NCBI GenBank assembly: GCA_001780285.1
Contig: MFGN01000017.1
Coordinates: 37,687-101,686 of the forward strand
Direction of reading: 5' to 3'
Source: Candidatus Falkowbacteria bacterium RIFOXYD12_FULL_34_57
Lineage (GTDB): Bacteria > Patescibacteriota > Patescibacteriia > Patescibacteriales > UBA12075
Length of the DNA stretch: 64,000 nucleotides
In this document: positions 1-64,000 of the stretch, one piece after another
Position numbering within the stretch: position 1 is the first letter of the stretch
Layout of the letters: the number at the start of each line of letters is the position of its first letter
Notes under the pieces: generated by a model
Told to the model about the DNA's origin: nothing
What the model saw: only the letters and a program-made list of their open reading frames with translations
Database searches by the model: none
Translations under genes and position numbers: made by a program

Positions 1-1
1 G

Positions 2-199
2 ACAAAAGAAAAAATTGATCAAGAAATCCTTGAATTAGCGAAAACCTCATACAAAAAAGCTGAGTACATATTAAATCAAAACAAAGAATTATTAAATGAA
101 ATAGCTGAGGTGCTAATTAAAAAAGAAACTATTACCGGAAAAGAATTGGATGAAATTATCCGTAAATCTGTTCCCGATTTTGAAAAAATCCATGAATAA
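2..199 (+). CDS. ftsH: ATP-dependent zinc metalloprotease FtsH, C-terminal fragment (gene begins upstream of window)
   Basis: Frame open from window edge to TAA 197-199; translation ...AEYILNQNKELLNEIAEVLIKKETITGKELDEIIRKSV resembles the conserved helical C-terminal tail of FtsH; absent from ORF track because no start lies inside the window. Confidence 0.5.
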   Translation, partial: TKEKIDQEILELAKTSYKKAEYILNQNKELLNEIAEVLIKKETITGKELDEIIRKSVPDFEKIHE

Positions 200-207
200 A
201 ACAATGA

Positions 208-249
208 AAGAGCCGTCTTTGAAAAAATACGGCTCTTTAAATATTTTGC
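208..249. terminator. Bidirectional rho-independent terminator between convergent ftsH and mnmA
   Basis: Perfect 9-bp stem aagagccgt (208-216) / acggctctt (229-237), 12-nt loop, U-rich tracts on both strands. Confidence 0.55.
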
Positions 250-277
250 TAAATATTTAATACTATATACCTGATAA

Positions 278-1357
278 TCACCGTATTATTCCACCGCCAA
301 GTACTTCATCCTTGTTATAAAATACCACACTCTGTCCCGGAGTTATTGCTCTTTGATCTTTGTTAAATTTTACTTCATATACCCCCCTCTTATTTTTTAA
401 TATCTCGCAGGCAACCGGTTTGTGGCGATATCTGATTACAGCCTCGCATTTGAAAGGCAATTTTGGCTCTATGCCGGAAATCCAATTTACATCTTTAGCT
501 TTTAAATTGTCGCTGAATAAACGTTTATCATCAACATCATCCACCACATAAAGCGTATTGGTCTTATAGTTCATTTTACAGGCGTAAAACGGCCCCGTAC
601 CGCCTATTTCAATACCCCTGCGCTGTCCGATAGTATATAATGGCAATCCTTTATGTTCCCCCCTTACTTTATCGTCAAAGGTCTTTATTGAACCTTTTTT
701 TAATTTTAAATATTTCTCCAAAAATTTATTATGGCTCTTGCCGGTAATAAAGCAGATTTCCTGGCTCTCGCTTTTCTGTGCCACCGGCAATCCGGCTTTC
801 TCTGCCATTTGCCGCACTTTATCCTTTGTATATTTGCCTAGTGGGAATATTAAACGCTGAAGCCGCTCTTGATTTAAAGTATATAAAAAATAACTTTGAT
901 CTTTATTTTCATCTTTTCCCCTATATAATTTAAATTCTTCCTTATGCTTTTCATTTGAAACATAATGCCCGCTCGCCACATAATCAAATCCCAATTCCCG
1001 TGCTTTCTTAATTAATAATCCCAATTTTACAAATCTATTACATTGCACACAGGGGTTGGGGGTGTTGCCGCGCGCATATTCAGATAAAAAATTATCCACT
1101 ACATTCTCTTTAAACTCTTCAGAAAAGTTCGTGGTGTACAAAGGCATGCCAATCTTTCGGCAAACACGGCGCGCATCCATCAAAGCCTCAAGAGAACAGC
1201 ATTTATTTTCTATTCGCCCACCACCCCCCATGTCAGAATCTTTCCAAAAATGCAAAAAAACACCAATTAATTCGTGTCCTTGTTTCTTTAAAATGTGAGC
1301 CGCTACCGACGAATCAACTCCGCCGGACATAGCAACAATAATTTTTTTCTTTCGCAT
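278..1357 (-). CDS. mnmA: tRNA-specific 2-thiouridylase MnmA
   Basis: PP-loop SGGVDSS at N-terminus, conserved Cys pair region, full-length similarity to MnmA/TrmU; TGA stop at 278-280. Confidence 0.9.
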   Translation of the reverse strand: MRKKKIIVAMSGGVDSSVAAHILKKQGHELIGVFLHFWKDSDMGGGGRIENKCCSLEALMDARRVCRKIGMPLYTTNFSEEFKENVVDNFLSEYARGNTPNPCVQCNRFVKLGLLIKKARELGFDYVASGHYVSNEKHKEEFKLYRGKDENKDQSYFLYTLNQERLQRLIFPLGKYTKDKVRQMAEKAGLPVAQKSESQEICFITGKSHNKFLEKYLKLKKGSIKTFDDKVRGEHKGLPLYTIGQRRGIEIGGTGPFYACKMNYKTNTLYVVDDVDDKRLFSDNLKAKDVNWISGIEPKLPFKCEAVIRYRHKPVACEILKNKRGVYEVKFNKDQRAITPGQSVVFYNKDEVLGGGIIR

Positions 1358-1392
1358 TTTTGTCCTAACACGGGTATCTCATAGACTATAAT

Positions 1393-2790
1393 TTATACTA
1401 TAAAAATATTAACAATTCCCGATTCTAAATAATTAAATTTAAAATATATCAGACTGGTTATAAAAACTATCACGAGCATAGTTTGTAATATCGCGCCTTT
1501 GTGCTGTACTTCTATCCTCACCACGATATTTACAAATAGGGCTAGTGTCATAAAAATCAGAGCTCCAATAAATATGTTTTGCGCATATTTAGAAATTTTA
1601 GCCACTACCATGACTCGATTATCTCCAATATTCTCCACCTTCCTGATCACCACCTCTTTGTCTTGTTCCAATTCTACATTAGGACTCACATCAGACATAA
1701 CAACAGCTTCTTGATTCTCTAAAATTAATTCCTGTTCAATTTGAGGTATGCCGGTCACACCCCCTATGCCCTGAATTTCTATCGGGTTAACATCTTTTTC
1801 GATTATAGTTGGATTGCTGGTTACAGAATTAACCACACCCTGATCCAAAACCGCGATTTTTTCAGGAACTATTTCTTCTTTTTTTGGCTCTACTGGCTTA
1901 ACCTCTTGTTTTGTTTCGTTTTTTTCTTCCGGCTTATATTCTTCTTTTGGTTCCCCCCTGTCTTGTATGGACTTTTCAACCTCTGACTGGTCCACTTTGG
2001 GCGTGGTAACTTCTCCCTGGCTCGCTAATTTGGTTTCTGTCTTTCTGGAAGCAAAAAGTTCTACTAACACATTGGTCTTTCTGCCGTCTATTTCTCCAGA
2101 AAGCATAGCAATACCCACTTCATTATATTTATCGTTTAAAATATTTTTCTTATGCGTAGGCGAATTCATTAGCGCCGCATGCACCGAATCAGCAGTGGTA
2201 AAGTTCATAGCCAGATTTTCACCCACATACAAATATTGATATTCATCCCGATTGATAAAATCCCAAGGTTTTTTACCATCCGGCGAATGATGTGCAAAAT
2301 AATTTTTATCAATCAAGTCCTGCGCTTTAGCCTGAGCTGATGCGATTAATACCGGATTTATGGTTAAGCTGCCCAAATTATTTTCCTGTCTGTCTTTATT
2401 GGTAAGTTCTAAAACTCTATTTACAACCTCTACTGACATCTTAGCTTGATAGGGGTAAATAAAAAATAAATACCCAACAACAGATATTTTTAAAATTGCT
2501 AAAACCAGGGTGATAGCGATAAGTGACCTGGGTCTAAGTATTTTAGGTTTATGATTATTTCCTTCATGCGGAATAAAAAAATCTTTGAAAATAGCGATAG
2601 AATCGCGGTAAAATTCTTTTACAGATTCTTCATGATGGGTCAGTTCTTTTACTTCTCCTCCTTCTTCCTTGCAAAAAGTTTTGAAGTTAGAAAGAAAGGT
2701 GTGTCGATTCTTAAAAAGTTTCCAAGCAAAAACAAGCAAGATAGAAAATAATATTTTAAATATATATTTTGTAAAATTATTCTTTTTCAT
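1393..2790 (-). CDS. Membrane-anchored CAP/SCP (PR-1-like) domain protein
   Basis: Central CAP-domain motifs (YFAHHSPDG..., HAALMNSPTHKKNIL..., GIAM) flanked by an N-terminal TM helix and a C-terminal pair of TM helices, with a long Lys/Glu/Pro-rich linker. Start moved to ATG 2788-2790 (MKKNNF); the track start is a TTG that overlaps an extended -10 (TGgTATAAT). Confidence 0.6.
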   Translation of the reverse strand: MKKNNFTKYIFKILFSILLVFAWKLFKNRHTFLSNFKTFCKEEGGEVKELTHHEESVKEFYRDSIAIFKDFFIPHEGNNHKPKILRPRSLIAITLVLAILKISVVGYLFFIYPYQAKMSVEVVNRVLELTNKDRQENNLGSLTINPVLIASAQAKAQDLIDKNYFAHHSPDGKKPWDFINRDEYQYLYVGENLAMNFTTADSVHAALMNSPTHKKNILNDKYNEVGIAMLSGEIDGRKTNVLVELFASRKTETKLASQGEVTTPKVDQSEVEKSIQDRGEPKEEYKPEEKNETKQEVKPVEPKKEEIVPEKIAVLDQGVVNSVTSNPTIIEKDVNPIEIQGIGGVTGIPQIEQELILENQEAVVMSDVSPNVELEQDKEVVIRKVENIGDNRVMVVAKISKYAQNIFIGALIFMTLALFVNIVVRIEVQHKGAILQTMLVIVFITSLIYFKFNYLESGIVNIFIV

Positions 2791-2808
2791 AAACTTTTGA
2801 CTAATTAT

Positions 2809-2837
2809 ATTATACCACAATTATATCACTTTTTTAA
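2809..2837 (-). promoter_or_regulatory. Putative promoter of CAP-domain gene (extended -10 TGgTATAAT)
   Basis: Minus-strand TGGTATAAT at 2817-2809, weak -35 TTAAAA 17 nt upstream; about 12-nt leader without SD. Confidence 0.35.
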
Positions 2838-2852
2838 GTTTTTGTCAATCTA

Positions 2853-2881
2853 TTGACATTTTTAAAAAAATATGGTAACAT
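2853..2881 (+). promoter_or_regulatory. Putative sigma70-type promoter for small coiled-coil protein gene
   Basis: TTGACA (2853-2858), 17-nt spacer, TAACAT (2876-2881); divergent from the CAP gene promoter. Confidence 0.35.
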
Positions 2882-2936
2882 AACAAAAATAATTTACGAT
2901 TACACTATAAAAAAATCAAAACAAAGGAGGAAAATA

Positions 2937-3146
2937 ATGATCAGCACAGAAATAGTTCAAGAAGTAGACAAGAACATTGATGACTTAAAGAGAAATATTG
3001 GTTCTATTAAGAAAAAATTTCAGCAACTCAGAGAGAACAATAAAAGCCTCAACAATCTTCACGAAGCCATGATTCAGACACACACAGACTTTCTAAAAAA
3101 AATAGAAGAGCAAATTACTTCTTATGAAGAAGAAATAGGGCGTTAA
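2937..3146 (+). CDS. Small coiled-coil protein (69 aa), unknown function
   Basis: Strong RBS AAAGGAGG (2923-2930) 6 nt upstream of ATG 2937. The track ORF starts earlier at a TTG inside the -35 box. The sequence is heptad-rich (MISTEIVQEVDKNIDDLKRNIGSIKKKFQQLREN...). Confidence 0.5.
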   Translation: MISTEIVQEVDKNIDDLKRNIGSIKKKFQQLRENNKSLNNLHEAMIQTHTDFLKKIEEQITSYEEEIGR

Positions 3147-3156
3147 AGCAAACAAA

Positions 3157-3196
3157 AGGTTCAGCTAATAAATAGCCGAACCTCTTTTTATTTTTC
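3157..3196 (+). terminator. Rho-independent terminator
   Basis: Stem aggttcagct (3157-3166) / agccgaacct (3174-3183) with one mismatch, then CTTTTTATTTTT. Confidence 0.6.
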
Positions 3197-3205
3197 AAAA
3201 AAAAT

Positions 3206-4141
3206 TTAAAATTTTTCCGGCACCCTCATTAATATTTCATCCTTTTCGGTAATAATTTTTTGTTTTATGCATTGCCAGCCCGCATCATGTGGCCAATTTT
3301 GGTTGTACCAAGAGTACTGGTCGCTGTCAGTGTTGTCCAAATTAGATTTGCGGAAATTGGCGCAAAGCTCATAAAACTCCCCTATGGCGTTATAGCCGAA
3401 TTGCTCTTTGGTTTCCGGGTCGGACAGGTTCTCATTCCTAATATAATTATATTCACCCTTGAGCGTATCCAGTGATTCCGGCAATCTGTCATAATCCCTA
3501 AAATAACTATTAATAGCGCCGTCAATTTCAGAAAAATGACTCAAAATCATACTGTCAATTTTTTTCTTTCTGGTCTCTGCGGGTGAATCTACGATAAACA
3601 AAGATAAAACAAAACAAACGATAACAATCACCAGGGAAACCACAAAATAAACCCTAACTATCTTATCCTTCTTTTTTTGCACCTCTCCCCTTTTAATATC
3701 ATAAAGATAAAAAGAAAAGATAATTGCAGAAATCAAAATAGCGGTAATGGATTTTAAAATAAATTTAATTGTAAGCTCGCCATCCAAGAAAAAATTAACA
3801 GTACCAATAAGCCAACCAATCATTACTACTGATGAAATAAAGATAATAAAATAAGTAAGCCACTTCCTAATTCCCGACTCCTTATCAAGGTTGCCTTCAA
3901 AAAGATTTTTGTTAATCAAACTCATTAATACAAAATAAATCGGAGCTGCAATAATAACTGCCGAAATAGCAAATTTTAAGGCACTGGAATCAAAACCGGT
4001 GGTGGTGGTGCTTAAAACATCGGTAATATTTTTATTGATAAACTGAAAAATAATTATACCGGTAGAGAGCGCCGTAAATATCAGAGATACCAACGACAAC
4101 ATGTAAAAAAAGGCAAATTTCGCCGCATTGTTTTTTTCCAT
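3206..4141 (-). CDS. Hypothetical polytopic membrane protein with C-terminal soluble domain
   Basis: About 6 predicted TM helices in the N-terminal 190 aa, polar C-terminal 120 aa; no recognisable family. Confidence 0.45.
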   Translation of the reverse strand: MEKNNAAKFAFFYMLSLVSLIFTALSTGIIIFQFINKNITDVLSTTTTGFDSSALKFAISAVIIAAPIYFVLMSLINKNLFEGNLDKESGIRKWLTYFIIFISSVVMIGWLIGTVNFFLDGELTIKFILKSITAILISAIIFSFYLYDIKRGEVQKKKDKIVRVYFVVSLVIVIVCFVLSLFIVDSPAETRKKKIDSMILSHFSEIDGAINSYFRDYDRLPESLDTLKGEYNYIRNENLSDPETKEQFGYNAIGEFYELCANFRKSNLDNTDSDQYSWYNQNWPHDAGWQCIKQKIITEKDEILMRVPEKF

Positions 4142-4159
4142 AAAATTTATTTTAAATAA

Positions 4160-4468
4160 TTAAACCATAAAATCCATGATTCTTTTTTCTTTAATGATTT
4201 TTTCAATCGAATCATCACCAGGAAAGTCATATTTTGGATATCCATCACAGGAGGTACTGCCGACCAAAATATGATACATTTGATAATCATTAAAATCCGG
4301 GTAATCAGTTTTATAATGATTGGATATTTTTATAATTTGATTTTGAAAATCTTCAAATTTTGTCTCACCCACCAAATCCTTTAAAACACACCTTAATTCT
4401 TTCCTTAATTCTTTACTTTCTTCATTCTCAAAAAACTTATTTTGATTTTCTTGTTTTTCAATACCCAT
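4160..4468 (-). CDS. Hypothetical protein (102 aa)
   Basis: ORF in same orientation and tightly spaced with upstream gene; no recognisable motifs. Confidence 0.35.
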   Translation of the reverse strand: MGIEKQENQNKFFENEESKELRKELRCVLKDLVGETKFEDFQNQIIKISNHYKTDYPDFNDYQMYHILVGSTSCDGYPKYDFPGDDSIEKIIKEKRIMDFMV

Positions 4469-4592
4469 AAATTAGCCTTAAATTTGTATAATATTATTAT
4501 AATACTTTTTCGCACACTTATCAATTTACAAAAAAGCATAAAATATGTTATAATAGAAACAGTTAAAAGTCCATAAAGTTTATACTAACTCA

Positions 4593-5735
4593 ATGTTTAT
4601 ATCTAAAATTTCCGAACAATCATTTGGCCTTGATATATCCGATCTCTCCTTAAAGGTTGTTCAGCTTGTAAAAAACAAAAATAAAATTAATATACAGGCC
4701 CTGGGTCAAGTTAATCTACCCAAGGGCGTTATTGATAATGGTATAATAAAAGACAAAGAAATAGTTTTGGAAAATTTAAAAAAATTAATAAACAAGCCAA
4801 AACTTGGTTTTATTGATACTGATAGTGTCGTGGCTTGTCTTCCTGAAACCAAAACATATATAAAGTTAATAGAAATTAATAAAAATCCAAACAATATAAA
4901 TGATATTATTCAAACTGAAATCGAAAAGAATATTCCAATCTCCGTAGATGATATGTATTATGATTGGCAGATTATTAATAAACTAGAAAACCAAGATTTG
5001 GTGTTGATAGGAGCAGCCCCAAAAAATATTGTTAACAGTCATATTGATTTGTTAAAATCAGCCGGACTTTCCATTTCCGCCCTAGAGGTTGAATCCATGG
5101 CAATCTGCCGCAGCCTATTAACGGAAGAGGGGTTTAAAACATCAGAAGAATCTAAAAATAATTACTGTATTATTGATATTGGCGCTAAAAGATCCAGTTT
5201 AATAATTTATTCCAAAGATACTATTGTTTTGTCTGTTAGTATTCCCATATCTGGCGATGAGGCCACAGAAAAAATTGCCGAGACCCTGGAAATCAAAAAA
5301 GATCAAGCGGAGAAAGCAAAGATTATATGCGGTCTGGACAAAACAAAGGCACAAGGAGTGGTTAATAAAATATTATCCGGAATGATAAACGACTTAACCG
5401 ATAAAATTAAAAATTCTATGGATTTTTATATAGAAAACCATGAACACTACGGACCAATTAATAAAATTATTCTTTGCGGTGGCGGATCAAACATAAAAGA
5501 ACTTGATCAAATTATTAATAAATCAATAGGAATAGAAACCATTCTTGGTAACCCCTTAACCCACCTAAACCCCGAAAGCGTAGAAATATTTAAAAAAATA
5601 GAAGAAAAACACAATCTTAAAGATCAGGCAATAAATAATTCTAATAATTCTCTATCTACAAATCAAAGCATGAATCTTTCTTATACTACCGCCGTTGGGC
5701 TGGCACTGAGAGATATATTTATAGCGGATAATTAA
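4593..5735 (+). CDS. pilM: Type IV pilus assembly protein PilM (actin-like ATPase fold)
   Basis: N-terminal FGLDI...LKVVQL motif and two actin-like phosphate-binding segments (IIDIGAKRSSLIIY; ILCGGGSN); first gene of a pilM-N-O arrangement. Confidence 0.8.
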   Translation: MFISKISEQSFGLDISDLSLKVVQLVKNKNKINIQALGQVNLPKGVIDNGIIKDKEIVLENLKKLINKPKLGFIDTDSVVACLPETKTYIKLIEINKNPNNINDIIQTEIEKNIPISVDDMYYDWQIINKLENQDLVLIGAAPKNIVNSHIDLLKSAGLSISALEVESMAICRSLLTEEGFKTSEESKNNYCIIDIGAKRSSLIIYSKDTIVLSVSIPISGDEATEKIAETLEIKKDQAEKAKIICGLDKTKAQGVVNKILSGMINDLTDKIKNSMDFYIENHEHYGPINKIILCGGGSNIKELDQIINKSIGIETILGNPLTHLNPESVEIFKKIEEKHNLKDQAINNSNNSLSTNQSMNLSYTTAVGLALRDIFIADN

Positions 5736-5743
5736 TATTTAAT

Positions 5744-6286
5744 ATGTTAAAACTAAACATACTTCCAAGCTCCATCAAAACTGAAAAAAAAATATTTTCT
5801 TTTTATGCATCACTGAAAACATTTATGTATATTGGCTTGATTATTGTTTCTGTCTTTGCGATAATTTTTTTAATTTTAATGATAATACTTGAAATACATT
5901 TTACAAGCACTGTTTTTCAAACAAGCGGAGTTATTAAAAAAGCAGAAAATTTCAGTAAAAAGATATTTGAAATAAACCAACAAATCAACAATGTGTCCGA
6001 AATACAACAAGACTCAATCCATTGGACTGCTTTTTTTATATTTTTATCAGAAAATACTCCCAATGAAATCAAGTTTAATCAGATTAAAATTGACAAAGAA
6101 AATAATTCAATCAGATTAACAGGAAGAGCGGAAACAAGAGAAAAACTAATTGAATTTAAGGAGGTTTTAGAAAAATCAAAATTCATGGAAAATGTTGACT
6201 TTCCGATAAAAAATTTATTTGAAAAAAATAATATAAGTTTTGATATTGGGGCAAAATTTAAATCCTATGAATTTACAAACAATTAA
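5744..6286 (+). CDS. pilN: Type IV pilus assembly protein PilN-like (bitopic)
   Basis: N-terminal KLNILP motif followed by one TM helix, size and position immediately after pilM. Confidence 0.6.
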   Translation: MLKLNILPSSIKTEKKIFSFYASLKTFMYIGLIIVSVFAIIFLILMIILEIHFTSTVFQTSGVIKKAENFSKKIFEINQQINNVSEIQQDSIHWTAFFIFLSENTPNEIKFNQIKIDKENNSIRLTGRAETREKLIEFKEVLEKSKFMENVDFPIKNLFEKNNISFDIGAKFKSYEFTNN

Positions 6287-6287
6287 A

Positions 6288-6869
6288 ATGAATACCAAAC
6301 AAAAAATCATAGCAATCATACTAATTGTTTCTTTAATTTGTCTTGTTATTGTTTATTTCATTATAATACCCACCACCGAAAATATAAAAAAAATAAAAAA
6401 TGAAATATTGACCCAAAAAATAAATTTTGAAAAAAATTTAGACCAAAACAAAAATATTACACAAATCACCGAGCAACTCAAAATCATCGAGCCAGAATTA
6501 AAAAAATTTAACAATATCTTTATCAACCAAAGCCAAGAACTTGAATTTATCACCATCCTTGAAGGAATTGCCAATCAAAATAAAATGGTTCAAAAAATAA
6601 ATCTTGCTCCCGGACAAAATAAAAAGAACTATCAAATCACAAAATTAAATATTAGCCTGTCTGGCAGCTTTTTGAATTTAATAAACTATCTATCTGATAT
6701 TGAAGCACTGGATTACTATATAAATATCTACTCAATTGATATCAACAAAGGACAAAGCACGAGAACCACGGAATACGCAGAATACCCAGATCAAAAAGAT
6801 GCAAATCTTAACATCAAAATAATAGCTGACACTTATTGGCAACAAAATTATGAACAAACCACAAATTAA
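6288..6869 (+). CDS. pilO: Type IV pilus assembly protein PilO-like (bitopic, coiled-coil)
   Basis: Start moved to ATG 6288, one nt after the pilN stop. Single N-terminal TM plus coiled-coil region, third position in the pilMNO arrangement. Confidence 0.5.
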   Translation: MNTKQKIIAIILIVSLICLVIVYFIIIPTTENIKKIKNEILTQKINFEKNLDQNKNITQITEQLKIIEPELKKFNNIFINQSQELEFITILEGIANQNKMVQKINLAPGQNKKNYQITKLNISLSGSFLNLINYLSDIEALDYYINIYSIDINKGQSTRTTEYAEYPDQKDANLNIKIIADTYWQQNYEQTTN

Positions 6870-7110
6870 TAAAAAAAATATATTTAGAATTTTTTATCTC
6901 GTGATAATAATAATTAATATTGTGTTTTTGTTTTTTTTAAAGTCTTTTATTGAAGAGCATGTATATAGTGCTATGGTATTGGATAGTAATTATCTTCTGC
7001 AAAATAAAAAAACAAACCTAATAGACGAAAAAAGGTTTGAGAATGCCTTAGAGAATTTAAAACAAAAAAAGACTGCCGAAAAATTAAACATAAAAGACAT
7101 CTTTAATTAA
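6850..7110 (+). CDS. Small bitopic membrane protein at end of pilMNO operon (possible PilP-like or accessory)
   Basis: 86 aa, one TM helix, overlaps pilO end by 20 nt. Confidence 0.3.
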   Translation: MNKPQINKKNIFRIFYLVIIIINIVFLFFLKSFIEEHVYSAMVLDSNYLLQNKKTNLIDEKRFENALENLKQKKTAEKLNIKDIFN

Positions 7111-8230
7111 TTAAATTCATTAATTTATCCATATATTGATTTGTGTCTTGTATAAACCTTCCGCGCCCCAATACTTTCTGGGGATTTTTTATTGCTAATC
7201 TCATTTTTTCCACCAAATCCACCGCATCTCCCGCCTGAAATAATGTACCTCCATAATTACTTATTAAACCCAAATTTCCTCCTATATTTGAAGCAATCAC
7301 CGGCACTCCCGCGGCAAATGCCTCGTAAATAACTGTTGGCGAGTTTTCATAACATAAAGATGGTAGCACCAAACAATCTGCACTGGTTAAAAATTTTACG
7401 GTCTCTTCATTGCTTTTTTTTCCCATAACAACAATATCTTTGTATATTTTTGTCATCTCTTCAACAATTTTTAATTTTGTCCCCTCGCCAATTATTATTA
7501 ATTGACTTTTTTTATTTTTTATATTTTTGAAAGCATTGATTAGCAAGAATATTCCTTTATGATTCTCTATTTGTCCAATAAATACAAAACGAAAAACATC
7601 ATCTTCTTTTCTGTGGCTCTCATAAATTCTCTTGCTCATCGGATTCAACATTACGACAGACTTTGTGTTTTTAAAAAAATTTCTTTTTTGATGTTCGATT
7701 AAAAGCCAAGAAGACGGTGATATGACTATTGGAGTAAAGGAAAACAAAAATCTAGTAAAACACTGATAAGCTTTCGCCCAAAAAGAATTAGTTATATTTT
7801 CGTGCAAAAAGTATATAAGCCCGGAAGGGTGCAATAATTGTATATCATGCAGGGTGTGTATGTGTCTTATCTTTAAAATTTTAATTAAAGCGGGCAATAA
7901 ATAACTAATTCCTTTTAGGTTGTGCGTTAATACCAAATCGGGTTTTGTTTTATGCAGTATGAAATAAATTTTTATACAGGAAAACACATCTAATGTATCA
8001 TAAAAATGCCAAAATAAACGAAAAATTTTGGGAAATTTTTCCAAATTATAGTACGAAGAGTGAATATAATAAATCTTTTTATCTTTTTTATTTTTTTTCC
8101 AAAATGGCTTAGTGGAAATCAAAAAAACATCGTGCTTGCACGATAATTCATCTAAAATAATATCTACAATCTGTTCGGCGCCACCCTTGTTGTAAGGTTT
8201 ATATAAATTATTTATAACACAAACCCTCAT
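7103..8230 (-). CDS. Glycosyltransferase family 4 (GT-B, GT1 superfamily)
   Basis: C-terminal EX7E-type motif region ENSPTVIYEAFAAGVPVIASNIGG. Confidence 0.8.
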   Translation of the reverse strand: MRVCVINNLYKPYNKGGAEQIVDIILDELSCKHDVFLISTKPFWKKNKKDKKIYYIHSSYYNLEKFPKIFRLFWHFYDTLDVFSCIKIYFILHKTKPDLVLTHNLKGISYLLPALIKILKIRHIHTLHDIQLLHPSGLIYFLHENITNSFWAKAYQCFTRFLFSFTPIVISPSSWLLIEHQKRNFFKNTKSVVMLNPMSKRIYESHRKEDDVFRFVFIGQIENHKGIFLLINAFKNIKNKKSQLIIIGEGTKLKIVEEMTKIYKDIVVMGKKSNEETVKFLTSADCLVLPSLCYENSPTVIYEAFAAGVPVIASNIGGNLGLISNYGGTLFQAGDAVDLVEKMRLAIKNPQKVLGRGRFIQDTNQYMDKLMNLIN

Positions 8231-9335
8231 ATAAATTTTCTAATTTCTTAGCTATTAACATCCAGTTATATTTTTCTTCTACCAAAATTCTTCCTCGTTC
8301 TCCCATTTCCATAATTAATTTATCATTTTCTAAAATCTTTATAATCTTATTCTTTAAATCTTTCTTGTCTCCCGGGGCAGCAAAGAACCCCTGTCGACCA
8401 TCTTCAAAAACAGTCCTAACCCCCGGCAAGCTAGAGGCGATAACAGGTACTCCGCTAGCCATTGCTTCCAACAAAACTAAACCGAAAGCTTCGCTTTTAT
8501 CAATTGACGGTAAAATCAATAAATCAGCTTGATTGTATATATCGGGCAATGCATCATTTGATATGTCTCCAAGAAAACAAACATTGTTTCCAATACCCAG
8601 TTCTTCTGTTTCTCTTCTATATTTATTTTTAAAATTTCCACTACCCACAACATCCAAACCCCAACCAAATCCATCTAATTTTATATCGGCTAACGCCTTA
8701 AACAGAACACTTAAACCCTTAAAATAATGCGCTCTGTCCAAACCGCCTACAAATAAAATTTTTTTGGTATTTTCTGTTTTTTTATTTTTTTGAACCCGAA
8801 ATTTATCCAAATCAACACCAAAGGGAATCTCATAAAATTTATTTTCATGTTCTTTGTATATTCCTTTTATTGAGCTATTTTTTATATAATCTTTACTTGC
8901 ACATGTAATCGCATCCGCCATTTCAAATAATGAATTAAATATAAGTTTGGACGGGATGCTTAATATCCTTGCCAGATCAGATAAATCAAAAACATCCATG
9001 TGATAATGGATAACTAGCTTATTTTTTTTATTTATTTTTTTATAAAGCCACACAATTTCCGCTCCGCCAAAAAAGGGATAATGTAAATGAATAATATCAA
9101 AATTTTTCAATTTAAATAATAATTCAGGGACAAACGCACCATTACCGAATCTGCCAAAAGTTTTTATTTTTTCTATATCAACCTCATGTTTAATTTGATT
9201 TTTTTGGTGATAATCCGGAGTAAACACCGTAACTTCGTGCCCTAAATTTTTTAAATTAAGGGCAAAATTCTGACAAACATTACCAATCCCCCCTTTATAC
9301 GGCGGGTAAACACAAACAATTTGAGCAATTTTCAT
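8208..9335 (-). CDS. Glycosyltransferase family 4 (GT-B)
   Basis: Motif SEAFGLVLLEAMASGVPVIAS typical of GT4 retaining transferases. Confidence 0.8.
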   Translation of the reverse strand: MKIAQIVCVYPPYKGGIGNVCQNFALNLKNLGHEVTVFTPDYHQKNQIKHEVDIEKIKTFGRFGNGAFVPELLFKLKNFDIIHLHYPFFGGAEIVWLYKKINKKNKLVIHYHMDVFDLSDLARILSIPSKLIFNSLFEMADAITCASKDYIKNSSIKGIYKEHENKFYEIPFGVDLDKFRVQKNKKTENTKKILFVGGLDRAHYFKGLSVLFKALADIKLDGFGWGLDVVGSGNFKNKYRRETEELGIGNNVCFLGDISNDALPDIYNQADLLILPSIDKSEAFGLVLLEAMASGVPVIASSLPGVRTVFEDGRQGFFAAPGDKKDLKNKIIKILENDKLIMEMGERGRILVEEKYNWMLIAKKLENLYEGLCYK

Positions 9336-9393
9336 AATACCTTTTGTAAAATAAGCTTTCTTAACGAAATTTTAATATTTTGCGAAAATTTTA

Positions 9394-9816
9394 TTACTTA
9401 GCTTTATTGAAAAACAATGTATGCCAAAAGAAAGCGAGTGAAAACACCACTAATGCCTGAAAAAAATCCAGATGAGTCACCTCACCCCCAAAATAAGCTA
9501 TAATAATAATTAATATTGGAAGTAAAAAAACAATTATTTCACTCACGGTTTTATCCCACATTGTCAAATAAAAAATAAACATTCTATCCATAAATCTTTC
9601 TCCGTTTTCAACCATCTTTTTAATTTTTTGCAGATAAATATTTAATCTAACAAAAAATAAAATACCAAAAAAAGATGCTTGTCCTGCAAACTTCATCAAT
9701 TTAGTTGCTGCTTCAAAACGATCTCCCAAAATAATATAATAAATAAAAAAAGCAACTAAGGCTATAAAAAAAACAAAATTAATAAAATCCAAAATAAAAA
9801 ATTTTGCCTTCATCAT
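9394..9816 (-). CDS. Small 4-TM membrane protein (possibly GtrA-like)
   Basis: 140 aa, four predicted TM helices, embedded in glycan cluster. Confidence 0.35.
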   Translation of the reverse strand: MMKAKFFILDFINFVFFIALVAFFIYYIILGDRFEAATKLMKFAGQASFFGILFFVRLNIYLQKIKKMVENGERFMDRMFIFYLTMWDKTVSEIIVFLLPILIIIIAYFGGEVTHLDFFQALVVFSLAFFWHTLFFNKAK

Positions 9817-9873
9817 AATTTTAATATAATACGATCCTAAAAATTAAAATATTAATATAGTAAACTCGCATTT

Positions 9874-10194
9874 TTACTTTTTTAATGCTATTTCCCTAAT
9901 AATTTTTGTAATATTTTTTTCTTGTTTTTCTATCTTTAAACGCAATTTAAAAATCAAAGAAAACAAAACAATGATGCCAATATAAAGAAGGAGGTCTATG
10001 CCTGTGCTCGAAAAACCTAAACCGGCCACAATTCTGTCTATGTGCTTTAAAAATATTATTGCGAATCCGGCCGAAATCCAAAAAATAAGCCAAAATGCAA
10101 ATTCATTCACATTAATCTTGTTTTGTTTTTTTTCTAAAAATAATTTTATTATAAAATAAAGTATTACGAAAAGTGCTATAATTTGTTGAAACAT
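9874..10194 (-). CDS. DUF2304-family small membrane protein
   Basis: About 105 aa, 3 TM helices, characteristic pairing immediately downstream of a GT2 gene. Start moved to internal ATG (MFQQII) that follows the GT2 stop. Confidence 0.55.
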   Translation of the reverse strand: MFQQIIALFVILYFIIKLFLEKKQNKINVNEFAFWLIFWISAGFAIIFLKHIDRIVAGLGFSSTGIDLLLYIGIIVLFSLIFKLRLKIEKQEKNITKIIREIALKK

Positions 10195-10264
10195 GGTTAT
10201 TTCGCTTCGCGAAAGCCGCACTACTCCACCAGCTGGTGGATGCGGAACATGCGAATGATTAATA

Positions 10265-10930
10265 TTAATTAATTAATTTTGCTAAAAATATATCTTTAAT
10301 AATTTTTACTCCCCCAAAAAAATTTTGCCCAAAATCATAATAAATTACGGTTATGGGCACTTCTTTTATTTTAAAACCACCTTTAAATATCTTCGCAAGA
10401 ATCTCGCTACCATGAGCCATGCCGTCTTGTTCAATTGTTATTTCTTGAATCACTTTTTTAGATAGAACCCTAAACCCGCTTTGAGGATCTGTCATTTTTA
10501 CTCCGAATAAAACCCTATTAACAAATCTTGCTACGGGAAACAATAAATTTTTTTTAAACCAAGGAATGTTGGATTTTTTTCCTAAAAAACGCGAACCAAA
10601 AACTACATCATAACCTTCTTCAATGATTGGTTTAGTTGTTTCTTTTATGTCGCTGGCCACAAATTGTCCGTCAGCATCAAAATGCACTATTAACTCTGCC
10701 CCATTTTGTAATGCATATTCATTTCCGGTTTGCAAACTTGCTCCCTGACCACGATTAACCAAATGCTGCAACACAACAACTCCGGTATTTTTTGCCAAAA
10801 TAAAAGTATTATCTCTTGATGCATCATCCACCACCACCACCATATCAACAAATGGTTTTACATCTTCTATCACTTTTCTTATAGTATTCTCTTCATTGAA
10901 AGCTGGGATAATACAAAATATTTTAGGCAT
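10265..10930 (-). CDS. Glycosyltransferase family 2 (dolichyl/undecaprenyl-phosphate sugar synthase-like)
   Basis: N-terminal IIPAFNEE...VVVDDAS.DNT GT-A fold motifs (DxD), 221 aa. Confidence 0.8.
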   Translation of the reverse strand: MPKIFCIIPAFNEENTIRKVIEDVKPFVDMVVVVDDASRDNTFILAKNTGVVVLQHLVNRGQGASLQTGNEYALQNGAELIVHFDADGQFVASDIKETTKPIIEEGYDVVFGSRFLGKKSNIPWFKKNLLFPVARFVNRVLFGVKMTDPQSGFRVLSKKVIQEITIEQDGMAHGSEILAKIFKGGFKIKEVPITVIYYDFGQNFFGGVKIIKDIFLAKLIN

Positions 10931-11027
10931 ATATTTAGCTTATACTTGGCACTAAGAATAACTTAATAGAACTATTTTATGGTTTATAAAAATAATAAAA
11001 CACTACAAACTAAAAAATAAAAATTAT

Positions 11028-12038
11028 TTATGTTCTTTTTAGCCCCTTGCTTGCCCTGAGTTCATAAATTGTTTTTTTAAGTCCTTGTTCCAATGTTACA
11101 ACCGGCATCCACCCAATTTCCGTGCGTGCCATTCCGATATCAGGCAAACATAGAGGGGTTACAAAAAATTTTTCTTTTATAAATTCAATCTTTGATTCCG
11201 ATTCAAGTATAGTAATAATTTTTTGAGCCACATCTGTTAATTTTACCTCTATATCCGACCCAATATTAATAGGTGAATTTATATCTGAATCCATAATCTT
11301 TAAAACTGCGTCTATGCAATCATCAATATAACAAAAAGAAGAAGAAAAATTATTATCCCCGTAAACCTCCAAGTTTTTATCATCTATGGCATTGTTAACA
11401 AAATCAGGTATCATTTGTCCATCATTTAATTTCATTCTTGGTCCATAAATTCTAAATAAACGAACAATTTTGGTGTCGATATTATACTTTTTCCTAAAGT
11501 TTACAACCATTGTTTCGGAAAATCTTTTCCCTTCATCATAAGCGCTTCTTTCTGACATATTATCAACTATACCCAAGTCACTTTCAGATATTTTTTGGTT
11601 ATCTCCTCGTTTAGGCCCATAAACAACAGAGGAGGAAAAATGTAAAAATTTAGCTTCATATTTAATTGCTAAATCAAGGGCATTTTTCACGCCAAAAGAA
11701 TTTGTAAGCAAGGTTAAAATTTTATTTTTTTCAAAATCATTTGGCGATGTTGGACAGGCTAAATTATAAATTTCTTGGATTCCTTGAAATTGTATCTTAA
11801 ATTTTTGCAAATCCTGCAAGTTGTCTAAGTCAATGGGTTCATTTATGTCGTGGCGAATAAATTCAAAATCATTATCCGCTAATAAATGATCAATATTTTT
11901 TTCATCACCAGTAGAAAAATTATCAATACAGATAACCTTGGAGGTTTTAATTAATTCATCACATAGATGAGAGCCTATGAAACCAGCTCCACCAATTACA
12001 AGAACATTTTTTTTATCAAAAATTGCTTTTTTTGGCAT
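11028..12038 (-). CDS. NAD-dependent epimerase/dehydratase, UDP-glucuronate decarboxylase (UXS)-like
   Basis: Rossmann GGAGFIGSH, catalytic YDEGKR motif, UXS-like VYGDNNFSSSFCYIDD region. Confidence 0.7.
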   Translation of the reverse strand: MPKKAIFDKKNVLVIGGAGFIGSHLCDELIKTSKVICIDNFSTGDEKNIDHLLADNDFEFIRHDINEPIDLDNLQDLQKFKIQFQGIQEIYNLACPTSPNDFEKNKILTLLTNSFGVKNALDLAIKYEAKFLHFSSSVVYGPKRGDNQKISESDLGIVDNMSERSAYDEGKRFSETMVVNFRKKYNIDTKIVRLFRIYGPRMKLNDGQMIPDFVNNAIDDKNLEVYGDNNFSSSFCYIDDCIDAVLKIMDSDINSPINIGSDIEVKLTDVAQKIITILESESKIEFIKEKFFVTPLCLPDIGMARTEIGWMPVVTLEQGLKKTIYELRASKGLKRT

Positions 12039-12082
12039 ACTATATAAAAATCAAAATGCAAAATGTAAAAATCTCAACCCGA

Positions 12083-12103
12083 GGCTGATCCGTCTTCAAC
12101 GGA
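12083..12103. repeat. GC-rich hairpin motif GGCTGATCCGTC-loop-GACGGA (member of a 4-site family)
   Basis: tccgt/acgga stem with CTTCA loop preceded by GGCTGA; 35 bp upstream of the UXS-like gene start. Confidence 0.5.
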
Positions 12104-12171
12104 AAAATTTAAAATTATTTTTTAAATAATGTTTTTACTTCTGCAAAATAAATTATAAATAAATTATAAAA

Positions 12172-14388
12172 TTAATATTTAATACTTGAAACATTTACGC
12201 CCCCATCAAAATCTTCACTCCAGGCATAGAACGAACTTATTATTTTTCCATTTTTATTAAAAACTCTCACGTGCGGGGCTCCTCCCGGTCCGGCACCGGC
12301 AATTATCTCATCTATTCCGTCATAGTCCATATCAACTGCGGAAATATTAACTCCACCTTTAAATTTTTCTTTAAACGCAAAAAATTGAATTAACACTTTG
12401 GCATGATTATCAAATATTTTTACATGGGGGCCTCCTCCTTTGCCGGGGGCGGTAATAATCTCGCTTTTATGATTTCTTGTTTTTCCATTAATACTTCCCA
12501 CGGCCACATTAACCCCTCCTCTAAAATTTTTGTCATAAGCAAAAAACTCACCATCAAGATGTCCATTTTTTCTGAAAATTCTAACATGTGCCCCCCCTCC
12601 TTCTCCTGGTCCGGTAATGATTTCATCAATACCGTCTCCATCTACATCACCCGAGGCTATATTTACCCCTCCTTCAAAATCTTTATTATAAGCAAAAAAC
12701 TGACCTTCCAATTCTCCTTTCTCATTAAAAATTCTTATATGTGGCCCCCCTCCCGCTCCCGGTCCGGTAATGATTTCATTAATACCGTCTCCGTCCATAT
12801 CTCCAATTGCTACTTTTACTCCTCCTCGGAATTCCGGCCTATATGCAAGAAACTGCTTTTTAAAAACACCATTAACATCAAAAATCTTTACATAGGAAAC
12901 ACTCCCTACCCCAGCCCCAGTAATAATTTCATTAATACTGTCTCCATCTACATCACCCGATACCATGTTCACGCCACCTGTAAAATTTTCATCATAAGCA
13001 AAAAAACTACTTTTTATATTTCCCTTTTTATCAGCAATAAAAATATTACTTTCTTTTTTACTATACGGCGCAAACAAAATATCAACTGAATACTTCTTTA
13101 ACCTTTTTTCAGCTTCCAATGCAGAGTTGAAGACATTTAGACGCCCCTTACCCAATCTACCTAAAAAATCAGGATTTAATCTGTTAATATTATCAGAATT
13201 ATTAATCACAATATCTACAACCTCTTTTATGCTTAAACTTGGATTCAGGGCCTCAACTAAGGATATGGTAGCACTAACCATTGGGACAGCCATAGAAGTA
13301 CCAGACCAATATCCGTCATGATATTTATCAAATGGCATTTCTTTAAAATATTGATTCGGGCTATAAACAGAGGTGCTAAAAATACTAACCCCCGGGGCAG
13401 AAATATCAATACACTTAAAACCATAACCGGAAAATTTGGCTTTTTGATCAAGGGCATCCGTAGCTGCTACGCCAATAACCATGTTTTCACGATAATTTCC
13501 ATCGTGACACACTGGATACATAGGAACTTCATCCAAAAAATATCCCTGTTTTTCTTCATTTTCTTCGTTGCCGGCAGCTGCAACCATCACAACACCAGCC
13601 TTATAAGCTCTTCTTATGGCCGTTTCCAAACTTTTACTAAAACCGAAACCAACAAAACTAAAATTAATAATGTCTGCTCCATTTAAAATAGCATAGTCTA
13701 TAGCTTTTATAATATCTTTTGTATCCCCTTCTCCTTTATCATTTAAAGCTTTTAATGGTATTATCTTTGTATTCCAAGAGACACCGGTTATACCAGAGGC
13801 ATTATTACCCGAAGCTGCAGCAATGCCAGCAACAACGGTACCATGTATAATTCCATCCTGGGTATATCCTTCTTTAAACTTGGGTCGTGGATCGGCTAAA
13901 TTATTAACAAAATCCCAACCAAAAACATCATCTATAAACCCATTACGATCGTCATCAATACCATTATCCGGAATTTCTTTTTTGTTTTTCCAAATATTAT
14001 CCCGAAGATCCGGATGGTCTATCTGTACTCCTGTATCAATGATTGCGATAACAACACCAGAACTCTCCCTTACTGTATTCCAAGCCTCTGGGGCTTTTAT
14101 TTTTTTTAGATACCATTGATTATTAAAATAAGAGTCTGACGGAATAATAGCTGCGCGATAAATAAAGTTGGGTTCCGCATATTCAACACACTCCTTAGAG
14201 TTATAGTAATCCAATAAATCTTGATAATTCTCTTTATCTTTTATTTTTATTACCTCAATATTTTCTTTTTCTTTATATTTAATCAATATTTCATTAGTAG
14301 TCTCATTAGAAAAAGCACATGCTAATCCCGGCATGTATAAAAACCATCCAAAAATTAAAAATAATACTAAAAATAAAAATTTTTTCAT
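12172..14388 (-). CDS. Secreted subtilisin-like serine protease (S8) with C-terminal FG-GAP repeats
   Basis: Signal peptide; catalytic D (AIIDTGV), H (HGTVVAG) and S (GTSMAVPMV) motifs; C-terminal has 6 or more repeats of ...GDVDGDGIDEIITGPGAGGGPHIRIF (FG-GAP-like Ca-binding blades). Confidence 0.85.
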   Translation of the reverse strand: MKKFLFLVLFLIFGWFLYMPGLACAFSNETTNEILIKYKEKENIEVIKIKDKENYQDLLDYYNSKECVEYAEPNFIYRAAIIPSDSYFNNQWYLKKIKAPEAWNTVRESSGVVIAIIDTGVQIDHPDLRDNIWKNKKEIPDNGIDDDRNGFIDDVFGWDFVNNLADPRPKFKEGYTQDGIIHGTVVAGIAAASGNNASGITGVSWNTKIIPLKALNDKGEGDTKDIIKAIDYAILNGADIINFSFVGFGFSKSLETAIRRAYKAGVVMVAAAGNEENEEKQGYFLDEVPMYPVCHDGNYRENMVIGVAATDALDQKAKFSGYGFKCIDISAPGVSIFSTSVYSPNQYFKEMPFDKYHDGYWSGTSMAVPMVSATISLVEALNPSLSIKEVVDIVINNSDNINRLNPDFLGRLGKGRLNVFNSALEAEKRLKKYSVDILFAPYSKKESNIFIADKKGNIKSSFFAYDENFTGGVNMVSGDVDGDSINEIITGAGVGSVSYVKIFDVNGVFKKQFLAYRPEFRGGVKVAIGDMDGDGINEIITGPGAGGGPHIRIFNEKGELEGQFFAYNKDFEGGVNIASGDVDGDGIDEIITGPGEGGGAHVRIFRKNGHLDGEFFAYDKNFRGGVNVAVGSINGKTRNHKSEIITAPGKGGGPHVKIFDNHAKVLIQFFAFKEKFKGGVNISAVDMDYDGIDEIIAGAGPGGAPHVRVFNKNGKIISSFYAWSEDFDGGVNVSSIKY

Positions 14389-14481
14389 TCAAATTTTTAT
14401 CATTCTTACAGAAGATAAAACAATAATAAAATTTAGTCTAAACAACCTTATTATAACATAATTAAACCTTAAAATGCAAGA

Positions 14482-14607
14482 ATTTTTTATTATTTTTTAT
14501 TAAAGAAACAGCAAAAAAAGAAATAAAAAAGGCTAGTTATATCTAGCCATATGAAGATTAAACTTGAATTTTAGAAGCTGTTTCTTTAATAAAAAATAAT
14601 AAAAAAT
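14482..14607. repeat. 30-31 bp perfect inverted repeat flanking a 64-bp spacer that contains a nested palindrome
   Basis: Arm 14483-14512 ttttttattattttttattaaagaaacagc is the exact reverse complement of arm 14577-14606; inner palindrome ggctag-ttatat-ctagcc at 14531-14548. Confidence 0.85.
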
Positions 14608-14697
14608 AATTAAAACATATATTTCAACTGTTTAAAATTATTTTATTTTCAAAATTTATCTATTTATGTTTATTTTTAACATCCAAAGATAAAAGTT

Positions 14698-15978
14698 TTA
14701 ATCTAATATCATTTTTAAAGTCTCTTGTGCACATTTTTCCCAACTGAATTTTTCCACATTTCTATATCCTTTCGCTATCAAATCTTCCCTAAGGTTTTTA
14801 TCGATAATTATTTTTTCCAAAGAATCGGCCATAGATTTAATGTTGTGAGGATTAAAAAACAAAGCAGCCTCCCTGGCTATTTCCGGAATAGATGTCGTAT
14901 TGGAGGCTGCTATTGGAGTACCGCAAGCCATGGACTGCAACAAAGGAATTCCGAATCCTTCGTAATTAGAAGGAAACACGAAAGCAGAAGCGGCATTATA
15001 TAAATAAGGCATATCTTCTTCTATTAACCATCCGGACATAATAACATCGTTATTTAAATCAAATTCTTGTATTTGATACTTGATTTCATCATAACCATTA
15101 CCGGCATTTCCGGCTAGTACCAGCTTTTCTTTGATATTCTTGTTTTTTTCTTTTAAAACATAAAAAGCTTCTATCAGACGAGGAATATTTTTTTTCTTTT
15201 CTATTCTACCTACATAAAACAAATATGGCTGCGTAATACCATATTTGCTCAAAATATTTTCGACTTGTTTTTGGTCGTTAATATTTTTATATAAAGTTTT
15301 ATTATAACCGTTATAAATAACTTTGATTTTTTCAGAATCAGCCTTATAAAGATCCATTAAATCTTTTCTGGAAAAATTAGACACTGTAATTATTTTATAA
15401 GCATGTTTAAGGGCGTATTCCGTAGACCACCTTAAATAATCAATAGTATTAGCTCCGTATTTTCCCAAAGTGAATAATTTTACAAAAAAATTTAAAACTT
15501 TTTCCTTTGAATTTCCTTCCGGTCCTATCTTTTGCCCTTCATACAAGTGACATTCTTTTTCAAAACCAACATCATGAATAGTAACAATCGATCTTTTGGG
15601 ATGTATAATGGGCAGAGTGTGTGACGGCACAAACAAAACATCCGGCCTGTTAAAAATCATTTCCAGGCTCATCCTTCCTTGGGTCCAAAAACAAGAAAAA
15701 GGCCATTTTAAAATTTTGGCTTTAAAATTGTTGTGTGGACTTTTTATGATTTGATATCCTTTTTTATCGTATTCTGTTTTTTCACAACAACTTTCGTCTG
15801 CCATGTATTGTTCTCCAGTTAAATCAAGCAAGCCACCCCGCAAAGGCTGATCAGTATACAGGATATATTTATTTTTAGAGTCTAGTTTGGCAAACCATCG
15901 AATCAAATAGTAGGCATACCACTCTACCCCGCTTTTATGATGACGATTCGCTCTACTAGCATCAATGCCGATAACCAT
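14698..15978 (-). CDS. Glycosyltransferase family 4 (GT-B)
   Basis: C-terminal FVFPSNYEGFGIPLLQSMACGTPIAAS motif. Confidence 0.8.
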   Translation of the reverse strand: MVIGIDASRANRHHKSGVEWYAYYLIRWFAKLDSKNKYILYTDQPLRGGLLDLTGEQYMADESCCEKTEYDKKGYQIIKSPHNNFKAKILKWPFSCFWTQGRMSLEMIFNRPDVLFVPSHTLPIIHPKRSIVTIHDVGFEKECHLYEGQKIGPEGNSKEKVLNFFVKLFTLGKYGANTIDYLRWSTEYALKHAYKIITVSNFSRKDLMDLYKADSEKIKVIYNGYNKTLYKNINDQKQVENILSKYGITQPYLFYVGRIEKKKNIPRLIEAFYVLKEKNKNIKEKLVLAGNAGNGYDEIKYQIQEFDLNNDVIMSGWLIEEDMPYLYNAASAFVFPSNYEGFGIPLLQSMACGTPIAASNTTSIPEIAREAALFFNPHNIKSMADSLEKIIIDKNLREDLIAKGYRNVEKFSWEKCAQETLKMILD

Positions 15979-16047
15979 AAAAAATTTAAGTAAAATAAAC
16001 TATTATAAACTATTATTATATATATCATTTATTAGGCGATGTAATGA

Positions 16048-16734
16048 TTAATTTTCGTCTTTTAAAAAATAGATTTCTCGTGTCTGTGGTAGATTAAATT
16101 TCTTAATTAAATATTCGATCATTTTTTTAGTTAAGTTTATTCTATCTTCTAATTTAGAAAGATATGCCATTTCAAAAAACTTAAAAAAGTCCCTATCAAG
16201 TTCCTTTATTTTGGTTTCAATTTGGAATGGTTTAGGTAACCACGTGTTGTGCAGTTCGAAAAAAAGCTTAACTGCCTTATTGGTAATAACATTCCATTCA
16301 TAATGGGCGAGCTCACTTTTTTCTTTATTTAAAGTATATAGAAACATTGTACATAAATAACCCGCCTCCTTTTTGTCTTTTATTGGTCCGAGCGCCCAAA
16401 TTTTTTTAGCTTGTTTTTGAATTGCGCTCATCTGTCCTATTTTATCAAATACTATTTTACCATATGCTAGTATAAAAAGTTCAGCATTAGCGACCTTATT
16501 ACGATCAAAATCTTGTTTGATAATGACTTCTATGGTTGCACAACAAACATCAATTAATAAATCTTTGTAATAAAATATTTTATAATATGATTCTCCTTTT
16601 TCTATTAATACAGTAAAATCATAGTCACTTGTTTCTGTGTAATTTCCTTCAATTCTACTTCCTGCATAAATAATTCCAATACAATAAGGAATTCTCTTAA
16701 GTTTTTCAATTATCAAACTCTCGTCTTTGTTCAT
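16048..16734 (-). CDS. Nucleotidyltransferase-domain protein (Pol-beta superfamily minimal NTase with helical C-terminal domain, ANT/KNTase-like)
   Basis: GS...D.D motif AGSRIEGNYTETSDYDFTVLI near N-terminus; 228 aa. Confidence 0.5.
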   Translation of the reverse strand: MNKDESLIIEKLKRIPYCIGIIYAGSRIEGNYTETSDYDFTVLIEKGESYYKIFYYKDLLIDVCCATIEVIIKQDFDRNKVANAELFILAYGKIVFDKIGQMSAIQKQAKKIWALGPIKDKKEAGYLCTMFLYTLNKEKSELAHYEWNVITNKAVKLFFELHNTWLPKPFQIETKIKELDRDFFKFFEMAYLSKLEDRINLTKKMIEYLIKKFNLPQTREIYFLKDEN

Positions 16735-16812
16735 GTAAAAAATTAATTATTATTTCGTCTAGCGTGTGTATATATTACTTAATAGCGTTAATCTTTTTCT
16801 GTTTTAAAATTT

Positions 16813-17820
16813 CTATTTAGTAGCCAATATACTCCTCTTATAACTATCTAAATTCTCTAAAGCGATACCCGTACCCTTAGCCACGCATAACAGGGCTTCA
16901 TCGGCTACATAAACAGGCACTCCGGTTGTTCTAGAGATGAGTTGATCTATATTTCTTAAAAGCGAACTACCACCGGACAGAACCATACCTTTATCCATAA
17001 TATCCGCGGACAATTCCGGCGGAGTTTCATGCAGAACTTTTTTGGCAGAATTAATTATTGCTTCAAGCTCATGTTGCAGGGCCTCGGTTACATCGCTGCT
17101 GGTCACATTAATACTGCGGGGCAAGCCGGTTAAAATATCACGCCCCCTAATCTCCATACTCAATTTATCTTCCAAATAAAGCGCAGAGCCAATATTTATT
17201 TTAACATCCTCTGCCGTCCTTTCTCCGATAGCCAGATTATATCTCTTTCTTATGTGTTCAATAATTGCTATATCAAATTTATTGCCACCAACGCGTACAG
17301 AGGTAGAAGTTACAACACCACCCAGAGATATAACGGCCATTTCCGCGGTTCCCCCACCAATATCAATAATCATATGCCCAGAAGCGGAACCAATTGGAAT
17401 ATCGGCGCCAATAGCAGCGGCAACGGGTTCTTTGATAAGATAAGCCGCTTTAGCTCCAGCTGTAATTGTAGCATCAATTACAGCCCTCCTCTCAGTGGAT
17501 GATATTCCTGCGGGAACAGCCACCATAACCTCCGGACGAAATAAACGAACACTTCCCACGGCTTTATTAATAAAATATCTAAGCATAGCTTCTGTGGTCT
17601 TATAGTCGGCTATTACCCCGTCCTTTAAAGGTTTTACCGCGATAATAGAATCAGGTGTTCTGCCAAGCATATCCTTAGCCTCATTTCCAATAGCCAAAAT
17701 CTTTTTGTCGGTCATGGAAACAGCCACCACCGAAGGTTCATTAATAATAATACCCCTTTTGGGAAGATGAACCAAAGTATAAGTAGTTCCTAAATCAATT
17801 CCTATTCTTTTTATAAACAT
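16813..17820 (-). CDS. mreB: Rod shape-determining protein MreB
   Basis: Actin-fold phosphate motifs IGIDLGTTYT, DIGGGTAEMAV, full-length similarity. Confidence 0.9.
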   Translation of the reverse strand: MFIKRIGIDLGTTYTLVHLPKRGIIINEPSVVAVSMTDKKILAIGNEAKDMLGRTPDSIIAVKPLKDGVIADYKTTEAMLRYFINKAVGSVRLFRPEVMVAVPAGISSTERRAVIDATITAGAKAAYLIKEPVAAAIGADIPIGSASGHMIIDIGGGTAEMAVISLGGVVTSTSVRVGGNKFDIAIIEHIRKRYNLAIGERTAEDVKINIGSALYLEDKLSMEIRGRDILTGLPRSINVTSSDVTEALQHELEAIINSAKKVLHETPPELSADIMDKGMVLSGGSSLLRNIDQLISRTTGVPVYVADEALLCVAKGTGIALENLDSYKRSILATK

Positions 17821-17859
17821 ATAATGATAAACTCAAAGTTTAAAGTTTAAAACTTAAAA

Positions 17860-19404
17860 CTAAAAGTTAATTAAAAATTCTGAATCAGTTTTTAAAGTTT
17901 TTTCCCATTTAATATGGTTATTATCAAAATCAACAAAAAAACCTGTCGGTTCATATAATTTTATACTATCCAAGAAACTTAAGTCAACAGTTAATTTATC
18001 AATTTTTTTACCAGGTTGTTTTTGAATATAAAGCGAATAATCTCCTTTATTTTTTAATGTCTTTATTTTTTCCGGTAAAACATACGAACAAATTAAATTC
18101 TTTATTTCGTTTTTCTCTATTGGTAAAAAGAAACCAAATACTGTTTTTTCTGATTCTGTGTATATATCAATTTTACCTTCAATATTACAAGATTTAAATT
18201 CACTACCCACAGGAACATATATTCGTACATAAGAATTATAATCCTCGGGGGAAAGATTGACATAATTAATTTTTAAATTAACGAAAAATTCATTATTTTC
18301 TTCTTTTAAATCATAATAAATCTCTTCTTTTGTTGTAAAGTTTTTATTTTTATCAAGGCTGGAATCTACCACCATCAGATAATCTCCATCTGAGTTCCTT
18401 ATTTCTCCATCATAATTCAAAACTTTAGCGATATTCTCGACTGCCTGATTATTAAAATAAAATAAAATATTTTTTAGTTCAATGTTTTTATAAAATATAT
18501 CTCTTAAATTTTGCGTCCCCTGCTCTGTTAAATTTTTGTATACTTTTATAATTAATTCTGAAATATTTTTTTTATTTTCATCCTTTAAAATATCTCTAAA
18601 ATTTTCATAATTTATTTTCTCGCCATACACACTTACTTCTCCCGTTTCTTTTAATAAATCCCTTAACATATTTAAATTAAAAGCAATAACTCCATCTAAG
18701 TTTTTATTATAGTTCTTGTTAGTAGAAGAAGAATTTTCAAAAAACCATTTAAATTTTTGTGCCGACTTGGGCCAACTTGGATCCCAATTAGAGTCACTAG
18801 GGAGCCAGGTGGTGGCATTAGCATATTCAATCATTGGTTTGGGTGGTATTTCGGTCAGTGCTATAGCGGAAAGATTATCTAAATCAAGCATGCTGTGGGT
18901 GCTAAATTTTTTAACTTGGCCATTGTTAATTTCCAGGATGCCATAAGCCTGAAAATATCCACCCGTGGGTTTTATAATTTCATTATCTTGAAACAAAATC
19001 AAAAAATTTGATTTTTCTCCATAACCCAACAATTCTGACAAAAATTTAGATTTTCCTCCAAATTTCTCTGAAAACTCCAACAAACTTTCAGCTTGTTTTT
19101 TTAAATGGTAAAATTCAATTTCAAGTGGGTAGAATGTTTTAAGTAAATTATAATTAAAGCTGTAAATATCAAAATCAGGATTGGTTTCTTCAAGTGGAAT
19201 AATATTCTTGTTATAAAAAATGTTTTCGAAATTAAGCTCGCGTACCGCTATTTCCATTGCGGTGTTGTTTAAAATTCTTGCTAAGTTTATCAAATTAGAA
19301 AAATTTTTAATCTGTGCAAATAAATAATCAAAATACTGAATATGAATATTGTTTTCATATTTTTCCATCCTTGCAGAAACATCTTCTATGTCCCTCTCGG
19401 CCAT
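17860..19404 (-). CDS. Large extracytoplasmic protein of unknown function; frame stays open about 88 codons upstream (to 19668) and encodes a signal-anchor TM helix but has no canonical start
   Basis: The track ORF starts at MAERD. Translating upstream in frame gives ...KFLKKFPFFRYFGIAIIVLFFILIALFAVYYVDLKN... with no ATG/GTG/TTG before the stop at 19669-19671. Confidence 0.5.
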   Translation of the reverse strand: MAERDIEDVSARMEKYENNIHIQYFDYLFAQIKNFSNLINLARILNNTAMEIAVRELNFENIFYNKNIIPLEETNPDFDIYSFNYNLLKTFYPLEIEFYHLKKQAESLLEFSEKFGGKSKFLSELLGYGEKSNFLILFQDNEIIKPTGGYFQAYGILEINNGQVKKFSTHSMLDLDNLSAIALTEIPPKPMIEYANATTWLPSDSNWDPSWPKSAQKFKWFFENSSSTNKNYNKNLDGVIAFNLNMLRDLLKETGEVSVYGEKINYENFRDILKDENKKNISELIIKVYKNLTEQGTQNLRDIFYKNIELKNILFYFNNQAVENIAKVLNYDGEIRNSDGDYLMVVDSSLDKNKNFTTKEEIYYDLKEENNEFFVNLKINYVNLSPEDYNSYVRIYVPVGSEFKSCNIEGKIDIYTESEKTVFGFFLPIEKNEIKNLICSYVLPEKIKTLKNKGDYSLYIQKQPGKKIDKLTVDLSFLDSIKLYEPTGFFVDFDNNHIKWEKTLKTDSEFLINF

Positions 19405-19767
19405 CTTTGATAAATTATATGCGCGCGCATAATCTTTGTCTTTTATTAAATCTATGGATAAATCAATTTTTTCCCTAGAAAAAACAAAATTTTTATAAAT
19501 ATTTTTTAAATCAACATAATAAACCGCAAAAAGTGCAATTAAAATAAAAAATAAAACAATTATCGCGATTCCAAAATATCTAAAAAATGGAAATTTTTTT
19601 AAAAATTTCCTAAAAATAGAACTGTGTTTCTTTTTTCTAAAATTTCCAATTAAATCTATATATTTAATTTAATATTTAATGGATATATTATACCAAAAAA
19701 TAAAGAAAAATTCAATAAATAAAAATAACCATTAAACAATATCACAATTGTCTTAATTTAAAAAATT

Positions 19768-21039
19768 TTATTCATTTCTTAGGGCTTCTATTGGATCTAA
19801 CTTGGCTGCTTTCCTGGCTGGATAAACACCAAAACCAATACCAAATACAAACGCGAAGCCAAGTGACACAAAATAAGCCTTAATTGGTACAATAAAAGAC
19901 CAATCTAATCCAAAATAATTAGCTCCTATTGATATAAAATATGATGCTCCAACGCCAAACAAAATCCCCACAATACCGCCCATGGTTGTAATTAACACCG
20001 ACTCTATTAAAAACTGTGTCATAATATTGTTATATGTCGCACCCACCGCCTTACGAAGACCTATCTCACCAGTTCTCTCAGTAACAACCACATACATAAT
20101 ATTTAAAATACCCACCCCCCCCACAACTAAGGAAATAGCTACAATGGCGAGCAGTAATAATGTTAAAGCTCCCATAATAGTGTCCATCATACTCATCATT
20201 TCTATCATGGTAACCACGCGAAAATCATCTTTATTGTAATCATCTTGTTTTTCAACCTTAATATCATGATTTTCGCGTAAAAGCATTCTCATTTCCGAAG
20301 CTGTTTCTTCCACCTTGCTCATATCTTCTACTTGACTTAAAAAATACGATAAATAATCAATACCCATCACTCTTTTTTGTAAAGTTCTTACCGGCACATA
20401 AACATAATCATCAAAGTCCATTCCCATTACAGCTCCCCGTTCTTTCATTACTCCAATAACCCGAAATTTACTTTTTCGAATCTTAACCATTTTGCCGATT
20501 GGATCACTGTCACCAAATAGCTTCTCTTTCATTTTTGAACCCAAAACCACTACCCGCGCCAAAGATTTGTCCTCTTCTTCCGTAAAAAATCTTCCATTTT
20601 CTATCTCACTTTTATCAATGTCAATATAACTAGCGCTTGTGCCAAAAATAAATGCTTTTTTTAATTCACTACCGCTACTCACTTGTTCTTGACCCATAAT
20701 ACCGGCATAATTATTTTTTATATTTGGCAGCTTACGTACTTCCATCATATCTTCTATGGTTAGTGTGGTAATCTGTATTCCTTGCACTAAATCAGTAGAG
20801 CCGGCAGCACTGGTGTTGGAAATTTTTTTGTTTGTTGGCACTTTGATTTCAGTTTGTATAACATCAGTGCCAAAAGTTTCAATCTGGTTTACTAAAAGTT
20901 TTTTTATACCCTCTCCGGCAGAATAAACAATAATTACACTAGCTATTCCGATTACGATACCTAAAATAGTTAAAGCGGTTCTAACCTTGCTCGCCTTCAT
21001 AGAAATTAAACTATTCTTTATTAAAATCAATGTTTTCAT
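19768..21039 (-). CDS. ABC transporter permease, FtsX/MacB-like
   Basis: MacB_PCD-type large periplasmic loop after TM1 and C-terminal FtsX domain with 3 TMs. Confidence 0.8.
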   Translation of the reverse strand: MKTLILIKNSLISMKASKVRTALTILGIVIGIASVIIVYSAGEGIKKLLVNQIETFGTDVIQTEIKVPTNKKISNTSAAGSTDLVQGIQITTLTIEDMMEVRKLPNIKNNYAGIMGQEQVSSGSELKKAFIFGTSASYIDIDKSEIENGRFFTEEEDKSLARVVVLGSKMKEKLFGDSDPIGKMVKIRKSKFRVIGVMKERGAVMGMDFDDYVYVPVRTLQKRVMGIDYLSYFLSQVEDMSKVEETASEMRMLLRENHDIKVEKQDDYNKDDFRVVTMIEMMSMMDTIMGALTLLLLAIVAISLVVGGVGILNIMYVVVTERTGEIGLRKAVGATYNNIMTQFLIESVLITTMGGIVGILFGVGASYFISIGANYFGLDWSFIVPIKAYFVSLGFAFVFGIGFGVYPARKAAKLDPIEALRNE

Positions 21040-21090
21040 AACAAATCACTTTAACAATATAGCAATATAGTTAATTTAAAATTTTTTACA

Positions 21091-22353
21091 TTATTCATAT
21101 CTAAGTGCCTCAACCGGCTCCAATCTACTGGCTTTTTGAGCAGGATAAAGGCCAAATACAAGTCCCACAATAGCTGAAACACCTACGGCTAAAAATACTG
21201 ACAAAAAAGAAACTACAAAAGACCAGTTGTAACCAAGATAATTTGCGACCACAGAAATAACAAATGAAATAATTATTCCACACACAATACCAATCACCCC
21301 CCCAAACAATGTAACTGTAATTGCTTCCAATAAGAATTGACTCATAATATTACCATTATTGGCTCCTACTGCTTTTCTAAGTCCTATTTCCCTAGTTCGC
21401 TCAGTAACCGATACTAACATAATATTCATAATTCCAATTCCACCAACAAGTAGAGAAAGAGCGGCCATGGCGGCCAAAAAATATTTAAGTGCATCTGTTA
21501 TTACGGTTATCATATCTAGAGCCTGAGCAGCGCTACGCGCAGTAAAATCATCGTCTGCACCGCTTTGATTTGTAATATCATGTCTTTCGCGTAATGTTAT
21601 CTTAATATCTTCAATTGCTCGATCCACATTATCTGGTGAATCAACCTTGGCACGAATCATTCCGATATGATGTACTCCGGCAATTAATTTTTGTACGGTA
21701 ATAATGGGTGCTAAAATCTTGTCATCGTAATCCTGAAAGGCAACAGTTCCTCTCTCCTTCATTATCCCTATTACTTCAAAATAATGTTTTTTAATCTTTA
21801 TTCTTTGCCCTATTGCTTCGGAATCACCAAATAAATCCCGTTTTACCTCACTACCCAACACCACAACTTTAGATAAATTACGCTCTTCATCCTTAGTAAA
21901 GAAACGTCCGCTTTCCACCTCTCCCCCCTCTACACCCAAATATCCATCAGTGGTTCCTGTAAGTGTGCCCTCAAAACTATTTGACCCCCACTCCAGCGTT
22001 GCCGCCGCACTGGAATATGCCGCTACTTCTTCCAAATTTGGCACATTCTTCTTTAATTTTAAAGCCATGGCATCATCATATGTAAGTGTGGTAATCACAA
22101 TACCCATAGCCGATGTCGGTGGGCCATCTTCACCAGAATTACCAGGAAGTACCCCCACTAAATTACTTCCCAAACTTTGAATTTGAGCTAAAATTAAACT
22201 TTGTGCACCAGCACCGACGGCCATAATAACAATAACCGCGCCCACCCCAATAATAATGCCAAGCATTGTTAAAAAACTTCTTGTTTTATTGGCAAGAAGC
22301 GCTACAAATGATATTCTAATGGCCTGTCTATAATAATCAAACATAAATTTCAA
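21091..22353 (-). CDS. ABC transporter permease, FtsX/MacB-like (paralog)
   Basis: Same architecture as the adjacent permease; about 35% identity. Confidence 0.8.
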   Translation of the reverse strand: MKFMFDYYRQAIRISFVALLANKTRSFLTMLGIIIGVGAVIVIMAVGAGAQSLILAQIQSLGSNLVGVLPGNSGEDGPPTSAMGIVITTLTYDDAMALKLKKNVPNLEEVAAYSSAAATLEWGSNSFEGTLTGTTDGYLGVEGGEVESGRFFTKDEERNLSKVVVLGSEVKRDLFGDSEAIGQRIKIKKHYFEVIGIMKERGTVAFQDYDDKILAPIITVQKLIAGVHHIGMIRAKVDSPDNVDRAIEDIKITLRERHDITNQSGADDDFTARSAAQALDMITVITDALKYFLAAMAALSLLVGGIGIMNIMLVSVTERTREIGLRKAVGANNGNIMSQFLLEAITVTLFGGVIGIVCGIIISFVISVVANYLGYNWSFVVSFLSVFLAVGVSAIVGLVFGLYPAQKASRLEPVEALRYE

Positions 22354-22409
22354 ACTTAAAACTCAAAACTAATTTATAATAATTTTATTTGGGTTTTAAA
22401 TTTTGAACT

Positions 22410-23123
22410 TTATTTAAGTATTTCTCCATCTTTTGCCCATCTTCTGTGGCTTACCCTTTGATCATCCACTATAAGACCATCTTTCACATGGATAATGCGT
22501 TCAGCATGTTCTGCTGTATAAGTTTCGTGAGTAACAAGTATAATAGTATTCCCCTCTTTGTTTAATCTTTGTAATATTTCCATAACCTGAATTCCAGATT
22601 TAGAGTCTAAATTTCCAGTTGGCTCATCTGCAAAAATAACCGAAGGATTATTAACCAGCGCCCTAGCTATTGCTACTCGTTGTTTTTCCCCCCCTGATAT
22701 TTGATTTGTATAATAATTTAATCTGTGTTCCAATCCAACACTGGCAAGCACTTCTCGCGCCCTTTTTTCTATGTTTATCTTTTTTACAGAATAAGTAAGC
22801 GGTAATTTCACATTATCCAATACATTTGTACGAGACAACAAGTTAAACGACTGAAACACAAAGCCTATTTTTTCATTGCGCATAAGAGCAAGTTCATCAT
22901 CACCCAGTGTTGTTACATCCACTCCTTCAAATTCATATTTACCGAAAGTGGCGCGATCTAATAAACCCAGAATATGCATAAGTGTTGACTTCCCAGAACC
23001 AGAAGGTCCCATAATGGCTATAAACTCACCTTTGTTAAGTGAAAAAGAAACACCCTGCAAGACCTTAGTTACCACCTCCCCCGTAATGAACTCTTTTTTT
23101 AAATTTTGCACATTAATCAACAT
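22410..23123 (-). CDS. ABC transporter ATP-binding protein (MacB/LolD-type)
   Basis: Walker A GPSGSGKST, signature LSGGEKQRVAIARAL, Walker B IIFADEPTGNLD. Confidence 0.9.
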   Translation of the reverse strand: MLINVQNLKKEFITGEVVTKVLQGVSFSLNKGEFIAIMGPSGSGKSTLMHILGLLDRATFGKYEFEGVDVTTLGDDELALMRNEKIGFVFQSFNLLSRTNVLDNVKLPLTYSVKKINIEKRAREVLASVGLEHRLNYYTNQISGGEKQRVAIARALVNNPSVIFADEPTGNLDSKSGIQVMEILQRLNKEGNTIILVTHETYTAEHAERIIHVKDGLIVDDQRVSHRRWAKDGEILK

Positions 23124-23152
23124 ACCCCTTGATATTAAAAATCAAAAATCTA

Positions 23153-23425
23153 TTAGTTTGTGAATTCCACAAATCTTTTCTCACCCTCCGTTAAACGTTC
23201 CCAAAGATCCGCATCTCTTTCTTTTAAATCTATAATTCTATCCCTAAGGTGGTTAGATAATAAATTTAAATTTTCCTCATTTTCATTGGCCGCCTCATAA
23301 ATAGCCTCATCTTCATCGGGCATAGAAACCTTAAAAAATAATTCCCAAAGCCTTTTTTTGTTATCATCTAAATTAGATGTAAATATTAAAGTGTTTAATT
23401 TTTCTTTATATGTTTTTGTTGCCAT
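23153..23425 (-). CDS. Small acidic helical hypothetical protein (90 aa)
   Basis: ORF between HlyD and ABC ATPase genes in the same orientation. Confidence 0.35.
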   Translation of the reverse strand: MATKTYKEKLNTLIFTSNLDDNKKRLWELFFKVSMPDEDEAIYEAANENEENLNLLSNHLRDRIIDLKERDADLWERLTEGEKRFVEFTN

Positions 23426-23464
23426 ATTTTATAAATTATTATTTTTTAATAAAAATTCGCTCAA

Positions 23465-23596
23465 TTACTTCTCTTGAGCATTTAATCTTTTCTCTAATTC
23501 CTCCTTTGAAAAAACATTACTTAAGACTTGCTCAGCCCTTTCTAAATTTTTTGTTTTTTCATTAAATCCTCCTAAAATTTCCATTTTTTCATTCAT
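23465..23596 (-). CDS. Possible small ORF (43 aa, MNEKMEILGGFNEKTKNLERAEQVLSNVFSKEELEKRLNAQEK)
   Basis: ATG-initiated frame found by eye between HlyD stop and the 90-aa ORF; below the ORF-track size cutoff. Confidence 0.2.
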   Translation of the reverse strand: MNEKMEILGGFNEKTKNLERAEQVLSNVFSKEELEKRLNAQEK

Positions 23597-23616
23597 AAGT
23601 TTAGTATAGTTTATTA

Positions 23617-25512
23617 TTAATTATCTTTTTGTATATAGGTAACCACCTCTTCACCTTCGTTTAGTCCTGATAATATCTCTATAACACCTTCGTCACCCCT
23701 AAGTCCAATAGTTACTTGTTTTTCTTGTATTTCATTATTTTTTAAAACTCGCACCACTTTACCATCCCCATTCTTATCGATCACCGCCCTGCTTGGCACA
23801 ACCAACACATCATTCTTTTCTTGTGTAGTCACAACAACATTGGCAGTCATTCCTGATTTTATTTCATATTCCCCCGAATCAAATACAACAATCACCTTAT
23901 AATATATTACATCTTGCACCTTGGTTTCTGCTGGTTCAATAAATTCTACAAAACCAATAAACTCTATATCATCACCAAAAGAATCTAGAGTAATAATAGA
24001 TTTATCTCCTTTGTTTACCTTGGCGATATCAGCTTCTGAAATCAAAACCTCTATTTCAAAGTTATTGCCGCCTAAAATAGAAACTACATTTGTTCCAGAC
24101 ATAACCTGTTCCCCAATTTCAAAATCTAATTTGGTAATCTGGCCATCAATTGGCGCTTTTATAATACTATTTTCGATTTGTTGATTAATATTACTAAGCG
24201 CCGCTTCTGACTGCCTAATCTTCGCTTGTGACAATGTAATGTCATATTTATTAGCTGTCGCCTTTACCTTATTCTCCTGAGCCACGGATACCTGCCAAGC
24301 CTCTAAAGCAGTATCAATCTTAGATTCTGCCGCTGTCATGCTTTGTTCTCCTGCAAATTCAGCATCAAAAAGATTGTTGCGAGCATTCTTCACGGCATCA
24401 CTGTAGGCAACTTCCGCTTTTTCCAAAGTACTTTTGGCCGTATCTGTGTTGGTGGTATAAGCAAGTATCGCGCCGTCCAGATTTTGCTTGGCTGTTTGTA
24501 TTTGGGAAATTGCTGTATTTACCAATGTTTGTTGTGTGGTAATACCAGATTTTAATGTATCTAAATAACTTTGAGTAAAAGAGGAAGATGTTACACTATT
24601 TTCTAATGCATTAAAACAATTTTGCAACGATGAATAGGTTTTATTTAGAACATTCAGTGTTTTACTGGTTAGGTCACTAACATTTTCAGCGGTATCATTT
24701 AATTTAGTAGAAATCAGAGCACTATTTGCAATGGCAAGTAGCGCCAATCCTTCCGTATATGTATTTTTAGTATTTGTGACATAAATTTGCTCCTTAATTC
24801 CAATTTTATCCTCTCCATCTTCATCGTTTATAGTTCTGTCAGAAACATCAAGGGCGTTATTGGCAATCGTTAATTTATCCTCAACAATGGTAAATGCTGA
24901 TTCTTTATAATTATCTATAGATTGTTGATAGGTTGATATGGTGTTATTTAAGGCTATCTGGGCGCTGTCAATTGCTTGTTCATGGGTAGTAATATCTTCA
25001 TCGGTTTTACTAACCAAATCACTATATGTTTTTTTAGACTGTGCTATGTTCTCATCTACTGTATTCCTTACTTTTTCTAATTCTTTTTTTGCTAACTCAT
25101 AAGTAATTTGCGCCTGTCTAGTACTAGCTTCGGCTACCACTATATCTTCTTTCGTCGCACCAGCTAACAACTTATTTAAATTAGCGCGAGCCACATCTAA
25201 ATTAGCTTGTGCCTCTTCTCTGTTGGTAGCCAAACTACTATAATCAAGTTCGGCGAGCACTGCTCCACTTTTTACACTATCACCGACTTTATAATATATT
25301 TTTTCCAGCTTACCAGTATTTAAAAAACTTAAATTTAACTCATTTACTGCTTTTACCGTTCCTGTTTCACTTACGGTTTGTAAAATGTTGCCCTTCTGAA
25401 CCAAAACCGTAGTATAAACCGTTTTTTCACTTTTTGTGGCAATAAAATAAATAACCATAGTACCCAAAATGGTTAATATTACTAAAATAATAAAAGATTT
25501 TTTTATTGTCAT
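23617..25512 (-). CDS. HlyD-family membrane fusion / periplasmic adaptor protein (MacA-like) with extended coiled-coil
   Basis: N-terminal TM, biotinyl/lipoyl-like half-domains at both ends, very long alpha-helical hairpin (about 350 aa), C-terminal beta-barrel. Confidence 0.8.
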   Translation of the reverse strand: MTIKKSFIILVILTILGTMVIYFIATKSEKTVYTTVLVQKGNILQTVSETGTVKAVNELNLSFLNTGKLEKIYYKVGDSVKSGAVLAELDYSSLATNREEAQANLDVARANLNKLLAGATKEDIVVAEASTRQAQITYELAKKELEKVRNTVDENIAQSKKTYSDLVSKTDEDITTHEQAIDSAQIALNNTISTYQQSIDNYKESAFTIVEDKLTIANNALDVSDRTINDEDGEDKIGIKEQIYVTNTKNTYTEGLALLAIANSALISTKLNDTAENVSDLTSKTLNVLNKTYSSLQNCFNALENSVTSSSFTQSYLDTLKSGITTQQTLVNTAISQIQTAKQNLDGAILAYTTNTDTAKSTLEKAEVAYSDAVKNARNNLFDAEFAGEQSMTAAESKIDTALEAWQVSVAQENKVKATANKYDITLSQAKIRQSEAALSNINQQIENSIIKAPIDGQITKLDFEIGEQVMSGTNVVSILGGNNFEIEVLISEADIAKVNKGDKSIITLDSFGDDIEFIGFVEFIEPAETKVQDVIYYKVIVVFDSGEYEIKSGMTANVVVTTQEKNDVLVVPSRAVIDKNGDGKVVRVLKNNEIQEKQVTIGLRGDEGVIEILSGLNEGEEVVTYIQKDN

Positions 25513-25524
25513 ATATTTTAATAT

Positions 25525-25923
25525 TTAATTATGATTATTATCTATAATTTTTTTAACTTTGGTCACAAAATCATCAATGATAAAATCTGTTTTTACAAAA
25601 AAATAATCAGCACCCAAGTCAACACAATGCCTTCTTATGTTATCACTACTAAAATCAGCAAAAACAAATACGGGGGTAGATAAATGTCCATATATATGCT
25701 CATCGTTTTTTATCATTTTTAAAATATCAAAACCGGAAACTTGTGGTAATACAAGATCTAAAATAATAAAATCCGGTTTAAATTTTACAATATTATGTCT
25801 TATAATATTTATATCCCCATCTCCAAAACTTGTTCTTGTTTCAAAACCCAAAACACTAAACTTGGCTTTTAAACTGGCCAAAATAGTAACATCATCTTCA
25901 ATTATAAAAATCTTATCTTTCAT
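25525..25923 (-). CDS. Stand-alone response-regulator receiver domain (CheY-like)
   Basis: IIEDD...D(FIILD)...K receiver motifs, 132 aa, no output domain, no histidine kinase in window. Confidence 0.8.
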   Translation of the reverse strand: MKDKIFIIEDDVTILASLKAKFSVLGFETRTSFGDGDINIIRHNIVKFKPDFIILDLVLPQVSGFDILKMIKNDEHIYGHLSTPVFVFADFSSDNIRRHCVDLGADYFFVKTDFIIDDFVTKVKKIIDNNHN

Positions 25924-25980
25924 AAAATTTTTTGAATTTTCTATCTATTTATTATACCACAAAATACAACACAAAAAAAC

Positions 25981-26009
25981 TTGACACAACATTAAAAACA
26001 TGATATATT
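25981..26009 (+). promoter_or_regulatory. Near-consensus sigma70 promoter with extended -10
   Basis: TTGACA (25981-25986), 17-nt spacer ending in TGa, TATATT (26004-26009). Confidence 0.6.
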
Positions 26010-26046
26010 GAAATTCTACCCTAAAAACCCAACAAAGGAGGCTTGC

Positions 26047-26277
26047 ATGGCAAACACAAAAAAACACGAGCAATTTCCCGTACTTTTTAATAATGGTAAA
26101 ATAAAAATTTACCACAACCACTGTGATGAAATCTTCATTGAAAATCCCAAATCCGGCGTTCACATCAGACTAGACATACATCCTTATGGTAAAGGAGGCT
26201 TGGAATTTACTACCCATGATCGCGTCGAGCCAATACGGGTTAGCAATATGATCGGATGGTCAATCATCCCTCGATAA
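26047..26277 (+). CDS. Small hypothetical protein (76 aa) behind strong promoter and RBS
   Basis: RBS AAAGGAGG (26034-26041) 5 nt before ATG 26047; track ORF starts earlier at 26008 but has no RBS there. Confidence 0.55.
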   Translation: MANTKKHEQFPVLFNNGKIKIYHNHCDEIFIENPKSGVHIRLDIHPYGKGGLEFTTHDRVEPIRVSNMIGWSIIPR

Positions 26278-26287
26278 CAACCAACTA

Positions 26288-26325
26288 CCCCCATTTAGAA
26301 AAATTCTACTTGGGGAATTTTTATT
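26288..26325 (+). terminator. Rho-independent terminator (two-tier hairpin)
   Basis: cccca...tgggg outer stem and tagaa/ttcta inner stem, followed by AATTTTTATTATT. Confidence 0.5.
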
Positions 26326-26375
26326 ATTCAAAATAAAAACACATATCTTAAAATGTGCTAAAATTTTGTTATTTA

Positions 26376-26774
26376 TTAATTTTTATTAAATATATATTTC
26401 TTAAAAATTTTCTTAGTAGCCGGCCATATATTCATCTTCCCCATTTCTTCTTTGGTAAAAAAACCCACATCTTTTAATTCTCTAGAATCAATATTAAAAT
26501 TATAACTATCTATTTCACAAAGATACCAGGAAGTTTTTTGGTTTTTGATATCACTATCAGTGTCAACTATTTTTTTAGCTTTAATTATGTTCACATTTAA
26601 TTCTTCCTTTGTTTCCCGTTTTAATGCCCCTAGTTCGCCCTCTCCCTCATCAACATGCCCGCCAACAGGATAATAATATCCTGTATATTTGCCAAAATCC
26701 TTAATAGAACTAACTAATAAATAAGATTCTGGTTTAGTATTTTTAATAATAATCCCAACAACTACATGTGTCAT
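26376..26774 (-). CDS. NUDIX hydrolase
   Basis: Nudix box GHVDEGEGELGALKRETKEELNV. Confidence 0.8.
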   Translation of the reverse strand: MTHVVVGIIIKNTKPESYLLVSSIKDFGKYTGYYYPVGGHVDEGEGELGALKRETKEELNVNIIKAKKIVDTDSDIKNQKTSWYLCEIDSYNFNIDSRELKDVGFFTKEEMGKMNIWPATKKIFKKYIFNKN

Positions 26775-26904
26775 AAAATCATTTTGAATTTAAAATAAAC
26801 CCGAATGTACAACTAATTTTAGTTGTTTCCTAAACAAGTAGAAAAAACCACTAAAATAGTAAAACAATAAAAATTAATTGCATGCTCGGGTCTATAATTA
26901 TTCT

Positions 26905-27516
26905 TTAAGCAAATTTCCTAATTACCCCTCTGACAACTCCCTGAATAAGCGGATCTTTGGCGTAAAACGGCTTCATGGTGGAATTTGCCGGTTGTAGACG
27001 GATACGATTCGCTTCCCGATAAAATCTTTTCAAGGTCGCATAGGCGTTATCCAATAATGCCACCACGATATCCCCGTTTCTGGGAGACGGGTTGCGTTCT
27101 ACTACCACAAAATCACCATCCAAGATACCATCTTCAATCATGGACTCGCCCCTCACACGCAAAACATAACTATTGGCCTCATCTCGAACCATGTCGCTTG
27201 GAACATCCACTCTTTCCTTTTCCTCTATTGCCTCTATCGGTTCTCCGGCGGTTATAAGTCCTGCCAGGGGAAGCTCTATTGCTTGAGCATAATTCACAAT
27301 TTCATTTACCAACTCTATAGACCTAGCTGAATTGTACGATGCTTTAAGAAATCCCTTTTTCTTGAGATTATTAATGTGTTCATGGATGGTAGCCGGAGAA
27401 GAAAGATTAAAATACTCCCCTATTTCCCGAAGGGAAGGAGCATAGCCATGATCATTCATAAACTCAGTAATAAAGTCTAAAATCTCTCTTTGTCTTTTTG
27501 ATAAATTTATACCCAT
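26905..27516 (-). CDS. lexA: LexA repressor (S24 peptidase)
   Basis: N-terminal winged HTH, Ala-Gly cleavage region, catalytic S (GESM) and K of the S24 domain. Confidence 0.9.
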   Translation of the reverse strand: MGINLSKRQREILDFITEFMNDHGYAPSLREIGEYFNLSSPATIHEHINNLKKKGFLKASYNSARSIELVNEIVNYAQAIELPLAGLITAGEPIEAIEEKERVDVPSDMVRDEANSYVLRVRGESMIEDGILDGDFVVVERNPSPRNGDIVVALLDNAYATLKRFYREANRIRLQPANSTMKPFYAKDPLIQGVVRGVIRKFA

Positions 27517-27531
27517 ATTTTTTCTGATAAT

Positions 27532-27548
27532 TAATCAATGATTGATTA
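27532..27548. promoter_or_regulatory. Candidate LexA operator: palindrome TAATCAAT-G-ATTGATTA overlapping the predicted lexA -10
   Basis: Perfect 8-bp arms around a central G, 16-32 bp upstream of the lexA ATG; it overlaps a minus-strand extended -10-like TGtGATAAT (27545-27553). Confidence 0.35.
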
Positions 27549-27567
27549 TCACAGTTTTAATTAGATT

Positions 27568-27625
27568 ATTTCCAGCCGATTATCTAAGAGTTGAATAAAT
27601 GGCTGGTCCGCCTTTAGCGGATAAT
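27568..27625. repeat. GC-rich hairpin motif family member: ATTTCCAGCC-N23-GGCTGGTCCGCC-TTTA-GCGGA
   Basis: Collinear with the copy at 55512-55564 (identical ATTTCCAGCC and GGCTGGTCCGCC boxes, compensatory loop and stem change); lies 50-110 bp upstream of lexA. Confidence 0.55.
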
Positions 27626-27641
27626 TTTTTAATTTATTGAA

Positions 27642-27677
27642 CCAATCTGTTTATACAGATTGGGATTTTTTATTTTG
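27642..27677 (+). terminator. Terminator-like hairpin in ORF-free region (ccaatctgt-ttat-acagattgg + T-run)
   Basis: Perfect 9-bp stem then GATTTTTTATTTT on plus strand; no plus-strand CDS upstream, so it may end a short non-coding transcript. Confidence 0.35.
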
Positions 27678-28121
27678 AGTTATGGATACTGTTCAGTTGT
27701 CCACAACCAATACTCGAGCCTACTTTAATTATACACGAACAAAAACCGAAAGTCAAATCCAAAAAAATACACCATAATTTTTGGCTCCGCTAAAGCTACA
27801 CCAAAGCCCCGGAATGACAATAAATTTAAATAAAATCTAAGATGGTTTACTTTCATTCCAATATTAAGCCCTAAATTATAACAAATTGAATTATTGTTAA
27901 AAATTAGGTAAAATGTTTATATGGTTATAACTTATTCGTTTACCTAAAAAGACACCAGATGTCCAGCCAGCACACAAATATTTTTAAATAAGCATTAACA
28001 TTTAAAGCCTAATTGAGGGCTAAATTTTGTACACAGAACATCAGACGTCTATAAAAACACAAAATTCTATCAAACGCGTAAATCTTAATAGTATTAAATA
28101 ACATACAATATAACACATAAT

Positions 28122-28607
28122 ATGCACAAAAAAATAATTATCATTTCTCTTCTGTTTGTTTGTACTGCCTGTACAAATCAAGCTTTAAATCAAAAAACAC
28201 CCCCCCCAAACTCCGAAGACACCACAAAAGAAGAACCTGTTGTCGGCGGTACTTGTGCCTATAAAAAAATTGCCGGTAGTTGCCGAATTACCTATCTTTC
28301 TAAAACCACCGCCTCAATTGCTCAAGCTGCTATCAGTGGCGGACCTGGTTATGAAGGTTATGAAGTAAAATACAAATTTACTCCACAGAATCCAAACCTC
28401 ATTGACAATGAAGATATATTATCTCGAGAGCATATATTCCTTTTAGCTAATTCTTGGTATCCCGGGGAGAAATATCTGGAAAAATATAAAATCGCAGAAG
28501 GTAATGTCTTCGACTGCGAACTGGCAAAAATCAGCAAAGGAACCTGCACCCCGAATATATTATCCATAAATGAAATAAATAATGCCGATTATTTTGAAAC
28601 TAAATAA
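28122..28607 (+). CDS. Secreted Cys-rich lipoprotein-like protein (161 aa)
   Basis: Signal peptide ending ...FVCTAC, 8 Cys in mature part. Confidence 0.45.
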   Translation: MHKKIIIISLLFVCTACTNQALNQKTPPPNSEDTTKEEPVVGGTCAYKKIAGSCRITYLSKTTASIAQAAISGGPGYEGYEVKYKFTPQNPNLIDNEDILSREHIFLLANSWYPGEKYLEKYKIAEGNVFDCELAKISKGTCTPNILSINEINNADYFETK

Positions 28608-28614
28608 TTATAAT

Positions 28615-29673
28615 ATGGATGTTCAATTTTTCAACAATAATGAAAAATTATATAAAAAAATACTTCAGGATATCGGAGAAGCTAAATCTTTTGTTTATTT
28701 AGAAACTTTTTCATTTGGTAAGAATAAAATTGGGCATCAATTTCGTGAAGCCTTAGAAAATTGTGCCAAAGAAGAAGTAGATGTTCGTTTATTGTTGGAT
28801 GGCTTTGGGTCATCTACTAATCGTAAATATTTTAAAAAATTATCTCAATTGGGTGGACAAATAAAATTTTATAAAAAATTTAAAATAAGCTTTAATATCA
28901 TCCATGATAATAATTACCGTAACCATCGTAAACTTCTGGTTATTGATGATAAAATATCATATATCGGTTCCGTAAATATTACCGATAGAAGTATTAACTG
29001 GCGTGATGCTACCCTGCGTTTATCAGGAACCATCTCCACTACCTTTCGAGATGTATTTTTGGATAATTTTAAAATTGCCGATAAACATATTTTTATTAAA
29101 AAGCCGCATACTACATCAATAAAATTAAAAGATATAGAAATCTTTCGTGATATTCCCTCAATTAAATTTCAAAAAATAAGAAATGAACAAATTAGATTGA
29201 TAAAAAACGCTAAAAAACAAATAATCATTGAAACTCCTTATTTTCTACCGGGAAGAAAAATGCGTATACACCTAAAAAAAGCCGTCAAACGAGGTGTTAA
29301 AGCAATAATCATTCTACCGAAAAAATCTGATATGAAAATTGTGGATATCTTACGGGAAAAATATTTCGGCAAACTTTACAAGTATGGGGTAAGTATAATT
29401 TTTTATACCCCCAAGATACTACACTCCAAACTCATGCTTATAGATAATGAAATATTTAGTATTGGATCAGCCAACATGGATCCCCGCAGCACTCTTTTTC
29501 ATTTTGAATTGAATTTATTCGGTACCAACAAAGAAATTATAAAACATATTCAACAACACCTCAAAGAAAGCATGTCCCACTCCGAGAATTTTAATTATGA
29601 AAAATGGAAAAAAAGATCCATCATCCAAAGAATAATGGAAAGGTTATTGTCTCTTATTAAATATTTATTGTAA
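28615..29673 (+). CDS. Phospholipase D-family protein / cardiolipin synthase-like
   Basis: Two HKD motifs (NHRKLLVIDD...GSVNI and LHSKLMLIDN...GSANM). The start could also be ATG 28582, which overlaps the upstream gene. Confidence 0.75.
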   Translation: MDVQFFNNNEKLYKKILQDIGEAKSFVYLETFSFGKNKIGHQFREALENCAKEEVDVRLLLDGFGSSTNRKYFKKLSQLGGQIKFYKKFKISFNIIHDNNYRNHRKLLVIDDKISYIGSVNITDRSINWRDATLRLSGTISTTFRDVFLDNFKIADKHIFIKKPHTTSIKLKDIEIFRDIPSIKFQKIRNEQIRLIKNAKKQIIIETPYFLPGRKMRIHLKKAVKRGVKAIIILPKKSDMKIVDILREKYFGKLYKYGVSIIFYTPKILHSKLMLIDNEIFSIGSANMDPRSTLFHFELNLFGTNKEIIKHIQQHLKESMSHSENFNYEKWKKRSIIQRIMERLLSLIKYLL

Positions 29674-29713
29674 TTTAAATTTTTGTATTACTATATTGTT
29701 GCATTGTTAAAAA

Positions 29714-29739
29714 ATACGCACCACGAGTGCGTATTTTTA
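29714..29739. terminator. Bidirectional rho-independent terminator between cls-like gene and rnhA
   Basis: Perfect 8-bp stem atacgcac/gtgcgtat, loop CACGA, A-run before and T-run after. Confidence 0.7.
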
Positions 29740-29773
29740 TACTTTATACTTTATATTTTATATTTTATACTTA
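29735..29773. repeat. Degenerate heptamer tandem repeat (A[CT]TTTAT)x5
   Basis: ttttat actttat actttat attttat attttat actta, immediately after the rnhA stop. Confidence 0.6.
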
Positions 29774-30196
29774 CTAAACACTAGCTTTTGCCCTGTCTAT
29801 CGCTTCATTTACCAACTTATCCGCTTCTTTATTTAATTCTCTTCTTACATGCCTAAAGGTTACTTTTTTATATTTCATTGTGGTATTATAAATCTTTACA
29901 AAAAGCGGCGCTAATTCCTGATTTTTAACCCTATATTCCCCGTTAAGCTGTTTTACTACCAATTCACTATCCAAAAAAAAATTCAGTTCTTCAGCTTCAC
30001 AGTCTTTAATTTTGTCTAAAGCGGCTATCACAGCCCTATATTCTGCCTGATTATTGGTGGTTTTGCCGATATATTCGGAAACTGTATCAATTAATTTACC
30101 GTCTTTATTTTTGATAACCGCGCCAATTCCCGCAGGTCCCGGATTTCCCCGAGCACCTCCATCGGTATAAATAATTAATTTGTTATAATTTTTCAT
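29774..30196 (-). CDS. rnhA: Ribonuclease HI
   Basis: YTDGGARGNPGPAG N-terminal motif and DEDD catalytic residues, 140 aa. Confidence 0.9.
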   Translation of the reverse strand: MKNYNKLIIYTDGGARGNPGPAGIGAVIKNKDGKLIDTVSEYIGKTTNNQAEYRAVIAALDKIKDCEAEELNFFLDSELVVKQLNGEYRVKNQELAPLFVKIYNTTMKYKKVTFRHVRRELNKEADKLVNEAIDRAKASV

Positions 30197-30212
30197 ATCT
30201 TAATACTTAATG

Positions 30213-31943
30213 CTACATACTAAATACTTTTATGTCCACTATCTTCATCTGCACCTCGCTCTTGCCGTTATATTCATTCATATCTACATAATAAACTATG
30301 TCAATTTTGTCTCCAATAGATAAGTTGTGCAATTTTTCAGTTTGATTAAAACCAACTGCATTTATGATTCCCGATTTCTCATTCTTTAAAATCAGCTTAA
30401 TATGCTGTCCATCCAAACCCATATAAAAAATATTTACAATAATCACATTTCGGCTTAAAAATTTTGGGTTTAAATTGCCCTGCCCAAATGGCTCAAATAA
30501 TTTAATATCAGCAAGCAAATCTTCTCCGATCTCCTCAAGGGGAATTTCTTTATCAATTATTACCATGGGTTTTAGATCTTCATCACCCAATTTTTCATTA
30601 GCCACCCCTTTAATTTTATTCTTAAAATCATTAATTCTGTCTATGTTTAAGCTAAAACCACAGGCCATAGGATGACCACCATACTTGTCTAAAAATTCAC
30701 TTGATTCTTCTACCGCTTCAATTAAATCAAAATTTATAATACTTCTTCCTGATCCTTTATATCCCCCCATGGTTCTAGTGATAACCAATGCTGGTCTATG
30801 GTATTTTTCACAAATTCGACCAGCCACGAGCCCTATAAGACCTTCATTCCAATGATCTTTTTCTTTTTCGTTTACACATATCAATATTTTATCTTTTAAT
30901 TTTTTCTCAATTTTTTCCTGTATTTCTTCCACGATTTCTTCAGTTTCTTTTTGACGATCCATGTTTCTGGCGTTCAATCGTTTAGCTAAGACTTCAGCTT
31001 CTTTCTTATCTGAAATAGAAAGAAGTTCCACTGCGGTATTGGCATGCGCCATACGGCCGGCAGCGTTGATGCGGGGCGCAAGTTGAAAACCAATATTCCA
31101 CGAATCTAAATTTCTGTTTTCCAGGGATGAAGCCTTAATCAATTCTTTAATTCCTATGCGCTTAGTCTTATTCAATATTTCCAATCCTCTCTTTACTAAA
31201 GTTCTATTTTCACCGAAAAGCTTCACACAATCAGCGACGGTTCCCAGGGCAACAAGGTCTAAAACTTTTTCTTGTAACAATTTTTTGTCATCTTCATTTA
31301 ATTTTGATTTTTGAATAATGGCGCTAGCGAGTTTAAAAGCCACTCCCACTCCAGCCAAATATTTAAATGGGTATTTTTCATCAGGAACAGAGGGGTTAAT
31401 AATCAAACATTCCGGATATTCATTTTTTTCTTCCGGAGGAATATGATGATCAGTAACAATAATTTCTATATTTTTTTTCTGAATGTATTCAACTATTTCT
31501 TTATTACGAATTCCACCATCTACAGTAATAATCAATTTAGTATTAGTGGTGTCAATATAATCAATAGCCTCCTTATTAAGTCCATATCCCTCGCTTACCC
31601 TATCCGGAATATATATTTCGGTTTTTGCTTTCAATGTTTGTAATACTTCCGATAACAACACGGAGGATGTTACTCCGTCTGCATCATAATCGCCATATAC
31701 CGTAATTTTGTTCCCTTTTTTGATGTGCACAATAATTAATTCTACTGCTGTCTCCATATCCTGAAACAAAAAAGGGTCATGAATATTTTTAACAAAATCA
31801 AATTCCAAAAATTCCCGAATTTCTTCTTTTTCTTTTAAACCCCGATTCCACAAAAGCTGTAGAATAATCTCATTATACTGTGGATATTTCTCTATAAAAT
31901 TTTGTTCTATTCTCGGAAGCACTTTCCAATTTTTATTTGACAT
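30213..31943 (-). CDS. recJ: Single-stranded-DNA-specific exonuclease RecJ
   Basis: DHH motifs (GDYDADG, DHH at TDHH), DHHA1 domain, C-terminal OB fold. Confidence 0.9.
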   Translation of the reverse strand: MSNKNWKVLPRIEQNFIEKYPQYNEIILQLLWNRGLKEKEEIREFLEFDFVKNIHDPFLFQDMETAVELIIVHIKKGNKITVYGDYDADGVTSSVLLSEVLQTLKAKTEIYIPDRVSEGYGLNKEAIDYIDTTNTKLIITVDGGIRNKEIVEYIQKKNIEIIVTDHHIPPEEKNEYPECLIINPSVPDEKYPFKYLAGVGVAFKLASAIIQKSKLNEDDKKLLQEKVLDLVALGTVADCVKLFGENRTLVKRGLEILNKTKRIGIKELIKASSLENRNLDSWNIGFQLAPRINAAGRMAHANTAVELLSISDKKEAEVLAKRLNARNMDRQKETEEIVEEIQEKIEKKLKDKILICVNEKEKDHWNEGLIGLVAGRICEKYHRPALVITRTMGGYKGSGRSIINFDLIEAVEESSEFLDKYGGHPMACGFSLNIDRINDFKNKIKGVANEKLGDEDLKPMVIIDKEIPLEEIGEDLLADIKLFEPFGQGNLNPKFLSRNVIIVNIFYMGLDGQHIKLILKNEKSGIINAVGFNQTEKLHNLSIGDKIDIVYYVDMNEYNGKSEVQMKIVDIKVFSM

Positions 31944-32018
31944 TTATTATAATTTATATAACTATTTATTATCCTATTAAACAATTATTACAACTATTAA
32001 AAAAATAAAAACTCAAAA

Positions 32019-32041
32019 GTCGGAAAAATTCCGGCTTTTTT
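32019..32041. terminator. Hairpin with T-run (gtcgg-aaaaatt-ccggc-tttttt), terminator-like on both strands
   Basis: 5-bp stem with G-U wobble, U-rich tract either side; 330 bp downstream of lepA. Confidence 0.35.
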
Positions 32042-32260
32042 AAATAGTGTCACTATGAAAAAACGAAAACGATGTAGCAATCTCCTTTATAGCAATATTT
32101 ATAAAATTACTTCGTCGTTATCACTCCTCGCAACAACAATATAAATAATTTACATCAAAGCAGCGCCGATTGTCCATATCAGTAGCGAAAAAATCATTAT
32201 TATACTGATAATAGACCAAATAATTCTTTGTCGTGTTTTCTTTTTCATGGCTAAAAGCAA

Positions 32261-32357
32261 GTCGAAAGTTTATAAAGTTGAAAGTTGAAAGTCTGGAATT
32301 GCTTTGCGATATTTTATTTAATAACATTATGAACTTTTGACTTTATAAACTTTTAAC
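32261..32357. repeat. Intergenic AT-rich repeat block: GTCGAAAGTTTATAAAGT(TGAAAGT)2CTGGAATTGCTTTGCGATATT ... GACTTTATAAACTTTT
   Basis: About 90% identical to 41394-41432 apart from a 14-bp tandem insertion; ends with the recurrent ACTTTATAAACTTT motif. Confidence 0.6.
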
Positions 32358-32365
32358 TAAAAAAT

Positions 32366-34147
32366 TTATTTTTTCAATATTTTAACAAATGTCTCACTTG
32401 GAATATCTACGCTCCCCCTTCCGGATACCATCATTTTCTTTTTTCCTTTTTTCTGCTTTTCTAATAATTTTCTCTTTCGGGTCACATCTCCTCCGTATAA
32501 CTTAGCGGTTACATCTTTGCGCATAGCAGAAAGCCTCTCACTAGCAATTATCTTGCCCCCGACCGCAGCCTGCAATTTCACCACAAACATCTGTTTGGGC
32601 AAACTATCCTTGAGTGTGGATACAATTTCTTTACCGCATCTAAAAGCATCATCTTCATAAACAATAGTTGATAGTGCCTCTACTGGCTCCTCTGCTACCA
32701 AGATATCCATTTTTACTACTTTAGCTCCACGATACCCCAAAAATTCATAATTAATGGATGCGTATCCGGAACTAATACTTTTAATCTTGTCATAAAAATC
32801 AGTTAAAATCGCGCTCATCGGAATTTCATAGTGGAGTATTGCCCTGGTTTCATCAATATATTCTGTGTTTTTATATATTCCTCGCTTCTCCTGCGCTAGA
32901 CTCATAACTCCACCCACAAATTCTTTAGGGGTAATGATATCCAACCTCACCCAAGGCTCTTCAATTTTTTCCTGTTTTTCTCTCGGTGGCAATTGTTGAG
33001 GTGTTCTGGCAATAAATTTTTTTCCATCTTTTTGCTCTACTTTATAAGCTACACTGGGCAAAGTAACAATTAACTCTAATCCATATTCCCGCCTTAATCT
33101 TTCTTGAAAAATTTCTAAGTGTAAAATTCCTAAAAATCCACAGCGAAATCCAAGACCCAAAGCATTTGACTGCTCTGCTTCATAAAAAAGAGAAGCGTCG
33201 TTAAGCTTTAATTTTTCTACCGCATCTCGAAGTTCCCCGAACTCATTTCCCTCTTTTGGAAAAATGCCCGCAAAAACCATTGGTTTTACCTCATTATAAC
33301 CCTTGAGTGGTAACACTTTCTCATTTCCCTTCTGCATAGTTACAGTATCCCCCACTCGACACTCACTTACATCTTTAAATCCGGTAACAATATAACCAAT
33401 ATCTCCGGTAACAAGTTTTCCAGTAGATAAATAATCTGGTTTAAATATTCCCACATCCAGTGCCTCGCTTTCTGCCTTTGTGGCCAAAAGTCTAATTTTG
33501 TCCTTTTTGTTTATACAACCATCAATTACTCTGATATATGCTACAACTCCGCGATATTCATCATAATTAGAATCAAATATTAAAGCCCTGGTATTAGCAT
33601 TAGTATTTCCTCTTGGCGCTGGAACATTTTTTATTACCATATCAAGCACTTCCGCCACCCCTTCTCCTGTTTTACCAGAGGCATATATTATATCCTCTTG
33701 CCCACAGCCCAAGAGTCCTATTATTTCCCTTGAGGTTTTCTCCTTATTTGCTGCTGGTAAATCTATTTTATTTACAACTGGAATAATTTCTAAATCCTGT
33801 TCCATGGCCAAATATAAATTAGCAAGTGTTTGTGCTTGAATTCCCTGAGTAGCGTCCACAAGTAAAACCGCCCCCTCTACCGCAGCCAAACTTCGACTTA
33901 CTTCGTAAGTAAAATCCACATGACCAGGAGTATCAATCAAATTCAAAATATACCCATTATAATTCATGGTAACCGGTTGTAGTTTTATAGTAATTCCGCG
34001 CTCCTGCTCCAAATCCATGCGATCTAAAAGCTGAGCTTTCATTTTTCGTTTATCAACGGTATTGGTAATTTCCAGCATCCGATCGGCAATCGTGGACTTA
34101 CCATGGTCTATGTGTGCAATTATACAAAAATTGCGTATATTATTCAT
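32366..34147 (-). CDS. lepA: Elongation factor 4 (LepA)
   Basis: GTPase G1-G4 motifs (AHIDHGKST, DTPGH, NKID) and LepA-specific C-terminal domain; 593 aa. Confidence 0.95.
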   Translation of the reverse strand: MNNIRNFCIIAHIDHGKSTIADRMLEITNTVDKRKMKAQLLDRMDLEQERGITIKLQPVTMNYNGYILNLIDTPGHVDFTYEVSRSLAAVEGAVLLVDATQGIQAQTLANLYLAMEQDLEIIPVVNKIDLPAANKEKTSREIIGLLGCGQEDIIYASGKTGEGVAEVLDMVIKNVPAPRGNTNANTRALIFDSNYDEYRGVVAYIRVIDGCINKKDKIRLLATKAESEALDVGIFKPDYLSTGKLVTGDIGYIVTGFKDVSECRVGDTVTMQKGNEKVLPLKGYNEVKPMVFAGIFPKEGNEFGELRDAVEKLKLNDASLFYEAEQSNALGLGFRCGFLGILHLEIFQERLRREYGLELIVTLPSVAYKVEQKDGKKFIARTPQQLPPREKQEKIEEPWVRLDIITPKEFVGGVMSLAQEKRGIYKNTEYIDETRAILHYEIPMSAILTDFYDKIKSISSGYASINYEFLGYRGAKVVKMDILVAEEPVEALSTIVYEDDAFRCGKEIVSTLKDSLPKQMFVVKLQAAVGGKIIASERLSAMRKDVTAKLYGGDVTRKRKLLEKQKKGKKKMMVSGRGSVDIPSETFVKILKK

Positions 34148-34307
34148 AAAAGTTAATAAAAATTAAATAGCAAATACTAAATTACAAATAAATTCCAAAT
34201 CCTAAATTACAATAAATAAAGTAATAAAGTTTTAAATATTTGAAATTTTTAATTTTTTATTTTAAATTTATTTATCTGTAATTATATTTGTTGTTTTTAC
34301 TAAAATA

Positions 34308-34340
34308 TACAAAAAGGACGAGATAAAAACTCGCCTTTTA
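34308..34340 (-). terminator. Possible rho-independent terminator downstream of PDZ-protein gene
   Basis: Minus-strand stem ggcgag/ctcgtcc (one G-U) followed by CUUUUUGUAUAUUUU. Confidence 0.35.
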
Positions 34341-34405
34341 TTAACCGATTTTATAATAATATCTTACAATTTTTTTTATTATTAGTCAAATCATTATTGA
34401 TCAAA

Positions 34406-35596
34406 TCACTCTTCCTGCACCTCTAAAACAACTTCTGCTTTTCCACTTTTCCCCTCTCTGGTGTATTCTATCTCAATTTTATCTCCCACCATATATCTGC
34501 TGATTAAATACGGCAAGGTATTTTCTTTGTTTATTTTTATACCATTCACAGAGATCAAAATATCTCCAACCATTAAACCAGCTTTTTCTGCCGGACTTTT
34601 AGGAATAACCGCAATACCTGTTTTATCTTTATAGATCATTATTCCCTCTCTGAAATTAAACATTTTGTCAGATTCTGGTTCTACCATTTTATATAATTCA
34701 ATATAATTTATGCCCAACACAGGTCTTGTTAAAGACTTGTTATTTAAAAGGCAATCAACGCAGGACATGTAACTATATATTGACCTTGCCACTCCATCTT
34801 TATTAATAACCGCTAAAATATTACCGTTAAAATCAAACAAAAAAGATGACCAAAAATCTTCCGGAACCGTCTGTTCTAAAATTATTTCCCCATTCAAGTC
34901 CTCACTGGATTTTACAGAAGATATAGAATCTGTTTTCATGCCAGTTAGGGTTGTCATCCAAGTAAAACCATCCCAATTTACAGCTATTACCAACTTACCA
35001 TTATGAATATCATCTTTAGCCACAAACCCGCGAACCGGTAAATCATTCACACCAACATGCCAAAATGAATATCCTGTTTTTTTATCAATTATAATATCAT
35101 CAACGCTATGAATTTTTTTATCCTTCAACATAACAACATAGTTATCAAGTGTGTTCTTTTTTACTTTTTCCGTATAAGCATATTGAAGTTCACTTGGTAT
35201 AAAATCAGTCATAATCCATCCATCGCTCGTGATAATAAATCCTTGCCCAAGTTCATCGTGAACATTATAAAAATTCTGCGGTTTAAATATTTTTAAACCT
35301 TCTTCTTGGAGCTTAATCTTTTTAAAAATTCCAACAATACTGTTTCCAGTAGACTCTGCTACCTCTATGGCCTTGGTGTTTTGTTCCACTATCACCTTTT
35401 TAGCATCACGAATTATTAAGTTTGATCCAGAAGCACCATATCCTCCCAAACTTATCTCACTAAAAAGCGGAATATTAAAAGCCTTTTCCAATAAATAAAA
35501 ACGTGTAGCTATAGCTCCAACCAAACCGCCAAAAAGTCCAAAAATAGTTGATAAAACCACAACCACAATAACTTTATGTTTAACATTATTTTGCAT
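34406..35596 (-). CDS. Membrane-anchored HtrA-like protein with C-terminal PDZ domain, apparently lacking the Ser-protease catalytic triad
   Basis: N-terminal TM, trypsin-like region (GQGFIITSDGWIMT) without the TNxHV His or GNSGG Ser motifs, C-terminal PDZ (GDILISVNG...). Start moved to the second ATG (MQNNVKHK). Confidence 0.5.
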   Translation of the reverse strand: MQNNVKHKVIVVVVLSTIFGLFGGLVGAIATRFYLLEKAFNIPLFSEISLGGYGASGSNLIIRDAKKVIVEQNTKAIEVAESTGNSIVGIFKKIKLQEEGLKIFKPQNFYNVHDELGQGFIITSDGWIMTDFIPSELQYAYTEKVKKNTLDNYVVMLKDKKIHSVDDIIIDKKTGYSFWHVGVNDLPVRGFVAKDDIHNGKLVIAVNWDGFTWMTTLTGMKTDSISSVKSSEDLNGEIILEQTVPEDFWSSFLFDFNGNILAVINKDGVARSIYSYMSCVDCLLNNKSLTRPVLGINYIELYKMVEPESDKMFNFREGIMIYKDKTGIAVIPKSPAEKAGLMVGDILISVNGIKINKENTLPYLISRYMVGDKIEIEYTREGKSGKAEVVLEVQEE

Positions 35597-35698
35597 ATAT
35601 ATAAAATTAAACTCCAAAAAAACAAATTCCAAACTATTTTGAACCAATATTAATTTGAAATTTATCTTTTATTTAATACTTGTTATTTGTAATTTTTA

Positions 35699-36460
35699 TT
35701 ATATCCATCTTGCGGTCAGTAGTACTAAAAAAATGCTCAAAAAACCATAAATTAAGTATAATTTTAAATTTCTGTTGCTAAGCCTGTTTCTAAGGTGAAG
35801 CTTAATGATTCCAGTTAGTATATAATAACACTGAGCCAATAATAATCCAAGTACATAATAACTTAAAGTCAAAAAAGACGCAACCCAAGCAATTTCAACC
35901 AACACCAAACAAACCAATAAAATATAAAAATATCCTGTTTTTAAATCTATTTTATATGTCCATAAAATTTGATACATTATAGCCATTATCACCAACATTA
36001 ATAAAATTATTAAAATCCAAATTGATACCTTCAAAAAAGCATTTAACCCATAAACAGCAGAAACACAAAAATAAAATGCTAAAAAATTGCCGTACGAAGA
36101 TAGGTTTTGCAAAAAATAAACTTGATATAGCTCTGTTTTAACTAAATAATAATATATGGCTCTAAAATAAAAATATATAAAACTTGTGTTAAAAAATATT
36201 AATATTTGGATAACCATCTTATTGGCAATCATTGTAGAAAAAACAACGGCACCAATAGTAAAAATACCAGGTAATATGAAAAGAGGAAAAATTTTTTCTT
36301 TTTTTCCTCCAGCTAAAACAAATTGTCTTATAGAAAAAAAGAATAACAATAAAATAATTAACAAAACAACATATATGCTCTTGGGAATAAAAACAAAAAC
36401 TTCCAGCAAAATCTGAGTGAAGATTGAAATTATTAACGGCAAAAAACGATTATATTTCAT
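35699..36460 (-). CDS. Hypothetical polytopic membrane protein (about 8 TM)
   Basis: Hydrophobicity pattern only. Confidence 0.4.
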   Translation of the reverse strand: MKYNRFLPLIISIFTQILLEVFVFIPKSIYVVLLIILLLFFFSIRQFVLAGGKKEKIFPLFILPGIFTIGAVVFSTMIANKMVIQILIFFNTSFIYFYFRAIYYYLVKTELYQVYFLQNLSSYGNFLAFYFCVSAVYGLNAFLKVSIWILIILLMLVIMAIMYQILWTYKIDLKTGYFYILLVCLVLVEIAWVASFLTLSYYVLGLLLAQCYYILTGIIKLHLRNRLSNRNLKLYLIYGFLSIFLVLLTARWI

Positions 36461-36487
36461 ATATACTAACTACAAATTCATAAACTT

Positions 36488-36961
36488 TTATTGATCAGTA
36501 TTGTTTTTTTCTTTTATCCATTCATGAACTATTTTTATTTCATTTATTTTTTCTTCTATTTTTTGCTCCATAGACGCATCTCTTTCTAGGATATTATTAT
36601 TAATATCTGAAAGCAAAAGCACTAAATCAATATGAAATTTCTTGTATTGATCGCTTGGAACTATGGATTTTATCAATTCATCCTTAATTTGAGTTACTCT
36701 ATTAGATAAACCCAAATCTTGATTTCCTGTTTTAGAATCGGCAAACAATGTTTCAATCTCAGAAAAAATATTAGAAATTTTATTCTTGTAGTTATTTTCT
36801 AATTCTTCCATATCAACTTTCTCTATTATTTTTTCCGATTGTATTTCTGTTTTATTTTTTTTATCCTGTACCACTATTATATTTGATGTTGAAAATAAAT
36901 AAACAATCGAAATCACCAATAGAAGTAATAATATAATTAATATTTGAAACTGTTTAGTCAT
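36488..36961 (-). CDS. Hypothetical bitopic coiled-coil protein
   Basis: N-terminal TM helix then charged helical region. Confidence 0.4.
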   Translation of the reverse strand: MTKQFQILIILLLLLVISIVYLFSTSNIIVVQDKKNKTEIQSEKIIEKVDMEELENNYKNKISNIFSEIETLFADSKTGNQDLGLSNRVTQIKDELIKSIVPSDQYKKFHIDLVLLLSDINNNILERDASMEQKIEEKINEIKIVHEWIKEKNNTDQ

Positions 36962-36966
36962 ACTTT

Positions 36967-39222
36967 TTAATTTATAATCTCAAAATCATCTTCTTGTTTT
37001 TCCTTTATCAACTCTATATTGGATACAAGAGATAAATCATTAAGATTATTTATTTTTAAATATTTATTAGAAAAAGTGTAAAGTGCATCGTTAATATAAA
37101 GACTTCTTTTAACCGTATTATCATAATAAGTATATCCACCCCAGTAATCCTGGTTTGAAATTCGACCACCATCAGAATGATCTATCTTTCCACTCAGTTT
37201 AAAACCGTCTCTGGTTATATTAAATACTGCTGCGCCTGTAAAGGTAAGTTTGCTCCAGCCAAATTCTCCGGAATTTTGCAATGACACCGGAATAACTAAC
37301 AAATTTTTATCACGAGAAAATAAGAATGCTTTGTGGTCATAAAGTGCAATAGAGTCACTTCCCCTGTCCCCCATTACATAAGTATCTATCTCCTTGGGAC
37401 TTGAAACATCTGACACATCAAAAAGTGACAATTTTATTCCACGAGTAGTTACACCCCCCCACTCATTCACATCCGTATCCTTTCCTATGCCAATCATAGT
37501 ATTCGCATCATATGGATGAAGATAGTTCGAAAATCCTGGAATTTTTAATTCTCCCAATACTGTTGGTCTCTTGGGGTCTTTTAGGTCAATAACAAATAAG
37601 GGGTCGGTCTGTTTAAATGTAACCATATAGGCTCTATCCTGCATAAACCTTACTGAATAAATTTGTTCATCCTCTGCTAAATTTTCAAGTGAACCCACAA
37701 CTTTCATGTCACCATCTAATACATAAAGGTTATTATATGACTTGCGAGATTCATCATCAAATCTCGACCAGGTGCGCCCCTTGGTGGTTGCTATCCGAAA
37801 ATAATCTCCGTTTTCATCCATAGAAAACTGATTAAGAACATATCCTGTTACTTCTCCAAATGTTTGATATTCTAAAACACCTTTATTGATTGCTATTTTA
37901 TGTATTACTGTTTTTTCCAACTCTTTGGAAATATCTTTATATTTTTCTTTCATTTTTTCCTCCAGTTCTTTTTCTAAATTTTCTTGATCTGAAATACTTA
38001 ATGACTCACCAAAACGCTCTATAATCATTTCGATTTTTGTTCTTTTTTCCTCTGGGGATAAAATGAAATTTTCCACATTTTCAATTTTTACAATTTTTTC
38101 TTTTTCTTTATCCGAAAGACGAGGATAAACAATTTCACGGACAACATCCATCTCCAATTGATATTCGTTGATATATTTAGTATAAGTTATATAGATATTA
38201 TTTTGCGAAACATACATATTTTGATTTCCAGACAAAAGATATGCCTCTCCCTGAATATCCTCTTTTGGGTCTTGAATGTTAATAGAAGTAATAACTGTAA
38301 AATTATAATTCTGATAAGGGATATCAAAATAATAACTATTTGGATTAAAACATCGCACTCCCGCTTCGCATTTATTTGTTAAAATATTTCCATCTTCAAT
38401 AATTCTTGGTAAAACAGGCTCTTCTTCAATGTAATAATAATTATAATTTGCACTTACAAAATAAACATAATTTCCAATCATTCTTGAATTCACATAATCC
38501 CCCTCAATATCTAAATCCCTGATTTGTTTAGGATTCTTTTTGTCGCTGGTGTCAAATATTTTCAAAAAGACATAGTTGCTTCTTCTGCGAAAATTTTTAT
38601 GCATTTCGGTTTCATAAATTTTATCATCATACCCAAAAACAACCAATCTATTATTATCAATATAAATATTGTCAGGCCTAGACTTAAATTCTATTTTAGA
38701 CAAAACTACCGCCTTTTCCGCTGGATAAGCATTAATAATAAATAAATCATTTTTCACTAAAGCATAAACATATTTTCCGTCAGTCTTGATAATATCTGCT
38801 TCATCCACTCCTTTAACCTGCACATTAGTTTGAGAAAAATCATCTGAAGAGCCAATATTACTAACTGTTTTTGTTCCGGATCGTGGCGCAGCATTCAAAC
38901 TCTCTTTATCTACCACATCCCACATCATTTCTTTTTCAATACCATAAGAATATGAATAAGAACGACCCAGGCTATTTTCTTCAAAAAAACTTTTTATTTC
39001 TTCAGTAGTAGAAAATTTATTAATTTTACTTTGAGAAGCAAGTTGTTCCTCAATAGTAATTGCAGGATTATTCTGTGTATTAATGTTTGTTCGTTCATTA
39101 TTGTTATTTACAATGGGGAAAATTTTATTTTGTGTAGTCTTGGTGCATCCAGTCAAAGAAAAACCAAACACTGCCACAATAAATAAAAAAATAAATTTTT
39201 TAAACATAGATTTTAAATACAA
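36967..39222 (-). CDS. Large secreted lipoprotein with predicted beta-propeller-like repeats, unknown function
   Basis: Lipobox LTGC after signal peptide; 751 aa rich in Y/D/N/G beta-strand repeats. Confidence 0.45.
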   Translation of the reverse strand: MYLKSMFKKFIFLFIVAVFGFSLTGCTKTTQNKIFPIVNNNNERTNINTQNNPAITIEEQLASQSKINKFSTTEEIKSFFEENSLGRSYSYSYGIEKEMMWDVVDKESLNAAPRSGTKTVSNIGSSDDFSQTNVQVKGVDEADIIKTDGKYVYALVKNDLFIINAYPAEKAVVLSKIEFKSRPDNIYIDNNRLVVFGYDDKIYETEMHKNFRRRSNYVFLKIFDTSDKKNPKQIRDLDIEGDYVNSRMIGNYVYFVSANYNYYYIEEEPVLPRIIEDGNILTNKCEAGVRCFNPNSYYFDIPYQNYNFTVITSINIQDPKEDIQGEAYLLSGNQNMYVSQNNIYITYTKYINEYQLEMDVVREIVYPRLSDKEKEKIVKIENVENFILSPEEKRTKIEMIIERFGESLSISDQENLEKELEEKMKEKYKDISKELEKTVIHKIAINKGVLEYQTFGEVTGYVLNQFSMDENGDYFRIATTKGRTWSRFDDESRKSYNNLYVLDGDMKVVGSLENLAEDEQIYSVRFMQDRAYMVTFKQTDPLFVIDLKDPKRPTVLGELKIPGFSNYLHPYDANTMIGIGKDTDVNEWGGVTTRGIKLSLFDVSDVSSPKEIDTYVMGDRGSDSIALYDHKAFLFSRDKNLLVIPVSLQNSGEFGWSKLTFTGAAVFNITRDGFKLSGKIDHSDGGRISNQDYWGGYTYYDNTVKRSLYINDALYTFSNKYLKINNLNDLSLVSNIELIKEKQEDDFEIIN

Positions 39223-39243
39223 GGCTAAAAATTAAAAACTTTT

Positions 39244-39681
39244 TTATATATCAATAATTAAAGTAGTTGGTCCGTCATTAATTAATTCAATTTGCATCCT
39301 GACTCCAAAAATTCCGGTTTCTACATGAATATTCTTATTCTTTAAAATATTAATAAAACTATCATACATTTTTTTTGCCCTCTCGGGAGAGGCGGAATCA
39401 ATAAAACTGGGCCTATTTCCCTTTTTTGAATTACCATACAAAGTAAATTGAGAAACTATCAATAAAGCGCCTTTTGCACCTAGAAGCGACTTATTCATCT
39501 TTCCTTCTTCGTCCTCAAAAATTCTGAGATTAATTATTTTATTAGCCATCTTTTCAAGTTTTTCTTCCGTATCATCATTGTGTACAGCAAATAAAACCAT
39601 GAATCCATGGTCTATTTTACCTACTGCTTTTCCATCAACCGACACGCTAGCCTGTATCACTCTTTGTATTACTGCTCTCAT
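39244..39681 (-). CDS. dtd: D-aminoacyl-tRNA deacylase
   Basis: MRAVIQRV...SQFTLYGN...GNRPSF signature motifs, 145 aa. Confidence 0.9.
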   Translation of the reverse strand: MRAVIQRVIQASVSVDGKAVGKIDHGFMVLFAVHNDDTEEKLEKMANKIINLRIFEDEEGKMNKSLLGAKGALLIVSQFTLYGNSKKGNRPSFIDSASPERAKKMYDSFINILKNKNIHVETGIFGVRMQIELINDGPTTLIIDI

Positions 39682-39788
39682 AAATATTTAGTCTAAAGTC
39701 TATAAAATCAAAAGTCCGTAAAGCACAAAATATAAATTTATTAAAATAAATTTATCTTACAACTTTTGACTTTATAAACTTTAGAACT

Positions 39789-40121
39789 TTAGGCTTGCTC
39801 GTAAGAGCTCGCATCCATCTCCTCCCAATCATTATTATCATCGCTCCACTTATACGCCATAAGTATGTGGCTTTTTTCGTCGGCGCTATAGATATAGTCA
39901 ACTTTAGTATCCGAACCTATTCTTTTAGAATAAGTAGTTTTTTTATCCAGAATCACAGGCCTTGTAATAAGCTCTAGCCGAATTCTGCCCAAAGGGCCGT
40001 TAAATTCTATATATTCAATATCCACGCCACCCTCATCTTCCAGGTGGACAACTCCTTCATCTTCAACCCCAAAATTATCCTTGATGTTTCCTAAAATTAT
40101 TTTCCATTTATCTAGCATCAT
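39789..40121 (-). CDS. Hypothetical acidic protein (110 aa)
   Basis: ORF only; no motifs recognised. Confidence 0.35.
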   Translation of the reverse strand: MMLDKWKIILGNIKDNFGVEDEGVVHLEDEGGVDIEYIEFNGPLGRIRLELITRPVILDKKTTYSKRIGSDTKVDYIYSADEKSHILMAYKWSDDNNDWEEMDASSYEQA

Positions 40122-40327
40122 ATTTTTTTCAAGTTAATTATTAATATCGTTTTACGCACTTCTTGAAAACACTAAATAAAATAATTAAATACTTTAGGAC
40201 TTACGCGTTTACCTAAAAATTTAATCATTTAAAATCTATTCAAAATTAAACAATATTATTTATTGTAAATCTAAAAATGTACTATATTTTTAAAAAAATA
40301 ATAAAATATGCGTAATCGCAATATTAA

Positions 40328-41371
40328 CTAATAATATACAGCTTTTGTCTCTAAATCACGTTTACGATTACGGGCAATATCTATATCAATCCACCCTTCG
40401 TTAAATAATTTATCTATTGCATCATTCATGGTAATCATCCCCTCTCTTTTACCAGTTTGAATAACCGAATTGATTTGTTCAATCTTACTAAAATGAATCA
40501 AATTTGCAATAGCCCGATTATTAATCATAATTTCTCGCGCACAAACCAGACCTCCTCCCACCCTCGGTAAAAGTTGTTGAGCAACCACAGCCCGGAGAAC
40601 AACTGAAAGTTGGTTGGCAATCTGATGCTGGCTTTGGGGCGGAAAAAAATCAACAATTCTTTCAACAGTTTCTGCTGCTGTGGCGGTATGCAGGGTAGAC
40701 AAAACCAGATGCCCGGTTTTTGCCGCAGTAAGTGCAGCTCCTATAGTTTCCATATCCCGCATCTCCCCAACCATAATAACATTTGGATCTTGGCGTAAAG
40801 CAAATTTTAGAGCATCGGCAAAACTTTTTGTATCCTGCCCAATCTGTCGCTGTTCTACAATGCTTTGCTTATCATTAAAAACATATTCAATCGGATCCTC
40901 AATGGTGATAATATGTGATCTACGTTCATTGTTTATAATATCAATCATGGTGGCAAGAGTTGTGGATTTGCCCGCACCAGATGGTCCGGTTACCAAGATG
41001 AGACCATCTTTCAAGTGTGTTAATTTATACACTATCTCAGTAAAACCAATATCTTCCGGCTTTGGAATTTCGGTAGAAATTAAGCGAGCAGCCAACGCAA
41101 TCTTTCCTCCCTGATAATGCAAATTTACTCTAAACCTAGTATTAAAAAACTCCATAGAAATATCTAAATCTAATTTTCTTTGAAGCCGTTCTTTGTTTGG
41201 CTTTTCCAAAATACCAAAAACAGCATATTTTAATTGTCCATATGGTATGACTGTTTTTTCAATTTTAATCAATTCTCCTGCAATCCGCAAAGCGGGGCAG
41301 CTTCCCTCAACCAAATGAAGATCTGAAGCACCACTTTCTATAGCTTGTTTAAAATAATAAGATAAATCCAT
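40328..41371 (-). CDS. pilT: Type IV pilus retraction ATPase PilT
   Basis: Walker A GPSGAGKST, Asp box, Walker B and His box; PilT-type AIANLI motif; 347 aa. Confidence 0.9.
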   Translation of the reverse strand: MDLSYYFKQAIESGASDLHLVEGSCPALRIAGELIKIEKTVIPYGQLKYAVFGILEKPNKERLQRKLDLDISMEFFNTRFRVNLHYQGGKIALAARLISTEIPKPEDIGFTEIVYKLTHLKDGLILVTGPSGAGKSTTLATMIDIINNERRSHIITIEDPIEYVFNDKQSIVEQRQIGQDTKSFADALKFALRQDPNVIMVGEMRDMETIGAALTAAKTGHLVLSTLHTATAAETVERIVDFFPPQSQHQIANQLSVVLRAVVAQQLLPRVGGGLVCAREIMINNRAIANLIHFSKIEQINSVIQTGKREGMITMNDAIDKLFNEGWIDIDIARNRKRDLETKAVYY

Positions 41372-41408
41372 GAAATTTAGTAAAAAATTAAAAGTCGAAA
41401 GTTTATAA

Positions 41409-41457
41409 AGTCTGGAATCGCTTCGCGATATTAAATATTGCGAAGCGATTCCAGACT
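41409..41457. terminator. Strong hairpin: 18-bp perfect inverted repeat with 13-nt AT loop, likely bidirectional terminator
   Basis: agtctggaatcgcttcgc (41409-41426) and its reverse complement (41440-41457); U-rich flanks on both strands. Confidence 0.55.
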
Positions 41458-41503
41458 TTGGACTTTAAAAACTTTTTAGCTATCAATAATTAACATATAT
41501 TTT

Positions 41504-41548
41504 GGCTGATCCGCCTCGCTGTGCCCGCCCCAGGCTAAGACGGACAAC
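41504..41548. repeat. Degenerate or compound member of the GGCTGRTCCGYC hairpin motif family
   Basis: GGCTGATCCGCC...GGCTAAGACGGAC; shares the GGCTGATCCG box with 12083 and a reverse-oriented TCCGTCTT with that copy. Confidence 0.4.
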
Positions 41549-41605
41549 TTTCAACTAACTACTATTATACCATTTTTTCATCAATTAATACAAAAACCTT
41601 TGACC

Positions 41606-42571
41606 TTATAAACTTTTCATTTTTGGCTTGCCGACTTGCCGGCTGAATTCACATCCACAATAATTTTGTCTATATAAATCCAACTCTTTGGATAACTTAA
41701 TTGATTTTTGAAAACCACCATCTTTCTTAAAATCTTGACATAAAAAACGAACTCCGTATTTTTTCTCCATATCAAAACCAATATTTTTTATTATGTCAAA
41801 ATTTTTATGCGGGCTGACTGTGAGCGTGGTAGTGAAAAAATCAAAATTTCTTTTTTTTGCCACCTGAACCGTTTTTTCCAACCTATCCCTGAAACACGCT
41901 TCACACCTTATTCCTCTCTCCGGCTCATTTTCCATACCACGAATTTTTTCCAGCCATTTATCGTGGCTATGGGGTCCGAGTATTAATTCTAGTTTATATT
42001 TTTTAGCTACTCTAACTACTTCTTTTAATCTTTTTTTGTATTCTGCTTTAGGGTGCATGTTGGGGTTATAATAATATAAAACAATTTTATAATTTTTTTG
42101 TAACAAACTAGAAACATATACCCCGCATCCAGCACAGCAAATATGTAACAACAATCTTGGATTCCTCTTATCTTTATGCTCCCATATTCCACCCTTGACA
42201 AATGCTGCCGCTAAAATAATCATAGCGCCAAGCATTCCGGCTAAAAAATCAAAAAAAGATGCATTCCTGTATGGTAAAAAACTTTGAATATACTCACAAA
42301 ATATTGCATAAAAAGAACTCCAAAAGAAAGCAATCATTATAGATTCAAATTTTCCATTATTTGTTAAATAAAAAAATACAAAAATCAAAAATGACAACAC
42401 GCCAAATAAACTAAAATGAATAATTTTATCCAAAAAAATAGGGGCAGGGACATTGGATGGTAATTCTTGAATAGTCAGTAGCCATAAAATAAAAAATTTC
42501 CAAAAAATTAAAAAAACAAAAACAAAAACAGCCATCTTGTTGATTTCGTTATTTTTTTTAAACAAAAACAT
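41606..42571 (-). CDS. Fusion protein: N-terminal VanZ-like membrane domain + C-terminal epoxyqueuosine reductase QueH (DUF208)
   Basis: VanZ motif ...CEYIQSFLPYRNASFFDFLAGMLG in TM region; QueH signatures LLLHICCAGC near domain start and YCGCEFS at C-terminus. Confidence 0.7.
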   Translation of the reverse strand: MFLFKKNNEINKMAVFVFVFLIFWKFFILWLLTIQELPSNVPAPIFLDKIIHFSLFGVLSFLIFVFFYLTNNGKFESIMIAFFWSSFYAIFCEYIQSFLPYRNASFFDFLAGMLGAMIILAAAFVKGGIWEHKDKRNPRLLLHICCAGCGVYVSSLLQKNYKIVLYYYNPNMHPKAEYKKRLKEVVRVAKKYKLELILGPHSHDKWLEKIRGMENEPERGIRCEACFRDRLEKTVQVAKKRNFDFFTTTLTVSPHKNFDIIKNIGFDMEKKYGVRFLCQDFKKDGGFQKSIKLSKELDLYRQNYCGCEFSRQVGKPKMKSL

Positions 42572-42618
42572 AATGAAAAATATAAAATTTAAAATTATTG
42601 AGTGTTAACAATTAATTA

Positions 42619-42972
42619 TTACTCCATCCTTCCTTCTCCTACTGGATTATATTTATTCTGTACCTCATTATAATCTGAGAATCCATCATTATCAGTATCT
42701 TTTCTTAGGGGATCTGTGCCGTACCATTTTTCTAATTTATTACTTAATCCATCGTTATCACTATCCACCTCTTCATCATTTTCTTTAATATTTATTTTCA
42801 TCAAAGCTTTATTGATATTATTTTTAAGCATCATCATATTCTCCTCTTTTCGAGACCAGTAAAAAACACCAAATATCATTAATCCAACAGAAAATAAAAT
42901 TATAAAAAATCCAGCGCCAAGACCCTTTTTTTTAACCTCTTCTTCATATTTTAACAAATTTTTAGTTATCAT
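42619..42972 (-). CDS. Small bitopic protein with thrombospondin type-3-like Ca-binding repeats
   Basis: TM helix then DSDNDGLSN...DTDNDGFSDYNE Asp-rich repeats. Confidence 0.45.
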   Translation of the reverse strand: MITKNLLKYEEEVKKKGLGAGFFIILFSVGLMIFGVFYWSRKEENMMMLKNNINKALMKINIKENDEEVDSDNDGLSNKLEKWYGTDPLRKDTDNDGFSDYNEVQNKYNPVGEGRME

Positions 42973-43010
42973 AAATAAATATTTAGTATACGAAAAATAT
43001 TAATCAAATA

Positions 43011-44060
43011 CTACACATTTTTATTTTTTTTATCAAAAATATTAAAACTAATAACAATAGTCATCATTATAAATATTAATAAAAGTATTGCAAAAAACTT
43101 TCCCCTGCTTTGCAAAAATAATGCACTTAAACCAAAGATAGTTGAAGACAAGTAGTAAAATAAAACTGTCTTTCTTTGATCAAATCCCAAATCTATCAAT
43201 CTGAAATGCAAATGCTTTCTATCAGAAAATGTAAATGGATTTTGTTTGTTTTTTATTCTTGTTGTCATGATCCAGATCACATCCATAATTGGTATCCCCA
43301 TCACCAATAGCGCAATGGCAATTTTCCCCCCGGATATAACTGCTAAAACTCCCAATATGAATCCTAAAAAAAGCGACCCACCCTCTCCTAAAAAAATTTT
43401 TGCTGGATACCAATTAAAAATTAAAAAAACAAGTAAACAAAAAAATAAAACAAAAGAAGCTATTCCAATATCTGCCTGATAATATTTTGTAGTCATTGTA
43501 AATAAAAAAATAACAAAAGCGCCAATTGCGGTCACTCCGGTGACCAATCCATCTACTCCATCTAATAGTTTAGTGGTATACATCATGCCCAAAAGCCATA
43601 AAAAAATAAAAATGCTGGAAATGAACGAAAAATCCCCAACACCAAAATCTATAGTTCCTCCGAATGGGTTAGTGACTTTTTCAATATTTACACCCCCGAC
43701 AATAACACTAAAAGCGGCTAAAACAGGCCAAACAATTTGCCACTTTGCCTTTAATTTGAATTTATCATCTAAAAATCCGCCGATCATTAAAAAACATGAC
43801 CCCACAAAAACCCCTAACCAATGGCTTGTCTCCAGGTTACCAGATAAAATATCATTTTTTATATAAAACAACATTAAGAAAAAGGCTATAAAAATACCGA
43901 CCCCACCTAAAAGAGGCGTGCCTTTTTGATGTTTTTTTCTTTCAATATCGGGAAAATCTAAAATACCAAAACTAAGCACCAAGCGCCTAATTAATGATAC
44001 AAAAAGTGTGGTAGCCAATATTGTAAAAATAGCTATTTTTACATAATAAATCCACATCAT
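43011..44060 (-). CDS. Polyprenyl-phosphate HexNAc-1-phosphate transferase, WecA/TagO/MraY family (GT4 integral membrane)
   Basis: 10-11 TM, DDxxK motif (FLDDKFKLKAKWQI), DGVDGL motif, C-terminal DRKHLHFRL (WecA-type HLHH-like motif). Confidence 0.75.
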   Translation of the reverse strand: MMWIYYVKIAIFTILATTLFVSLIRRLVLSFGILDFPDIERKKHQKGTPLLGGVGIFIAFFLMLFYIKNDILSGNLETSHWLGVFVGSCFLMIGGFLDDKFKLKAKWQIVWPVLAAFSVIVGGVNIEKVTNPFGGTIDFGVGDFSFISSIFIFLWLLGMMYTTKLLDGVDGLVTGVTAIGAFVIFLFTMTTKYYQADIGIASFVLFFCLLVFLIFNWYPAKIFLGEGGSLFLGFILGVLAVISGGKIAIALLVMGIPIMDVIWIMTTRIKNKQNPFTFSDRKHLHFRLIDLGFDQRKTVLFYYLSSTIFGLSALFLQSRGKFFAILLLIFIMMTIVISFNIFDKKNKNV

Positions 44061-44120
44061 AATTCTCAGTTTCTATTGCTTAAATAATAACTTAATTATT
44101 ATTTAAGATTATAAATTACA

Positions 44121-46868
44121 TTACAATTCTTTTCCTTTCTGAATTTGTACTTGAGCACCATCATCAATAATCACCGTATCACGCCTTTCAAGCCTTCCCC
44201 CTAAAATACTATTAGCAATTTCATTGTCAATACTATCCTGCAATAATCTGCGCAAGGGACGAGCTCCGAATTGCGGATCAAACCCCATTTCAGCTATTTT
44301 TTTTAAACCCCTCTCATCCACCCTAAACCCTATTCCCTTTTTTTCAAGCATTCTTCCTGTTTTGATAAGCATTAATCTTGCAATATCAACAACATTTTCC
44401 ATGCTAAGTGGCTTAAAAACTATAATCCCATCAAACCTGTTTATTAACTCTGGTCGCATTATCTTGTTTAAATGCTCATTAACTAAGACCTGTTCAATTT
44501 TTTCTATTGGGGTTCCCTTTCTTACTTCATCCTGAATATACAAAGCTCCGGCATTTGAGGTTGCAATAATGATTGTATTGGTAAAATCAATAGTTCGCCC
44601 TTCACCATCAGTCAAGCGCCCATCATCAAAACAAGCTAAAAATAAATTCAGAATATCACCATGAGCCTTTTCAATTTCATCCAACAGCACCAAAGAAAAT
44701 GGTGATTTACGAACCTGCTCTGTTAAATAACCTTTAGTACCGCTCGCATCTCCAATCATTTTTTTAATGCTATCAGGATGTTGATATTCACTCATATCCA
44801 AGCGAATCATGTATTTTTCATCGCCAAAATAAACACTAGATACGGTTTTGGCTAATTCCGTCTTTCCTACGCCGGTTGGTCCCAAAAACAGAAAACTCGC
44901 AATTGGACGCTTATCTTCACGCATTTGAATTCTGGCTCTGCGCAGGCTTGCAGACACCATTTCCACGGCTTCTACTTGATTTATCATTCTTTCATGAATT
45001 TGTTTTTCCAAATTCAATAACTTTTTTCCCTCATCTTCCCCTACTTTTGAAATAGGAATACTGGTAATTTCGCTAATCACCTCGGAAATATCTTCTTCTG
45101 AAACAATTGAATTCTTTCCCTTTTTGGCAGTTCTTACTGCCACCAACTCCAGAATATTTACCGCTTTACCGGGTAAATATTGATCATGGATATATTTCTT
45201 TGATAATTTAATTACTTGTTCAATGGCGCTATACGAAAAATAAATTTTATATTTTACTTCAATATGTCCGATTTTACTTTCCAGCATCTGAATAGCTTGA
45301 TTTTCTTCCGGTTCTTCAATATTTATTCTCTTCATAGTATTACCTAGGGCTGTATTCTCTATATATTTAATATAATTTTTATTTGTTGAAGAAGCAATAC
45401 AATAAAAATCATTCCTTTCCAGACTGCTGGCTAAAACTTCAGACAAATCTAAACTTTGTTCTTCGCCCGAAGTAATTCCAATTATATTTTCAATATTATC
45501 TATAAAAAGCACGATGTTTTTTGATTTAGCCAACTCATCTATTATAGCCATCATTCTTCCTTCGGCCTGAGATGGTGTCGCACCACTTATCAATCTAGCG
45601 GCATCCATTTCTACCAACCTCTTATCCTTAAAAATATCTGGAACATTTTCACTAACCATTCTTTGCGCAATTCCCGCTACCACCATATTTTTGCCAACAT
45701 TTGGTGGTCCGGTAAGTATAACTCCATGTTCCCCGCTTTCAAAATTTTGAAAAATATTTTCTATTTCTTTTTCACGCGAAATACAATATTCCAACCTATT
45801 CCACTTAGCGGCCACAGTTAAATCGTATCCAACCTGATTTAAAATCGGCGTAGCAACAGAGGTGTAAGCTTTATCCATATTGGAACCAGGCTTATAACCG
45901 GCCATTTTTCTGTATTGCCTATGAGCTTCAATTAACTTATCATTAACAATGAACCATAAAATAACATTATATATTTTATTTTTATCAATTTCTAAATCAT
46001 ATAAAATTTCTTTTATCATTTTATCTTTTTCAAGACAGGGAATAATAAAATTCTTTGGGGTTACCTTTCTTTGTTGAAGCTTGTAAACCTGAATATAAGA
46101 TTCTATTAAAGCTTCTTTTATGGTTCTTGAAAGCTCTGTTTTCTTGTCGCTAATTTCTATTTTTTCTATCTGTCTTTTAAGATTTTCTATTAATTTTTTG
46201 CTATCAACATTCAGTCTAGAAAAAATAGCTGAAACTTGTATGTCTGATAAAATAACAAAAAACAAATGAATTAAGGTCACATATCTATGATTAAGAGAAT
46301 CGGCAAGTAAAAAGGCTTGCTCCACAAACTCAAGAGTTTGAGCGGGGAAACCTGTCGCTACATCAATTTTAAAATTTGACTTAGTCCCTACAAGTTCTTC
46401 CCAGTTATTTGGCAAATCTGTATTTGTTTCTTTATATTGGAAGGGCTTTATTTTGTACTGCCGTCTTTGTTCTTCATTCATTCGATAAAAGACAAACATA
46501 TCAGCCAAGACACTGACCCAAAAAAATAAAATTAAACCGCTTTTTTCGCGCCAAAAAGCAAAAGACTGTAAGTTGTCCAAACCTTGACTGGTTTGGTAAA
46601 TCCAAAAAACCAAAGATAAAAGGCCTGCGAGGCCGATTATATAGGAAAAAATATTAATTACTACATTAAATTTTTTTCTGAAATGATTTATTTCTATTGT
46701 GGTTTTGGTAAGCTTTGGTCCCCAATAAAAAAACCTTCCGTTAAAAAATGTACCCAAGGCCATACCGGCACAATCAGAACAACCAAAACCATATTTATTT
46801 TTACCTGTCCCCTCGCATGTCGGGCAAGTTATAAATAATATTTTATTGTCTTTTTTTTCTTCTTTCAT
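44121..46868 (-). CDS. ClpA/ClpC-like double AAA+ ATPase with N-terminal zinc-ribbon and two TM helices (membrane-anchored)
   Basis: N-terminal CPTCEGTG...CSDC then two hydrophobic helices; Clp_N-like repeats; AAA1 Walker A GPPNVGKN; AAA2 GPTGVGKTELAK; no long ClpB middle coiled-coil. Confidence 0.8.
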   Translation of the reverse strand: MKEEKKDNKILFITCPTCEGTGKNKYGFGCSDCAGMALGTFFNGRFFYWGPKLTKTTIEINHFRKKFNVVINIFSYIIGLAGLLSLVFWIYQTSQGLDNLQSFAFWREKSGLILFFWVSVLADMFVFYRMNEEQRRQYKIKPFQYKETNTDLPNNWEELVGTKSNFKIDVATGFPAQTLEFVEQAFLLADSLNHRYVTLIHLFFVILSDIQVSAIFSRLNVDSKKLIENLKRQIEKIEISDKKTELSRTIKEALIESYIQVYKLQQRKVTPKNFIIPCLEKDKMIKEILYDLEIDKNKIYNVILWFIVNDKLIEAHRQYRKMAGYKPGSNMDKAYTSVATPILNQVGYDLTVAAKWNRLEYCISREKEIENIFQNFESGEHGVILTGPPNVGKNMVVAGIAQRMVSENVPDIFKDKRLVEMDAARLISGATPSQAEGRMMAIIDELAKSKNIVLFIDNIENIIGITSGEEQSLDLSEVLASSLERNDFYCIASSTNKNYIKYIENTALGNTMKRINIEEPEENQAIQMLESKIGHIEVKYKIYFSYSAIEQVIKLSKKYIHDQYLPGKAVNILELVAVRTAKKGKNSIVSEEDISEVISEITSIPISKVGEDEGKKLLNLEKQIHERMINQVEAVEMVSASLRRARIQMREDKRPIASFLFLGPTGVGKTELAKTVSSVYFGDEKYMIRLDMSEYQHPDSIKKMIGDASGTKGYLTEQVRKSPFSLVLLDEIEKAHGDILNLFLACFDDGRLTDGEGRTIDFTNTIIIATSNAGALYIQDEVRKGTPIEKIEQVLVNEHLNKIMRPELINRFDGIIVFKPLSMENVVDIARLMLIKTGRMLEKKGIGFRVDERGLKKIAEMGFDPQFGARPLRRLLQDSIDNEIANSILGGRLERRDTVIIDDGAQVQIQKGKEL

Positions 46869-46895
46869 TGTTAAATGTTAATTGTGAAACATTGC

Positions 46896-47300
46896 CTATG
46901 TTCCCTGAAAATATTTTGAAAACAAAGAAATTATATCAAATTGAATAACAAAAATTTGAAAAACCACAAACAGGGGTAAAACAAGCCAAATAAAAAAAAG
47001 AGTAATTCCAACAATTACCCAAAACAGCATCATGATACTGCGAATAATTACTTGCGTTAAACGCATCAAAAAACTAATCACTCTTCCCCGCCAATCTTCT
47101 TGTCCATACATGGGTTTATGAATATTTTTAATCCACACAAGCAGGGCAAGCGACTTTTGTCTATGATCCAAAAATGCTATTATGCTCTTAGCTCGCTCTA
47201 CCAATCCATAAGAATACCACCAAAATGGAAAAAACAAGATATCCCACGCAGTTTCTCCAAGTATTTTTATGCTATAAGCAATAAAATTATTTGTCACCAT
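46896..47300 (-). CDS. Hypothetical membrane protein (134 aa)
   Basis: Two C-terminal TM helices; ORF only. Confidence 0.35.
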   Translation of the reverse strand: MVTNNFIAYSIKILGETAWDILFFPFWWYSYGLVERAKSIIAFLDHRQKSLALLVWIKNIHKPMYGQEDWRGRVISFLMRLTQVIIRSIMMLFWVIVGITLFFIWLVLPLFVVFQIFVIQFDIISLFSKYFQGT

Positions 47301-47310
47301 AAAAATTAAG

Positions 47311-47362
47311 TAAAGGTCTATAAAGTTGAAAATCCATAAAGTCTGGACTTTTTACTTTCAAC
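47311..47362. repeat. AT-rich ATAAAGT/ACTTT motif block
   Basis: taaaggtctataaagttgaaaatccataaagtctggactttttactttcaac shares AAAGTCTGGA and ATAAAGTTGAAA boxes with 32261 and 41394 copies. Confidence 0.5.
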
Positions 47363-47886
47363 TAATATATATTATAACATATTTTAACAAAATAAAAAAG
47401 CTTTTCAATTATCTTTTTCTTGGATGTAAAACCATATCACAAATCAAAGCAAAAAATTCTTTTAAGATGCTTTTTCCATCCACCTTAAAAACTTCTGTGA
47501 GGAATACTCCTATAACCAAACATCCGAAAGAATAAACTGGGGAAAATCAATTATAACATAAAGAATAGTAAAAATAATTCCCAAAAGAACAAGTCCCAAG
47601 CTCACGGCTTGTTTTTGTAGGTTTTCACCCACCACCAACTAATTTACAACCCAATCTTATTTCTATCTCGCCATCCATTTCCCTATAATCTTCTTTTCTT
47701 ACTTATATCTTTCTCCCGCCAGTCTAGAGAGTGGCTCTAAGGTTTACGGTGTTTCCGACTTCATCAATTTTTTCTCCTGTAAACTCAAGCCATTCTTCTT
47801 CCATTTTCTTCCTCTCATCAATAAAATTATTAAAGTTCAATGTTAATTTACAAGAACAATAACATCTTTTTGTTACTATGTCAAGC

Positions 47887-47915
47887 TTGACAATAATATT
47901 TTCCTCTGCTATGAT
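47887..47915 (+). promoter_or_regulatory. Near-consensus sigma70 promoter (extended -10) for rpmA
   Basis: TTGACA (47887-47892), 17-nt spacer, TGcTATGAT (47907-47915); about 107-nt leader to rpmA ATG. Confidence 0.55.
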
Positions 47916-48028
47916 ATTAAAAGTTACTTTATATGGGGTTTTGTGCTCTATATACTTTTTTTATTAAATTAATATTAACTTAAAACAAAACAATATTTTG
48001 ATTTTGTATTTTGAGTTATCCATAGCAT

Positions 48029-48316
48029 ATGTCACATAAAAAAGCAGGTGGATCAAGTTCCAATGGAAGAGATTCGAAAAGCAAAAGACTGGGGGTTAAA
48101 TTATCTGACGGTCAATATGCCAAAACTGGCGCAATCATTATCCGTCAAAGAGGAACAAAATATCATCCAGGACTCAATGTTGAAAAAGGTAGAGATGATA
48201 CTCTTTTTGCAACCATGAACGGAATTGTAAAATTTACTACTAAAAAAATTAAAAAATTTAACAACCAACTAAAATCTACTAAATTTATAAACATAGTAGC
48301 GCCGGAACAAAAATAA
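48029..48316 (+). CDS. rpmA: 50S ribosomal protein L27
   Basis: [16 protein letters not shown]... canonical L27 N-terminus; 95 aa. Confidence 0.95.
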
Positions 48317-48339
48317 AAAAACTTTTAAAATAAAAAAAA

Positions 48340-48372
48340 TATAGCTATGTACACACATAGCTATATTTTTTT
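48340..48372 (+). terminator. Rho-independent terminator of rpmA
   Basis: 11-bp perfect stem tatagctatgt / acatagctata, loop ACAC, then TTTTTTT. Confidence 0.7.
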
Positions 48373-48376
48373 ATAT

Positions 48377-48460
48377 GTCATTTTGAGCGATAGCGAAAAA
48401 TCTCGTTTTAATTTGATATTCACGGGATTCTTCACTGCGCTGCGCTTCATTCAAAATGAT
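48377..48460. repeat. Imperfect-palindrome hairpin repeat, copy 1 (GTCATTTTGAGCGATAGCGAAAAATCTCG ... CGGGATTCTTCACT...TTCAAAATGAT)
   Basis: Left arm 48377-48405 pairs with right arm 48423-48460; about 79% identical to copy at 55580-55652 with pairing-preserving substitutions. Confidence 0.7.
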
Positions 48461-48516
48461 AAAATATTTTTATATTACTTTTGAATTTTAATTTTAAACC
48501 ATTCTACTTTCTCAAT

Positions 48517-50136
48517 CTAATACAAGCTTTTAATAAAATCATAAAATAAGGGGTGTGGCTTTAGGGGCTGTGATTTAAATTCCGGATGAAATTGTACGCC
48601 AACCATCCATGGATGATTTTCCACCTCCACTATCTCCACCAGATTTCTCTGTATATTAATTCCGGCAATCCTAAGTCCATTATTTTTTAAATCTTCTTTA
48701 TACTCATTATTAAACTCATATCTATGTCTATGGCGCTCAGAAATGTTTTTTTTGCCATAAGCCCTAAAACTAAGTGAATCTTCAGAAAGGCGAGCCAGAC
48801 AAGCCCCCAAGCGCATAGTACCGCCATAATTCTTGGTTCTTATTTTATCCTTTTGATCTTCCATGGTGCAAATTACTGGATTTGTAGTCTTGGGATTCAA
48901 CTCTATAGAATTAGCGTCTGTGAGCCCCAAAACATTGCGCGCAAATTCAATGGTAAGTATCTGCATCCCCAAACAAAGGCCAAAATATGGAATTTTATTT
49001 TTGCGCGCATATTCCGCCACCATAATCATGCCCTCGGTGCCACGCTTGCCAAATCCCCCAGGCACAATAATACCGTTTAATTTTTTTAATTCTTTTAGCT
49101 CTTTTGGGTCTTTTTCGTATTTTTCAGAATCAAGCCAGATAATATTGGGTCTTTTGTTATGCGCCCAGGAAGCATGATTAATAGATTCAATTACAGAAAT
49201 ATAGGTATCACGGCATGATTTAAAATTAAAATATTTTCCGACTATCCCAATATTAATTTCCTTCTTGATGTTTTTAATCTTTTTGGAAAATTTCTCCCAA
49301 TCCTTCATGCCGGATTTTTTAGATTTTAATCCCATGGCTTTTAAAATCGTAGCGCCAAAATTTTCTTTTTCAAAATTAACCGGAATATCATAAATAGAAT
49401 AAACATCAGGCGCGGAAATAATGCGCTCTTTATCTAAACTACATACCGTACTAATGGTATTTTTGATTGAATCGGCCACTTTGTCGCGGGCCCGGCACAA
49501 AATAATATCTGGAATAATACCAGCGGAATTTAGTATGCGGATTGCAGTCTGGGTCGGCTTAGATTTTTGTTCTCCCAGGAGGCTTGGTGTCGGCAAATAA
49601 CTTACCATCACAAAATAAACATCCTGTGGATTTTGCGCCTTCATCATGCGCGCCGCTTCCAAAAATAAAACCAACTGATATTCTCCAACTGTTCCACCAA
49701 ATTCAGTAACTATAATGTCTGCATTATTTTTCTGTTGGCACTCTTTGATACGCCTAATAATTTCGTTTGGAATATCAGGTACCACTTCCACATCTTCTCC
49801 CCCATATTCCAAATTCCTCTCTCTTCTTATTACCTCTTGATACACTTGTCCGGTGGTAATATAATTCTCCCGAGTAGAGATCTGCCCCGTGAAACGCTCA
49901 TAATTTCCCAGATCCTGGTCGGCTTCCACACCATCCTCGCCAACAAATACTTCTCCGTGTTCCGCCGGTCGAATAGTACCGGCATCAATATTGACATACA
50001 TATCACACTTAATATTTTCTACTCGGTATCCCTTGGATTGTAGTATCTTGCCGATTGAAGCGGCAGCTACGCCTTTACCGACAGAAGACATAACACCGCC
50101 CACCACGAATATGTATTTAGGGTTTATTTTTTTCAT
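48517..50136 (-). CDS. pyrG: CTP synthase
   Basis: N-terminal synthetase domain (VVGGVMSSVGKGV) and C-terminal glutamine amidotransferase (GLCLGMQ, HRHRYE); 539 aa. Confidence 0.95.
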   Translation of the reverse strand: MKKINPKYIFVVGGVMSSVGKGVAAASIGKILQSKGYRVENIKCDMYVNIDAGTIRPAEHGEVFVGEDGVEADQDLGNYERFTGQISTRENYITTGQVYQEVIRRERNLEYGGEDVEVVPDIPNEIIRRIKECQQKNNADIIVTEFGGTVGEYQLVLFLEAARMMKAQNPQDVYFVMVSYLPTPSLLGEQKSKPTQTAIRILNSAGIIPDIILCRARDKVADSIKNTISTVCSLDKERIISAPDVYSIYDIPVNFEKENFGATILKAMGLKSKKSGMKDWEKFSKKIKNIKKEINIGIVGKYFNFKSCRDTYISVIESINHASWAHNKRPNIIWLDSEKYEKDPKELKELKKLNGIIVPGGFGKRGTEGMIMVAEYARKNKIPYFGLCLGMQILTIEFARNVLGLTDANSIELNPKTTNPVICTMEDQKDKIRTKNYGGTMRLGACLARLSEDSLSFRAYGKKNISERHRHRYEFNNEYKEDLKNNGLRIAGINIQRNLVEIVEVENHPWMVGVQFHPEFKSQPLKPHPLFYDFIKSLY

Positions 50137-50243
50137 AAGAATAATATTGTTTCATTGTTGCATTGTTTCATTGTTATAACTAGGACCTGTCACCTGATTA
50201 ATAACTTTACGAACTTTTACCCGTCAAGCGAGCACAGGCAACT

Positions 50244-50687
50244 TTATGAACTTTTTACTATATTAATTATTATTTCAGCGCTTTTTCCTTTAGAATTTAA
50301 TTTAATATTATACTCCCCTATTTTTTTCAATTTTTTTCGAAGCTCTATCTCTTTGGGGGTTAATTTAAAACCTTCTTTTTGTAATTCTTTTACAATTCCA
50401 TTTTGATCTATGCCGGCATACAAAGTACCATTGATATCAGCCCCAACTAAAATATTAAATCTTCTTTTATGTATTTTTTTCATGGTTTTAGCGGCAATAT
50501 TTATTTCTTTCATTTCTTTTTCTTTCTGCAGTTTTTTCTTATTTCTGGCATTGCTTACGCTTTCCTCTGTGGCGTACTGAGCCAGCCCCCTGGGAATTAA
50601 AAAATTGCGCGCATACCCATCGCTTACTTCTTTTACATCCCCCTCCTTGCCGATTTTATTTATTGTTTTGAGTAATATAATTTTCAT
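50244..50687 (-). CDS. rplI: 50S ribosomal protein L9
   Basis: MKIILLKTINKIGKEGDVKEVSDGYARNFLIPRGLA is the canonical L9 N-terminus; start moved to that ATG because the track ORF has a spurious 55-codon N-terminal extension. Confidence 0.85.
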   Translation of the reverse strand: MKIILLKTINKIGKEGDVKEVSDGYARNFLIPRGLAQYATEESVSNARNKKKLQKEKEMKEINIAAKTMKKIHKRRFNILVGADINGTLYAGIDQNGIVKELQKEGFKLTPKEIELRKKLKKIGEYNIKLNSKGKSAEIIINIVKSS

Positions 50688-50757
50688 AAACCACATAATA
50701 CCAATATACGAATCTTGTCCTAATCCGCAAATTGCTAATAAAATATATAATTCTCTC

Positions 50758-53184
50758 CTATCTATCTTCCCACCACCTTGTGGGCAGATTACCACATGGC
50801 AAGGTAACCACCGGAGAAATAAAGGAGTGCAATAACATATCCTGATCGGCAAGTGGAAAACCTTTATAGTCGGGACAATTACCGGCTGCGCAATAAGCTA
50901 CCACTTCATATGTATATGTTAAAACAGCTGACATAATATCGTTATCCGTATAAGTTTCCGGTCCTCCGGGATTTAGATCGTTTACCTGATCAATATGTTC
51001 TTGTATTCCGGAAAAACCGCCGTAAGGGTCATTGGAAATAGTACGATATATATTGTAATAATCTACTTCCGAATCAAGACCATCTACATCCCATGTAAAA
51101 GTAACATAATCACAATTATAATTAGTAATTGGAGCAATCTCTGGGTTGCAGAAATATGTTCTTCTAACCTCTATATTAGACCAAGCGGATGGAATCACAA
51201 ATCCATTAAACGCTCTGACTTGGTATCTATAAGAGTCAATACTTGGGGGCATCAACACTGTCCAGGTGCCAAGTCCCGGAAAAGTCAAGTTACCGCTTGC
51301 AAAGCTAGATGCCGGACTGTTTGGGTCAACCTCCCAGATGGTAGTATCCGGATCTCTTTGTATTTCATATCCGGTTTCATTACTGGATTTATCTTCCCAC
51401 TGCAAATTAACAAGCCACCCTAGAGCATCGCTACAAACCGTAGTAATAGCATTAAGATTTAAGGGGGTGCAAAGAAAGGTCCAATCCTGAGCAATAGCTG
51501 ACCAAGAAGACGGCGAAACTGCTCCAATGGAATTTACAGCTCGAATATCCACATTCCAATTTACTCCGTCAAGTGCATCATTTATCATTAAAGTCTCTAT
51601 ATCCACCTCTATGCCATCAGCTGGAAATATTTCTATACGAGTTCCCCCTGTTGGATTAGTATCTGTAAAACGCACTTCATACCAATCCTCATTTACAGAA
51701 TTATCGTTCCATGTAGCCGTCATATCGTTACAAAGCGGACCATCCGCGGCCGTAATGCCAGTGGGAGTACAAAGCTGGGTATTTACGGGTAACCAAACTG
51801 ATTGTCCTGATTCTCCCACAACAGCGTTATACGCAACAATATACACATTCCAACGAACACCGTCTGGAATACCACTGGTATTAACATTATTTATATTGTT
51901 AACAGCATCATAAAAACCCCCATCATCTCCATTAATCCCTGGATCAAGATCAATAAAATAAACTCTAAACACATCTTCGTTATTATAGATAGAAGGATCT
52001 GTACCTTGGGTTATAATACGATTACAACTAGGAGAAGAAACATTGTTTATACCCGGAACACAAAGAACTGTTGTCACTGGTACACTTCCAGAGGCTGGTG
52101 AAGACGCAGCTCCTTTACGCGTAACAACAGACACTGACCAATTTACTCCATCGGGTACAGAATTACTGACATACACCAATCCGCCCCCACTAACATTTGG
52201 AGCAGTACCTGCAACATTTACAGTAAAATCATCATTTCCATTAGCCACATTATTAAGATCATCAAAAATAATATCATACCCGGATTCATTAACAGAGTTA
52301 TCGGTCCAATTCACGGTTATATTATTACAACCACCGGAGCTTACAACCCCTATTGTTGGGGCGCAAAGAGGGGTGGCTGTGTTTCCAATAGAGGGAATCC
52401 ATCCAGATGCCAAACCATCCTTGTTTACTGATCGCACACTAGCTGTATAAGTTGCCCCATCCATCACAAAAGCATCCGAAATAGACAAACTTGCGGTATT
52501 TGCTGCACTGGTATAAATACCACTATTACCAGCCGGATTTGCTCTGGTTAACTGTATTTCAAAATGATCTTCAATTGGATTTGGCGAAGTGGAATTATCT
52601 GTCCAGGAAACAGTTACTTGTCTGCAATTATTAGTCACAATATTTACATTGCTCGGAGCAGCTGGCGCGCACATTACTGCTGTTGTAAAATTACCGGAAG
52701 CAACAGGGTTGTCACCAAGAGCATCAAATGCTGAAAAACTATAAGCAATAACGGTGTTGGTGGGCACATGCCAGGCATATGGGGCGGTAAAATTTCCCGC
52801 GGAAGCATTGCTAACAAAATTACCGGCGAGTGTTACAGTACCCGACACAAAAGATTTATTATAACAATCACTACAAGTACCAGCTGGCGGCACATTGGTA
52901 TCACACCATGAATTACAATTAGTATTTTCATTGGTGGTGTATGCTGTACTCCAGTTAACACCAGGTGTTGCGTAATCCGCATTATAACACCCCGGTTGAG
53001 GATTGGGGTCTATACATATCGTAATACCCGCCCCAGGATTACCCACATAAGCCGCCACATGATTAATTGGTGGATAAATTAAAACAAAAAACAAAAAACA
53101 AACAAAAAAAACACTAAAAACAACATAAACTTTAGTGTAAATTTTTAATCCCTTTGATTTATTTTTTTTCTTTTTCCAAAACAT
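50758..53184 (-). CDS. Large secreted surface protein with multiple fibronectin type III-like repeats
   Basis: Signal anchor; repeated ...C.P...V.W.DNS.NE.GY.I... modules (VNWTDNSVNESGYDI; ATWNDNSVNEDWYEV; LQWEDKSSNETGYEI), Cys pair per module, Thr/Asn/Gly-rich. Confidence 0.6.
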   Translation of the reverse strand: MFWKKKKNKSKGLKIYTKVYVVFSVFFVCFLFFVLIYPPINHVAAYVGNPGAGITICIDPNPQPGCYNADYATPGVNWSTAYTTNENTNCNSWCDTNVPPAGTCSDCYNKSFVSGTVTLAGNFVSNASAGNFTAPYAWHVPTNTVIAYSFSAFDALGDNPVASGNFTTAVMCAPAAPSNVNIVTNNCRQVTVSWTDNSTSPNPIEDHFEIQLTRANPAGNSGIYTSAANTASLSISDAFVMDGATYTASVRSVNKDGLASGWIPSIGNTATPLCAPTIGVVSSGGCNNITVNWTDNSVNESGYDIIFDDLNNVANGNDDFTVNVAGTAPNVSGGGLVYVSNSVPDGVNWSVSVVTRKGAASSPASGSVPVTTVLCVPGINNVSSPSCNRIITQGTDPSIYNNEDVFRVYFIDLDPGINGDDGGFYDAVNNINNVNTSGIPDGVRWNVYIVAYNAVVGESGQSVWLPVNTQLCTPTGITAADGPLCNDMTATWNDNSVNEDWYEVRFTDTNPTGGTRIEIFPADGIEVDIETLMINDALDGVNWNVDIRAVNSIGAVSPSSWSAIAQDWTFLCTPLNLNAITTVCSDALGWLVNLQWEDKSSNETGYEIQRDPDTTIWEVDPNSPASSFASGNLTFPGLGTWTVLMPPSIDSYRYQVRAFNGFVIPSAWSNIEVRRTYFCNPEIAPITNYNCDYVTFTWDVDGLDSEVDYYNIYRTISNDPYGGFSGIQEHIDQVNDLNPGGPETYTDNDIMSAVLTYTYEVVAYCAAGNCPDYKGFPLADQDMLLHSFISPVVTLPCGNLPTRWWEDR

Positions 53185-53278
53185 AGAAATTAGTTAAGGA
53201 TTTATAAAATTAAAATAAAAAATATTATCACTTTTTACTTTATAAACTTTAAACTTTTTATATTATACCACATTTTTT

Positions 53279-54466
53279 TTATCTAACAAAATCAAGCACA
53301 ATATTAATAAAAGATTGTTTAAATAGAATAATAGAAATAACTCCGGCAAAAATCCATGGGGCAAGAGGAAATTTTTTATAAATCTCAATAGTTTTCATGC
53401 CGCGCGTCTTAGCCCAACAAATTATAGCACCAACCTGATTTTTACTTATACCACCGGAAATTATGCGGCCATAATCTTTTACAAACTTTTGATCATCGTT
53501 AAGCTGTTTCGTGTTTACACTGTTAATCATCATCCCTGGAAGCAAATTATCAACCTCAATCCTAAAAACCCCGGTTTCGCGCACATAATAATTAAGGAAC
53601 TTTGCAGATAATGACATGACAAGCAAAAAAACAACCATCATTTTAATGGTTATGATTAAGTTATTTAAAGCTGTTCCAAAATTAATAAATAATCCTACTG
53701 CAGTTATAAATAAATTTAATGATACCGCGAGTATTAATAAAAAATTATTATTTTTAAATAATGCTTTTGTAATTTTTCTGGAAAACATAATCATTAAAAC
53801 AAGAAATAAATATTGATATTTGCCAATATCAAGCCCTAAATAACTGTTTATCCAATGCTTAATCCAAAAAAATAACAAAAAAATCGATAACATGCCAATT
53901 GTTTGCACAACCTGTTTCTTAATAGAAAACGATCTTCTCTTTTGTGATTGAAGAAATACTGCGCGTCTATCATTTTTAAATTTTAAAAAAAAACAAAATA
54001 GGGATCTGCATAAAATGAAAACCAAAATTATTACAAAAATATTAACAAGTAATGCAAAAGATGGGAACAGTGGTAAATATGACTTCCAATAATATTTTGT
54101 CGGTAAAAGAAAAGAGAAAACAAAAAACAACTTCACATCTCCTGCCGCCACCACCCCCTCTCTCCATAATAAAAACCCAAAAAGAAGAGATAATGAACTA
54201 TTAAGTCCCAACTTCCACAAAAACCCCTCCTTAATATTTATCATAGCAACAGGATTCAGGTTAAATATTCTTTCCCAAACAAAAGATATTGGCAGTGTTA
54301 ATTCATTCCAAAAAAATAACATGGTATAAATTATAATCCCGTAAACCAAGCCAAAAATAATCCATTTATTCCTTATTTTTCCAGTGCGAATATCTTCAAT
54401 GGAGGCAACAATACCAATTAAAAAAATAATTGGTAAAATAAAAATATCCAAAAAATTAAATTCCAT
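53279..54466 (-). CDS. A24-family (prepilin/preflagellin peptidase)-like polytopic membrane protein with long C-terminal extension
   Basis: First Asp motif ASIEDIRTGKIRNK after TM1 and second Asp motif AAGDVKLFFVF match aspartic peptidase A24 signatures; additional 200 aa of unknown function. Confidence 0.5.
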   Translation of the reverse strand: MEFNFLDIFILPIIFLIGIVASIEDIRTGKIRNKWIIFGLVYGIIIYTMLFFWNELTLPISFVWERIFNLNPVAMINIKEGFLWKLGLNSSLSLLFGFLLWREGVVAAGDVKLFFVFSFLLPTKYYWKSYLPLFPSFALLVNIFVIILVFILCRSLFCFFLKFKNDRRAVFLQSQKRRSFSIKKQVVQTIGMLSIFLLFFWIKHWINSYLGLDIGKYQYLFLVLMIMFSRKITKALFKNNNFLLILAVSLNLFITAVGLFINFGTALNNLIITIKMMVVFLLVMSLSAKFLNYYVRETGVFRIEVDNLLPGMMINSVNTKQLNDDQKFVKDYGRIISGGISKNQVGAIICWAKTRGMKTIEIYKKFPLAPWIFAGVISIILFKQSFINIVLDFVR

Positions 54467-54573
54467 ATTCCCCTCCTGTCATCCCGGACGGAGCGGAGCA
54501 AAGATCCGGGATCCATACCATGGAGACAGTGTATAAATTTTGTTACTTAAATTCACTTTGTGGATTCCGGATA

Positions 54574-55500
54574 TTACAACTCCAACACACTTCTTATTGG
54601 ATGATGCGGGTCGCCTGTTTTTACTATTTTAATATTTTTCTTTACTGATCCCAGTTCTTTTAAACCAATAAATTTTTTATATGTTTTCTGCACACCCATA
54701 CAATATTTTTGATAATTACAATTATTACAAAAATTTGGATAAAAGACCTCATAATCCGGCAAAGTTATCCAGGTGTGCGGCCAAAATTTTTCATGTAAAG
54801 CGCATAATGGGAAATGATAAAGCCTAAATTCTTTAAATCTAACAACACTGTCATAAGCCTGATCTAGATATGGATGCACCTTGTCAAAATCAATCTTAAT
54901 TTTCTCTAAATTTTCTACGGCCTGCGCTTCTGCTTCCCAAAATATCAAAATAACCCGATCAATATCGGGATAACATTTATAAATTTTTTCTAAAAATTGC
55001 GAAATACTTTTATAAGATAGCTTAGTAATCACAAATCTAACACCCACAATCTGACTATTTTTTTTATTCTTCAATAAATTACCAATTCCCTCAAAAGCTT
55101 GTTTAAACCCCCCCCTTATCCCCACAATCCCATCATGAGAAGCTCTATCGTGTCCGTGCAGAGATACATCAATTTCGGTGTTGGGATTTATGTTTAAAAA
55201 ATCTTTAGCAAAGTCTCCATAACAAAACCTACGACCATTCGTCAAAAGCTTAATTGTTTGTTTCTTAAAATTACTTTCTAAATATTTTATAATTTCTAAA
55301 AAATTTGGATGAATAGTGGGCTCCCCGCCAGTAAGATATATAGAATCCCCCGCCAAAAACCTGTCTTTTTCTTTTTCTAATCGACCAATAAGTGAATTAT
55401 AATCATAATCAAAACTCCCATCCCAGGCAGGCCAGGACGGATAGGGGTTGGTGCACATCACGCACCGATTATTGCATTTATCCCAAATACATAAATCCAT
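54574..55500 (-). CDS. Radical SAM enzyme, twitch/SPASM-like auxiliary Cys motif, paralog A of 4
   Basis: CNNRCVMC (CX3CX2C), GGEP, TNGR, SLHGH...HD...GGF, C-terminal CNNCNYQKYC (CX2CX5C). Confidence 0.75.
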   Translation of the reverse strand: MDLCIWDKCNNRCVMCTNPYPSWPAWDGSFDYDYNSLIGRLEKEKDRFLAGDSIYLTGGEPTIHPNFLEIIKYLESNFKKQTIKLLTNGRRFCYGDFAKDFLNINPNTEIDVSLHGHDRASHDGIVGIRGGFKQAFEGIGNLLKNKKNSQIVGVRFVITKLSYKSISQFLEKIYKCYPDIDRVILIFWEAEAQAVENLEKIKIDFDKVHPYLDQAYDSVVRFKEFRLYHFPLCALHEKFWPHTWITLPDYEVFYPNFCNNCNYQKYCMGVQKTYKKFIGLKELGSVKKNIKIVKTGDPHHPIRSVLEL

Positions 55501-55511
55501 ATATATTCAAC

Positions 55512-55564
55512 ATTTCCAGCCATCCAATATTATTAATTTTGGCTGGTCCGCCTTGGGCGGAAAC
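55512..55564. repeat. GC-rich hairpin motif family member: ATTTCCAGCC-N19-GGCTGGTCCGCC-TTG-GGCGGA
   Basis: 12-66 bp upstream of radical SAM paralog A start; collinear with copy at 27568-27625. Confidence 0.55.
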
Positions 55565-55579
55565 ATCTCAACTTTGATT

Positions 55580-55652
55580 GTCATCCTGAGCGAGGTCGAA
55601 GGATCTCGTTTTTCTTCTGTGGCACGGGATTCTTCACTACGTTCAGAATGAC
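55580..55652. repeat. Imperfect-palindrome hairpin repeat, copy 2 (GTCATCCTGAGCGAGGTCGAAGGATCTCG ... CGGGATTCTTCACTACGTTCAGAATGAC)
   Basis: Left arm 55580-55608, right arm 55625-55652, followed by T-run 55656-55665; between the small secreted protein gene and radical SAM paralog A. Confidence 0.7.
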
Positions 55653-55662
55653 AAGTATTTTT

Positions 55663-56124
55663 TTACTTACACATTGGAGAGGTGGTGAATGGTATATCAC
55701 TTGGAGCCCAGTCACTCCATGTTGCGTACTTATTCTGAACCTTTATTCTCCAATAATATAAAACTTCTGATTGTAGTCCCTCTCTGTCTATCTCGTAAAA
55801 CAAATTCTTGGTGCTCACTTCGCCAGAATTAAATTCAGGAGATAAAAAATCATTATTATCATCAATCTGCAAAACAAAAACATATTCATCTTCAAAAATT
55901 TCCTGATTCGCATTACAACTCCACCTAAATTTTGGAGTTGGAAAACCACTCGAGTAACACTCCACTTGATCAACTAAATCATTGGTGCACACACTTAGAT
56001 CATACCTACTATCTTGATTAATAATTTCTTGTTCCCTTGTTTTTTGATTGGAATAAACGAATAAAAAGACAAGGAAACCGAAAAAAATAATTGTAATTAT
56101 TTTTTTGACATTTTTTTTGTTCAT
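55663..56124 (-). CDS. Small secreted/membrane-anchored Cys-containing protein (153 aa)
   Basis: N-terminal signal-anchor, 5 Cys in the extracytoplasmic part, embedded inside the radical SAM operon. Confidence 0.45.
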   Translation of the reverse strand: MNKKNVKKIITIIFFGFLVFLFVYSNQKTREQEIINQDSRYDLSVCTNDLVDQVECYSSGFPTPKFRWSCNANQEIFEDEYVFVLQIDDNNDFLSPEFNSGEVSTKNLFYEIDREGLQSEVLYYWRIKVQNKYATWSDWAPSDIPFTTSPMCK

Positions 56125-56138
56125 ATTGTATTTTTAAA

Positions 56139-57062
56139 TTATTTAACAGGAATTAATTCCTGATCTCCATAATTTTTTACATACTCTTTCCATATCCCCT
56201 CGCATTGATCATAAAGTTTACATCCCTCGCAATGCCCGGTTTTTATTCTTCCGATTTCTTTTCTGGAATTTTCAACATCAAAATTTTTAAAATCCGGGGC
56301 TAAATGCTCTGATTTAAATTTTTTTACCTCGTCTAATTCACTAATTTGACTCAAATAATCCTTAAAATAACACAGGGGGACATATCTAATATGCCAATGT
56401 TCGATTTTATTTATCTTCCCAATATCAAGACACTTTCTTATATACGGCGCTGCCTTAGAAATTTGAGGAACATTTTCATTAAATCTGTTAAACGAAGCGC
56501 CGCAGGAAGGATCTACAAAAATAAATTCACAGTTTCTGATCCCCATCCCAAATATCATTTTTCCAATTTTTTCTATATTTTTATAATTCTGTTTTACGAT
56601 TGTAGTATTAGAGCCGATTCTCTCTAAACCCAAAAGTTTTTTCATATTATCAAAACCCTTAATTAACTGTTCAAAACTTCCTGAGCAATTGGTTAATTTG
56701 TCATGCAAATCACCATTGTGACCATGAATAGAAAAAATAATATCCGTAAGTCCAGCATCAACCACCTTCTTTGCAAAATCCTTATAAGCAAGCATTCGTC
56801 CGTTGGTGGCAATATTAATGGTTTTGAATCCAAGTTTATGCGCAGAATTAATCAGTTTTAAAATATCCGGTCTAATAAAAGTCTCTCCCCCTATAAACTC
56901 TAAGTAGGTTGTTCCTCTCTCTCGGGCGCTTTTCATTTCTAATTTAATTTGCTCCGTAGTTTTATTTAGTAAATTGCGCTTATCCTCATCAATGCAAAAC
57001 ACACACATATTATTACAATCATACCCCGTTATTATTACTGTTTTTTTTATTTTTTTTGTCAT
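56139..57062 (-). CDS. Radical SAM enzyme, paralog B of 4
   Basis: CNNMCVFC, GGETF, TNGRMLAYKDFAKK, SIHGHNGDLHD...GSF, C-terminal CEGCKLYDQCEGIWKEY. Confidence 0.8.
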   Translation of the reverse strand: MTKKIKKTVIITGYDCNNMCVFCIDEDKRNLLNKTTEQIKLEMKSARERGTTYLEFIGGETFIRPDILKLINSAHKLGFKTINIATNGRMLAYKDFAKKVVDAGLTDIIFSIHGHNGDLHDKLTNCSGSFEQLIKGFDNMKKLLGLERIGSNTTIVKQNYKNIEKIGKMIFGMGIRNCEFIFVDPSCGASFNRFNENVPQISKAAPYIRKCLDIGKINKIEHWHIRYVPLCYFKDYLSQISELDEVKKFKSEHLAPDFKNFDVENSRKEIGRIKTGHCEGCKLYDQCEGIWKEYVKNYGDQELIPVK

Positions 57063-57066
57063 TTTT

Positions 57067-58008
57067 TTATTTAACAGATTTTAATTCACTAATTCCATAA
57101 AGATCCGCATATTTTTTCCAAATTCCATAACAAATTTTGTCATATTTACATTTTTCGCATTCTTTTGACTTTATCTTTTTCCCCTTTCTTTCTTCATCTA
57201 AAGACGCTTCAAAATCAGGTCCGATTAAAAGTGTATCTAATTGCCCCATATCATTAATGTATTTTTCACACCCCGGCACCAGGCAGGGAACCATGTTATA
57301 AATAAAACAACTTGCCTTATCTTTTGCGATATCAATACCCTTGCAAATATGCGGTCCGACGTCACTCATGTGTGGAACAATTGCCCTTGGATTATCACAA
57401 GTATTCCCCTCAAGCATCACAAATGTAAAACGAATTTCGTTAATATCAAAATTTTTCATTAAAAATTTAACATGTTCTTCAAGTGTGCTGTAATTCAATT
57501 TAGTTAAAACAATATTAATATTAACCTTTACGCCCAAACTATTTAAGTTTCTTATTCCCTCTGTGGTCTGTTTGAAAGTTCCCGGTGCCCCCATTATTTT
57601 GTCATGAATTTCCTCAATGTAAGAATGTAAAGAAATAACAAAATGGGTAACTCCGCCATTAACCAATCTTTGACAATATTTTTTATAGGCATACACCCTG
57701 CCATTAGATTGAACCTCTATGTGTCTAAGTCCTATTGTTTTAGCATACTTAATTAAAAGAATTAGATCCTTGCGCAAATTCGGTTCACCCCCGGAAAAAG
57801 CTACACCACGAGCATTCATTTTTTTTGCTCGATCTATATCCTTAATTACCTCTTCAAAGGGTTTTACGGCGCAATAATCCCTACTATTAATACTGCGGTC
57901 TATTTGCATGCCCGTTGAACACATAATGCATCGACAATTACATTTAAATATAATCAAACATTCTACTTTTCCAAGACTATCATTTTTAACATTTTTATTT
58001 TTTCCCAT
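57067..58008 (-). CDS. Radical SAM enzyme, paralog C of 4
   Basis: CNCRCIMC, GGEP, SNGRVYAYKKYCQR, HD...GTF, C-terminal CEKCKYDKICYGIWKKY. Start moved to ATG 58008 (MGKNKN, matching the paralog D N-terminus) instead of the track TTG at 58044. Confidence 0.75.
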   Translation of the reverse strand: MGKNKNVKNDSLGKVECLIIFKCNCRCIMCSTGMQIDRSINSRDYCAVKPFEEVIKDIDRAKKMNARGVAFSGGEPNLRKDLILLIKYAKTIGLRHIEVQSNGRVYAYKKYCQRLVNGGVTHFVISLHSYIEEIHDKIMGAPGTFKQTTEGIRNLNSLGVKVNINIVLTKLNYSTLEEHVKFLMKNFDINEIRFTFVMLEGNTCDNPRAIVPHMSDVGPHICKGIDIAKDKASCFIYNMVPCLVPGCEKYINDMGQLDTLLIGPDFEASLDEERKGKKIKSKECEKCKYDKICYGIWKKYADLYGISELKSVK

Positions 58009-58027
58009 ACTTTCAACTTTATAAACC

Positions 58028-58978
58028 TTATAAACTTTTAACAAAATATCTTATTTCATCATCTCCAAATAAATTTAGGTATTCTTTCCAAATTCCGCCA
58101 CACTCTTTATGATACTGACATTGCCTGCAAATATCTATATTTACGCGATAAGTGTCAAAATATTTTCCTTTGTTATTTTTAATAATTCTTTTTGGATCAT
58201 ATCCCACTTGATGGATAGTATCATCACGCATTTTGGTGTTAACAAAAATAATATTTTTTTGACTTTTTATTTCGGGGCTAAATAAACAAAATGGGAAATC
58301 AAAAAAACCAAATTCATTAAATTGATCGCTAATCTCTATTAAACCATTAAGTTTATTATACAAATCTTTCAAGCGAACCACAAGGTGCGAATAATATATT
58401 TTTGCACCACCATCAGGAATAAGATCAAGAAGATACCAATTTTTAACCCCAATAGAAAGGATAAAATTTCCAAAATTAAGTAAATCGCCGTAATTTAAAC
58501 GTGATATTACCGTACTAATATTAACATGAACATTTTTATATCTTTGTACATTCTTTATGCCGGTCAATATTTGCCCAAAAGACCCCGGTGTTCTGGTAAT
58601 GGCATCATGAGTTTCCTTGTTTGGACCAAGCAAAGAAAAAGTAACTTTATTTAGACCGGTATTTATAATTTTTTCACAAAAATCATCATAGGCAAAAAAA
58701 CGACCATTAGTGCTAAGTGATATAGTCTTGTATCCCAGGTCATTTGCTTCTTTAACCAGCTTAATAATATCTGCGCGTATAGTTGGTTCACCTCCGGTAA
58801 ATTCTACTGAATCGCAACCATTTTTAAATCCCCTTTTTAAATCTTTAGTTATATCATTATAGCTTCTGTCTTGATAATCATTCTCACAATCAGCAATAGA
58901 ACAAACTATACAATTATTATTACACCTAAATCCAGTTAAAACCAATAAATTTTTTTTATTATTATTTTTATTGCCCAT
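58028..58978 (-). CDS. Radical SAM enzyme, paralog D of 4
   Basis: CNNNCIVC, GGEP, TNGRFFAYDDFCEK, THD...GSF, C-terminal CRQCQYHKECGGIWKEY. Confidence 0.8.
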   Translation of the reverse strand: MGNKNNNKKNLLVLTGFRCNNNCIVCSIADCENDYQDRSYNDITKDLKRGFKNGCDSVEFTGGEPTIRADIIKLVKEANDLGYKTISLSTNGRFFAYDDFCEKIINTGLNKVTFSLLGPNKETHDAITRTPGSFGQILTGIKNVQRYKNVHVNISTVISRLNYGDLLNFGNFILSIGVKNWYLLDLIPDGGAKIYYSHLVVRLKDLYNKLNGLIEISDQFNEFGFFDFPFCLFSPEIKSQKNIIFVNTKMRDDTIHQVGYDPKRIIKNNKGKYFDTYRVNIDICRQCQYHKECGGIWKEYLNLFGDDEIRYFVKSL

Positions 58979-58987
58979 ATTGTCTCA

Positions 58988-59947
58988 TTAATAGTATTGC
59001 CGATGGCAGCACCCCAAACACTTATCACAAACCCCATTTTTTAATATATTTTTTCTAAAAATCTTTATTTTTTTATTATTCCAAATTATTTTTATTTTTT
59101 CTTTTTTTAAGTTTCCAATCACATTATTACACCCCAAAACCCCTCCTCCGGGTGTTACATCTAGATTTGGCATAATATTCAAACCAAGCCATGGGATATT
59201 ACAATTACGAGAAAAATTATTTAATTCTTTGTTGTAGTATTTTTCTAAATCATTAACTTTTATATATGGTAAAAATAAAATTTTAAACCTCGTCTTTAAA
59301 TTTTTAATTTTAAAAATTTGATCTTTTAAAACATTTATATTAATTTTATCTTTACAAAAATACGCATGTTGAAAAGATAAAACATTTATATTTGCTTTTT
59401 CAAACTCAAAGAAATCTACAATTTTTTTAATCTCTTTATAATTTTTATCCGTTAAAACAAAATTTATATTAATTTTTATCCTTTTTATGTCTTGTACTGT
59501 CTTAATCTTGTAAAAATCTTCTAAACTATTCATGGAAACATTAATCTGTTCAATACTACTACTCCCAATATCTTTATAAAAAATATTAAGCAAATTTCCA
59601 TTTGTTGTAAAAGATAGCTTTACATTATTTAATGTTGCAAATTCCAACATTTTAGAAAAATCTTTATTTATCAAAGGCTCACCACCAAAAAGATGTATCT
59701 TTGGCATAACAAAAAAATTTCTTTTTGCATCAATAACAATTTTTTTAAAATCATCAAAAGACAAATCTTGCGCTAGATATTTTTTGTAATAATCATCACT
59801 CAGCTGATAACAATACCCACAAACATTATCACACCTTAGTGTTATGTGAACCAATAAAAACAAGGGTTGGGGTGACCAATTGCCAAATAATTGAAAAATA
59901 TTAAAAAATTTATTTTTTGTTGCAATGAATTGTTTTATGTTTATCAT
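58988..59947 (-). CDS. Radical SAM / SPASM-domain protein
   Basis: CDNVCGYC core motif, GGEP, TNG, C-terminal Cys-rich CNNVIG...CDKCLGCCH consistent with SPASM-type auxiliary clusters. Confidence 0.7.
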   Translation of the reverse strand: MINIKQFIATKNKFFNIFQLFGNWSPQPLFLLVHITLRCDNVCGYCYQLSDDYYKKYLAQDLSFDDFKKIVIDAKRNFFVMPKIHLFGGEPLINKDFSKMLEFATLNNVKLSFTTNGNLLNIFYKDIGSSSIEQINVSMNSLEDFYKIKTVQDIKRIKININFVLTDKNYKEIKKIVDFFEFEKANINVLSFQHAYFCKDKININVLKDQIFKIKNLKTRFKILFLPYIKVNDLEKYYNKELNNFSRNCNIPWLGLNIMPNLDVTPGGGVLGCNNVIGNLKKEKIKIIWNNKKIKIFRKNILKNGVCDKCLGCCHRQYY

Positions 59948-59973
59948 TATATTTTTATAAGTTATTAATTATT

Positions 59974-61701
59974 TTAATTTTTTAATTCATATAAAAACAT
60001 ATTACACCTGCCTCCATCGTGCATTTTCTTTTCTATATCCAACAATATATTATAGTCAAAATTCAATCTTACTAAATTATAAAATTCTTCACGGTTAAAT
60101 GTCGTTGTGTTTCTTACACAATCAATAGCTGTTTGTTCAATGTATATATTTGAATACTTTTTTTTAATGTGTGGCATCTGAGATATAAATTCTTTTTCTA
60201 TTTGCTCTATTTTATAATCATCACTAAATCCATAAATAGCTGGGACAATGCTGTATCGACTATTTGCAAGTATTATTGAATTGGGTTTAATTTTATCCAA
60301 AGAAATTAAAGCTTGCTCATACTCCGAATTCCAAAAAAGTGTTCCTTCGTCTACCCCCGGTAAACTATAAGAATAATAAAAAAAATTATTGGCTATAATA
60401 ATTAGCGTTGTTAATAAAACCATAACAGGGATATTCCTTATTCTCCGCAGAAAGAAACCATATAATATTATTAATGGTATAAATAAATATGCCAAATAAT
60501 TAAAGGCGTCTAATCTTTGATCGTAGTGAAATGTGGTGATAACAAAAAAGAAAATTAAAAAATATAAAAAATAAATCCAAGTCCTTTTATTCTTCATTGC
60601 CAATACCGGAATAAAAAGTATTATCCAAAACAGCGGAACATGGGTTTTTAAGAAATAAAAATTATAAAAAAAATTTTTAGATAATATAAGAAAATGGTAT
60701 TTTAATAATCCCATAACATTATTTCCATTGTTTACAATCTGGGTTGCCATTTCTGGATCGGTAAAATTTCCGGCATTATCTGATCCTATAAATGAAGAAC
60801 TGGCGTATAACAAAAAAACTGGAAAAATACAGGGCAATGAAAGCAATAAAAATAAATTTATTTTATTATTAATAAAATCATTTTTAGAATTTCTTGATTC
60901 AAGATAAAATATAACAAAATAAATGAAAAACCATATTTCTGAACCAACTCTTAAAAAAACGGAAAACAATAAAATACCAAAACTCCAAATCAGGGTATTA
61001 ATATCTTTTGTTTTTAAATACAACAACAGGGTAAACAAGCTAAAAACATTAAACACTTCTCCCAATATAGCGTAATCTGGTGCCAAACTGCAAAAATAAT
61101 TATTGTAATAAAATAAAAATACCAACCCACACAAAAATGCTATTATGTTTTTCTTTGTTAATAATTTAATAATAAAATAAACCGCGATAGCCTCAAGCAT
61201 TACAAATACGGTATTAATATTTGCTAAAACCTTAAAATTTATTTGAAAAAAACTGTCCAAAAAATTAAAAAATAAAAAATATGCTTTAGCTTTAAAAATA
61301 CCACCAAAATCAGCTATTAAACCAATGTCTACTGGCTCAGCTATGACGCTTAAAGCGCTCATCCCCTTGTCTAATCTAGAAACAACCGGGATATGTATTA
61401 ATAAAAAAATTCCAGTCACAAGAACTAAAATAAAAAACAACAAAAGAAAATAATCATTATAAATTATTTTTTTAAGATGCTTCGCGTTTAAAAACAAATA
61501 ATAAATAATTATTTCTGGTAAAAAAATAATCAATAAAAAATAGAAGATGGAAAGATATGGAGATATATCAACATATGCCTCGTAAATTTGCAAAGGAAAT
61601 AGAACCACAACAAGAACTTGAACAATAAAAAATAATAAAAAATTATATGGCATTTTTAAAAACCAATATTTTATATCTTTTCCCTTTTCTTTTTTATTCA
61701 T
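59974..61701 (-). CDS. Polytopic membrane protein (about 12 TM) with C-terminal soluble domain; possible GT-C fold glycosyltransferase (ArnT/PMT-like)
   Basis: Topology and size (575 aa), start overlaps the upstream GT2 gene by 8 nt (classic polyprenyl-P-sugar synthase + GT-C pairing); no sequence signature confidently matched. Confidence 0.35.
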   Translation of the reverse strand: MNKKEKGKDIKYWFLKMPYNFLLFFIVQVLVVVLFPLQIYEAYVDISPYLSIFYFLLIIFLPEIIIYYLFLNAKHLKKIIYNDYFLLLFFILVLVTGIFLLIHIPVVSRLDKGMSALSVIAEPVDIGLIADFGGIFKAKAYFLFFNFLDSFFQINFKVLANINTVFVMLEAIAVYFIIKLLTKKNIIAFLCGLVFLFYYNNYFCSLAPDYAILGEVFNVFSLFTLLLYLKTKDINTLIWSFGILLFSVFLRVGSEIWFFIYFVIFYLESRNSKNDFINNKINLFLLLSLPCIFPVFLLYASSSFIGSDNAGNFTDPEMATQIVNNGNNVMGLLKYHFLILSKNFFYNFYFLKTHVPLFWIILFIPVLAMKNKRTWIYFLYFLIFFFVITTFHYDQRLDAFNYLAYLFIPLIILYGFFLRRIRNIPVMVLLTTLIIIANNFFYYSYSLPGVDEGTLFWNSEYEQALISLDKIKPNSIILANSRYSIVPAIYGFSDDYKIEQIEKEFISQMPHIKKKYSNIYIEQTAIDCVRNTTTFNREEFYNLVRLNFDYNILLDIEKKMHDGGRCNMFLYELKN

Positions 61702-62404
61702 ATTTTATTTTTATGTTGTAAAACAATCTTACAATGTCAATTATAGTGCTTGGCACCCTCGCAAGCACTCCGGTGGTACTTTTTCTTTTTTCCTCACAAA
61801 TAACCGGAATTTCCTTAATTCTTAATCCTCCCATTTGAGACCTAAGAATAAATTCTGTATCAAAAAGCTCTCTATCTGTAATACATTTTTTCACTATGTT
61901 TATAATTATATTTTTTCTAAACAACTTTAAACCATGAGTATCCACACCACCGGAATCAAAAAATAATTTTAGAAATAAATTAAAGTTTTTAGTAATAAAA
62001 CGACGCAAAAGTGACCTAGTATCTTCTGATTCAGACATAACCTTAGAACCTAAAACAATATCACTTTCCCCTGATAATAAATAATTGATTGAAGTGATTA
62101 AAAAATCTACATCCCAAAAATCAATATTAAAAATTGCTACATTGTCACCATTGCACCGCAGAATACCATCTTTAATAGCTCTTCCATAATTGGAGGTTTT
62201 TAGACTAATCATTTTAATATTTTGAAAATCTTCTGACAATTCTTTTGCTATATTCTTTGTGTTATCCGTACTTCCATTTTCAACCAAAAAAATTTCATAC
62301 TTTTCAAACTTTCTATTATTCATTTCATTGATTATTGATTTCACTTCGGTTTCCAATATTTCCTCCTCGTTATATATGGGTATTACTATCGACAATAATT
62401 TCAT
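61694..62404 (-). CDS. Glycosyltransferase family 2, polyprenyl-phosphate sugar synthase-like (ArnC/DPM1/GtrB-like)
   Basis: LSIVIPIYNEE...LVENGSTDNT GT-A motifs; 236 aa. Confidence 0.8.
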   Translation of the reverse strand: MKLLSIVIPIYNEEEILETEVKSIINEMNNRKFEKYEIFLVENGSTDNTKNIAKELSEDFQNIKMISLKTSNYGRAIKDGILRCNGDNVAIFNIDFWDVDFLITSINYLLSGESDIVLGSKVMSESEDTRSLLRRFITKNFNLFLKLFFDSGGVDTHGLKLFRKNIIINIVKKCITDRELFDTEFILRSQMGGLRIKEIPVICEEKRKSTTGVLARVPSTIIDIVRLFYNIKIKYE

Positions 62405-62408
62405 AGAA

Positions 62409-63779
62409 TTATTTACTATATAATAATTTAAAATTTTTTAACAAAAACAACAAATCGCTCATACTTCTTATTCCAACCAACTTTTTAAAAATGAATCTTG
62501 GTCTTAAATAAAATCTTCTGATTGCCAAATTTCTTAAACTCCAAACATCCCTCGTTGTCAAATCTTCAGTTTCAATAACAGGAAAAAATGAACCATCAAA
62601 AACATCTACATTATCATTAATCCATTTATTTTTTATTGCCTCTTCTCGTAATTTTGTACCGTATATAGGTATTGGTATGTTAAAAGATGCATAATCACAA
62701 TCTAGATTTTTAGCAAGCAAAATTGTTTTAATTATTGATTCTTTATTTTCTCCCGGTAAACCAATAATAAAGTATCCCATTGTTTTAATGCCCACATCCC
62801 TGCACAATGCAAATGTTTTTTTCATGTCTTCTTGTGTTATACCCTTATTATATTTTTTTAATATTTCATCATCTCCGCTTTCTAGGCCAAAATGAATTGT
62901 ATGACAACCCGATTTTTTCATTAACAACAAAAGTTCTTTATCATTCAAAACATCTACCCGTGAATCACAAACCCATGATATATCAATTTTTTCCTGAATA
63001 ATTTTTCTGCACAACTCTTTTGTTCTTTCTTTATTGACACCAAATGTGTTATCTCTAAATATTATTTCTTTTATACCAAGTTTTTCTATATATCTTAACT
63101 CTTCTAAAACATTCTCAATATTTCGCGCTAAATATTCAATATTTTGAACTACACAGTAAGAACATTTATACGGGCAGCCAAAACTAGTCAACACCGAAGT
63201 GATCGGGTTTCTTTTGCCGTGTGGCAATATATATTTATTAATCGGTAATAATTCATGCCTGGGAATGGGAACAATAAAATTATTCTTTGGAAAATAATTT
63301 CCGCCGTTTATTATTTTATTATCTTTTCTATAAACTAAATTTTTTATGTCACTTTTATTGTTTAAATAATCCAATATGCTATTGGTAACAAAATTTAATA
63401 AAACCGCATCTATTTCAACAAATCTCTCTAAAAAAAATTCTGGTTTGTGCAATAAACAACCACCGGTTCCAATGGCCTTGATGTTGGGTATTTTTTCTTT
63501 CAATTTTCTTATGAACTCTATATCACTATACAAAGAAGAAGAACCTATCATAAAAACAACCACATTAATATCCTTATCAATTTTTAACAATGCTTCTTCG
63601 GGGCTTAATTTTAAAATATTTGCATCTAATAGCTGAATTTCATGCTCCCTGCAAAGAATACCGCTCAACAATAAAATATCTGTTGGTGGCCAAGAGTAGC
63701 CCCACTTTGATTTTGTGCTTGAATACATATCCCTGAGATATAAAGATTGGGCAGGGGGATTTAATAATAAAATTTTCAT
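62409..63779 (-). CDS. B12-binding-domain radical SAM protein (class B radical SAM, methyltransferase-like)
   Basis: N-terminal cobalamin-binding-like Rossmann region (MKILLLNPP...), radical SAM motif GCPYKCSYC, 456 aa. Confidence 0.75.
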   Translation of the reverse strand: MKILLLNPPAQSLYLRDMYSSTKSKWGYSWPPTDILLLSGILCREHEIQLLDANILKLSPEEALLKIDKDINVVVFMIGSSSLYSDIEFIRKLKEKIPNIKAIGTGGCLLHKPEFFLERFVEIDAVLLNFVTNSILDYLNNKSDIKNLVYRKDNKIINGGNYFPKNNFIVPIPRHELLPINKYILPHGKRNPITSVLTSFGCPYKCSYCVVQNIEYLARNIENVLEELRYIEKLGIKEIIFRDNTFGVNKERTKELCRKIIQEKIDISWVCDSRVDVLNDKELLLLMKKSGCHTIHFGLESGDDEILKKYNKGITQEDMKKTFALCRDVGIKTMGYFIIGLPGENKESIIKTILLAKNLDCDYASFNIPIPIYGTKLREEAIKNKWINDNVDVFDGSFFPVIETEDLTTRDVWSLRNLAIRRFYLRPRFIFKKLVGIRSMSDLLFLLKNFKLLYSK

Positions 63780-64000
63780 AATCTATTTTCTTCTTTAAAC
63801 CATTTAATTGTATCCTTAATTGTATCATTAATAGATATTGGTTGATAATCAAGATATTTTTGAGCTTTTTCTATGGAGGAAAAATTAGTCAGCTTGGCTG
63901 TTTTTATTTTTGCACTAGAAATTAGCGGGGTAATTTTTGTAATTTTTCCTATTATCTCCAATATTGACGCACCAACCAATGCGGGATAATACGGCAATTC
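63776..64000 (-). CDS. NAD-dependent epimerase/dehydratase, C-terminal fragment (gene continues beyond window end)
   Basis: Frame open to window edge; C-terminal ...KAQKYLDYQPISINDTIKDTIKWFKEE resembles extended-SDR sugar epimerase C-termini; 4-nt overlap with B12-rSAM start. Confidence 0.5.
   Translation of the reverse strand, partial: ELPYYPALVGASILEIIGKITKITPLISSAKIKTAKLTNFSSIEKAQKYLDYQPISINDTIKDTIKWFKEENRL

What the first reader, a model, noticed from the sequence alone, without database searches (positions are those of the whole stretch)
54574..64000. Uncharacterised radical SAM-rich operon linked to polyprenyl-phosphate glycosylation genes
Ten genes are tightly packed on the minus strand with 4-17 nt overlaps or gaps under 30 nt. 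In transcription order they are: NAD-dependent epimerase (partial), B12-binding radical SAM, GT2 polyprenyl-P-sugar synthase-like, an overlapping 12-TM GT-C-like protein, SPASM radical SAM, three tandem paralogous twitch-type radical SAM enzymes, a small secreted Cys protein, a hairpin repeat, and a fourth paralog. Six radical SAM enzymes beside a GT2/GT-C pair and a sugar epimerase is not a layout I can assign to any characterised pathway. One hypothesis is radical tailoring of a lipid-linked sugar before GT-C transfer to a surface acceptor. This would be analogous to twitch-domain sugar dehydrogenases such as BtrN and to class B radical SAM sugar C-methyltransferases, combined with ArnC/ArnT-like logic. 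An alternative is a RiPP-like modification of the small secreted protein.
Basis: partly seen in the sequence, partly recalled or inferred. Interest (0 to 1): 0.85.

Follow-up and report, generated by a model that had tools for sequence, protein, structure and literature searches.

The report
Radical SAM–protease–glycosylation envelope operon
The flagged genes are part of an uncharacterised operon of at least 19 genes, found in many ultra-small Patescibacteria, that pairs up to ten radical SAM enzymes with a membrane protease, secreted Ig-like proteins and lipid-linked sugar transfer genes; it most likely builds a modified cell-surface protein.

Summary
The window comes from Ca. Falkowbacteria RIFOXYB2_FULL_34_18. 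The operon runs about 10 kb beyond the window end and, downstream, includes 53279-54466 and probably 50758-53184.

The four "twitch" paralogs are ancient HxsC-like orthogroups (24-30% identical to each other) that lie in conserved order in more than 80 Patescibacteria loci. Their constant partners were not in the finding:
- a gene for an N-terminally anchored secreted protein, usually Ig/FN3-like.

The GT2, class-B-like rSAM (HpnJ/AprD4-like) and 575-aa membrane protein form a recurring module. The membrane protein is a diverged PMT_2-type GT-C (hhalign 99.5%). The module occurs twice in this operon and sits at different positions inside the rSAM array in other lineages. Two relatives carry GT2-rSAM fusions.

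Best reading (about 0.4): exported surface proteins are matured by radical modification, cleaved by the dedicated protease, and glycosylated from a radical-tailored polyprenyl-phosphate sugar. A purely glycan-tailoring role for all the rSAMs is nearly as likely (about 0.3).

The locus is not a member of the Hxs system: HxsA, HxsB and HxsD are absent and the cutoffs are not met. I found no literature on it, and all its genes are annotated as hypothetical.

The parts
63776..64000 (-). C-terminal 74 codons of a 327-aa NAD-dependent SDR/epimerase, HpnA-like. The gene continues beyond the window.
   Evidence: The full gene was read in L087. NCBIfam HpnA gives 309.9 bits, E 1.6e-92, over its full length, but below the cutoff of 367.65.
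62409..63779 (-). Class-B-like radical SAM enzyme (456 aa), HpnJ/AprD4-like. Proposed to tailor the sugar.
   Evidence: Pfam Radical_SAM only, with no PF02310 (B12-binding) hit. NCBIfam HpnJ 207 bits (cutoff 578) and AprD4 139 bits. PDB AprD4 6fd2, E 2.8e-34. Family relatives lie next to GT2 and PMT_2 genes in L038, L069, L085 and L089.
61694..62404 (-). GT2 glycosyltransferase (236 aa, no TM helix), polyprenyl-phosphate-sugar-synthase-like.
   Evidence: Pfam Glycos_transf_2, E 1.2e-21. NCBIfam below-cutoff hits to PgfS, ArnC, Dol-P-hexose transferase, AglJ and PpgS. PDB ArnC aligned over residues 2-203, E 5e-7. No predicted TM helix.
59974..61701 (-). 575-aa polytopic membrane protein (about 12 TM helices plus a C-terminal soluble domain of about 130 aa). 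A diverged PMT_2-type GT-C.
   Evidence: No Pfam or NCBIfam hit of its own. The profile of its family against the cluster-associated family in which 15 of 19 members hit PMT_2 gives hhalign probability 99.5%, E 4e-23, 475 columns. Hydropathy. The AF2 model was unusable.
58988..59947 (-). Radical SAM enzyme with a SPASM-type C-terminus (319 aa).
   Evidence: Pfam Radical_SAM plus SPASM (26.4 bits, cutoff 21.5). Orthologs at 37-40% identity in L001 and L037 in the same relative position.
58028..58978 (-). HxsC-like twitch radical SAM enzyme, orthogroup r2 (316 aa).
   Evidence: NCBIfam HxsC4 152 bits (cutoff 500) and HxsC 112 bits. Orthologs in 30 loci. CX3CX2C and C-terminal Cys set present.
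57067..58044 (-). HxsC-like twitch radical SAM enzyme, orthogroup r6 (325 aa).
   Evidence: NCBIfam HxsC4 120 bits and HxsC 115 bits. Orthologs at 62-73% identity in L001, L003, L037, L056 and L018.
56139..57062 (-). HxsC-like twitch radical SAM enzyme, orthogroup r0 (307 aa). The most conserved member of the array.
   Evidence: Homologs 57-77% identical across Patescibacteria. Seven Cys invariant in 25 sequences. Best PDB sequence hits are BlsE, Tes and SkfB.
55663..56124 (-). 153-aa secreted or anchored Ig/FN3-like protein. Candidate substrate or acceptor.
   Evidence: Pfam Ig_Rha78A_N, E 5e-6. One N-terminal hydrophobic helix. Shares with 19 relatives the motif C-x(4-10)-QPxCY...PTPxxxW after the anchor, and a C-terminal Cys.
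55578..55654 (-). Imperfect hairpin formed by two inverted copies of a short intergenic repeat. No T-tract follows it.
   Evidence: -29 kcal/mol, z -4.3. No Rfam match.
54574..55500 (-). HxsC-like radical SAM enzyme, orthogroup r1 (308 aa). The paralog closest to HxsC proper.
   Evidence: NCBIfam HxsC 163 bits, aligned to model positions 30-289 of 292 (cutoff 268). Orthologs in 52 loci, almost always directly upstream of the protease gene.
53279..54466 (-). 395-aa GxGD-type (Peptidase A24 / FlaK-like) aspartyl membrane protease with an inserted region of about 200 aa. Outside the finding's coordinates.
50758..53184 (-). 808-aa anchored FN3-repeat surface protein with the same N-terminal Cys motif as the 153-aa protein. 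Candidate substrate or acceptor.
   Evidence: Pfam fn3. Clusters with the Ig family. Motif shown. An ortholog follows the protease gene in the close relative L091.

Best explanation
This is the downstream two-thirds of a cell-envelope operon that matures exported surface proteins. The operon is at least 21 kb long with at least 19 genes.

Shown by the evidence:
- The backbone is a Patescibacteria-wide syntenic array of ancient HxsC-like single-auxiliary-cluster radical SAM paralogs. Here these are r4 (upstream of the window), r2, r6, r0 and r1.
- The array ends in a dedicated FlaK-like GxGD aspartyl membrane protease and genes for N-terminally anchored Ig/FN3 proteins.
- Two diverged copies of a glyco-module are intercalated in this genome. 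Each has a GT2 resembling polyprenyl-phosphate-hexose synthases, an HpnJ/AprD4-like class-B-type radical SAM enzyme and a PMT_2-type GT-C. An HpnA-like SDR and an AsnB-like amidotransferase accompany them.

Inferred mechanism:
1. In the cytoplasm, the HxsC-like enzymes install radical-derived modifications on the precursor of the Ig/FN3 proteins, as HxsB/HxsC do on exported HxsA.
2. The GxGD protease removes or trims the short basic N-terminal segment at the membrane.
3. GT2 loads a sugar onto a polyprenyl phosphate.
4. The class-B-like rSAM and the SDR remodel that lipid-linked sugar, by analogy with HpnJ acting on lipid-bound glucosamine.
5. After flipping, the GT-C transfers the sugar to the exported protein on the outer face.

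The variable upstream gene set at a fixed chromosomal position suggests lineage-specific variation of the surface product.
For: Gene content, spacing and domains.

Ancient orthogroups in conserved order (r4 r2 r5/r6 r3 r0 [sm70] r1 protease Ig).

In the 18 loci with at least 3.5 kb on both sides of r0, 17 have the protease, 17 have r1, 11 have a PMT_2-like gene and 10 have an Ig gene. The median is 6.5 rSAM genes per locus.

Protease evidence:
- Both Asp are invariant.
- 25 of 30 members hit PF01478.
- 650 50%-identity representatives match at E <= 1e-30.

In 32 of 40 loci the gene after the protease encodes a protein with a short basic N-terminus plus one hydrophobic helix.

Link to protein maturation:
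- The best family hits of the paralogs are HxsC/HxsC4.
- HxsB/HxsC mature and process exported HxsA (PMC13128918).
- Above-cutoff HxsB and HxsD, an HxsA4 match above cutoff and an HxsA3 match at its cutoff sit in the related loci L017, L031 and L033, and HxS-repeat genes sit in five further loci. There the only HxsC-like candidates are these orthogroups.

Glyco-module:
- hhalign 99.5% between the 575-aa protein's family and the PMT_2-positive family.
- GT2 resembles ArnC, AglJ and Dol-P-hexose transferases.
- The class-B-like rSAMs resemble HpnJ and AprD4.
- The modules are inserted at different places within the array in L038, L069, L085, L056 and the window.

A close relative (CTP synthase 89% identical) keeps r0-r1-protease-FN3-L9-PyrG but has a different upstream gene set.
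Against: - No substrate has been shown.
- The HxsC-like paralogs have no N-terminal peptide-recognition domain, since CX3CX2C starts at residue 16-23. The window has no HxsA, HxsB, HxsD or sm70-type partner.
- The secreted proteins lack the Gly(-1) class III signal motif expected for A24 peptidases. They could simply be Sec substrates.
- An Ig-family gene was detected in only 10 of 18 well-covered loci.
- The best solved sequence relative of r0 is the sugar-nucleotide enzyme BlsE, not a peptide maturase.
- GT2-rSAM fusions point to sugar substrates for at least some cluster rSAMs.
- All HxsC, HxsC4 and HpnJ scores are far below the curated cutoffs.
- ORF calling and clustering in the loci used my own simple scripts, and many loci are truncated.
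Confidence: 0.4

Rival explanations
1. Pure glycan or glycolipid pathway. All the radical SAM enzymes, including the HxsC-like paralogs, successively tailor a nucleotide- or polyprenyl-phosphate-linked sugar by dehydration, epimerisation, decarboxylation, ring contraction or C-methylation. The GT-C proteins then transfer the product to a surface acceptor. The protease and Ig proteins would be only the acceptor and assembly side, or unrelated neighbours.
For: - GT2-radical SAM fusion proteins occur in L066 (inside a core locus, next to a relative of the 575-aa GT-C) and in L089.
- The paralogs have no peptide-recognition domain, and the best PDB sequence hit of r0 is BlsE, E 5.7e-19.
- Sugar-tailoring accessory genes lie in related loci: HpnA-like SDR, PseC/ArnB-like aminotransferase, NodU/TobZ-type carbamoyltransferase, SGNH/GDSL proteins and AsnB-like amidotransferase.
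- PMT_2-like genes occur in 11 of 18 well-covered loci, and the modules are intercalated within the array.
Against: - Seven of 18 well-covered loci have no PMT_2-like, GT2 or class-B rSAM gene within 10 kb, yet keep the array, protease and secreted protein.
- The fused rSAM domain is not BLAST-similar to any window rSAM.
- The closest named families are HxsC and HxsC4, and above-cutoff HxsB and HxsD with HxS-repeat (HxsA-type) substrate genes accompany the array in several loci.
- This model gives no role to an invariant GxGD protease.
Confidence: 0.3
2. An expanded Hxs-type system. The array matures a secreted effector peptide or protein that acts in conflict, either as anti-phage 'gatekeeping' like HxsA or against the host bacterium. 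The glyco-modules would be add-ons.
For: - HxsC/HxsC4 are the best family hits.
- HxsB and HxsD (above cutoff) and HxsA3/HxsA4-type repeat proteins sit next to the array in L017, L031 and L033, and HxS-repeat genes occur in L035, L049, L076 and L077.
- Hxs is a demonstrated antiphage system (PMC13128918).
- Cluster genes diverge faster than housekeeping genes, and the upstream gene set differs between close relatives.
Against: - There is no HxsA, HxsB or HxsD in the window or in the 10 kb upstream. HxS-repeat genes are seen in only about 8 of 84 loci.
- PADLOC gives only generic viperin-core similarity.
- The locus sits among housekeeping genes (L9, CTP synthase, ClpB) at the same place in a relative.
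- r0 stays 57-77% identical across very many lineages, which is unusual for sporadic defence genes.
Confidence: 0.12
3. Membrane-lipid remodelling. The HpnA-like, HpnJ-like and Tes-like enzymes would modify scavenged host lipids or polyprenols, for example by C-C coupling or head-group rearrangement, rather than proteins or glycans.
For: - The epimerase scores 310 bits on HpnA.
- The class-B-like rSAMs hit HpnJ and the ladderane-lipid rSAM family.
- The r0 profile hits the tetraether synthase Tes, 7tol, E 8e-15.
- From general knowledge, Patescibacteria lack de novo lipid synthesis.
Against: - All these scores are below the cutoffs, and they cover mainly the common rSAM core.
- The GT2 plus PMT_2 logic, the protease and the secreted proteins are not explained.
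- No lipid-synthesis genes were seen in any of the loci.
Confidence: 0.08

Closest known systems
Hxs (His-Xaa-Ser) system: HxsA/B/C/D, NCBIfam TIGR03977-03979; characterised as an antiphage system in PMC13128918
   Same: The window's four paralogs score best on HxsC or HxsC4, and r1 aligns to almost the whole HxsC model. Both have a radical SAM cluster plus a C-terminal auxiliary Cys set. In Hxs the target is an exported protein that is N-terminally processed. HxsB and HxsD above cutoff, with HxsA3/HxsA4-type repeat proteins, flank the same array in some related loci.
   Different: The window has no HxsA, HxsB or HxsD. It has four to five (elsewhere up to about ten) diverged HxsC-like paralogs instead of one. 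All scores are below the curated cutoffs. It has a GxGD protease, Ig/FN3 proteins and GT2/GT-C modules, which Hxs systems do not have.
Polyprenyl-phosphate sugar synthase plus GT-C pairs: ArnC/ArnT, GtrB/GtrC, Dpm1/PMT and Streptococcus mutans PgfS/PgfM/PgfE (general knowledge)
   Same: A GT2 with ArnC/AglJ/PgfS-like catalytic domain is translationally coupled (8-nt overlap) to a polytopic PMT_2-related membrane protein. An NAD-dependent epimerase lies in the same operon.
   Different: A class-B-type radical SAM enzyme is an integral third member of the module. The GT-C is too diverged to hit PMT_2 directly. Neither donor sugar nor acceptor is known. The module is embedded in a radical SAM array.
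Hopanoid side-chain sugar tailoring: HpnA, HpnI (GT2), HpnJ (class-B rSAM ring contraction of lipid-bound glucosamine; PMC9204698), HpnK
   Same: An HpnA-like SDR (310 bits), HpnJ-like rSAMs (192-207 bits) and GT2 genes are adjacent. This is a precedent for a class-B rSAM acting on a sugar already attached to a lipid.
   Different: Scores are below the cutoffs. No squalene-hopene cyclase, HpnH or HpnK was seen. The carrier here is presumably a polyprenyl phosphate, and the product is passed on to a GT-C.
Peptidase A24 / GxGD proteases: FlaK, PibD, PilD, TadV
   Different: An insertion of about 200 residues (extra TM helices plus a small alpha/beta domain). The motif is AAGD rather than GxGD. 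The window protein is below the Pfam gathering score (23.6 against 26.5). Neighbouring putative substrates lack Gly at -1. Canonical PilD co-exists in related genomes (L003).
Twitch/SPASM sugar-modifying rSAMs BtrN and BlsE
   Same: A small rSAM enzyme of about 300 aa with one C-terminal auxiliary cluster and no peptide-recognition domain. BlsE is the best PDB sequence hit of the r0 profile.
   Different: The match covers only the rSAM core (residues 15-179). The NCBIfam BlsE score is 56-87 bits against a cutoff of 400, lower than the HxsC/HxsC4 scores.

Membership tests
Hxs system (HxsABCD) | HxsC radical SAM protein scoring above the NCBIfam cutoff (TIGR03977 at 267.9, or HxsC4 NF038332 at 500) | tested here: not met
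   Best scores are r1 at 163.3 bits on HxsC, and r2, r0 and r6 at 152, 141 and 120 bits on HxsC4.
Hxs system (HxsABCD) | His-Xaa-Ser repeat substrate protein HxsA encoded nearby | tested here: not met
   A six-frame regex search and tblastn of the 64-kb window plus 10 kb upstream found none. HxS-repeat genes are present in 8 related loci.
Hxs system (HxsABCD) | HxsB (SPASM maturase, TIGR03978) and HxsD (TIGR03976) partners | tested here: not met
   The window's SPASM protein scores 34 bits on HxsB against a cutoff of 370. No HxsD was found by tblastn. The small proteins sm70 and sm68 of related loci are unrelated to HxsD.
Radical SAM with SPASM/twitch auxiliary cluster | CX3CX2C motif plus conserved C-terminal cysteines able to bind an auxiliary [4Fe-4S] cluster | tested here: met
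   C19, C23 and C26, and C231, C284 and C287, are invariant in the five-sequence alignment; a further Cys completing CX2CX5C is kept in the four HxsC-like paralogs. Seven Cys are invariant in 25 r0 orthologs. 230 of 247 members have CX3CX2C and 233 of 247 have CX2CX4-6C. Actual cluster binding was not tested.
Peptidase A24 (GxGD aspartyl membrane proteases) | Two catalytic Asp in TM helices, the second in a GxGD-type motif | tested here: met
   D25 and D110 (AAGD[AV]KLF) are invariant in alignments of 30 and 17 sequences. The first Gly of the motif is Ala.
Peptidase A24 (GxGD aspartyl membrane proteases) | FlaK/PilD-like fold and Pfam PF01478 match | tested here: met
Peptidase A24 (GxGD aspartyl membrane proteases) | Substrates with a class III (prepilin-type) signal peptide, Gly or Ala at -1 | tested here: inconclusive
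   In 32 of 40 loci the downstream protein has a short basic leader plus a hydrophobic helix, but no conserved Gly(-1).
GT-C glycosyltransferases, PMT_2 type (PF13231) | Sequence homology to PMT_2 | tested here: met
   There is no direct Pfam hit for the window protein. Its family profile matches the cluster-associated family, in which 15 of 19 members hit PMT_2, with hhalign probability 99.5% and E 4e-23. The upstream paralog in the same operon hits PMT_2 directly.
GT-C glycosyltransferases, PMT_2 type (PF13231) | GT-C fold and acidic catalytic motif in the first external loop | tested here: inconclusive
   The AF2 model had pLDDT 46.7 and was unusable. In the hhalign alignment the family's 'DE.W' aligns with 'RLDKG', so one Asp is kept.
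Polyprenyl-phosphate glycosyltransferases of GT2 (ArnC/DPM1/GtrB/AglJ type) | GT-A catalytic domain with closest similarity to this clade, and lipid-phosphate acceptor use | tested here: inconclusive
   Glycos_transf_2, E 1e-21. The longest alignments are to ArnC, Dol-P-hexose transferase and PpgS, all far below cutoff. The upstream GT2 scores 137 bits on AglJ. Acceptor use cannot be tested here.
Class B (cobalamin-dependent) radical SAM, HpnJ | N-terminal cobalamin-binding domain (PF02310) and HpnJ equivalog score | tested here: not met
   There is no PF02310 hit for 62409-63779 at E <= 0.01. HpnJ scores 207 bits against a cutoff of 577.6. The upstream paralog does hit PF02310.

The most novel reading that the evidence does not exclude
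This would be a Patescibacteria-wide envelope pathway with no characterised counterpart. A battery of five to ten HxsC-like radical SAM enzymes and a dedicated GxGD protease would build an unprecedented post-translational modification on secreted Ig/FN3 surface proteins. The modification would be radical cross-links and/or attachment of a radical-rearranged (for example carbocyclic or deoxy) sugar by a new GT-C clade. Cassette-like variation between close relatives would tune the cell surface used for episymbiotic attachment or phage evasion.
Probability: 0.25. Interest if true: 0.88.

Novelty: new variant of a known kind. Interest (0 to 1): 0.72.

Why it matters
- Patescibacteria (CPR) make up a large share of bacterial diversity and live attached to other cells. 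Little is known about how their surfaces are built.
- This operon is widespread.
- It is densely packed with radical chemistry, and every gene is annotated as hypothetical.
- It links three things not previously seen together: HxsC-type maturases, whose chemistry is still unsolved; a new subfamily of GxGD intramembrane proteases; and lipid-linked glycosylation modules that carry their own radical SAM enzyme.
- Solving it could reveal new protein or sugar modifications, a natural substrate class for HxsC-like enzymes, and a handle on CPR surface variation.

Tried and rejected
- **Genome-contig scan with a single protein** returned only one locus. I replaced it with an alignment-based metagenome scan.
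- **Sequence-profile search of the protease family against PDB** found nothing. The FlaK relationship appeared only through the predicted structure.
- **AF2 model of the 575-aa protein**, built from six sequences, was too poor for fold search. A profile search of the combined GT-C alignment against PDB gave only noise.
- **sm70 and sm68**, the small conserved proteins of related loci, are not HxsD-like (hhalign probability 0.1%). They have no Pfam or NCBIfam hit and are absent from the window.
- **A search for the HxsA-type leader motif (FLTxEEG)** found other precursor classes neither in the window nor in L087.
- **PADLOC** gave only generic viperin-core similarity.
- **Rfam** found nothing in 53000-64000.
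- **The promoter and terminator scan** was no different from shuffled sequence, so operon boundaries rest on gene spacing only.
- **The rSAM domain of the GT2-rSAM fusions** is not detectably orthologous to the window's SPASM protein. The fusion therefore supports GT2-rSAM coupling in general, not for a specific window gene.
- **Single-linkage clustering at 38% identity** merged all paralogs. I replaced it with average linkage.
- **I dropped the claim that the array is strictly vertically inherited.** In the nearest relative, r0 is 71% and the protease 55% identical while CTP synthase is 89% identical.

Full report
**Observation**

The ORF list confirms ten minus-strand genes between 54574 and 64000. 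Their spacing is as described: overlaps of 4-17 nt or gaps of 4-26 nt, except for a 162-nt gap at 55501-55662.

Pfam and NCBIfam give these assignments:
- a radical SAM protein with a class-B-type architecture (62409-63779);
- a GT2 (61694-62404);
- a 575-aa polytopic membrane protein with no family hit (59974-61701);
- a SPASM radical SAM protein (58988-59947);
- four radical SAM proteins of about 310 aa (58028-58978, 57067-58044, 56139-57062, 54574-55500);
- a 153-aa Ig/FN3-like protein with an N-terminal hydrophobic helix (55663-56124).

The four small rSAM proteins are only 24-30% identical to each other. All keep CX3CX2C and a C-terminal C...CX2CX5C set.

The intergenic hairpin is real: -29 kcal/mol, z = -4.3. 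It is made of two inverted copies of a short repeat that occurs four times in the window, against 0.11 expected. It matches no Rfam family and has no T-tract.

**Source and true extent**

The sequence is from Candidatus Falkowbacteria bacterium RIFOXYB2_FULL_34_18 (GCA_001778205.1, contig MFGI01000030.1). Every gene of the cluster is deposited as "hypothetical protein".

The same-strand, tightly packed array continues about 10 kb beyond the window end. In order, it holds:
- two more radical SAM genes, one partial;
- an AsnB-like amidotransferase;
- a fifth HxsC-like rSAM (orthogroup r4);
- a PMT_2 membrane protein;
- a second class-B rSAM, this one with a Pfam B12-binding domain;
- a second GT2, AglJ/Dol-P-hexose-transferase-like at 137 bits;
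- the full 327-aa epimerase, which is HpnA-like (310 bits; cutoff 368).

Downstream of the finding lie a 395-aa membrane protein (53279-54466) and an 808-aa FN3-repeat protein (50758-53184). Ribosomal protein L9 and CTP synthase follow.

The operon therefore has at least 19 genes, at least 10 of them radical SAM enzymes. The GT2 / class-B rSAM / GT-C triad occurs twice as diverged copies: the two class-B rSAMs are 30% identical, the two GT2s 25% and the two GT-Cs about 25% over a short stretch.

**Comparative genomics**

Homologs of 56139-57062 are 57-77% identical in hundreds of Patescibacteria sequences. I collected 91 loci and called ORFs with a simple script of my own. I then clustered the ORFs and split the rSAM family by average linkage.

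Each window paralog has its own orthogroup:
- r0 = 56139-57062
- r1 = 54574-55500 (52 loci)
- r2 = 58028-58978 (30 loci)
- r6 = 57067-58044 (11 loci)
- r4 = the upstream 299-aa gene (27 loci)

The usual order is r4 r2 (r5/r6) r3 r0 [70-aa protein] r1, then the 395-aa protein, then a secreted protein, and often pilin genes.

Eighteen independent loci have at least 3.5 kb on both sides of r0; since the loci were fetched through r0, its presence is by construction. Among them:

| Feature | Loci (of 18) |
|---|---|
| 395-aa protein | 17 |
| r1 | 17 |
| PMT_2-like gene | 11 |
| Ig-family gene | 10 |
| pilin genes | 7 |
| class-B rSAM | 4 |
| GT2 | 3 |

The median is 6.5 rSAM genes per locus, with a range of 3-10.

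The glyco-modules are inserted at different positions inside the array in different lineages (L038, L069, L085, L056 and the window). This argues for functional coupling rather than chance adjacency.

A close relative, whose CTP synthase is 89% identical, keeps r0-r1-protease-FN3-L9-PyrG. Its upstream gene set is different, and its cluster proteins are more diverged: r0 is 71% and the protease 55% identical. The locus thus behaves like a variable cassette at a fixed position.

**The 395-aa protein is a GxGD protease**

- Two aspartates are invariant in alignments of 30 and 17 sequences: D25, and D110 in AAGD[AV]KLF.
- 25 of 30 members hit Peptidase_A24. The window protein itself is just under the gathering score.
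- It carries an insertion of about 200 residues, made of extra helices and a small alpha/beta domain.
- A profile search of 1.84 billion representatives finds 650 relatives at E <= 1e-30, most of them full length. This is a large, unnamed A24 subfamily.
- In 32 of 40 loci the next gene encodes a protein with a short Lys/Arg-rich N-terminus and one hydrophobic helix: Ig family 18, two other small families 5 each.
- Ig-family members, including both window proteins, share a conserved C-x(4-10)-QPxCY...PTPxxxW motif just after the anchor.
- None shows the Gly(-1) of classical prepilin signals.

**Link to Hxs**

The best NCBIfam matches of the paralogs are HxsC and HxsC4: 163 bits for r1 and 120-152 bits for r2, r6 and r0. 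All are far below the cutoffs.

HxsB and HxsC were recently shown to mature and N-terminally process the exported His-Xaa-Ser repeat protein HxsA of an antiphage system (PMC13128918).

In eight related loci I found HxS-repeat genes with a shared leader. In L017, L031 and L033 the neighbouring genes are HxsB (505-546 bits against 370) and HxsD (70 against 50), both above cutoff, with an HxsA4 match above cutoff (81 against 55) and HxsA3 matches at the cutoff (about 64 against 65). The only HxsC-like proteins there are the array's own orthogroups, with r1 at 175-212 bits.

The window and its upstream 10 kb have no HxsA, HxsB or HxsD. The locus is therefore related to an Hxs system but is not a member of it.

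**The glyco-module**

- **The 575-aa protein.** It has about 12 TM helices and a C-terminal soluble domain. Its family profile matches the cluster-associated family, in which 15 of 19 members hit PMT_2, with hhalign probability 99.5%, E 4e-23, over 475 columns. The AF2 model was unusable, so the fold is inferred from homology.
- **The GT2.** It aligns over its catalytic domain with ArnC, and with Dol-P-hexose transferase and PpgS models.
- **The class-B-like rSAM.** It is closest to HpnJ and AprD4. HpnJ is proposed to contract the ring of a lipid-bound glucosamine (PMC9204698).
- **Fusions.** Two related loci encode GT2-radical SAM fusion proteins of 571 aa. One (L066) is inside a core locus, directly upstream of a relative of the 575-aa protein. 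The other (L089) is in a locus that also carries a PseC/ArnB-like aminotransferase, a class-B rSAM and two PMT_2 genes. The fused rSAM domain is not BLAST-similar to any window rSAM.

**Mechanism**

The following is shown:
- the gene content;
- the orthogroup structure and synteny;
- conservation of the catalytic residues;
- the FlaK-like fold;
- homology to PMT_2;
- recurrent intercalation of the glyco-modules.

The rest is inferred. My preferred model (confidence about 0.4) has five steps:
1. The HxsC-like enzymes modify the precursors of the anchored Ig/FN3 proteins in the cytoplasm.
2. The GxGD protease processes their N-terminal segment.
3. GT2 makes a polyprenyl-phosphate sugar.
4. The class-B-like rSAM and the HpnA-like SDR remodel that sugar.
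5. The GT-C transfers it to the exported protein.

Four observations favour it:
- the GT2-rSAM fusions;
- the absence of any peptide-recognition domain in the paralogs;
- BlsE as the best solved sequence relative of r0;
- the many sugar-tailoring accessory genes in related loci.

Two observations count against it. Seven of 18 loci keep the array, protease and secreted protein without any glycosyltransferase nearby. The model also gives the invariant protease no role.

Two less likely readings remain. One is an Hxs-type conflict system (0.12; PADLOC gives nothing specific). The other is lipid remodelling (0.08).

**Novelty**

I found no paper describing this cluster.

All components belong to known superfamilies, and the closest system-level analogues are Hxs and ArnC/ArnT- or Pgf-type glycosylation. 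The combination has not been described: a multi-paralog HxsC-like array, a dedicated GxGD protease subfamily, and GT2/GT-C modules with their own radical SAM enzyme.

I rate it a new variant of known kinds with substantial discovery potential.

**Caveats**

- ORF calling and clustering in the loci used simple scripts.
- Many loci are truncated.
- The loci were selected through r0.
- No substrate is demonstrated.

Noticed in passing
window 48377-48389, 54478-54490, 55580-55592, 55640-55652: A short intergenic repeat (GTCATYCYGARCG core) occurs four times, against 0.11 expected. Two inverted copies form the hairpin between the Ig gene and r1, and another copy lies between r1 and the protease gene. 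It looks like a REP/MITE-like element. No Rfam match.
   Followed up: partly
L017:3936-7420, L031:5560-7865, L033:1327-3898; also L035, L049, L076, L077: HxsD and HxsB (above cutoff) and His-Xaa-Ser repeat proteins of HxsA3/HxsA4 type lie next to the same rSAM array in some Patescibacteria. The repeat proteins share the leader FPxIKKxLKxFLTxEEG. No separate HxsC above cutoff is present in these loci.
   Followed up: yes
L066:3793-5508 and L089:7805-9520: Fusion proteins of 571 aa with an N-terminal GT2 domain and a C-terminal radical SAM domain, 46.5% identical to each other. Each lies next to a PMT_2-type or related GT-C gene.
   Followed up: partly
28 loci, e.g. L046:6654-6869, L078:10974-11210: A conserved protein of about 70 aa (consensus KEYVVIYxSQEHxEVLGYVxA...EAKxYxVxEAEI) sits between r0 and r1 in 28 loci. 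A second family of about 68 aa precedes r4 in 8 loci. Neither has a Pfam or NCBIfam hit, neither is related to HxsD, and both are absent from the window.
   Followed up: partly
L091 (Logan SRR22388293 contig, 51.9 kb): A close relative (CTP synthase 89% identical) has the same r0-r1-protease-FN3-L9-PyrG arrangement, but different upstream genes: a 791-aa SPASM rSAM, a double GT2 of 527 aa and a TsaD-like protein. It has no PMT_2 or class-B rSAM within 10 kb, so the cassette varies at a fixed locus.
   Followed up: partly
L020, L021, L041 (Kae1/TsaD-like plus YrdC-like gene pairs); L001, L003, L026, L090 (NodU/TobZ-type carbamoyltransferase with DUF5989 and a small SxtJ-like gene): Carbamoyltransferase functions recur in the clusters, either as one protein or as a split Kae1-like plus YrdC-like pair. 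This suggests O-carbamoylation of the product.
   Followed up: no
L003:11318-20945, L037, and L008/L009/L020/L021/L026 downstream ends: Type IV pilus genes (PilM, PilO, PilB, PilT, PilC, pilins with the GFTLIE motif, and a canonical PilD) directly follow the cluster in several lineages. The window itself has a PilT-like ATPase at 40328-41371.
   Followed up: partly
window 41606-42571: A single ORF combines an N-terminal VanZ-like membrane domain with a QueH (epoxyqueuosine reductase) domain.
   Followed up: no
L005 (CAYRDK010000002.1): The record is titled 'uncultured Planctomycetia bacterium' but carries about ten HxsC-like paralogs and the A24-like protease in the typical Patescibacteria order. 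It is possibly a mis-binned contig.
   Followed up: no
L087:879-1187: A 309-nt intergenic gap separates the first (partial) rSAM gene from the rest of the upstream array. It may hold the operon promoter. It contains a 30-codon hydrophobic ORF (MGLKIIFALCYFQVLGLIQTGYIKQTARYF) of unknown significance.
   Followed up: no

What the first reader, a model, noticed from the sequence alone, without database searches (positions are those of the whole stretch)
54574..58978. Four tandem ancient paralogs of one radical SAM family sharing a CX2CX5C-G[IV]WK.Y C-terminal signature
The four proteins are 307-325 aa and only about 30-40% identical to each other, but they share motif order. The order is CX3CX2C about 15-30 aa from the N-terminus, then GGEP, TNGR..(Y/F)AY.DF, S(I/L)HGH....HD....G.F, a conserved upstream Cys, and finally CX2CX5C followed by G(I/V)WK(E/K)Y...(Y/F)G..E. 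The CX2CX5C spacing is the core of SPASM/twitch auxiliary [4Fe-4S] sites. The array looks like iterative duplication of a substrate-tailoring enzyme, each copy possibly acting at a different position.
Basis: seen in the sequence. Interest (0 to 1): 0.7.

Follow-up and report, generated by a model that had tools for sequence, protein, structure and literature searches.

The report
Array of HxsC-like radical SAM enzymes
Four neighbouring genes are ancient, still-intact copies of the HxsC type of radical SAM enzyme; such arrays recur, next to a prepilin-peptidase-like protease, across the ultrasmall CPR bacteria and DPANN archaea and probably modify a cell-surface protein.

Summary
Four intact minus-strand ORFs (308, 307, 313/325 and 316 aa) are full-length paralogs. 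All carry CX3CX2C, one upstream Cys and a C-terminal CX2CX5C-G.(W/Q)..Y…G. Two corrections: identity is 26-30%, not 30-40%, and an Ig-like gene separates R1 from R2.

The signature is not new. It marks the HxsC family, the radical SAM maturase of the His-Xaa-Ser (HXS) system. R1 matches 444 plasmid records, and 14 of the 15 shown are annotated hxsC. A bona fide HxsC shares every conserved Cys.

New here: each paralog is its own orthogroup (45-73% identity to orthologs, against 22-30% between paralogs). Arrays of 4-9 copies recur in 80 loci of CPR bacteria and DPANN archaea. Copies are sometimes fused into two- to four-module polypeptides. The constant partner is an A24-type protease with both catalytic Asp invariant.

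About a third of related loci also encode HxsA4, HxsB and HxsD. This window and its contig encode none of them. They carry Ig/FN3 surface proteins and glycosylation genes instead.

Best reading: a multi-enzyme array that modifies a surface protein, derived from HXS, with the substrate unknown here. The site is not canonical SPASM: one cluster, four Cys.

Verdict: new variant of a known kind; interest 0.6.

The parts
54574..55500 (-). R1: HxsC-like radical SAM enzyme, 308 aa. It is the copy closest to canonical HxsC and lies directly upstream of the A24-like protease gene.
   Evidence: Pfam Radical_SAM 52 bits. Best NCBIfam hit is HxsC TIGR03977, 163 bits over profile positions 30-289 of 292, below the cutoff of 268. 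tblastn finds 444 plasmid records; 14 of the 15 shown are annotated hxsC, at 23-27% identity over 86-98% of the query. Motifs: C9/C13/C16, C233, C258/C261/C267. Orthologs at 36-55% identity in other loci. In the NJ tree R1 groups with canonical HxsC (bootstrap 59).
55578..55654 (-). Intergenic hairpin between the Ig-like gene and R1 (REP-like inverted repeat).
   Evidence: MFE -29 kcal/mol against -13.7 for shuffles, z = -5.05. The arm motif GTCATCCTGAGCG occurs 3 times in the window against 0.3 expected. No Rfam family matches.
55663..56124 (-). Ig153: a 153-aa protein with an N-terminal membrane anchor and an Ig-like (Rha78A_N-like) domain that starts C-x9-C-Y…TP.F.W. Candidate substrate or partner.
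   Evidence: Pfam Ig_Rha78A_N, 27.2 bits against a cutoff of 27.4. It clusters with the 808-aa downstream protein and with genes at the same position in 15 loci.
56139..57062 (-). R2: HxsC-like radical SAM enzyme, 307 aa.
   Evidence: Pfam Radical_SAM 69 bits. HxsC4 NF038332 141 bits over profile positions 12-335 of 335, cutoff 500. Orthogroup of 44 sequences from 42 loci, 11 of them archaeal, bootstrap 83. Orthologs at 53-69% identity.
57067..58044 (-). R3: HxsC-like radical SAM enzyme. It is 325 aa from the TTG at 58044; more likely 313 aa from the ATG at 58008.
   Evidence: Pfam Radical_SAM 92 bits. HxsC4 120 bits and HxsC 115 bits. Orthogroup of 13 sequences from 13 loci, 4 archaeal, bootstrap 80. 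Orthologs at 64-73% identity in the closest loci. The public gene call is 313 aa.
58028..58978 (-). R4: HxsC-like radical SAM enzyme, 316 aa.
   Evidence: Pfam Radical_SAM 80 bits. HxsC4 152 bits and HxsC 112 bits. 286 homologs at E<=1e-5, and the 120 listed all carry CX2CX5C-GG[IV]W. AF2 model has mean pLDDT 94.8. Orthogroup of 33 sequences from 29 loci, bootstrap 67.
58988..59947 (-). R5: a different radical SAM enzyme with a short SPASM-like C-terminus. It is not a member of the four-copy family but heads the array in related loci.
   Evidence: Pfam Radical_SAM 45 bits plus SPASM 26.4 bits. Only core similarity to R1-R4, 23-30% over 86-165 aa. A 37% ortholog sits at the same position in L001.
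53279..54466 (-). A24-like polytopic membrane protein, 395 aa. It is a prepilin-peptidase-type GXGD aspartyl protease with a ~250-aa insertion, and is the most constant partner of the array.
   Evidence: Pfam Peptidase_A24 23.6 bits, cutoff 26.5. Present in 56 of 80 non-duplicate loci, usually right after the R1-type gene. D25, N33, G109-D110, K112, F114 and P122 are invariant in 55 full-length members, and a P-F-A motif precedes the last TM.
50758..53184 (-). FN808: an 808-aa protein with an N-terminal anchor, the same Ig-like N-domain as Ig153 and repeated Cys-bracketed fibronectin-III modules. It is the last gene of the operon. Candidate substrate or surface product.
   Evidence: Pfam fn3 45 bits. 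Same cluster as Ig153, cluster HMM 474 bits. Ig-type genes follow the A24-like gene in many loci.
59974..61701 (-). 575-aa polytopic membrane protein related to PMT_2-type (GT-C) glycosyltransferases.
   Evidence: An HMM built from the PMT_2 proteins of related loci scores 56.7 bits, E = 8e-17. Pfam itself gives no significant hit. A second PMT_2 gene lies upstream on the contig.
61694..62404 (-). GT2 glycosyltransferase, 236 aa, of the polyprenyl-phosphate-sugar-synthase type.
   Evidence: Pfam Glycos_transf_2 77.8 bits. NCBIfam hits to PgfS, ArnC-like and dolichyl-phosphate hexose transferase models, all below cutoff.
62409..63779 (-). B12-binding radical SAM enzyme, 456 aa, HpnJ-like.
   Evidence: Pfam Radical_SAM 102 bits. 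NCBIfam HpnJ 207 bits, cutoff 578. The PMT_2 + B12-rSAM + GT2 module occurs twice on this contig and recurs in CPR and DPANN loci.

Best explanation
R1-R4 are ancient, non-redundant paralogs of the HxsC branch of radical SAM enzymes. A fifth copy lies just upstream of the window.

Each copy has the canonical CX3CX2C site for the SAM-cleaving [4Fe-4S] cluster. Each also has a second site built from one upstream Cys plus CX2CX5C. That second site most likely holds a single auxiliary [4Fe-4S] cluster.

The copies are the catalytic core of a long operon conserved across CPR bacteria and DPANN archaea. This operon is an expanded, HXS-derived system for maturing surface proteins.

Proposed mechanism (inferred): in the cytoplasm, each paralog uses a 5'-deoxyadenosyl radical to modify a different site or residue type of one shared protein substrate. 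The paralogs probably act as a physical assembly. The adjoining A24-type GXGD protease then trims the substrate's N-terminal leader or anchor at the membrane. The PMT_2/GT2/B12-rSAM modules glycosylate the substrate outside the cell.

In many relatives the substrate is a His-Xaa-Ser repeat protein (HxsA4), handled together with HxsB and HxsD. In this genome's operon those three are absent. The target here is therefore probably one of the operon's own anchored Ig/FN3 proteins (Ig153, FN808), or a protein encoded elsewhere in the genome.

Shown: family identity, Cys conservation, ancient orthogroups, recurrence, fusions, partner genes, and invariance of the protease catalytic residues.

Inferred: cluster binding, a protein substrate, division of labour among copies, and the order of steps.
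For: Family:
- The best NCBIfam hits are HxsC and HxsC4, covering the full length including the C-terminus.
- R1 finds 444 plasmid records; 14 of the 15 shown are annotated hxsC.
- Alignment with an Agrobacterium HxsC shares CX3CX2C, GGE, N, HD, G.F, the upstream Cys, PD, CX2CX5C, G, Y and G.
- In E. coli HxsC, C342A/C345A (the equivalent CX2C) lowers HxsA processing and abolishes defence. HxsC also binds HxsD (PMC13128918).

Ancient paralogy:
- Orthologs are 45-73% identical, against 22-30% between paralogs.
- NJ orthogroups have about one member per locus, with bootstraps of 83 (R2), 80 (R3), 67 (R4), 82 (R1 core) and 98 (R0 core).
- The R2, R3 and R1/HxsC groups include archaeal loci.

Recurrence:
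- 46 loci longer than 15 kb have a mode of 5 copies and a range of 1-9.
- 3209 representatives at 50% clustering score E<=1e-30.

Working together:
- 84 of the 144 top representatives are in-frame fusions of 2-4 modules.
- One fusion was verified on DNA as an uninterrupted 1070-aa ORF.

Protein-maturation context:
- The A24-like gene is present in 56 of 80 loci and its catalytic Asp residues are invariant.
- HxsA4 (101 and 72 bits, cutoff 55), HxsB (476 and 416 bits, cutoff 370), HxsD (55.7 bits, cutoff 50) and HxsD_rel (69.5 bits, cutoff 41) lie in the same clusters as R1, R2 and R4 orthologs.
- A DPANN operon reads HxsC-like, HxsB, A24-like, HxsD, HxsD_rel, HxsA4.
- HxsA4 proteins share a leader plus hydrophobic helix that is conserved between bacteria and archaea.
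Against: - No HxS-repeat gene, HxsA-type leader, HxsB or HxsD was found in the 64-kb window, in the rest of its contig, or in the closest related loci. The defining substrate of the homologous system is therefore missing here.
- All scores are far below the curated HxsC and HxsC4 cutoffs.
- The ~95-130-residue N-terminal domain of canonical HxsC is absent.
- The operon is rich in sugar-handling genes.
- The closest solved structures by sequence or fold act on nucleotides, nucleoside sugars or lipids: BlsE, viperin and GDGT-MAS.
- Ig153 and FN808 have ordinary signal-anchor N-termini with no conserved leader.
- In six loci canonical type IV pilin genes follow the A24-like gene, and in others pilM/N/O/B-like genes do. 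The protease may therefore serve pili rather than the rSAM substrate.
- Fe-S binding and Cys convergence were not measured.
Confidence: 0.55

Rival explanations
1. Glycan or lipid-linked-sugar tailoring. The HxsC-like enzymes act on nucleotide sugars or polyprenyl-phosphate sugars made by the GT2 enzymes of the operon. The reactions could be epimerisation, dehydration, decarboxylation or C-C bond formation. The PMT_2-type transferases then attach the unusual sugars to surface proteins such as FN808.
For: - The operon holds UDP-GlcNAc 2-epimerase, an NAD-dependent epimerase/dehydratase, two GT2, two PMT_2-like genes, an Asn-synthase-like amidotransferase and two HpnJ-like B12-rSAMs.
- PMT_2 and GT2 recur in 19 and 18 loci.
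- No HxsA, HxsB or HxsD is present in this operon.
Against: - Similarity to BlsE and viperin covers only the generic rSAM core (residues 11-185; TMq <= 0.63). PADLOC pVip hits stop at profile position ~180 of 260.
- The full-length relatives are HxsC enzymes, which genetics ties to a protein substrate.
- Orthologs of R1, R2 and R4 sit in clusters that have HxsA4, HxsB and HxsD and often lack any glycosyl genes.
- The B12-rSAMs can account for sugar chemistry without involving the HxsC-like copies.
Confidence: 0.2
2. A regular HXS system whose substrate genes lie elsewhere. The genome encodes HxsA4, HxsB and HxsD at another locus. R1-R4 mature that His-Xaa-Ser repeat protein, possibly for phage defence as in E. 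coli.
For: - R1, R2 and R4 orthologs lie beside HxsA4, HxsB and HxsD in about a third of loci.
- In L038 the HxsD genes lie downstream of the Ig gene, so their position is variable.
- Public gene calls miss HxsA genes, so the genes are easily overlooked.
- The contig ends 1.4 kb upstream of the operon's first rSAM.
Against: - None of the closest loci shows HxS repeats, an HxsA-type leader or HxsD within +/-10 kb. These loci are L001, L008-L012 and L021, some on contigs of 279-789 kb.
- Canonical HXS loci sit in mobile defence islands with a single HxsC. This operon is syntenic across lineages and flanked by housekeeping genes.
Confidence: 0.15
3. A RiPP-type cluster that makes a small, diffusible, heavily modified peptide from an unannotated short precursor gene.
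For: - The operon has many rSAM maturase-like genes, including a PapB/SCIFF-like rSAM/SPASM (P0121).
- Small conserved ORFs of 65-81 aa sit between rSAM genes in related loci.
Against: - Those small ORF families are absent from the window and its contig.
- They look like folded small proteins rather than leader-core peptides.
- No credible short ORF lies in the intergenic gaps of the array.
- No transporter or leader-peptidase pair typical of RiPP clusters was seen in the window genes scanned. The protease present is of the prepilin-peptidase type.
Confidence: 0.05

Closest known systems
HxsC, the radical SAM maturase of the His-Xaa-Ser (HXS) system (NCBIfam TIGR03977). HxsABCD was shown in 2026 to block phage DNA entry in E. 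coli (PMC13128918).
   Same: - Full-length homology over the rSAM core and the C-terminal domain.
- The same conserved residues: CX3CX2C, GGE, N, HD, G.F, an upstream Cys, PD, and CX2CX5C-G…Y…G.
- Orthologs of R1, R2 and R4 elsewhere sit with HxsA4, HxsB and HxsD.
   Different: - Scores are below the curated cutoff (163 bits at best, against 268).
- The ~95-130-residue N-terminal domain is missing.
- There are 4-9 paralogs per locus instead of one, and they are sometimes fused.
- A dedicated A24-type protease is present.
- Hosts are CPR and DPANN, whereas the published survey found 99.7% of systems in Pseudomonadota.
- The operon is syntenic with housekeeping flanks, not part of a defence island.
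- This operon lacks HxsA, HxsB and HxsD.
NCBIfam 'rare' HXS variant models: HxsC4 (NF038332), HxsA4 (NF038313) and HxsD_rel (NF038315).
   Same: - R2, R3 and R4 hit HxsC4 best, and R2 and R4 match it end to end.
- HxsA4 and HxsD_rel pass their cutoffs in related CPR loci (L005, L019). In the DPANN locus L049, HxsA4 passes (72 bits against 55) and HxsD_rel falls just short (38.8 against 41).
   Different: - No protein examined reaches the HxsC4 cutoff of 500 bits. The best is 181 bits.
- No paper in the searchable library describes this variant, the arrays or the protease link.
SPASM/twitch radical SAM enzymes: anSME, SkfB, SuiB, CteB, BtrN and MoaA.
   Same: - An rSAM core followed by a Cys-bearing C-terminal extension.
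- CX2CX5C spacing identical to the SPASM core motif.
   Different: - There are only four conserved Cys (1 + 3), no CX3C continuation and no downstream Cys.
- Pfam SPASM does not match.
- Trp replaces the SPASM Cys that ligates the first auxiliary cluster.
- No solved structure covers the C-terminal domain well (TMq <= 0.63).
BlsE (cytosylglucuronate decarboxylase, PDB 7VOB).
   Different: The match stops at residue ~185. The NCBIfam BlsE model matches R1-R4 only over their first ~160-185 residues (22-87 bits, cutoff 400). BlsE has a different substrate class.
Prepilin/preflagellin peptidases (Pfam Peptidase_A24: PilD, FlaK, PibD), for the partner gene.
   Same: The two catalytic Asp motifs (D…N and GD-x-KLF) and the C-terminal P-F-A motif are invariant. 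Canonical pilin genes follow the gene in six loci.
   Different: It scores below the Pfam cutoff (23.6 bits against 26.5). It has a ~250-residue insertion with extra TM segments. It is embedded in rSAM/HXS operons, including in archaea.

Membership tests
Radical SAM superfamily (PF04055) | CX3CX2C cluster motif near the N-terminus and a score above the Pfam gathering cutoff. | tested here: met
   R1-R4 score 52.1, 68.7, 91.9 and 80.5 bits against a cutoff of 29.5. CX3CX2C starts at residues 9, 16, 35 and 19.
HxsC (TIGR03977) | Full-length similarity including the C-terminal Cys motif (upstream Cys + CX2CX5C). | tested here: met
   R1 covers profile positions 30-289 of 292. tblastn matches annotated hxsC genes over 86-98% of R1. 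In alignment A3 with an Agrobacterium HxsC, all seven Cys and a further 14 columns are invariant.
HxsC (TIGR03977) | Score at or above the curated equivalog cutoff of 267.9 bits. | tested here: not met
   R1 163.3, R2 71.3, R3 114.7 and R4 112.3 bits.
HxsC (TIGR03977) | N-terminal extension of about 95-130 residues before the rSAM motif. | tested here: not met
   The first Cys of CX3CX2C lies at residue 96 or 130 in two canonical HxsC. It lies at a median of residue 16 (5-95% range 9-40) in 267 CPR/DPANN members and at residues 9-35 in R1-R4.
HXS system (HxsA/B/C/D) | Co-location with a His-Xaa-Ser repeat protein, HxsB and HxsD. | tested here: not met
   The window, L007 and L086 have no (H.S) repeats, no HxsD or HxsA cluster-HMM hit and no HxsA4-leader hit. 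The upstream rSAM/SPASM P0121 scores only 72 bits on HxsB, cutoff 370. The feature is met for orthologs in other loci: 24 loci have HxS repeats and 23 have HxsD.
HxsC4 (NF038332) | Score at or above the curated cutoff of 500 bits. | tested here: not met
   R2 141.2, R3 120.4, R4 152.2 and R1 65.8 bits. The best seen anywhere is 180.9 bits.
SPASM domain (PF13186) | Seven- or eight-Cys pattern with CX2CX5CX3C and a downstream Cys, binding two auxiliary clusters; Pfam match. | tested here: not met
   No SPASM hit at E<=0.01 for R1-R4, whereas R5 hits at 26.4 bits. None of 268 members has CX2CX5CX3C, and 243 of 267 have no Cys after the motif. hhalign against a SPASM family aligns only 18 columns, P = 0.0018, probability 15%.
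Twitch-type rSAM (a single auxiliary cluster in an abridged SPASM) | One auxiliary [4Fe-4S] cluster ligated by 3-4 Cys of a C-terminal beta-hairpin/helix extension. | tested here: inconclusive
   Four Cys are conserved: C231 in 98% of 267 members, with C284, C287 and C293. In alignment A2 these four are invariant in 79 sequences. The AF2 model (pLDDT 88-97 in this region) places strands 243-275 between C231 and the CX2CX5C helices. The tool returned no coordinates, so Cys-Cys distances were not measured. The NCBIfam twitch model matches only the core of R1.
Auxiliary Fe-S cluster binding (any type) | Extra Fe/S content and a spectroscopic signature that is lost on Cys mutation. | not testable with these tools
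   The only evidence is by analogy. The E. coli HxsC C342A/C345A double mutant has reduced processing and loses defence (PMC13128918).
Prokaryotic viperin (pVip) | Full-length match including the nucleotide-binding C-terminal extension. | tested here: not met
Peptidase A24 (partner gene 53279-54466) | Two catalytic Asp in conserved TM motifs (D…, GXGD-type). | tested here: met
   D25 and G109-D110 are 100% conserved in 55 full-length members, as are N33, K112 and F114. The Pfam score of 23.6 bits is below the 26.5 cutoff.

The most novel reading that the evidence does not exclude
CPR bacteria and DPANN archaea share a vertically conserved machine for building a cell-surface polymer. Up to nine HxsC-type radical SAM enzymes, sometimes fused into one polypeptide, successively rewrite a surface protein: a His/Ser-repeat protein or an Ig/FN3 protein. 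A dedicated prepilin-peptidase-like protease then cleaves it, and it is O-glycosylated with radical-modified sugars. The product would be a new class of heavily radical-modified surface fibre or coat. It would be central to the episymbiotic lifestyle (attachment) or to keeping foreign DNA out. The proteobacterial four-gene HXS defence system would then be a reduced, mobilised offshoot of this older machine.
Probability: 0.25. Interest if true: 0.85.

Novelty: new variant of a known kind. Interest (0 to 1): 0.6.

Why it matters
The HXS system received its first experimental function only in 2026, as a four-gene phage-entry block. Its published survey found it almost only in Pseudomonadota.

This window shows that the HxsC enzyme type has a second, much larger life. 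It forms arrays of 4-9 anciently diverged copies that are conserved as orthogroups across two radiations of ultrasmall, host-dependent microbes from different domains. The arrays come with their own membrane protease and glycosylation modules.

This gives three leads:
- A candidate for the unknown protease step of HxsA maturation.
- Natural multi-module fusions that indicate the enzymes act together.
- A set of clean paralog families for working out what chemistry HxsC-type enzymes perform.

For CPR and DPANN biology, it marks a large, conserved and unstudied investment in radical chemistry on the cell envelope.

Tried and rejected
- **Recent or decaying duplicates.** Rejected. All ORFs are intact, all motifs are kept, and each copy has its own orthologs at 45-73% identity.
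- **Canonical SPASM domain.** Rejected.
- **Viperin-like defence enzyme.** Rejected. Only the core matches.
- **MoaA, AhbD, NirJ, PqqE or BlsE identity.** Rejected. All scores are far below cutoffs and cover the core only.
- **HxsA, HxsD, HxsB or the HxsA4 leader hidden in the window, contig or closest loci.** Searched by regex on six-frame translations and by cluster HMMs; nothing found. Walking upstream reached the contig end.
- **Small conserved ORF families of relatives.** The 'c72' family (YIITYRS.EHFEV.GWV) and the 70-aa 'FL.T.T.F…ELETFLF.N.FPYEEI' family are absent here.
- **Short ORFs in the array's intergenic gaps.** None is credible.
- **Rfam on the whole window.** No hit.
- **Literature.** No paper found on HxsC4 or HxsA4, on CPR/DPANN rSAM arrays, or on an rSAM-A24 link.
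- **Prepilin peptidase as a general HXS neighbour in Proteobacteria.** Seen once, in Agrobacterium. Not seen in three other loci, so treated as coincidence.
- **AFDB fold search.** The library was not available.
- **First bootstrap run of the NJ tree.** Invalid because saturated distances produced NaN values. It was redone with a cap.
- **Cys-Cys distances in the AF2 model.** Could not be measured because no coordinates are returned.

Full report
**Source and observation**

The window comes from Candidatus Falkowbacteria bacterium RIFOXYB2_FULL_34_18, a CPR/Patescibacteria genome. R4 is 100% identical to the NCBI protein A2331_01685.

- R1, 54574-55500, 308 aa.
- R2, 56139-57062, 307 aa.
- R3, 57067-58044, 325 aa from TTG. 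A public gene call starts at the ATG at 58008, giving 313 aa.
- R4, 58028-58978, 316 aa.

All four pass Pfam Radical_SAM. They align with each other end to end at 26-30% identity, with E-values of 1e-19 to 6e-45. All carry CX3CX2C, GGE, (T/S)NGR, HD, G.F, one upstream Cys and a C-terminal CX2CX5C followed by G.(W/Q)..Y…G.

It needs small corrections:
- A 153-aa Ig-like gene and a hairpin-bearing spacer interrupt the array between R2 and R1.
- R1 departs from the G[IV]WK.Y consensus.
- A fifth member lies upstream of the window (L007:4171-5070).
- The neighbouring rSAM, R5 (58988-59947), belongs to a different, SPASM-bearing family.

**What the family is**

The signature belongs to an already curated family. 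The best NCBIfam models are HxsC (TIGR03977; R1 scores 163 bits over profile positions 30-289 of 292) and 'rare' HxsC4 (NF038332; R2 and R4 match end to end at 141 and 152 bits). All scores are well below the curated cutoffs of 268 and 500 bits.

R1 used as a tblastn query finds 444 plasmid records. Of the 15 shown, 14 are annotated hxsC, at 23-27% identity over 86-98% of R1.

An alignment with a bona fide Agrobacterium HxsC keeps every conserved Cys. It also keeps GGE, N, HD, G.F, PD and the G, Y and G that follow the last Cys.

Canonical HxsC has an extra 95-130-residue N-terminal domain. R1-R4 lack it, and so do the CPR/DPANN relatives. In those relatives the first Cys lies at a median of residue 16, against residue 96 or 130 in two canonical HxsC.

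In E. coli, HxsB and HxsC are required for maturation of the His-Xaa-Ser repeat effector HxsA. HxsC binds HxsD. Mutating HxsC C342/C345, the counterpart of the CX2C seen here, lowers processing and abolishes defence (PMC13128918).

**The C-terminal Cys site**

Four Cys are conserved: C231 in 98% of 267 members, together with the CX2CX5C trio. In alignment A2 they are invariant in 79 sequences.

No member has the SPASM continuation CX3C, and 243 of 267 have no Cys after the motif. Pfam SPASM does not match R1-R4 but does match R5.

A profile-profile comparison of the C-terminal domain with a SPASM family aligns only 18 columns around the motif (P = 0.0018, probability 15%). Trp stands where SPASM has its next Cys.

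A single, fully Cys-ligated auxiliary [4Fe-4S] site of the twitch kind is the most likely reading. The geometry could not be checked because no coordinates are returned.

**Ancient paralogy**

In a Portnoybacteria locus (L001) each window copy has its own ortholog: R4 60%, R3 64%, R1 48% and R2 65% identity. Identity between paralogs is 22-30%. The same holds across 80 non-duplicate sources (79 loci plus the window).

I built a neighbour-joining tree of 268 members with 100 bootstraps. It recovers orthogroups with about one member per locus:

| Orthogroup | Sequences / loci | Archaeal loci | Bootstrap |
|---|---|---|---|
| R2 | 44 / 42 | 11 | 83 |
| R3 | 13 / 13 | 4 | 80 |
| R4 | 33 / 29 | 0 | 67 |
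| R0 core | 14 / 14 | 1 | 98 |
| R1 core | 16 / 16 | 0 | 82 |

R1 groups with canonical HxsC, but the bootstrap is only 59.

I looked for positions conserved within orthogroups but different between them. The only ones found are R4 residues 226-228, immediately before the Cys ligand C231.

**Recurrence and fusions**

A scan of one genome per species returned 78 loci. They come from CPR/Patescibacteria and from DPANN archaea: Aenigmatarchaeota, Woesearchaeota, Iainarchaeota, Nanohaloarchaeota and Pacearchaeota.

With my own ORF calls and a family HMM, loci longer than 15 kb hold 1-9 copies with a mode of 5. Of 334 members, 304 keep CX2CX5C.

A profile search of 1.84 billion cluster representatives gives 3209 at E<=1e-30. 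Among the 144 new top hits, 84 are in-frame fusions of two to four complete modules. One was checked on DNA: L091:8001-11213 is an uninterrupted ORF of 1070 aa with three modules. The next gene in that locus fuses a module to a DUF483-like domain. These fusions argue that the paralogs work together physically.

**Context in this genome**

The contig ends 1.4 kb upstream of the operon's first rSAM. In transcription order the operon reads:
1. UDP-GlcNAc 2-epimerase
2. rSAM/SPASM, 372 aa (PapB/SCIFF-like, not HxsB)
3. rSAM, 329 aa
4. Asn-synthase-like protein
5. R0
6. PMT_2
7. B12-rSAM
8. GT2
9. NAD-dependent epimerase/dehydratase
10. B12-rSAM
11. GT2
12. PMT-like protein
13. R5
14. R4
15. R3
16. 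R2
17. Ig153
18. R1
19. A24-like protein
20. FN808

Ribosomal protein L9 and CTP synthase follow.

The A24-like protein is the most constant partner. It is present in 56 of 80 non-duplicate loci and usually lies right after the R1-type gene. D25, N33, G109-D110, K112 and F114 are invariant in 55 members. It is therefore very likely an active prepilin-peptidase-type protease, despite a sub-threshold Pfam score and a ~250-residue insertion.

**Link to HXS**

In 24 loci my ORF calls reveal His-Xaa-Ser repeat proteins. Public gene callers had replaced some of these with opposite-strand ORFs.

NCBIfam confirms the identities in the same clusters as R1, R2 and R4 orthologs:
- HxsA4: 101 and 72 bits (cutoff 55).
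- HxsB: 476 and 416 bits (cutoff 370).
- HxsD: 55.7 bits (cutoff 50).
- HxsD_rel: 69.5 bits (cutoff 41).

A Nanohaloarchaeota operon (L049) reads HxsC-like, HxsB, A24-like, HxsD-like, HxsD_rel, HxsA4.

The HxsA4 proteins share a leader, …IP.IKK.I..FL.SEEG.ISKK…, followed by a hydrophobic helix. This leader is conserved between bacteria and archaea. It is a plausible recognition and cleavage region for the maturases and the protease. That would match the unexplained N-terminal processing of E. coli HxsA.

In contrast, no HxS repeat, HxsA-type leader, HxsD or HxsB was found in three places:
- the window;
- the rest of its contig;
- the closest loci (L001, L008-L012, L021).

These loci instead carry R5, an R3 ortholog, Ig/FN3 proteins and PMT_2/GT2/B12-rSAM modules.

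**Interpretation**

The best-supported explanation is that R1-R4 (with R0) are a multi-enzyme array of HxsC-type maturases. Each has an rSAM cluster and one auxiliary cluster, and each has a distinct, anciently fixed role. They would act on a common protein destined for the cell surface. The A24-like enzyme would be the processing protease, and the GT modules would glycosylate the product.

The substrate in this genome is unknown. Ig153 and FN808 are the candidates encoded in the operon.

The rivals are:
- Sugar or lipid-linked-glycan tailoring. The operon's sugar genes and the BlsE and viperin resemblance favour it. Against it, that resemblance is limited to the core, and the full-length kinship is with HxsC.
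- A regular HXS system with the substrate genes elsewhere in the genome.
- A small-peptide RiPP.

In some loci the A24-like gene is followed by canonical type IV pilins or by pilM/N/O/B-like genes. It may therefore also, or instead, serve pili.

**Comparison, novelty and verdict**

The published HXS survey reports four-gene systems, 99.7% of them in Pseudomonadota, with a single HxsC. Proteobacterial loci that I inspected sit among mobile and defence genes.

NCBIfam models for HxsA4, HxsC4 and HxsD_rel show that a curator has seen a variant. I found no paper describing the paralog arrays, their orthogroups, the fusions, the A24 link, the CPR/DPANN distribution or the HxsA-less form.

I therefore class the finding as a new variant of a known kind, with interest 0.6. 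It is not a member of HxsC in the curated sense: the cutoff, the N-terminal domain and the system context are all not met. It most likely works like HxsC.

Noticed in passing
window 55578-55654 (also 48377-48389): A strong intergenic hairpin lies between the Ig-like gene and R1 (MFE -29 kcal/mol, z = -5). It is built from the inverted motif GTCATCCTGAGCG, which occurs 3 times in the window against 0.3 expected. It looks like a REP-type element, and its translation gives the spurious '…SEVEGS…LRSE' type of ORF. No Rfam family matches.
   Followed up: partly
L003 9216-9935 (+) versus the public call 9376-9894 (-); the same in L004: The public gene call misses the His-Xaa-Ser repeat gene and annotates an opposite-strand ORF instead. 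HxsA-type genes may therefore be under-reported in CPR/DPANN annotations.
   Followed up: partly
window 53279-54466 versus L007 19458-20501: The public gene call for the A24-like protein starts 48 codons too late (347 aa instead of 395 aa). This removes the first TM helix and the invariant catalytic Asp25.
   Followed up: yes
L091 8001-11213 and 11185-13029; P0215-P0358: Natural fusion proteins exist with 2-4 complete HxsC-like modules, making up 84 of the 144 top representatives. Other fusions join a module to a DUF483-like domain, or to SPASM-type and B12-type rSAM modules (P0236, 1406 aa).
   Followed up: partly
L086 6771-10618 and window 59974-63779: The module PMT_2-like + B12-binding rSAM (HpnJ-like) + GT2 occurs twice in this operon. 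It recurs next to the arrays in both CPR and DPANN loci. It resembles the HpnI/HpnJ logic: a glycosyl transfer followed by radical chemistry on the sugar.
   Followed up: no
L029 17440-18945, L033, L036, L037, L039, L041; L009 8362-11944; L011 17458-20918: In several loci the A24-like gene and the Ig genes are followed by canonical type IV pilin genes (KGFTLIE…), or by genes whose N-termini look like pilM, pilN, pilO and pilB. The window itself has a T2SSE/PilT-like ATPase at 40328-41371.
   Followed up: partly
L049 13525-14205: The HxsD-like protein of a Nanohaloarchaeota operon is 226 aa. It carries a C-terminal stretch with a weak 4Fe-4S ferredoxin match (FdxA_fam 26.9 bits, cutoff 65).
   Followed up: no
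L020 17002-17223, L013 12756-12968 and 11 other loci; L011 6066-6275 and 6 other loci: Two small conserved protein families sit inside the arrays of relatives. One, 'YI.TYRS.EHFEV.GWV…' (65-73 aa), lies just before the R1-type gene. The other, '…FL.T.T.F…ELETFLF.N.FPYEEI…' (~70 aa), lies between rSAM genes. Both are absent from the window, and their function is unknown.
   Followed up: partly
L087 7079-8813: A 745-aa annotated prepilin peptidase lies two genes from the hxsBCA genes on an Agrobacterium pAt plasmid. It is not seen in three other proteobacterial HXS loci, so this is probably coincidence.
   Followed up: partly
L008, L014, L030, L031, L034 (record titles): Some MAG records that carry these CPR-type clusters are titled Gammaproteobacteria, Pseudomonadales or Planctomycetia. 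Their gene content and the 40-66% identity of their R4 orthologs suggest the taxonomic labels are unreliable.
   Followed up: no
window 50758-53184: Each fibronectin-III module of the 808-aa surface protein starts with a Cys-x(10-13)-Cys bracket. The N-terminal Ig-like domain of this protein and of Ig153 starts C-x(8-9)-C-Y…TP. These could be disulfides or sites of another cross-link.
   Followed up: no
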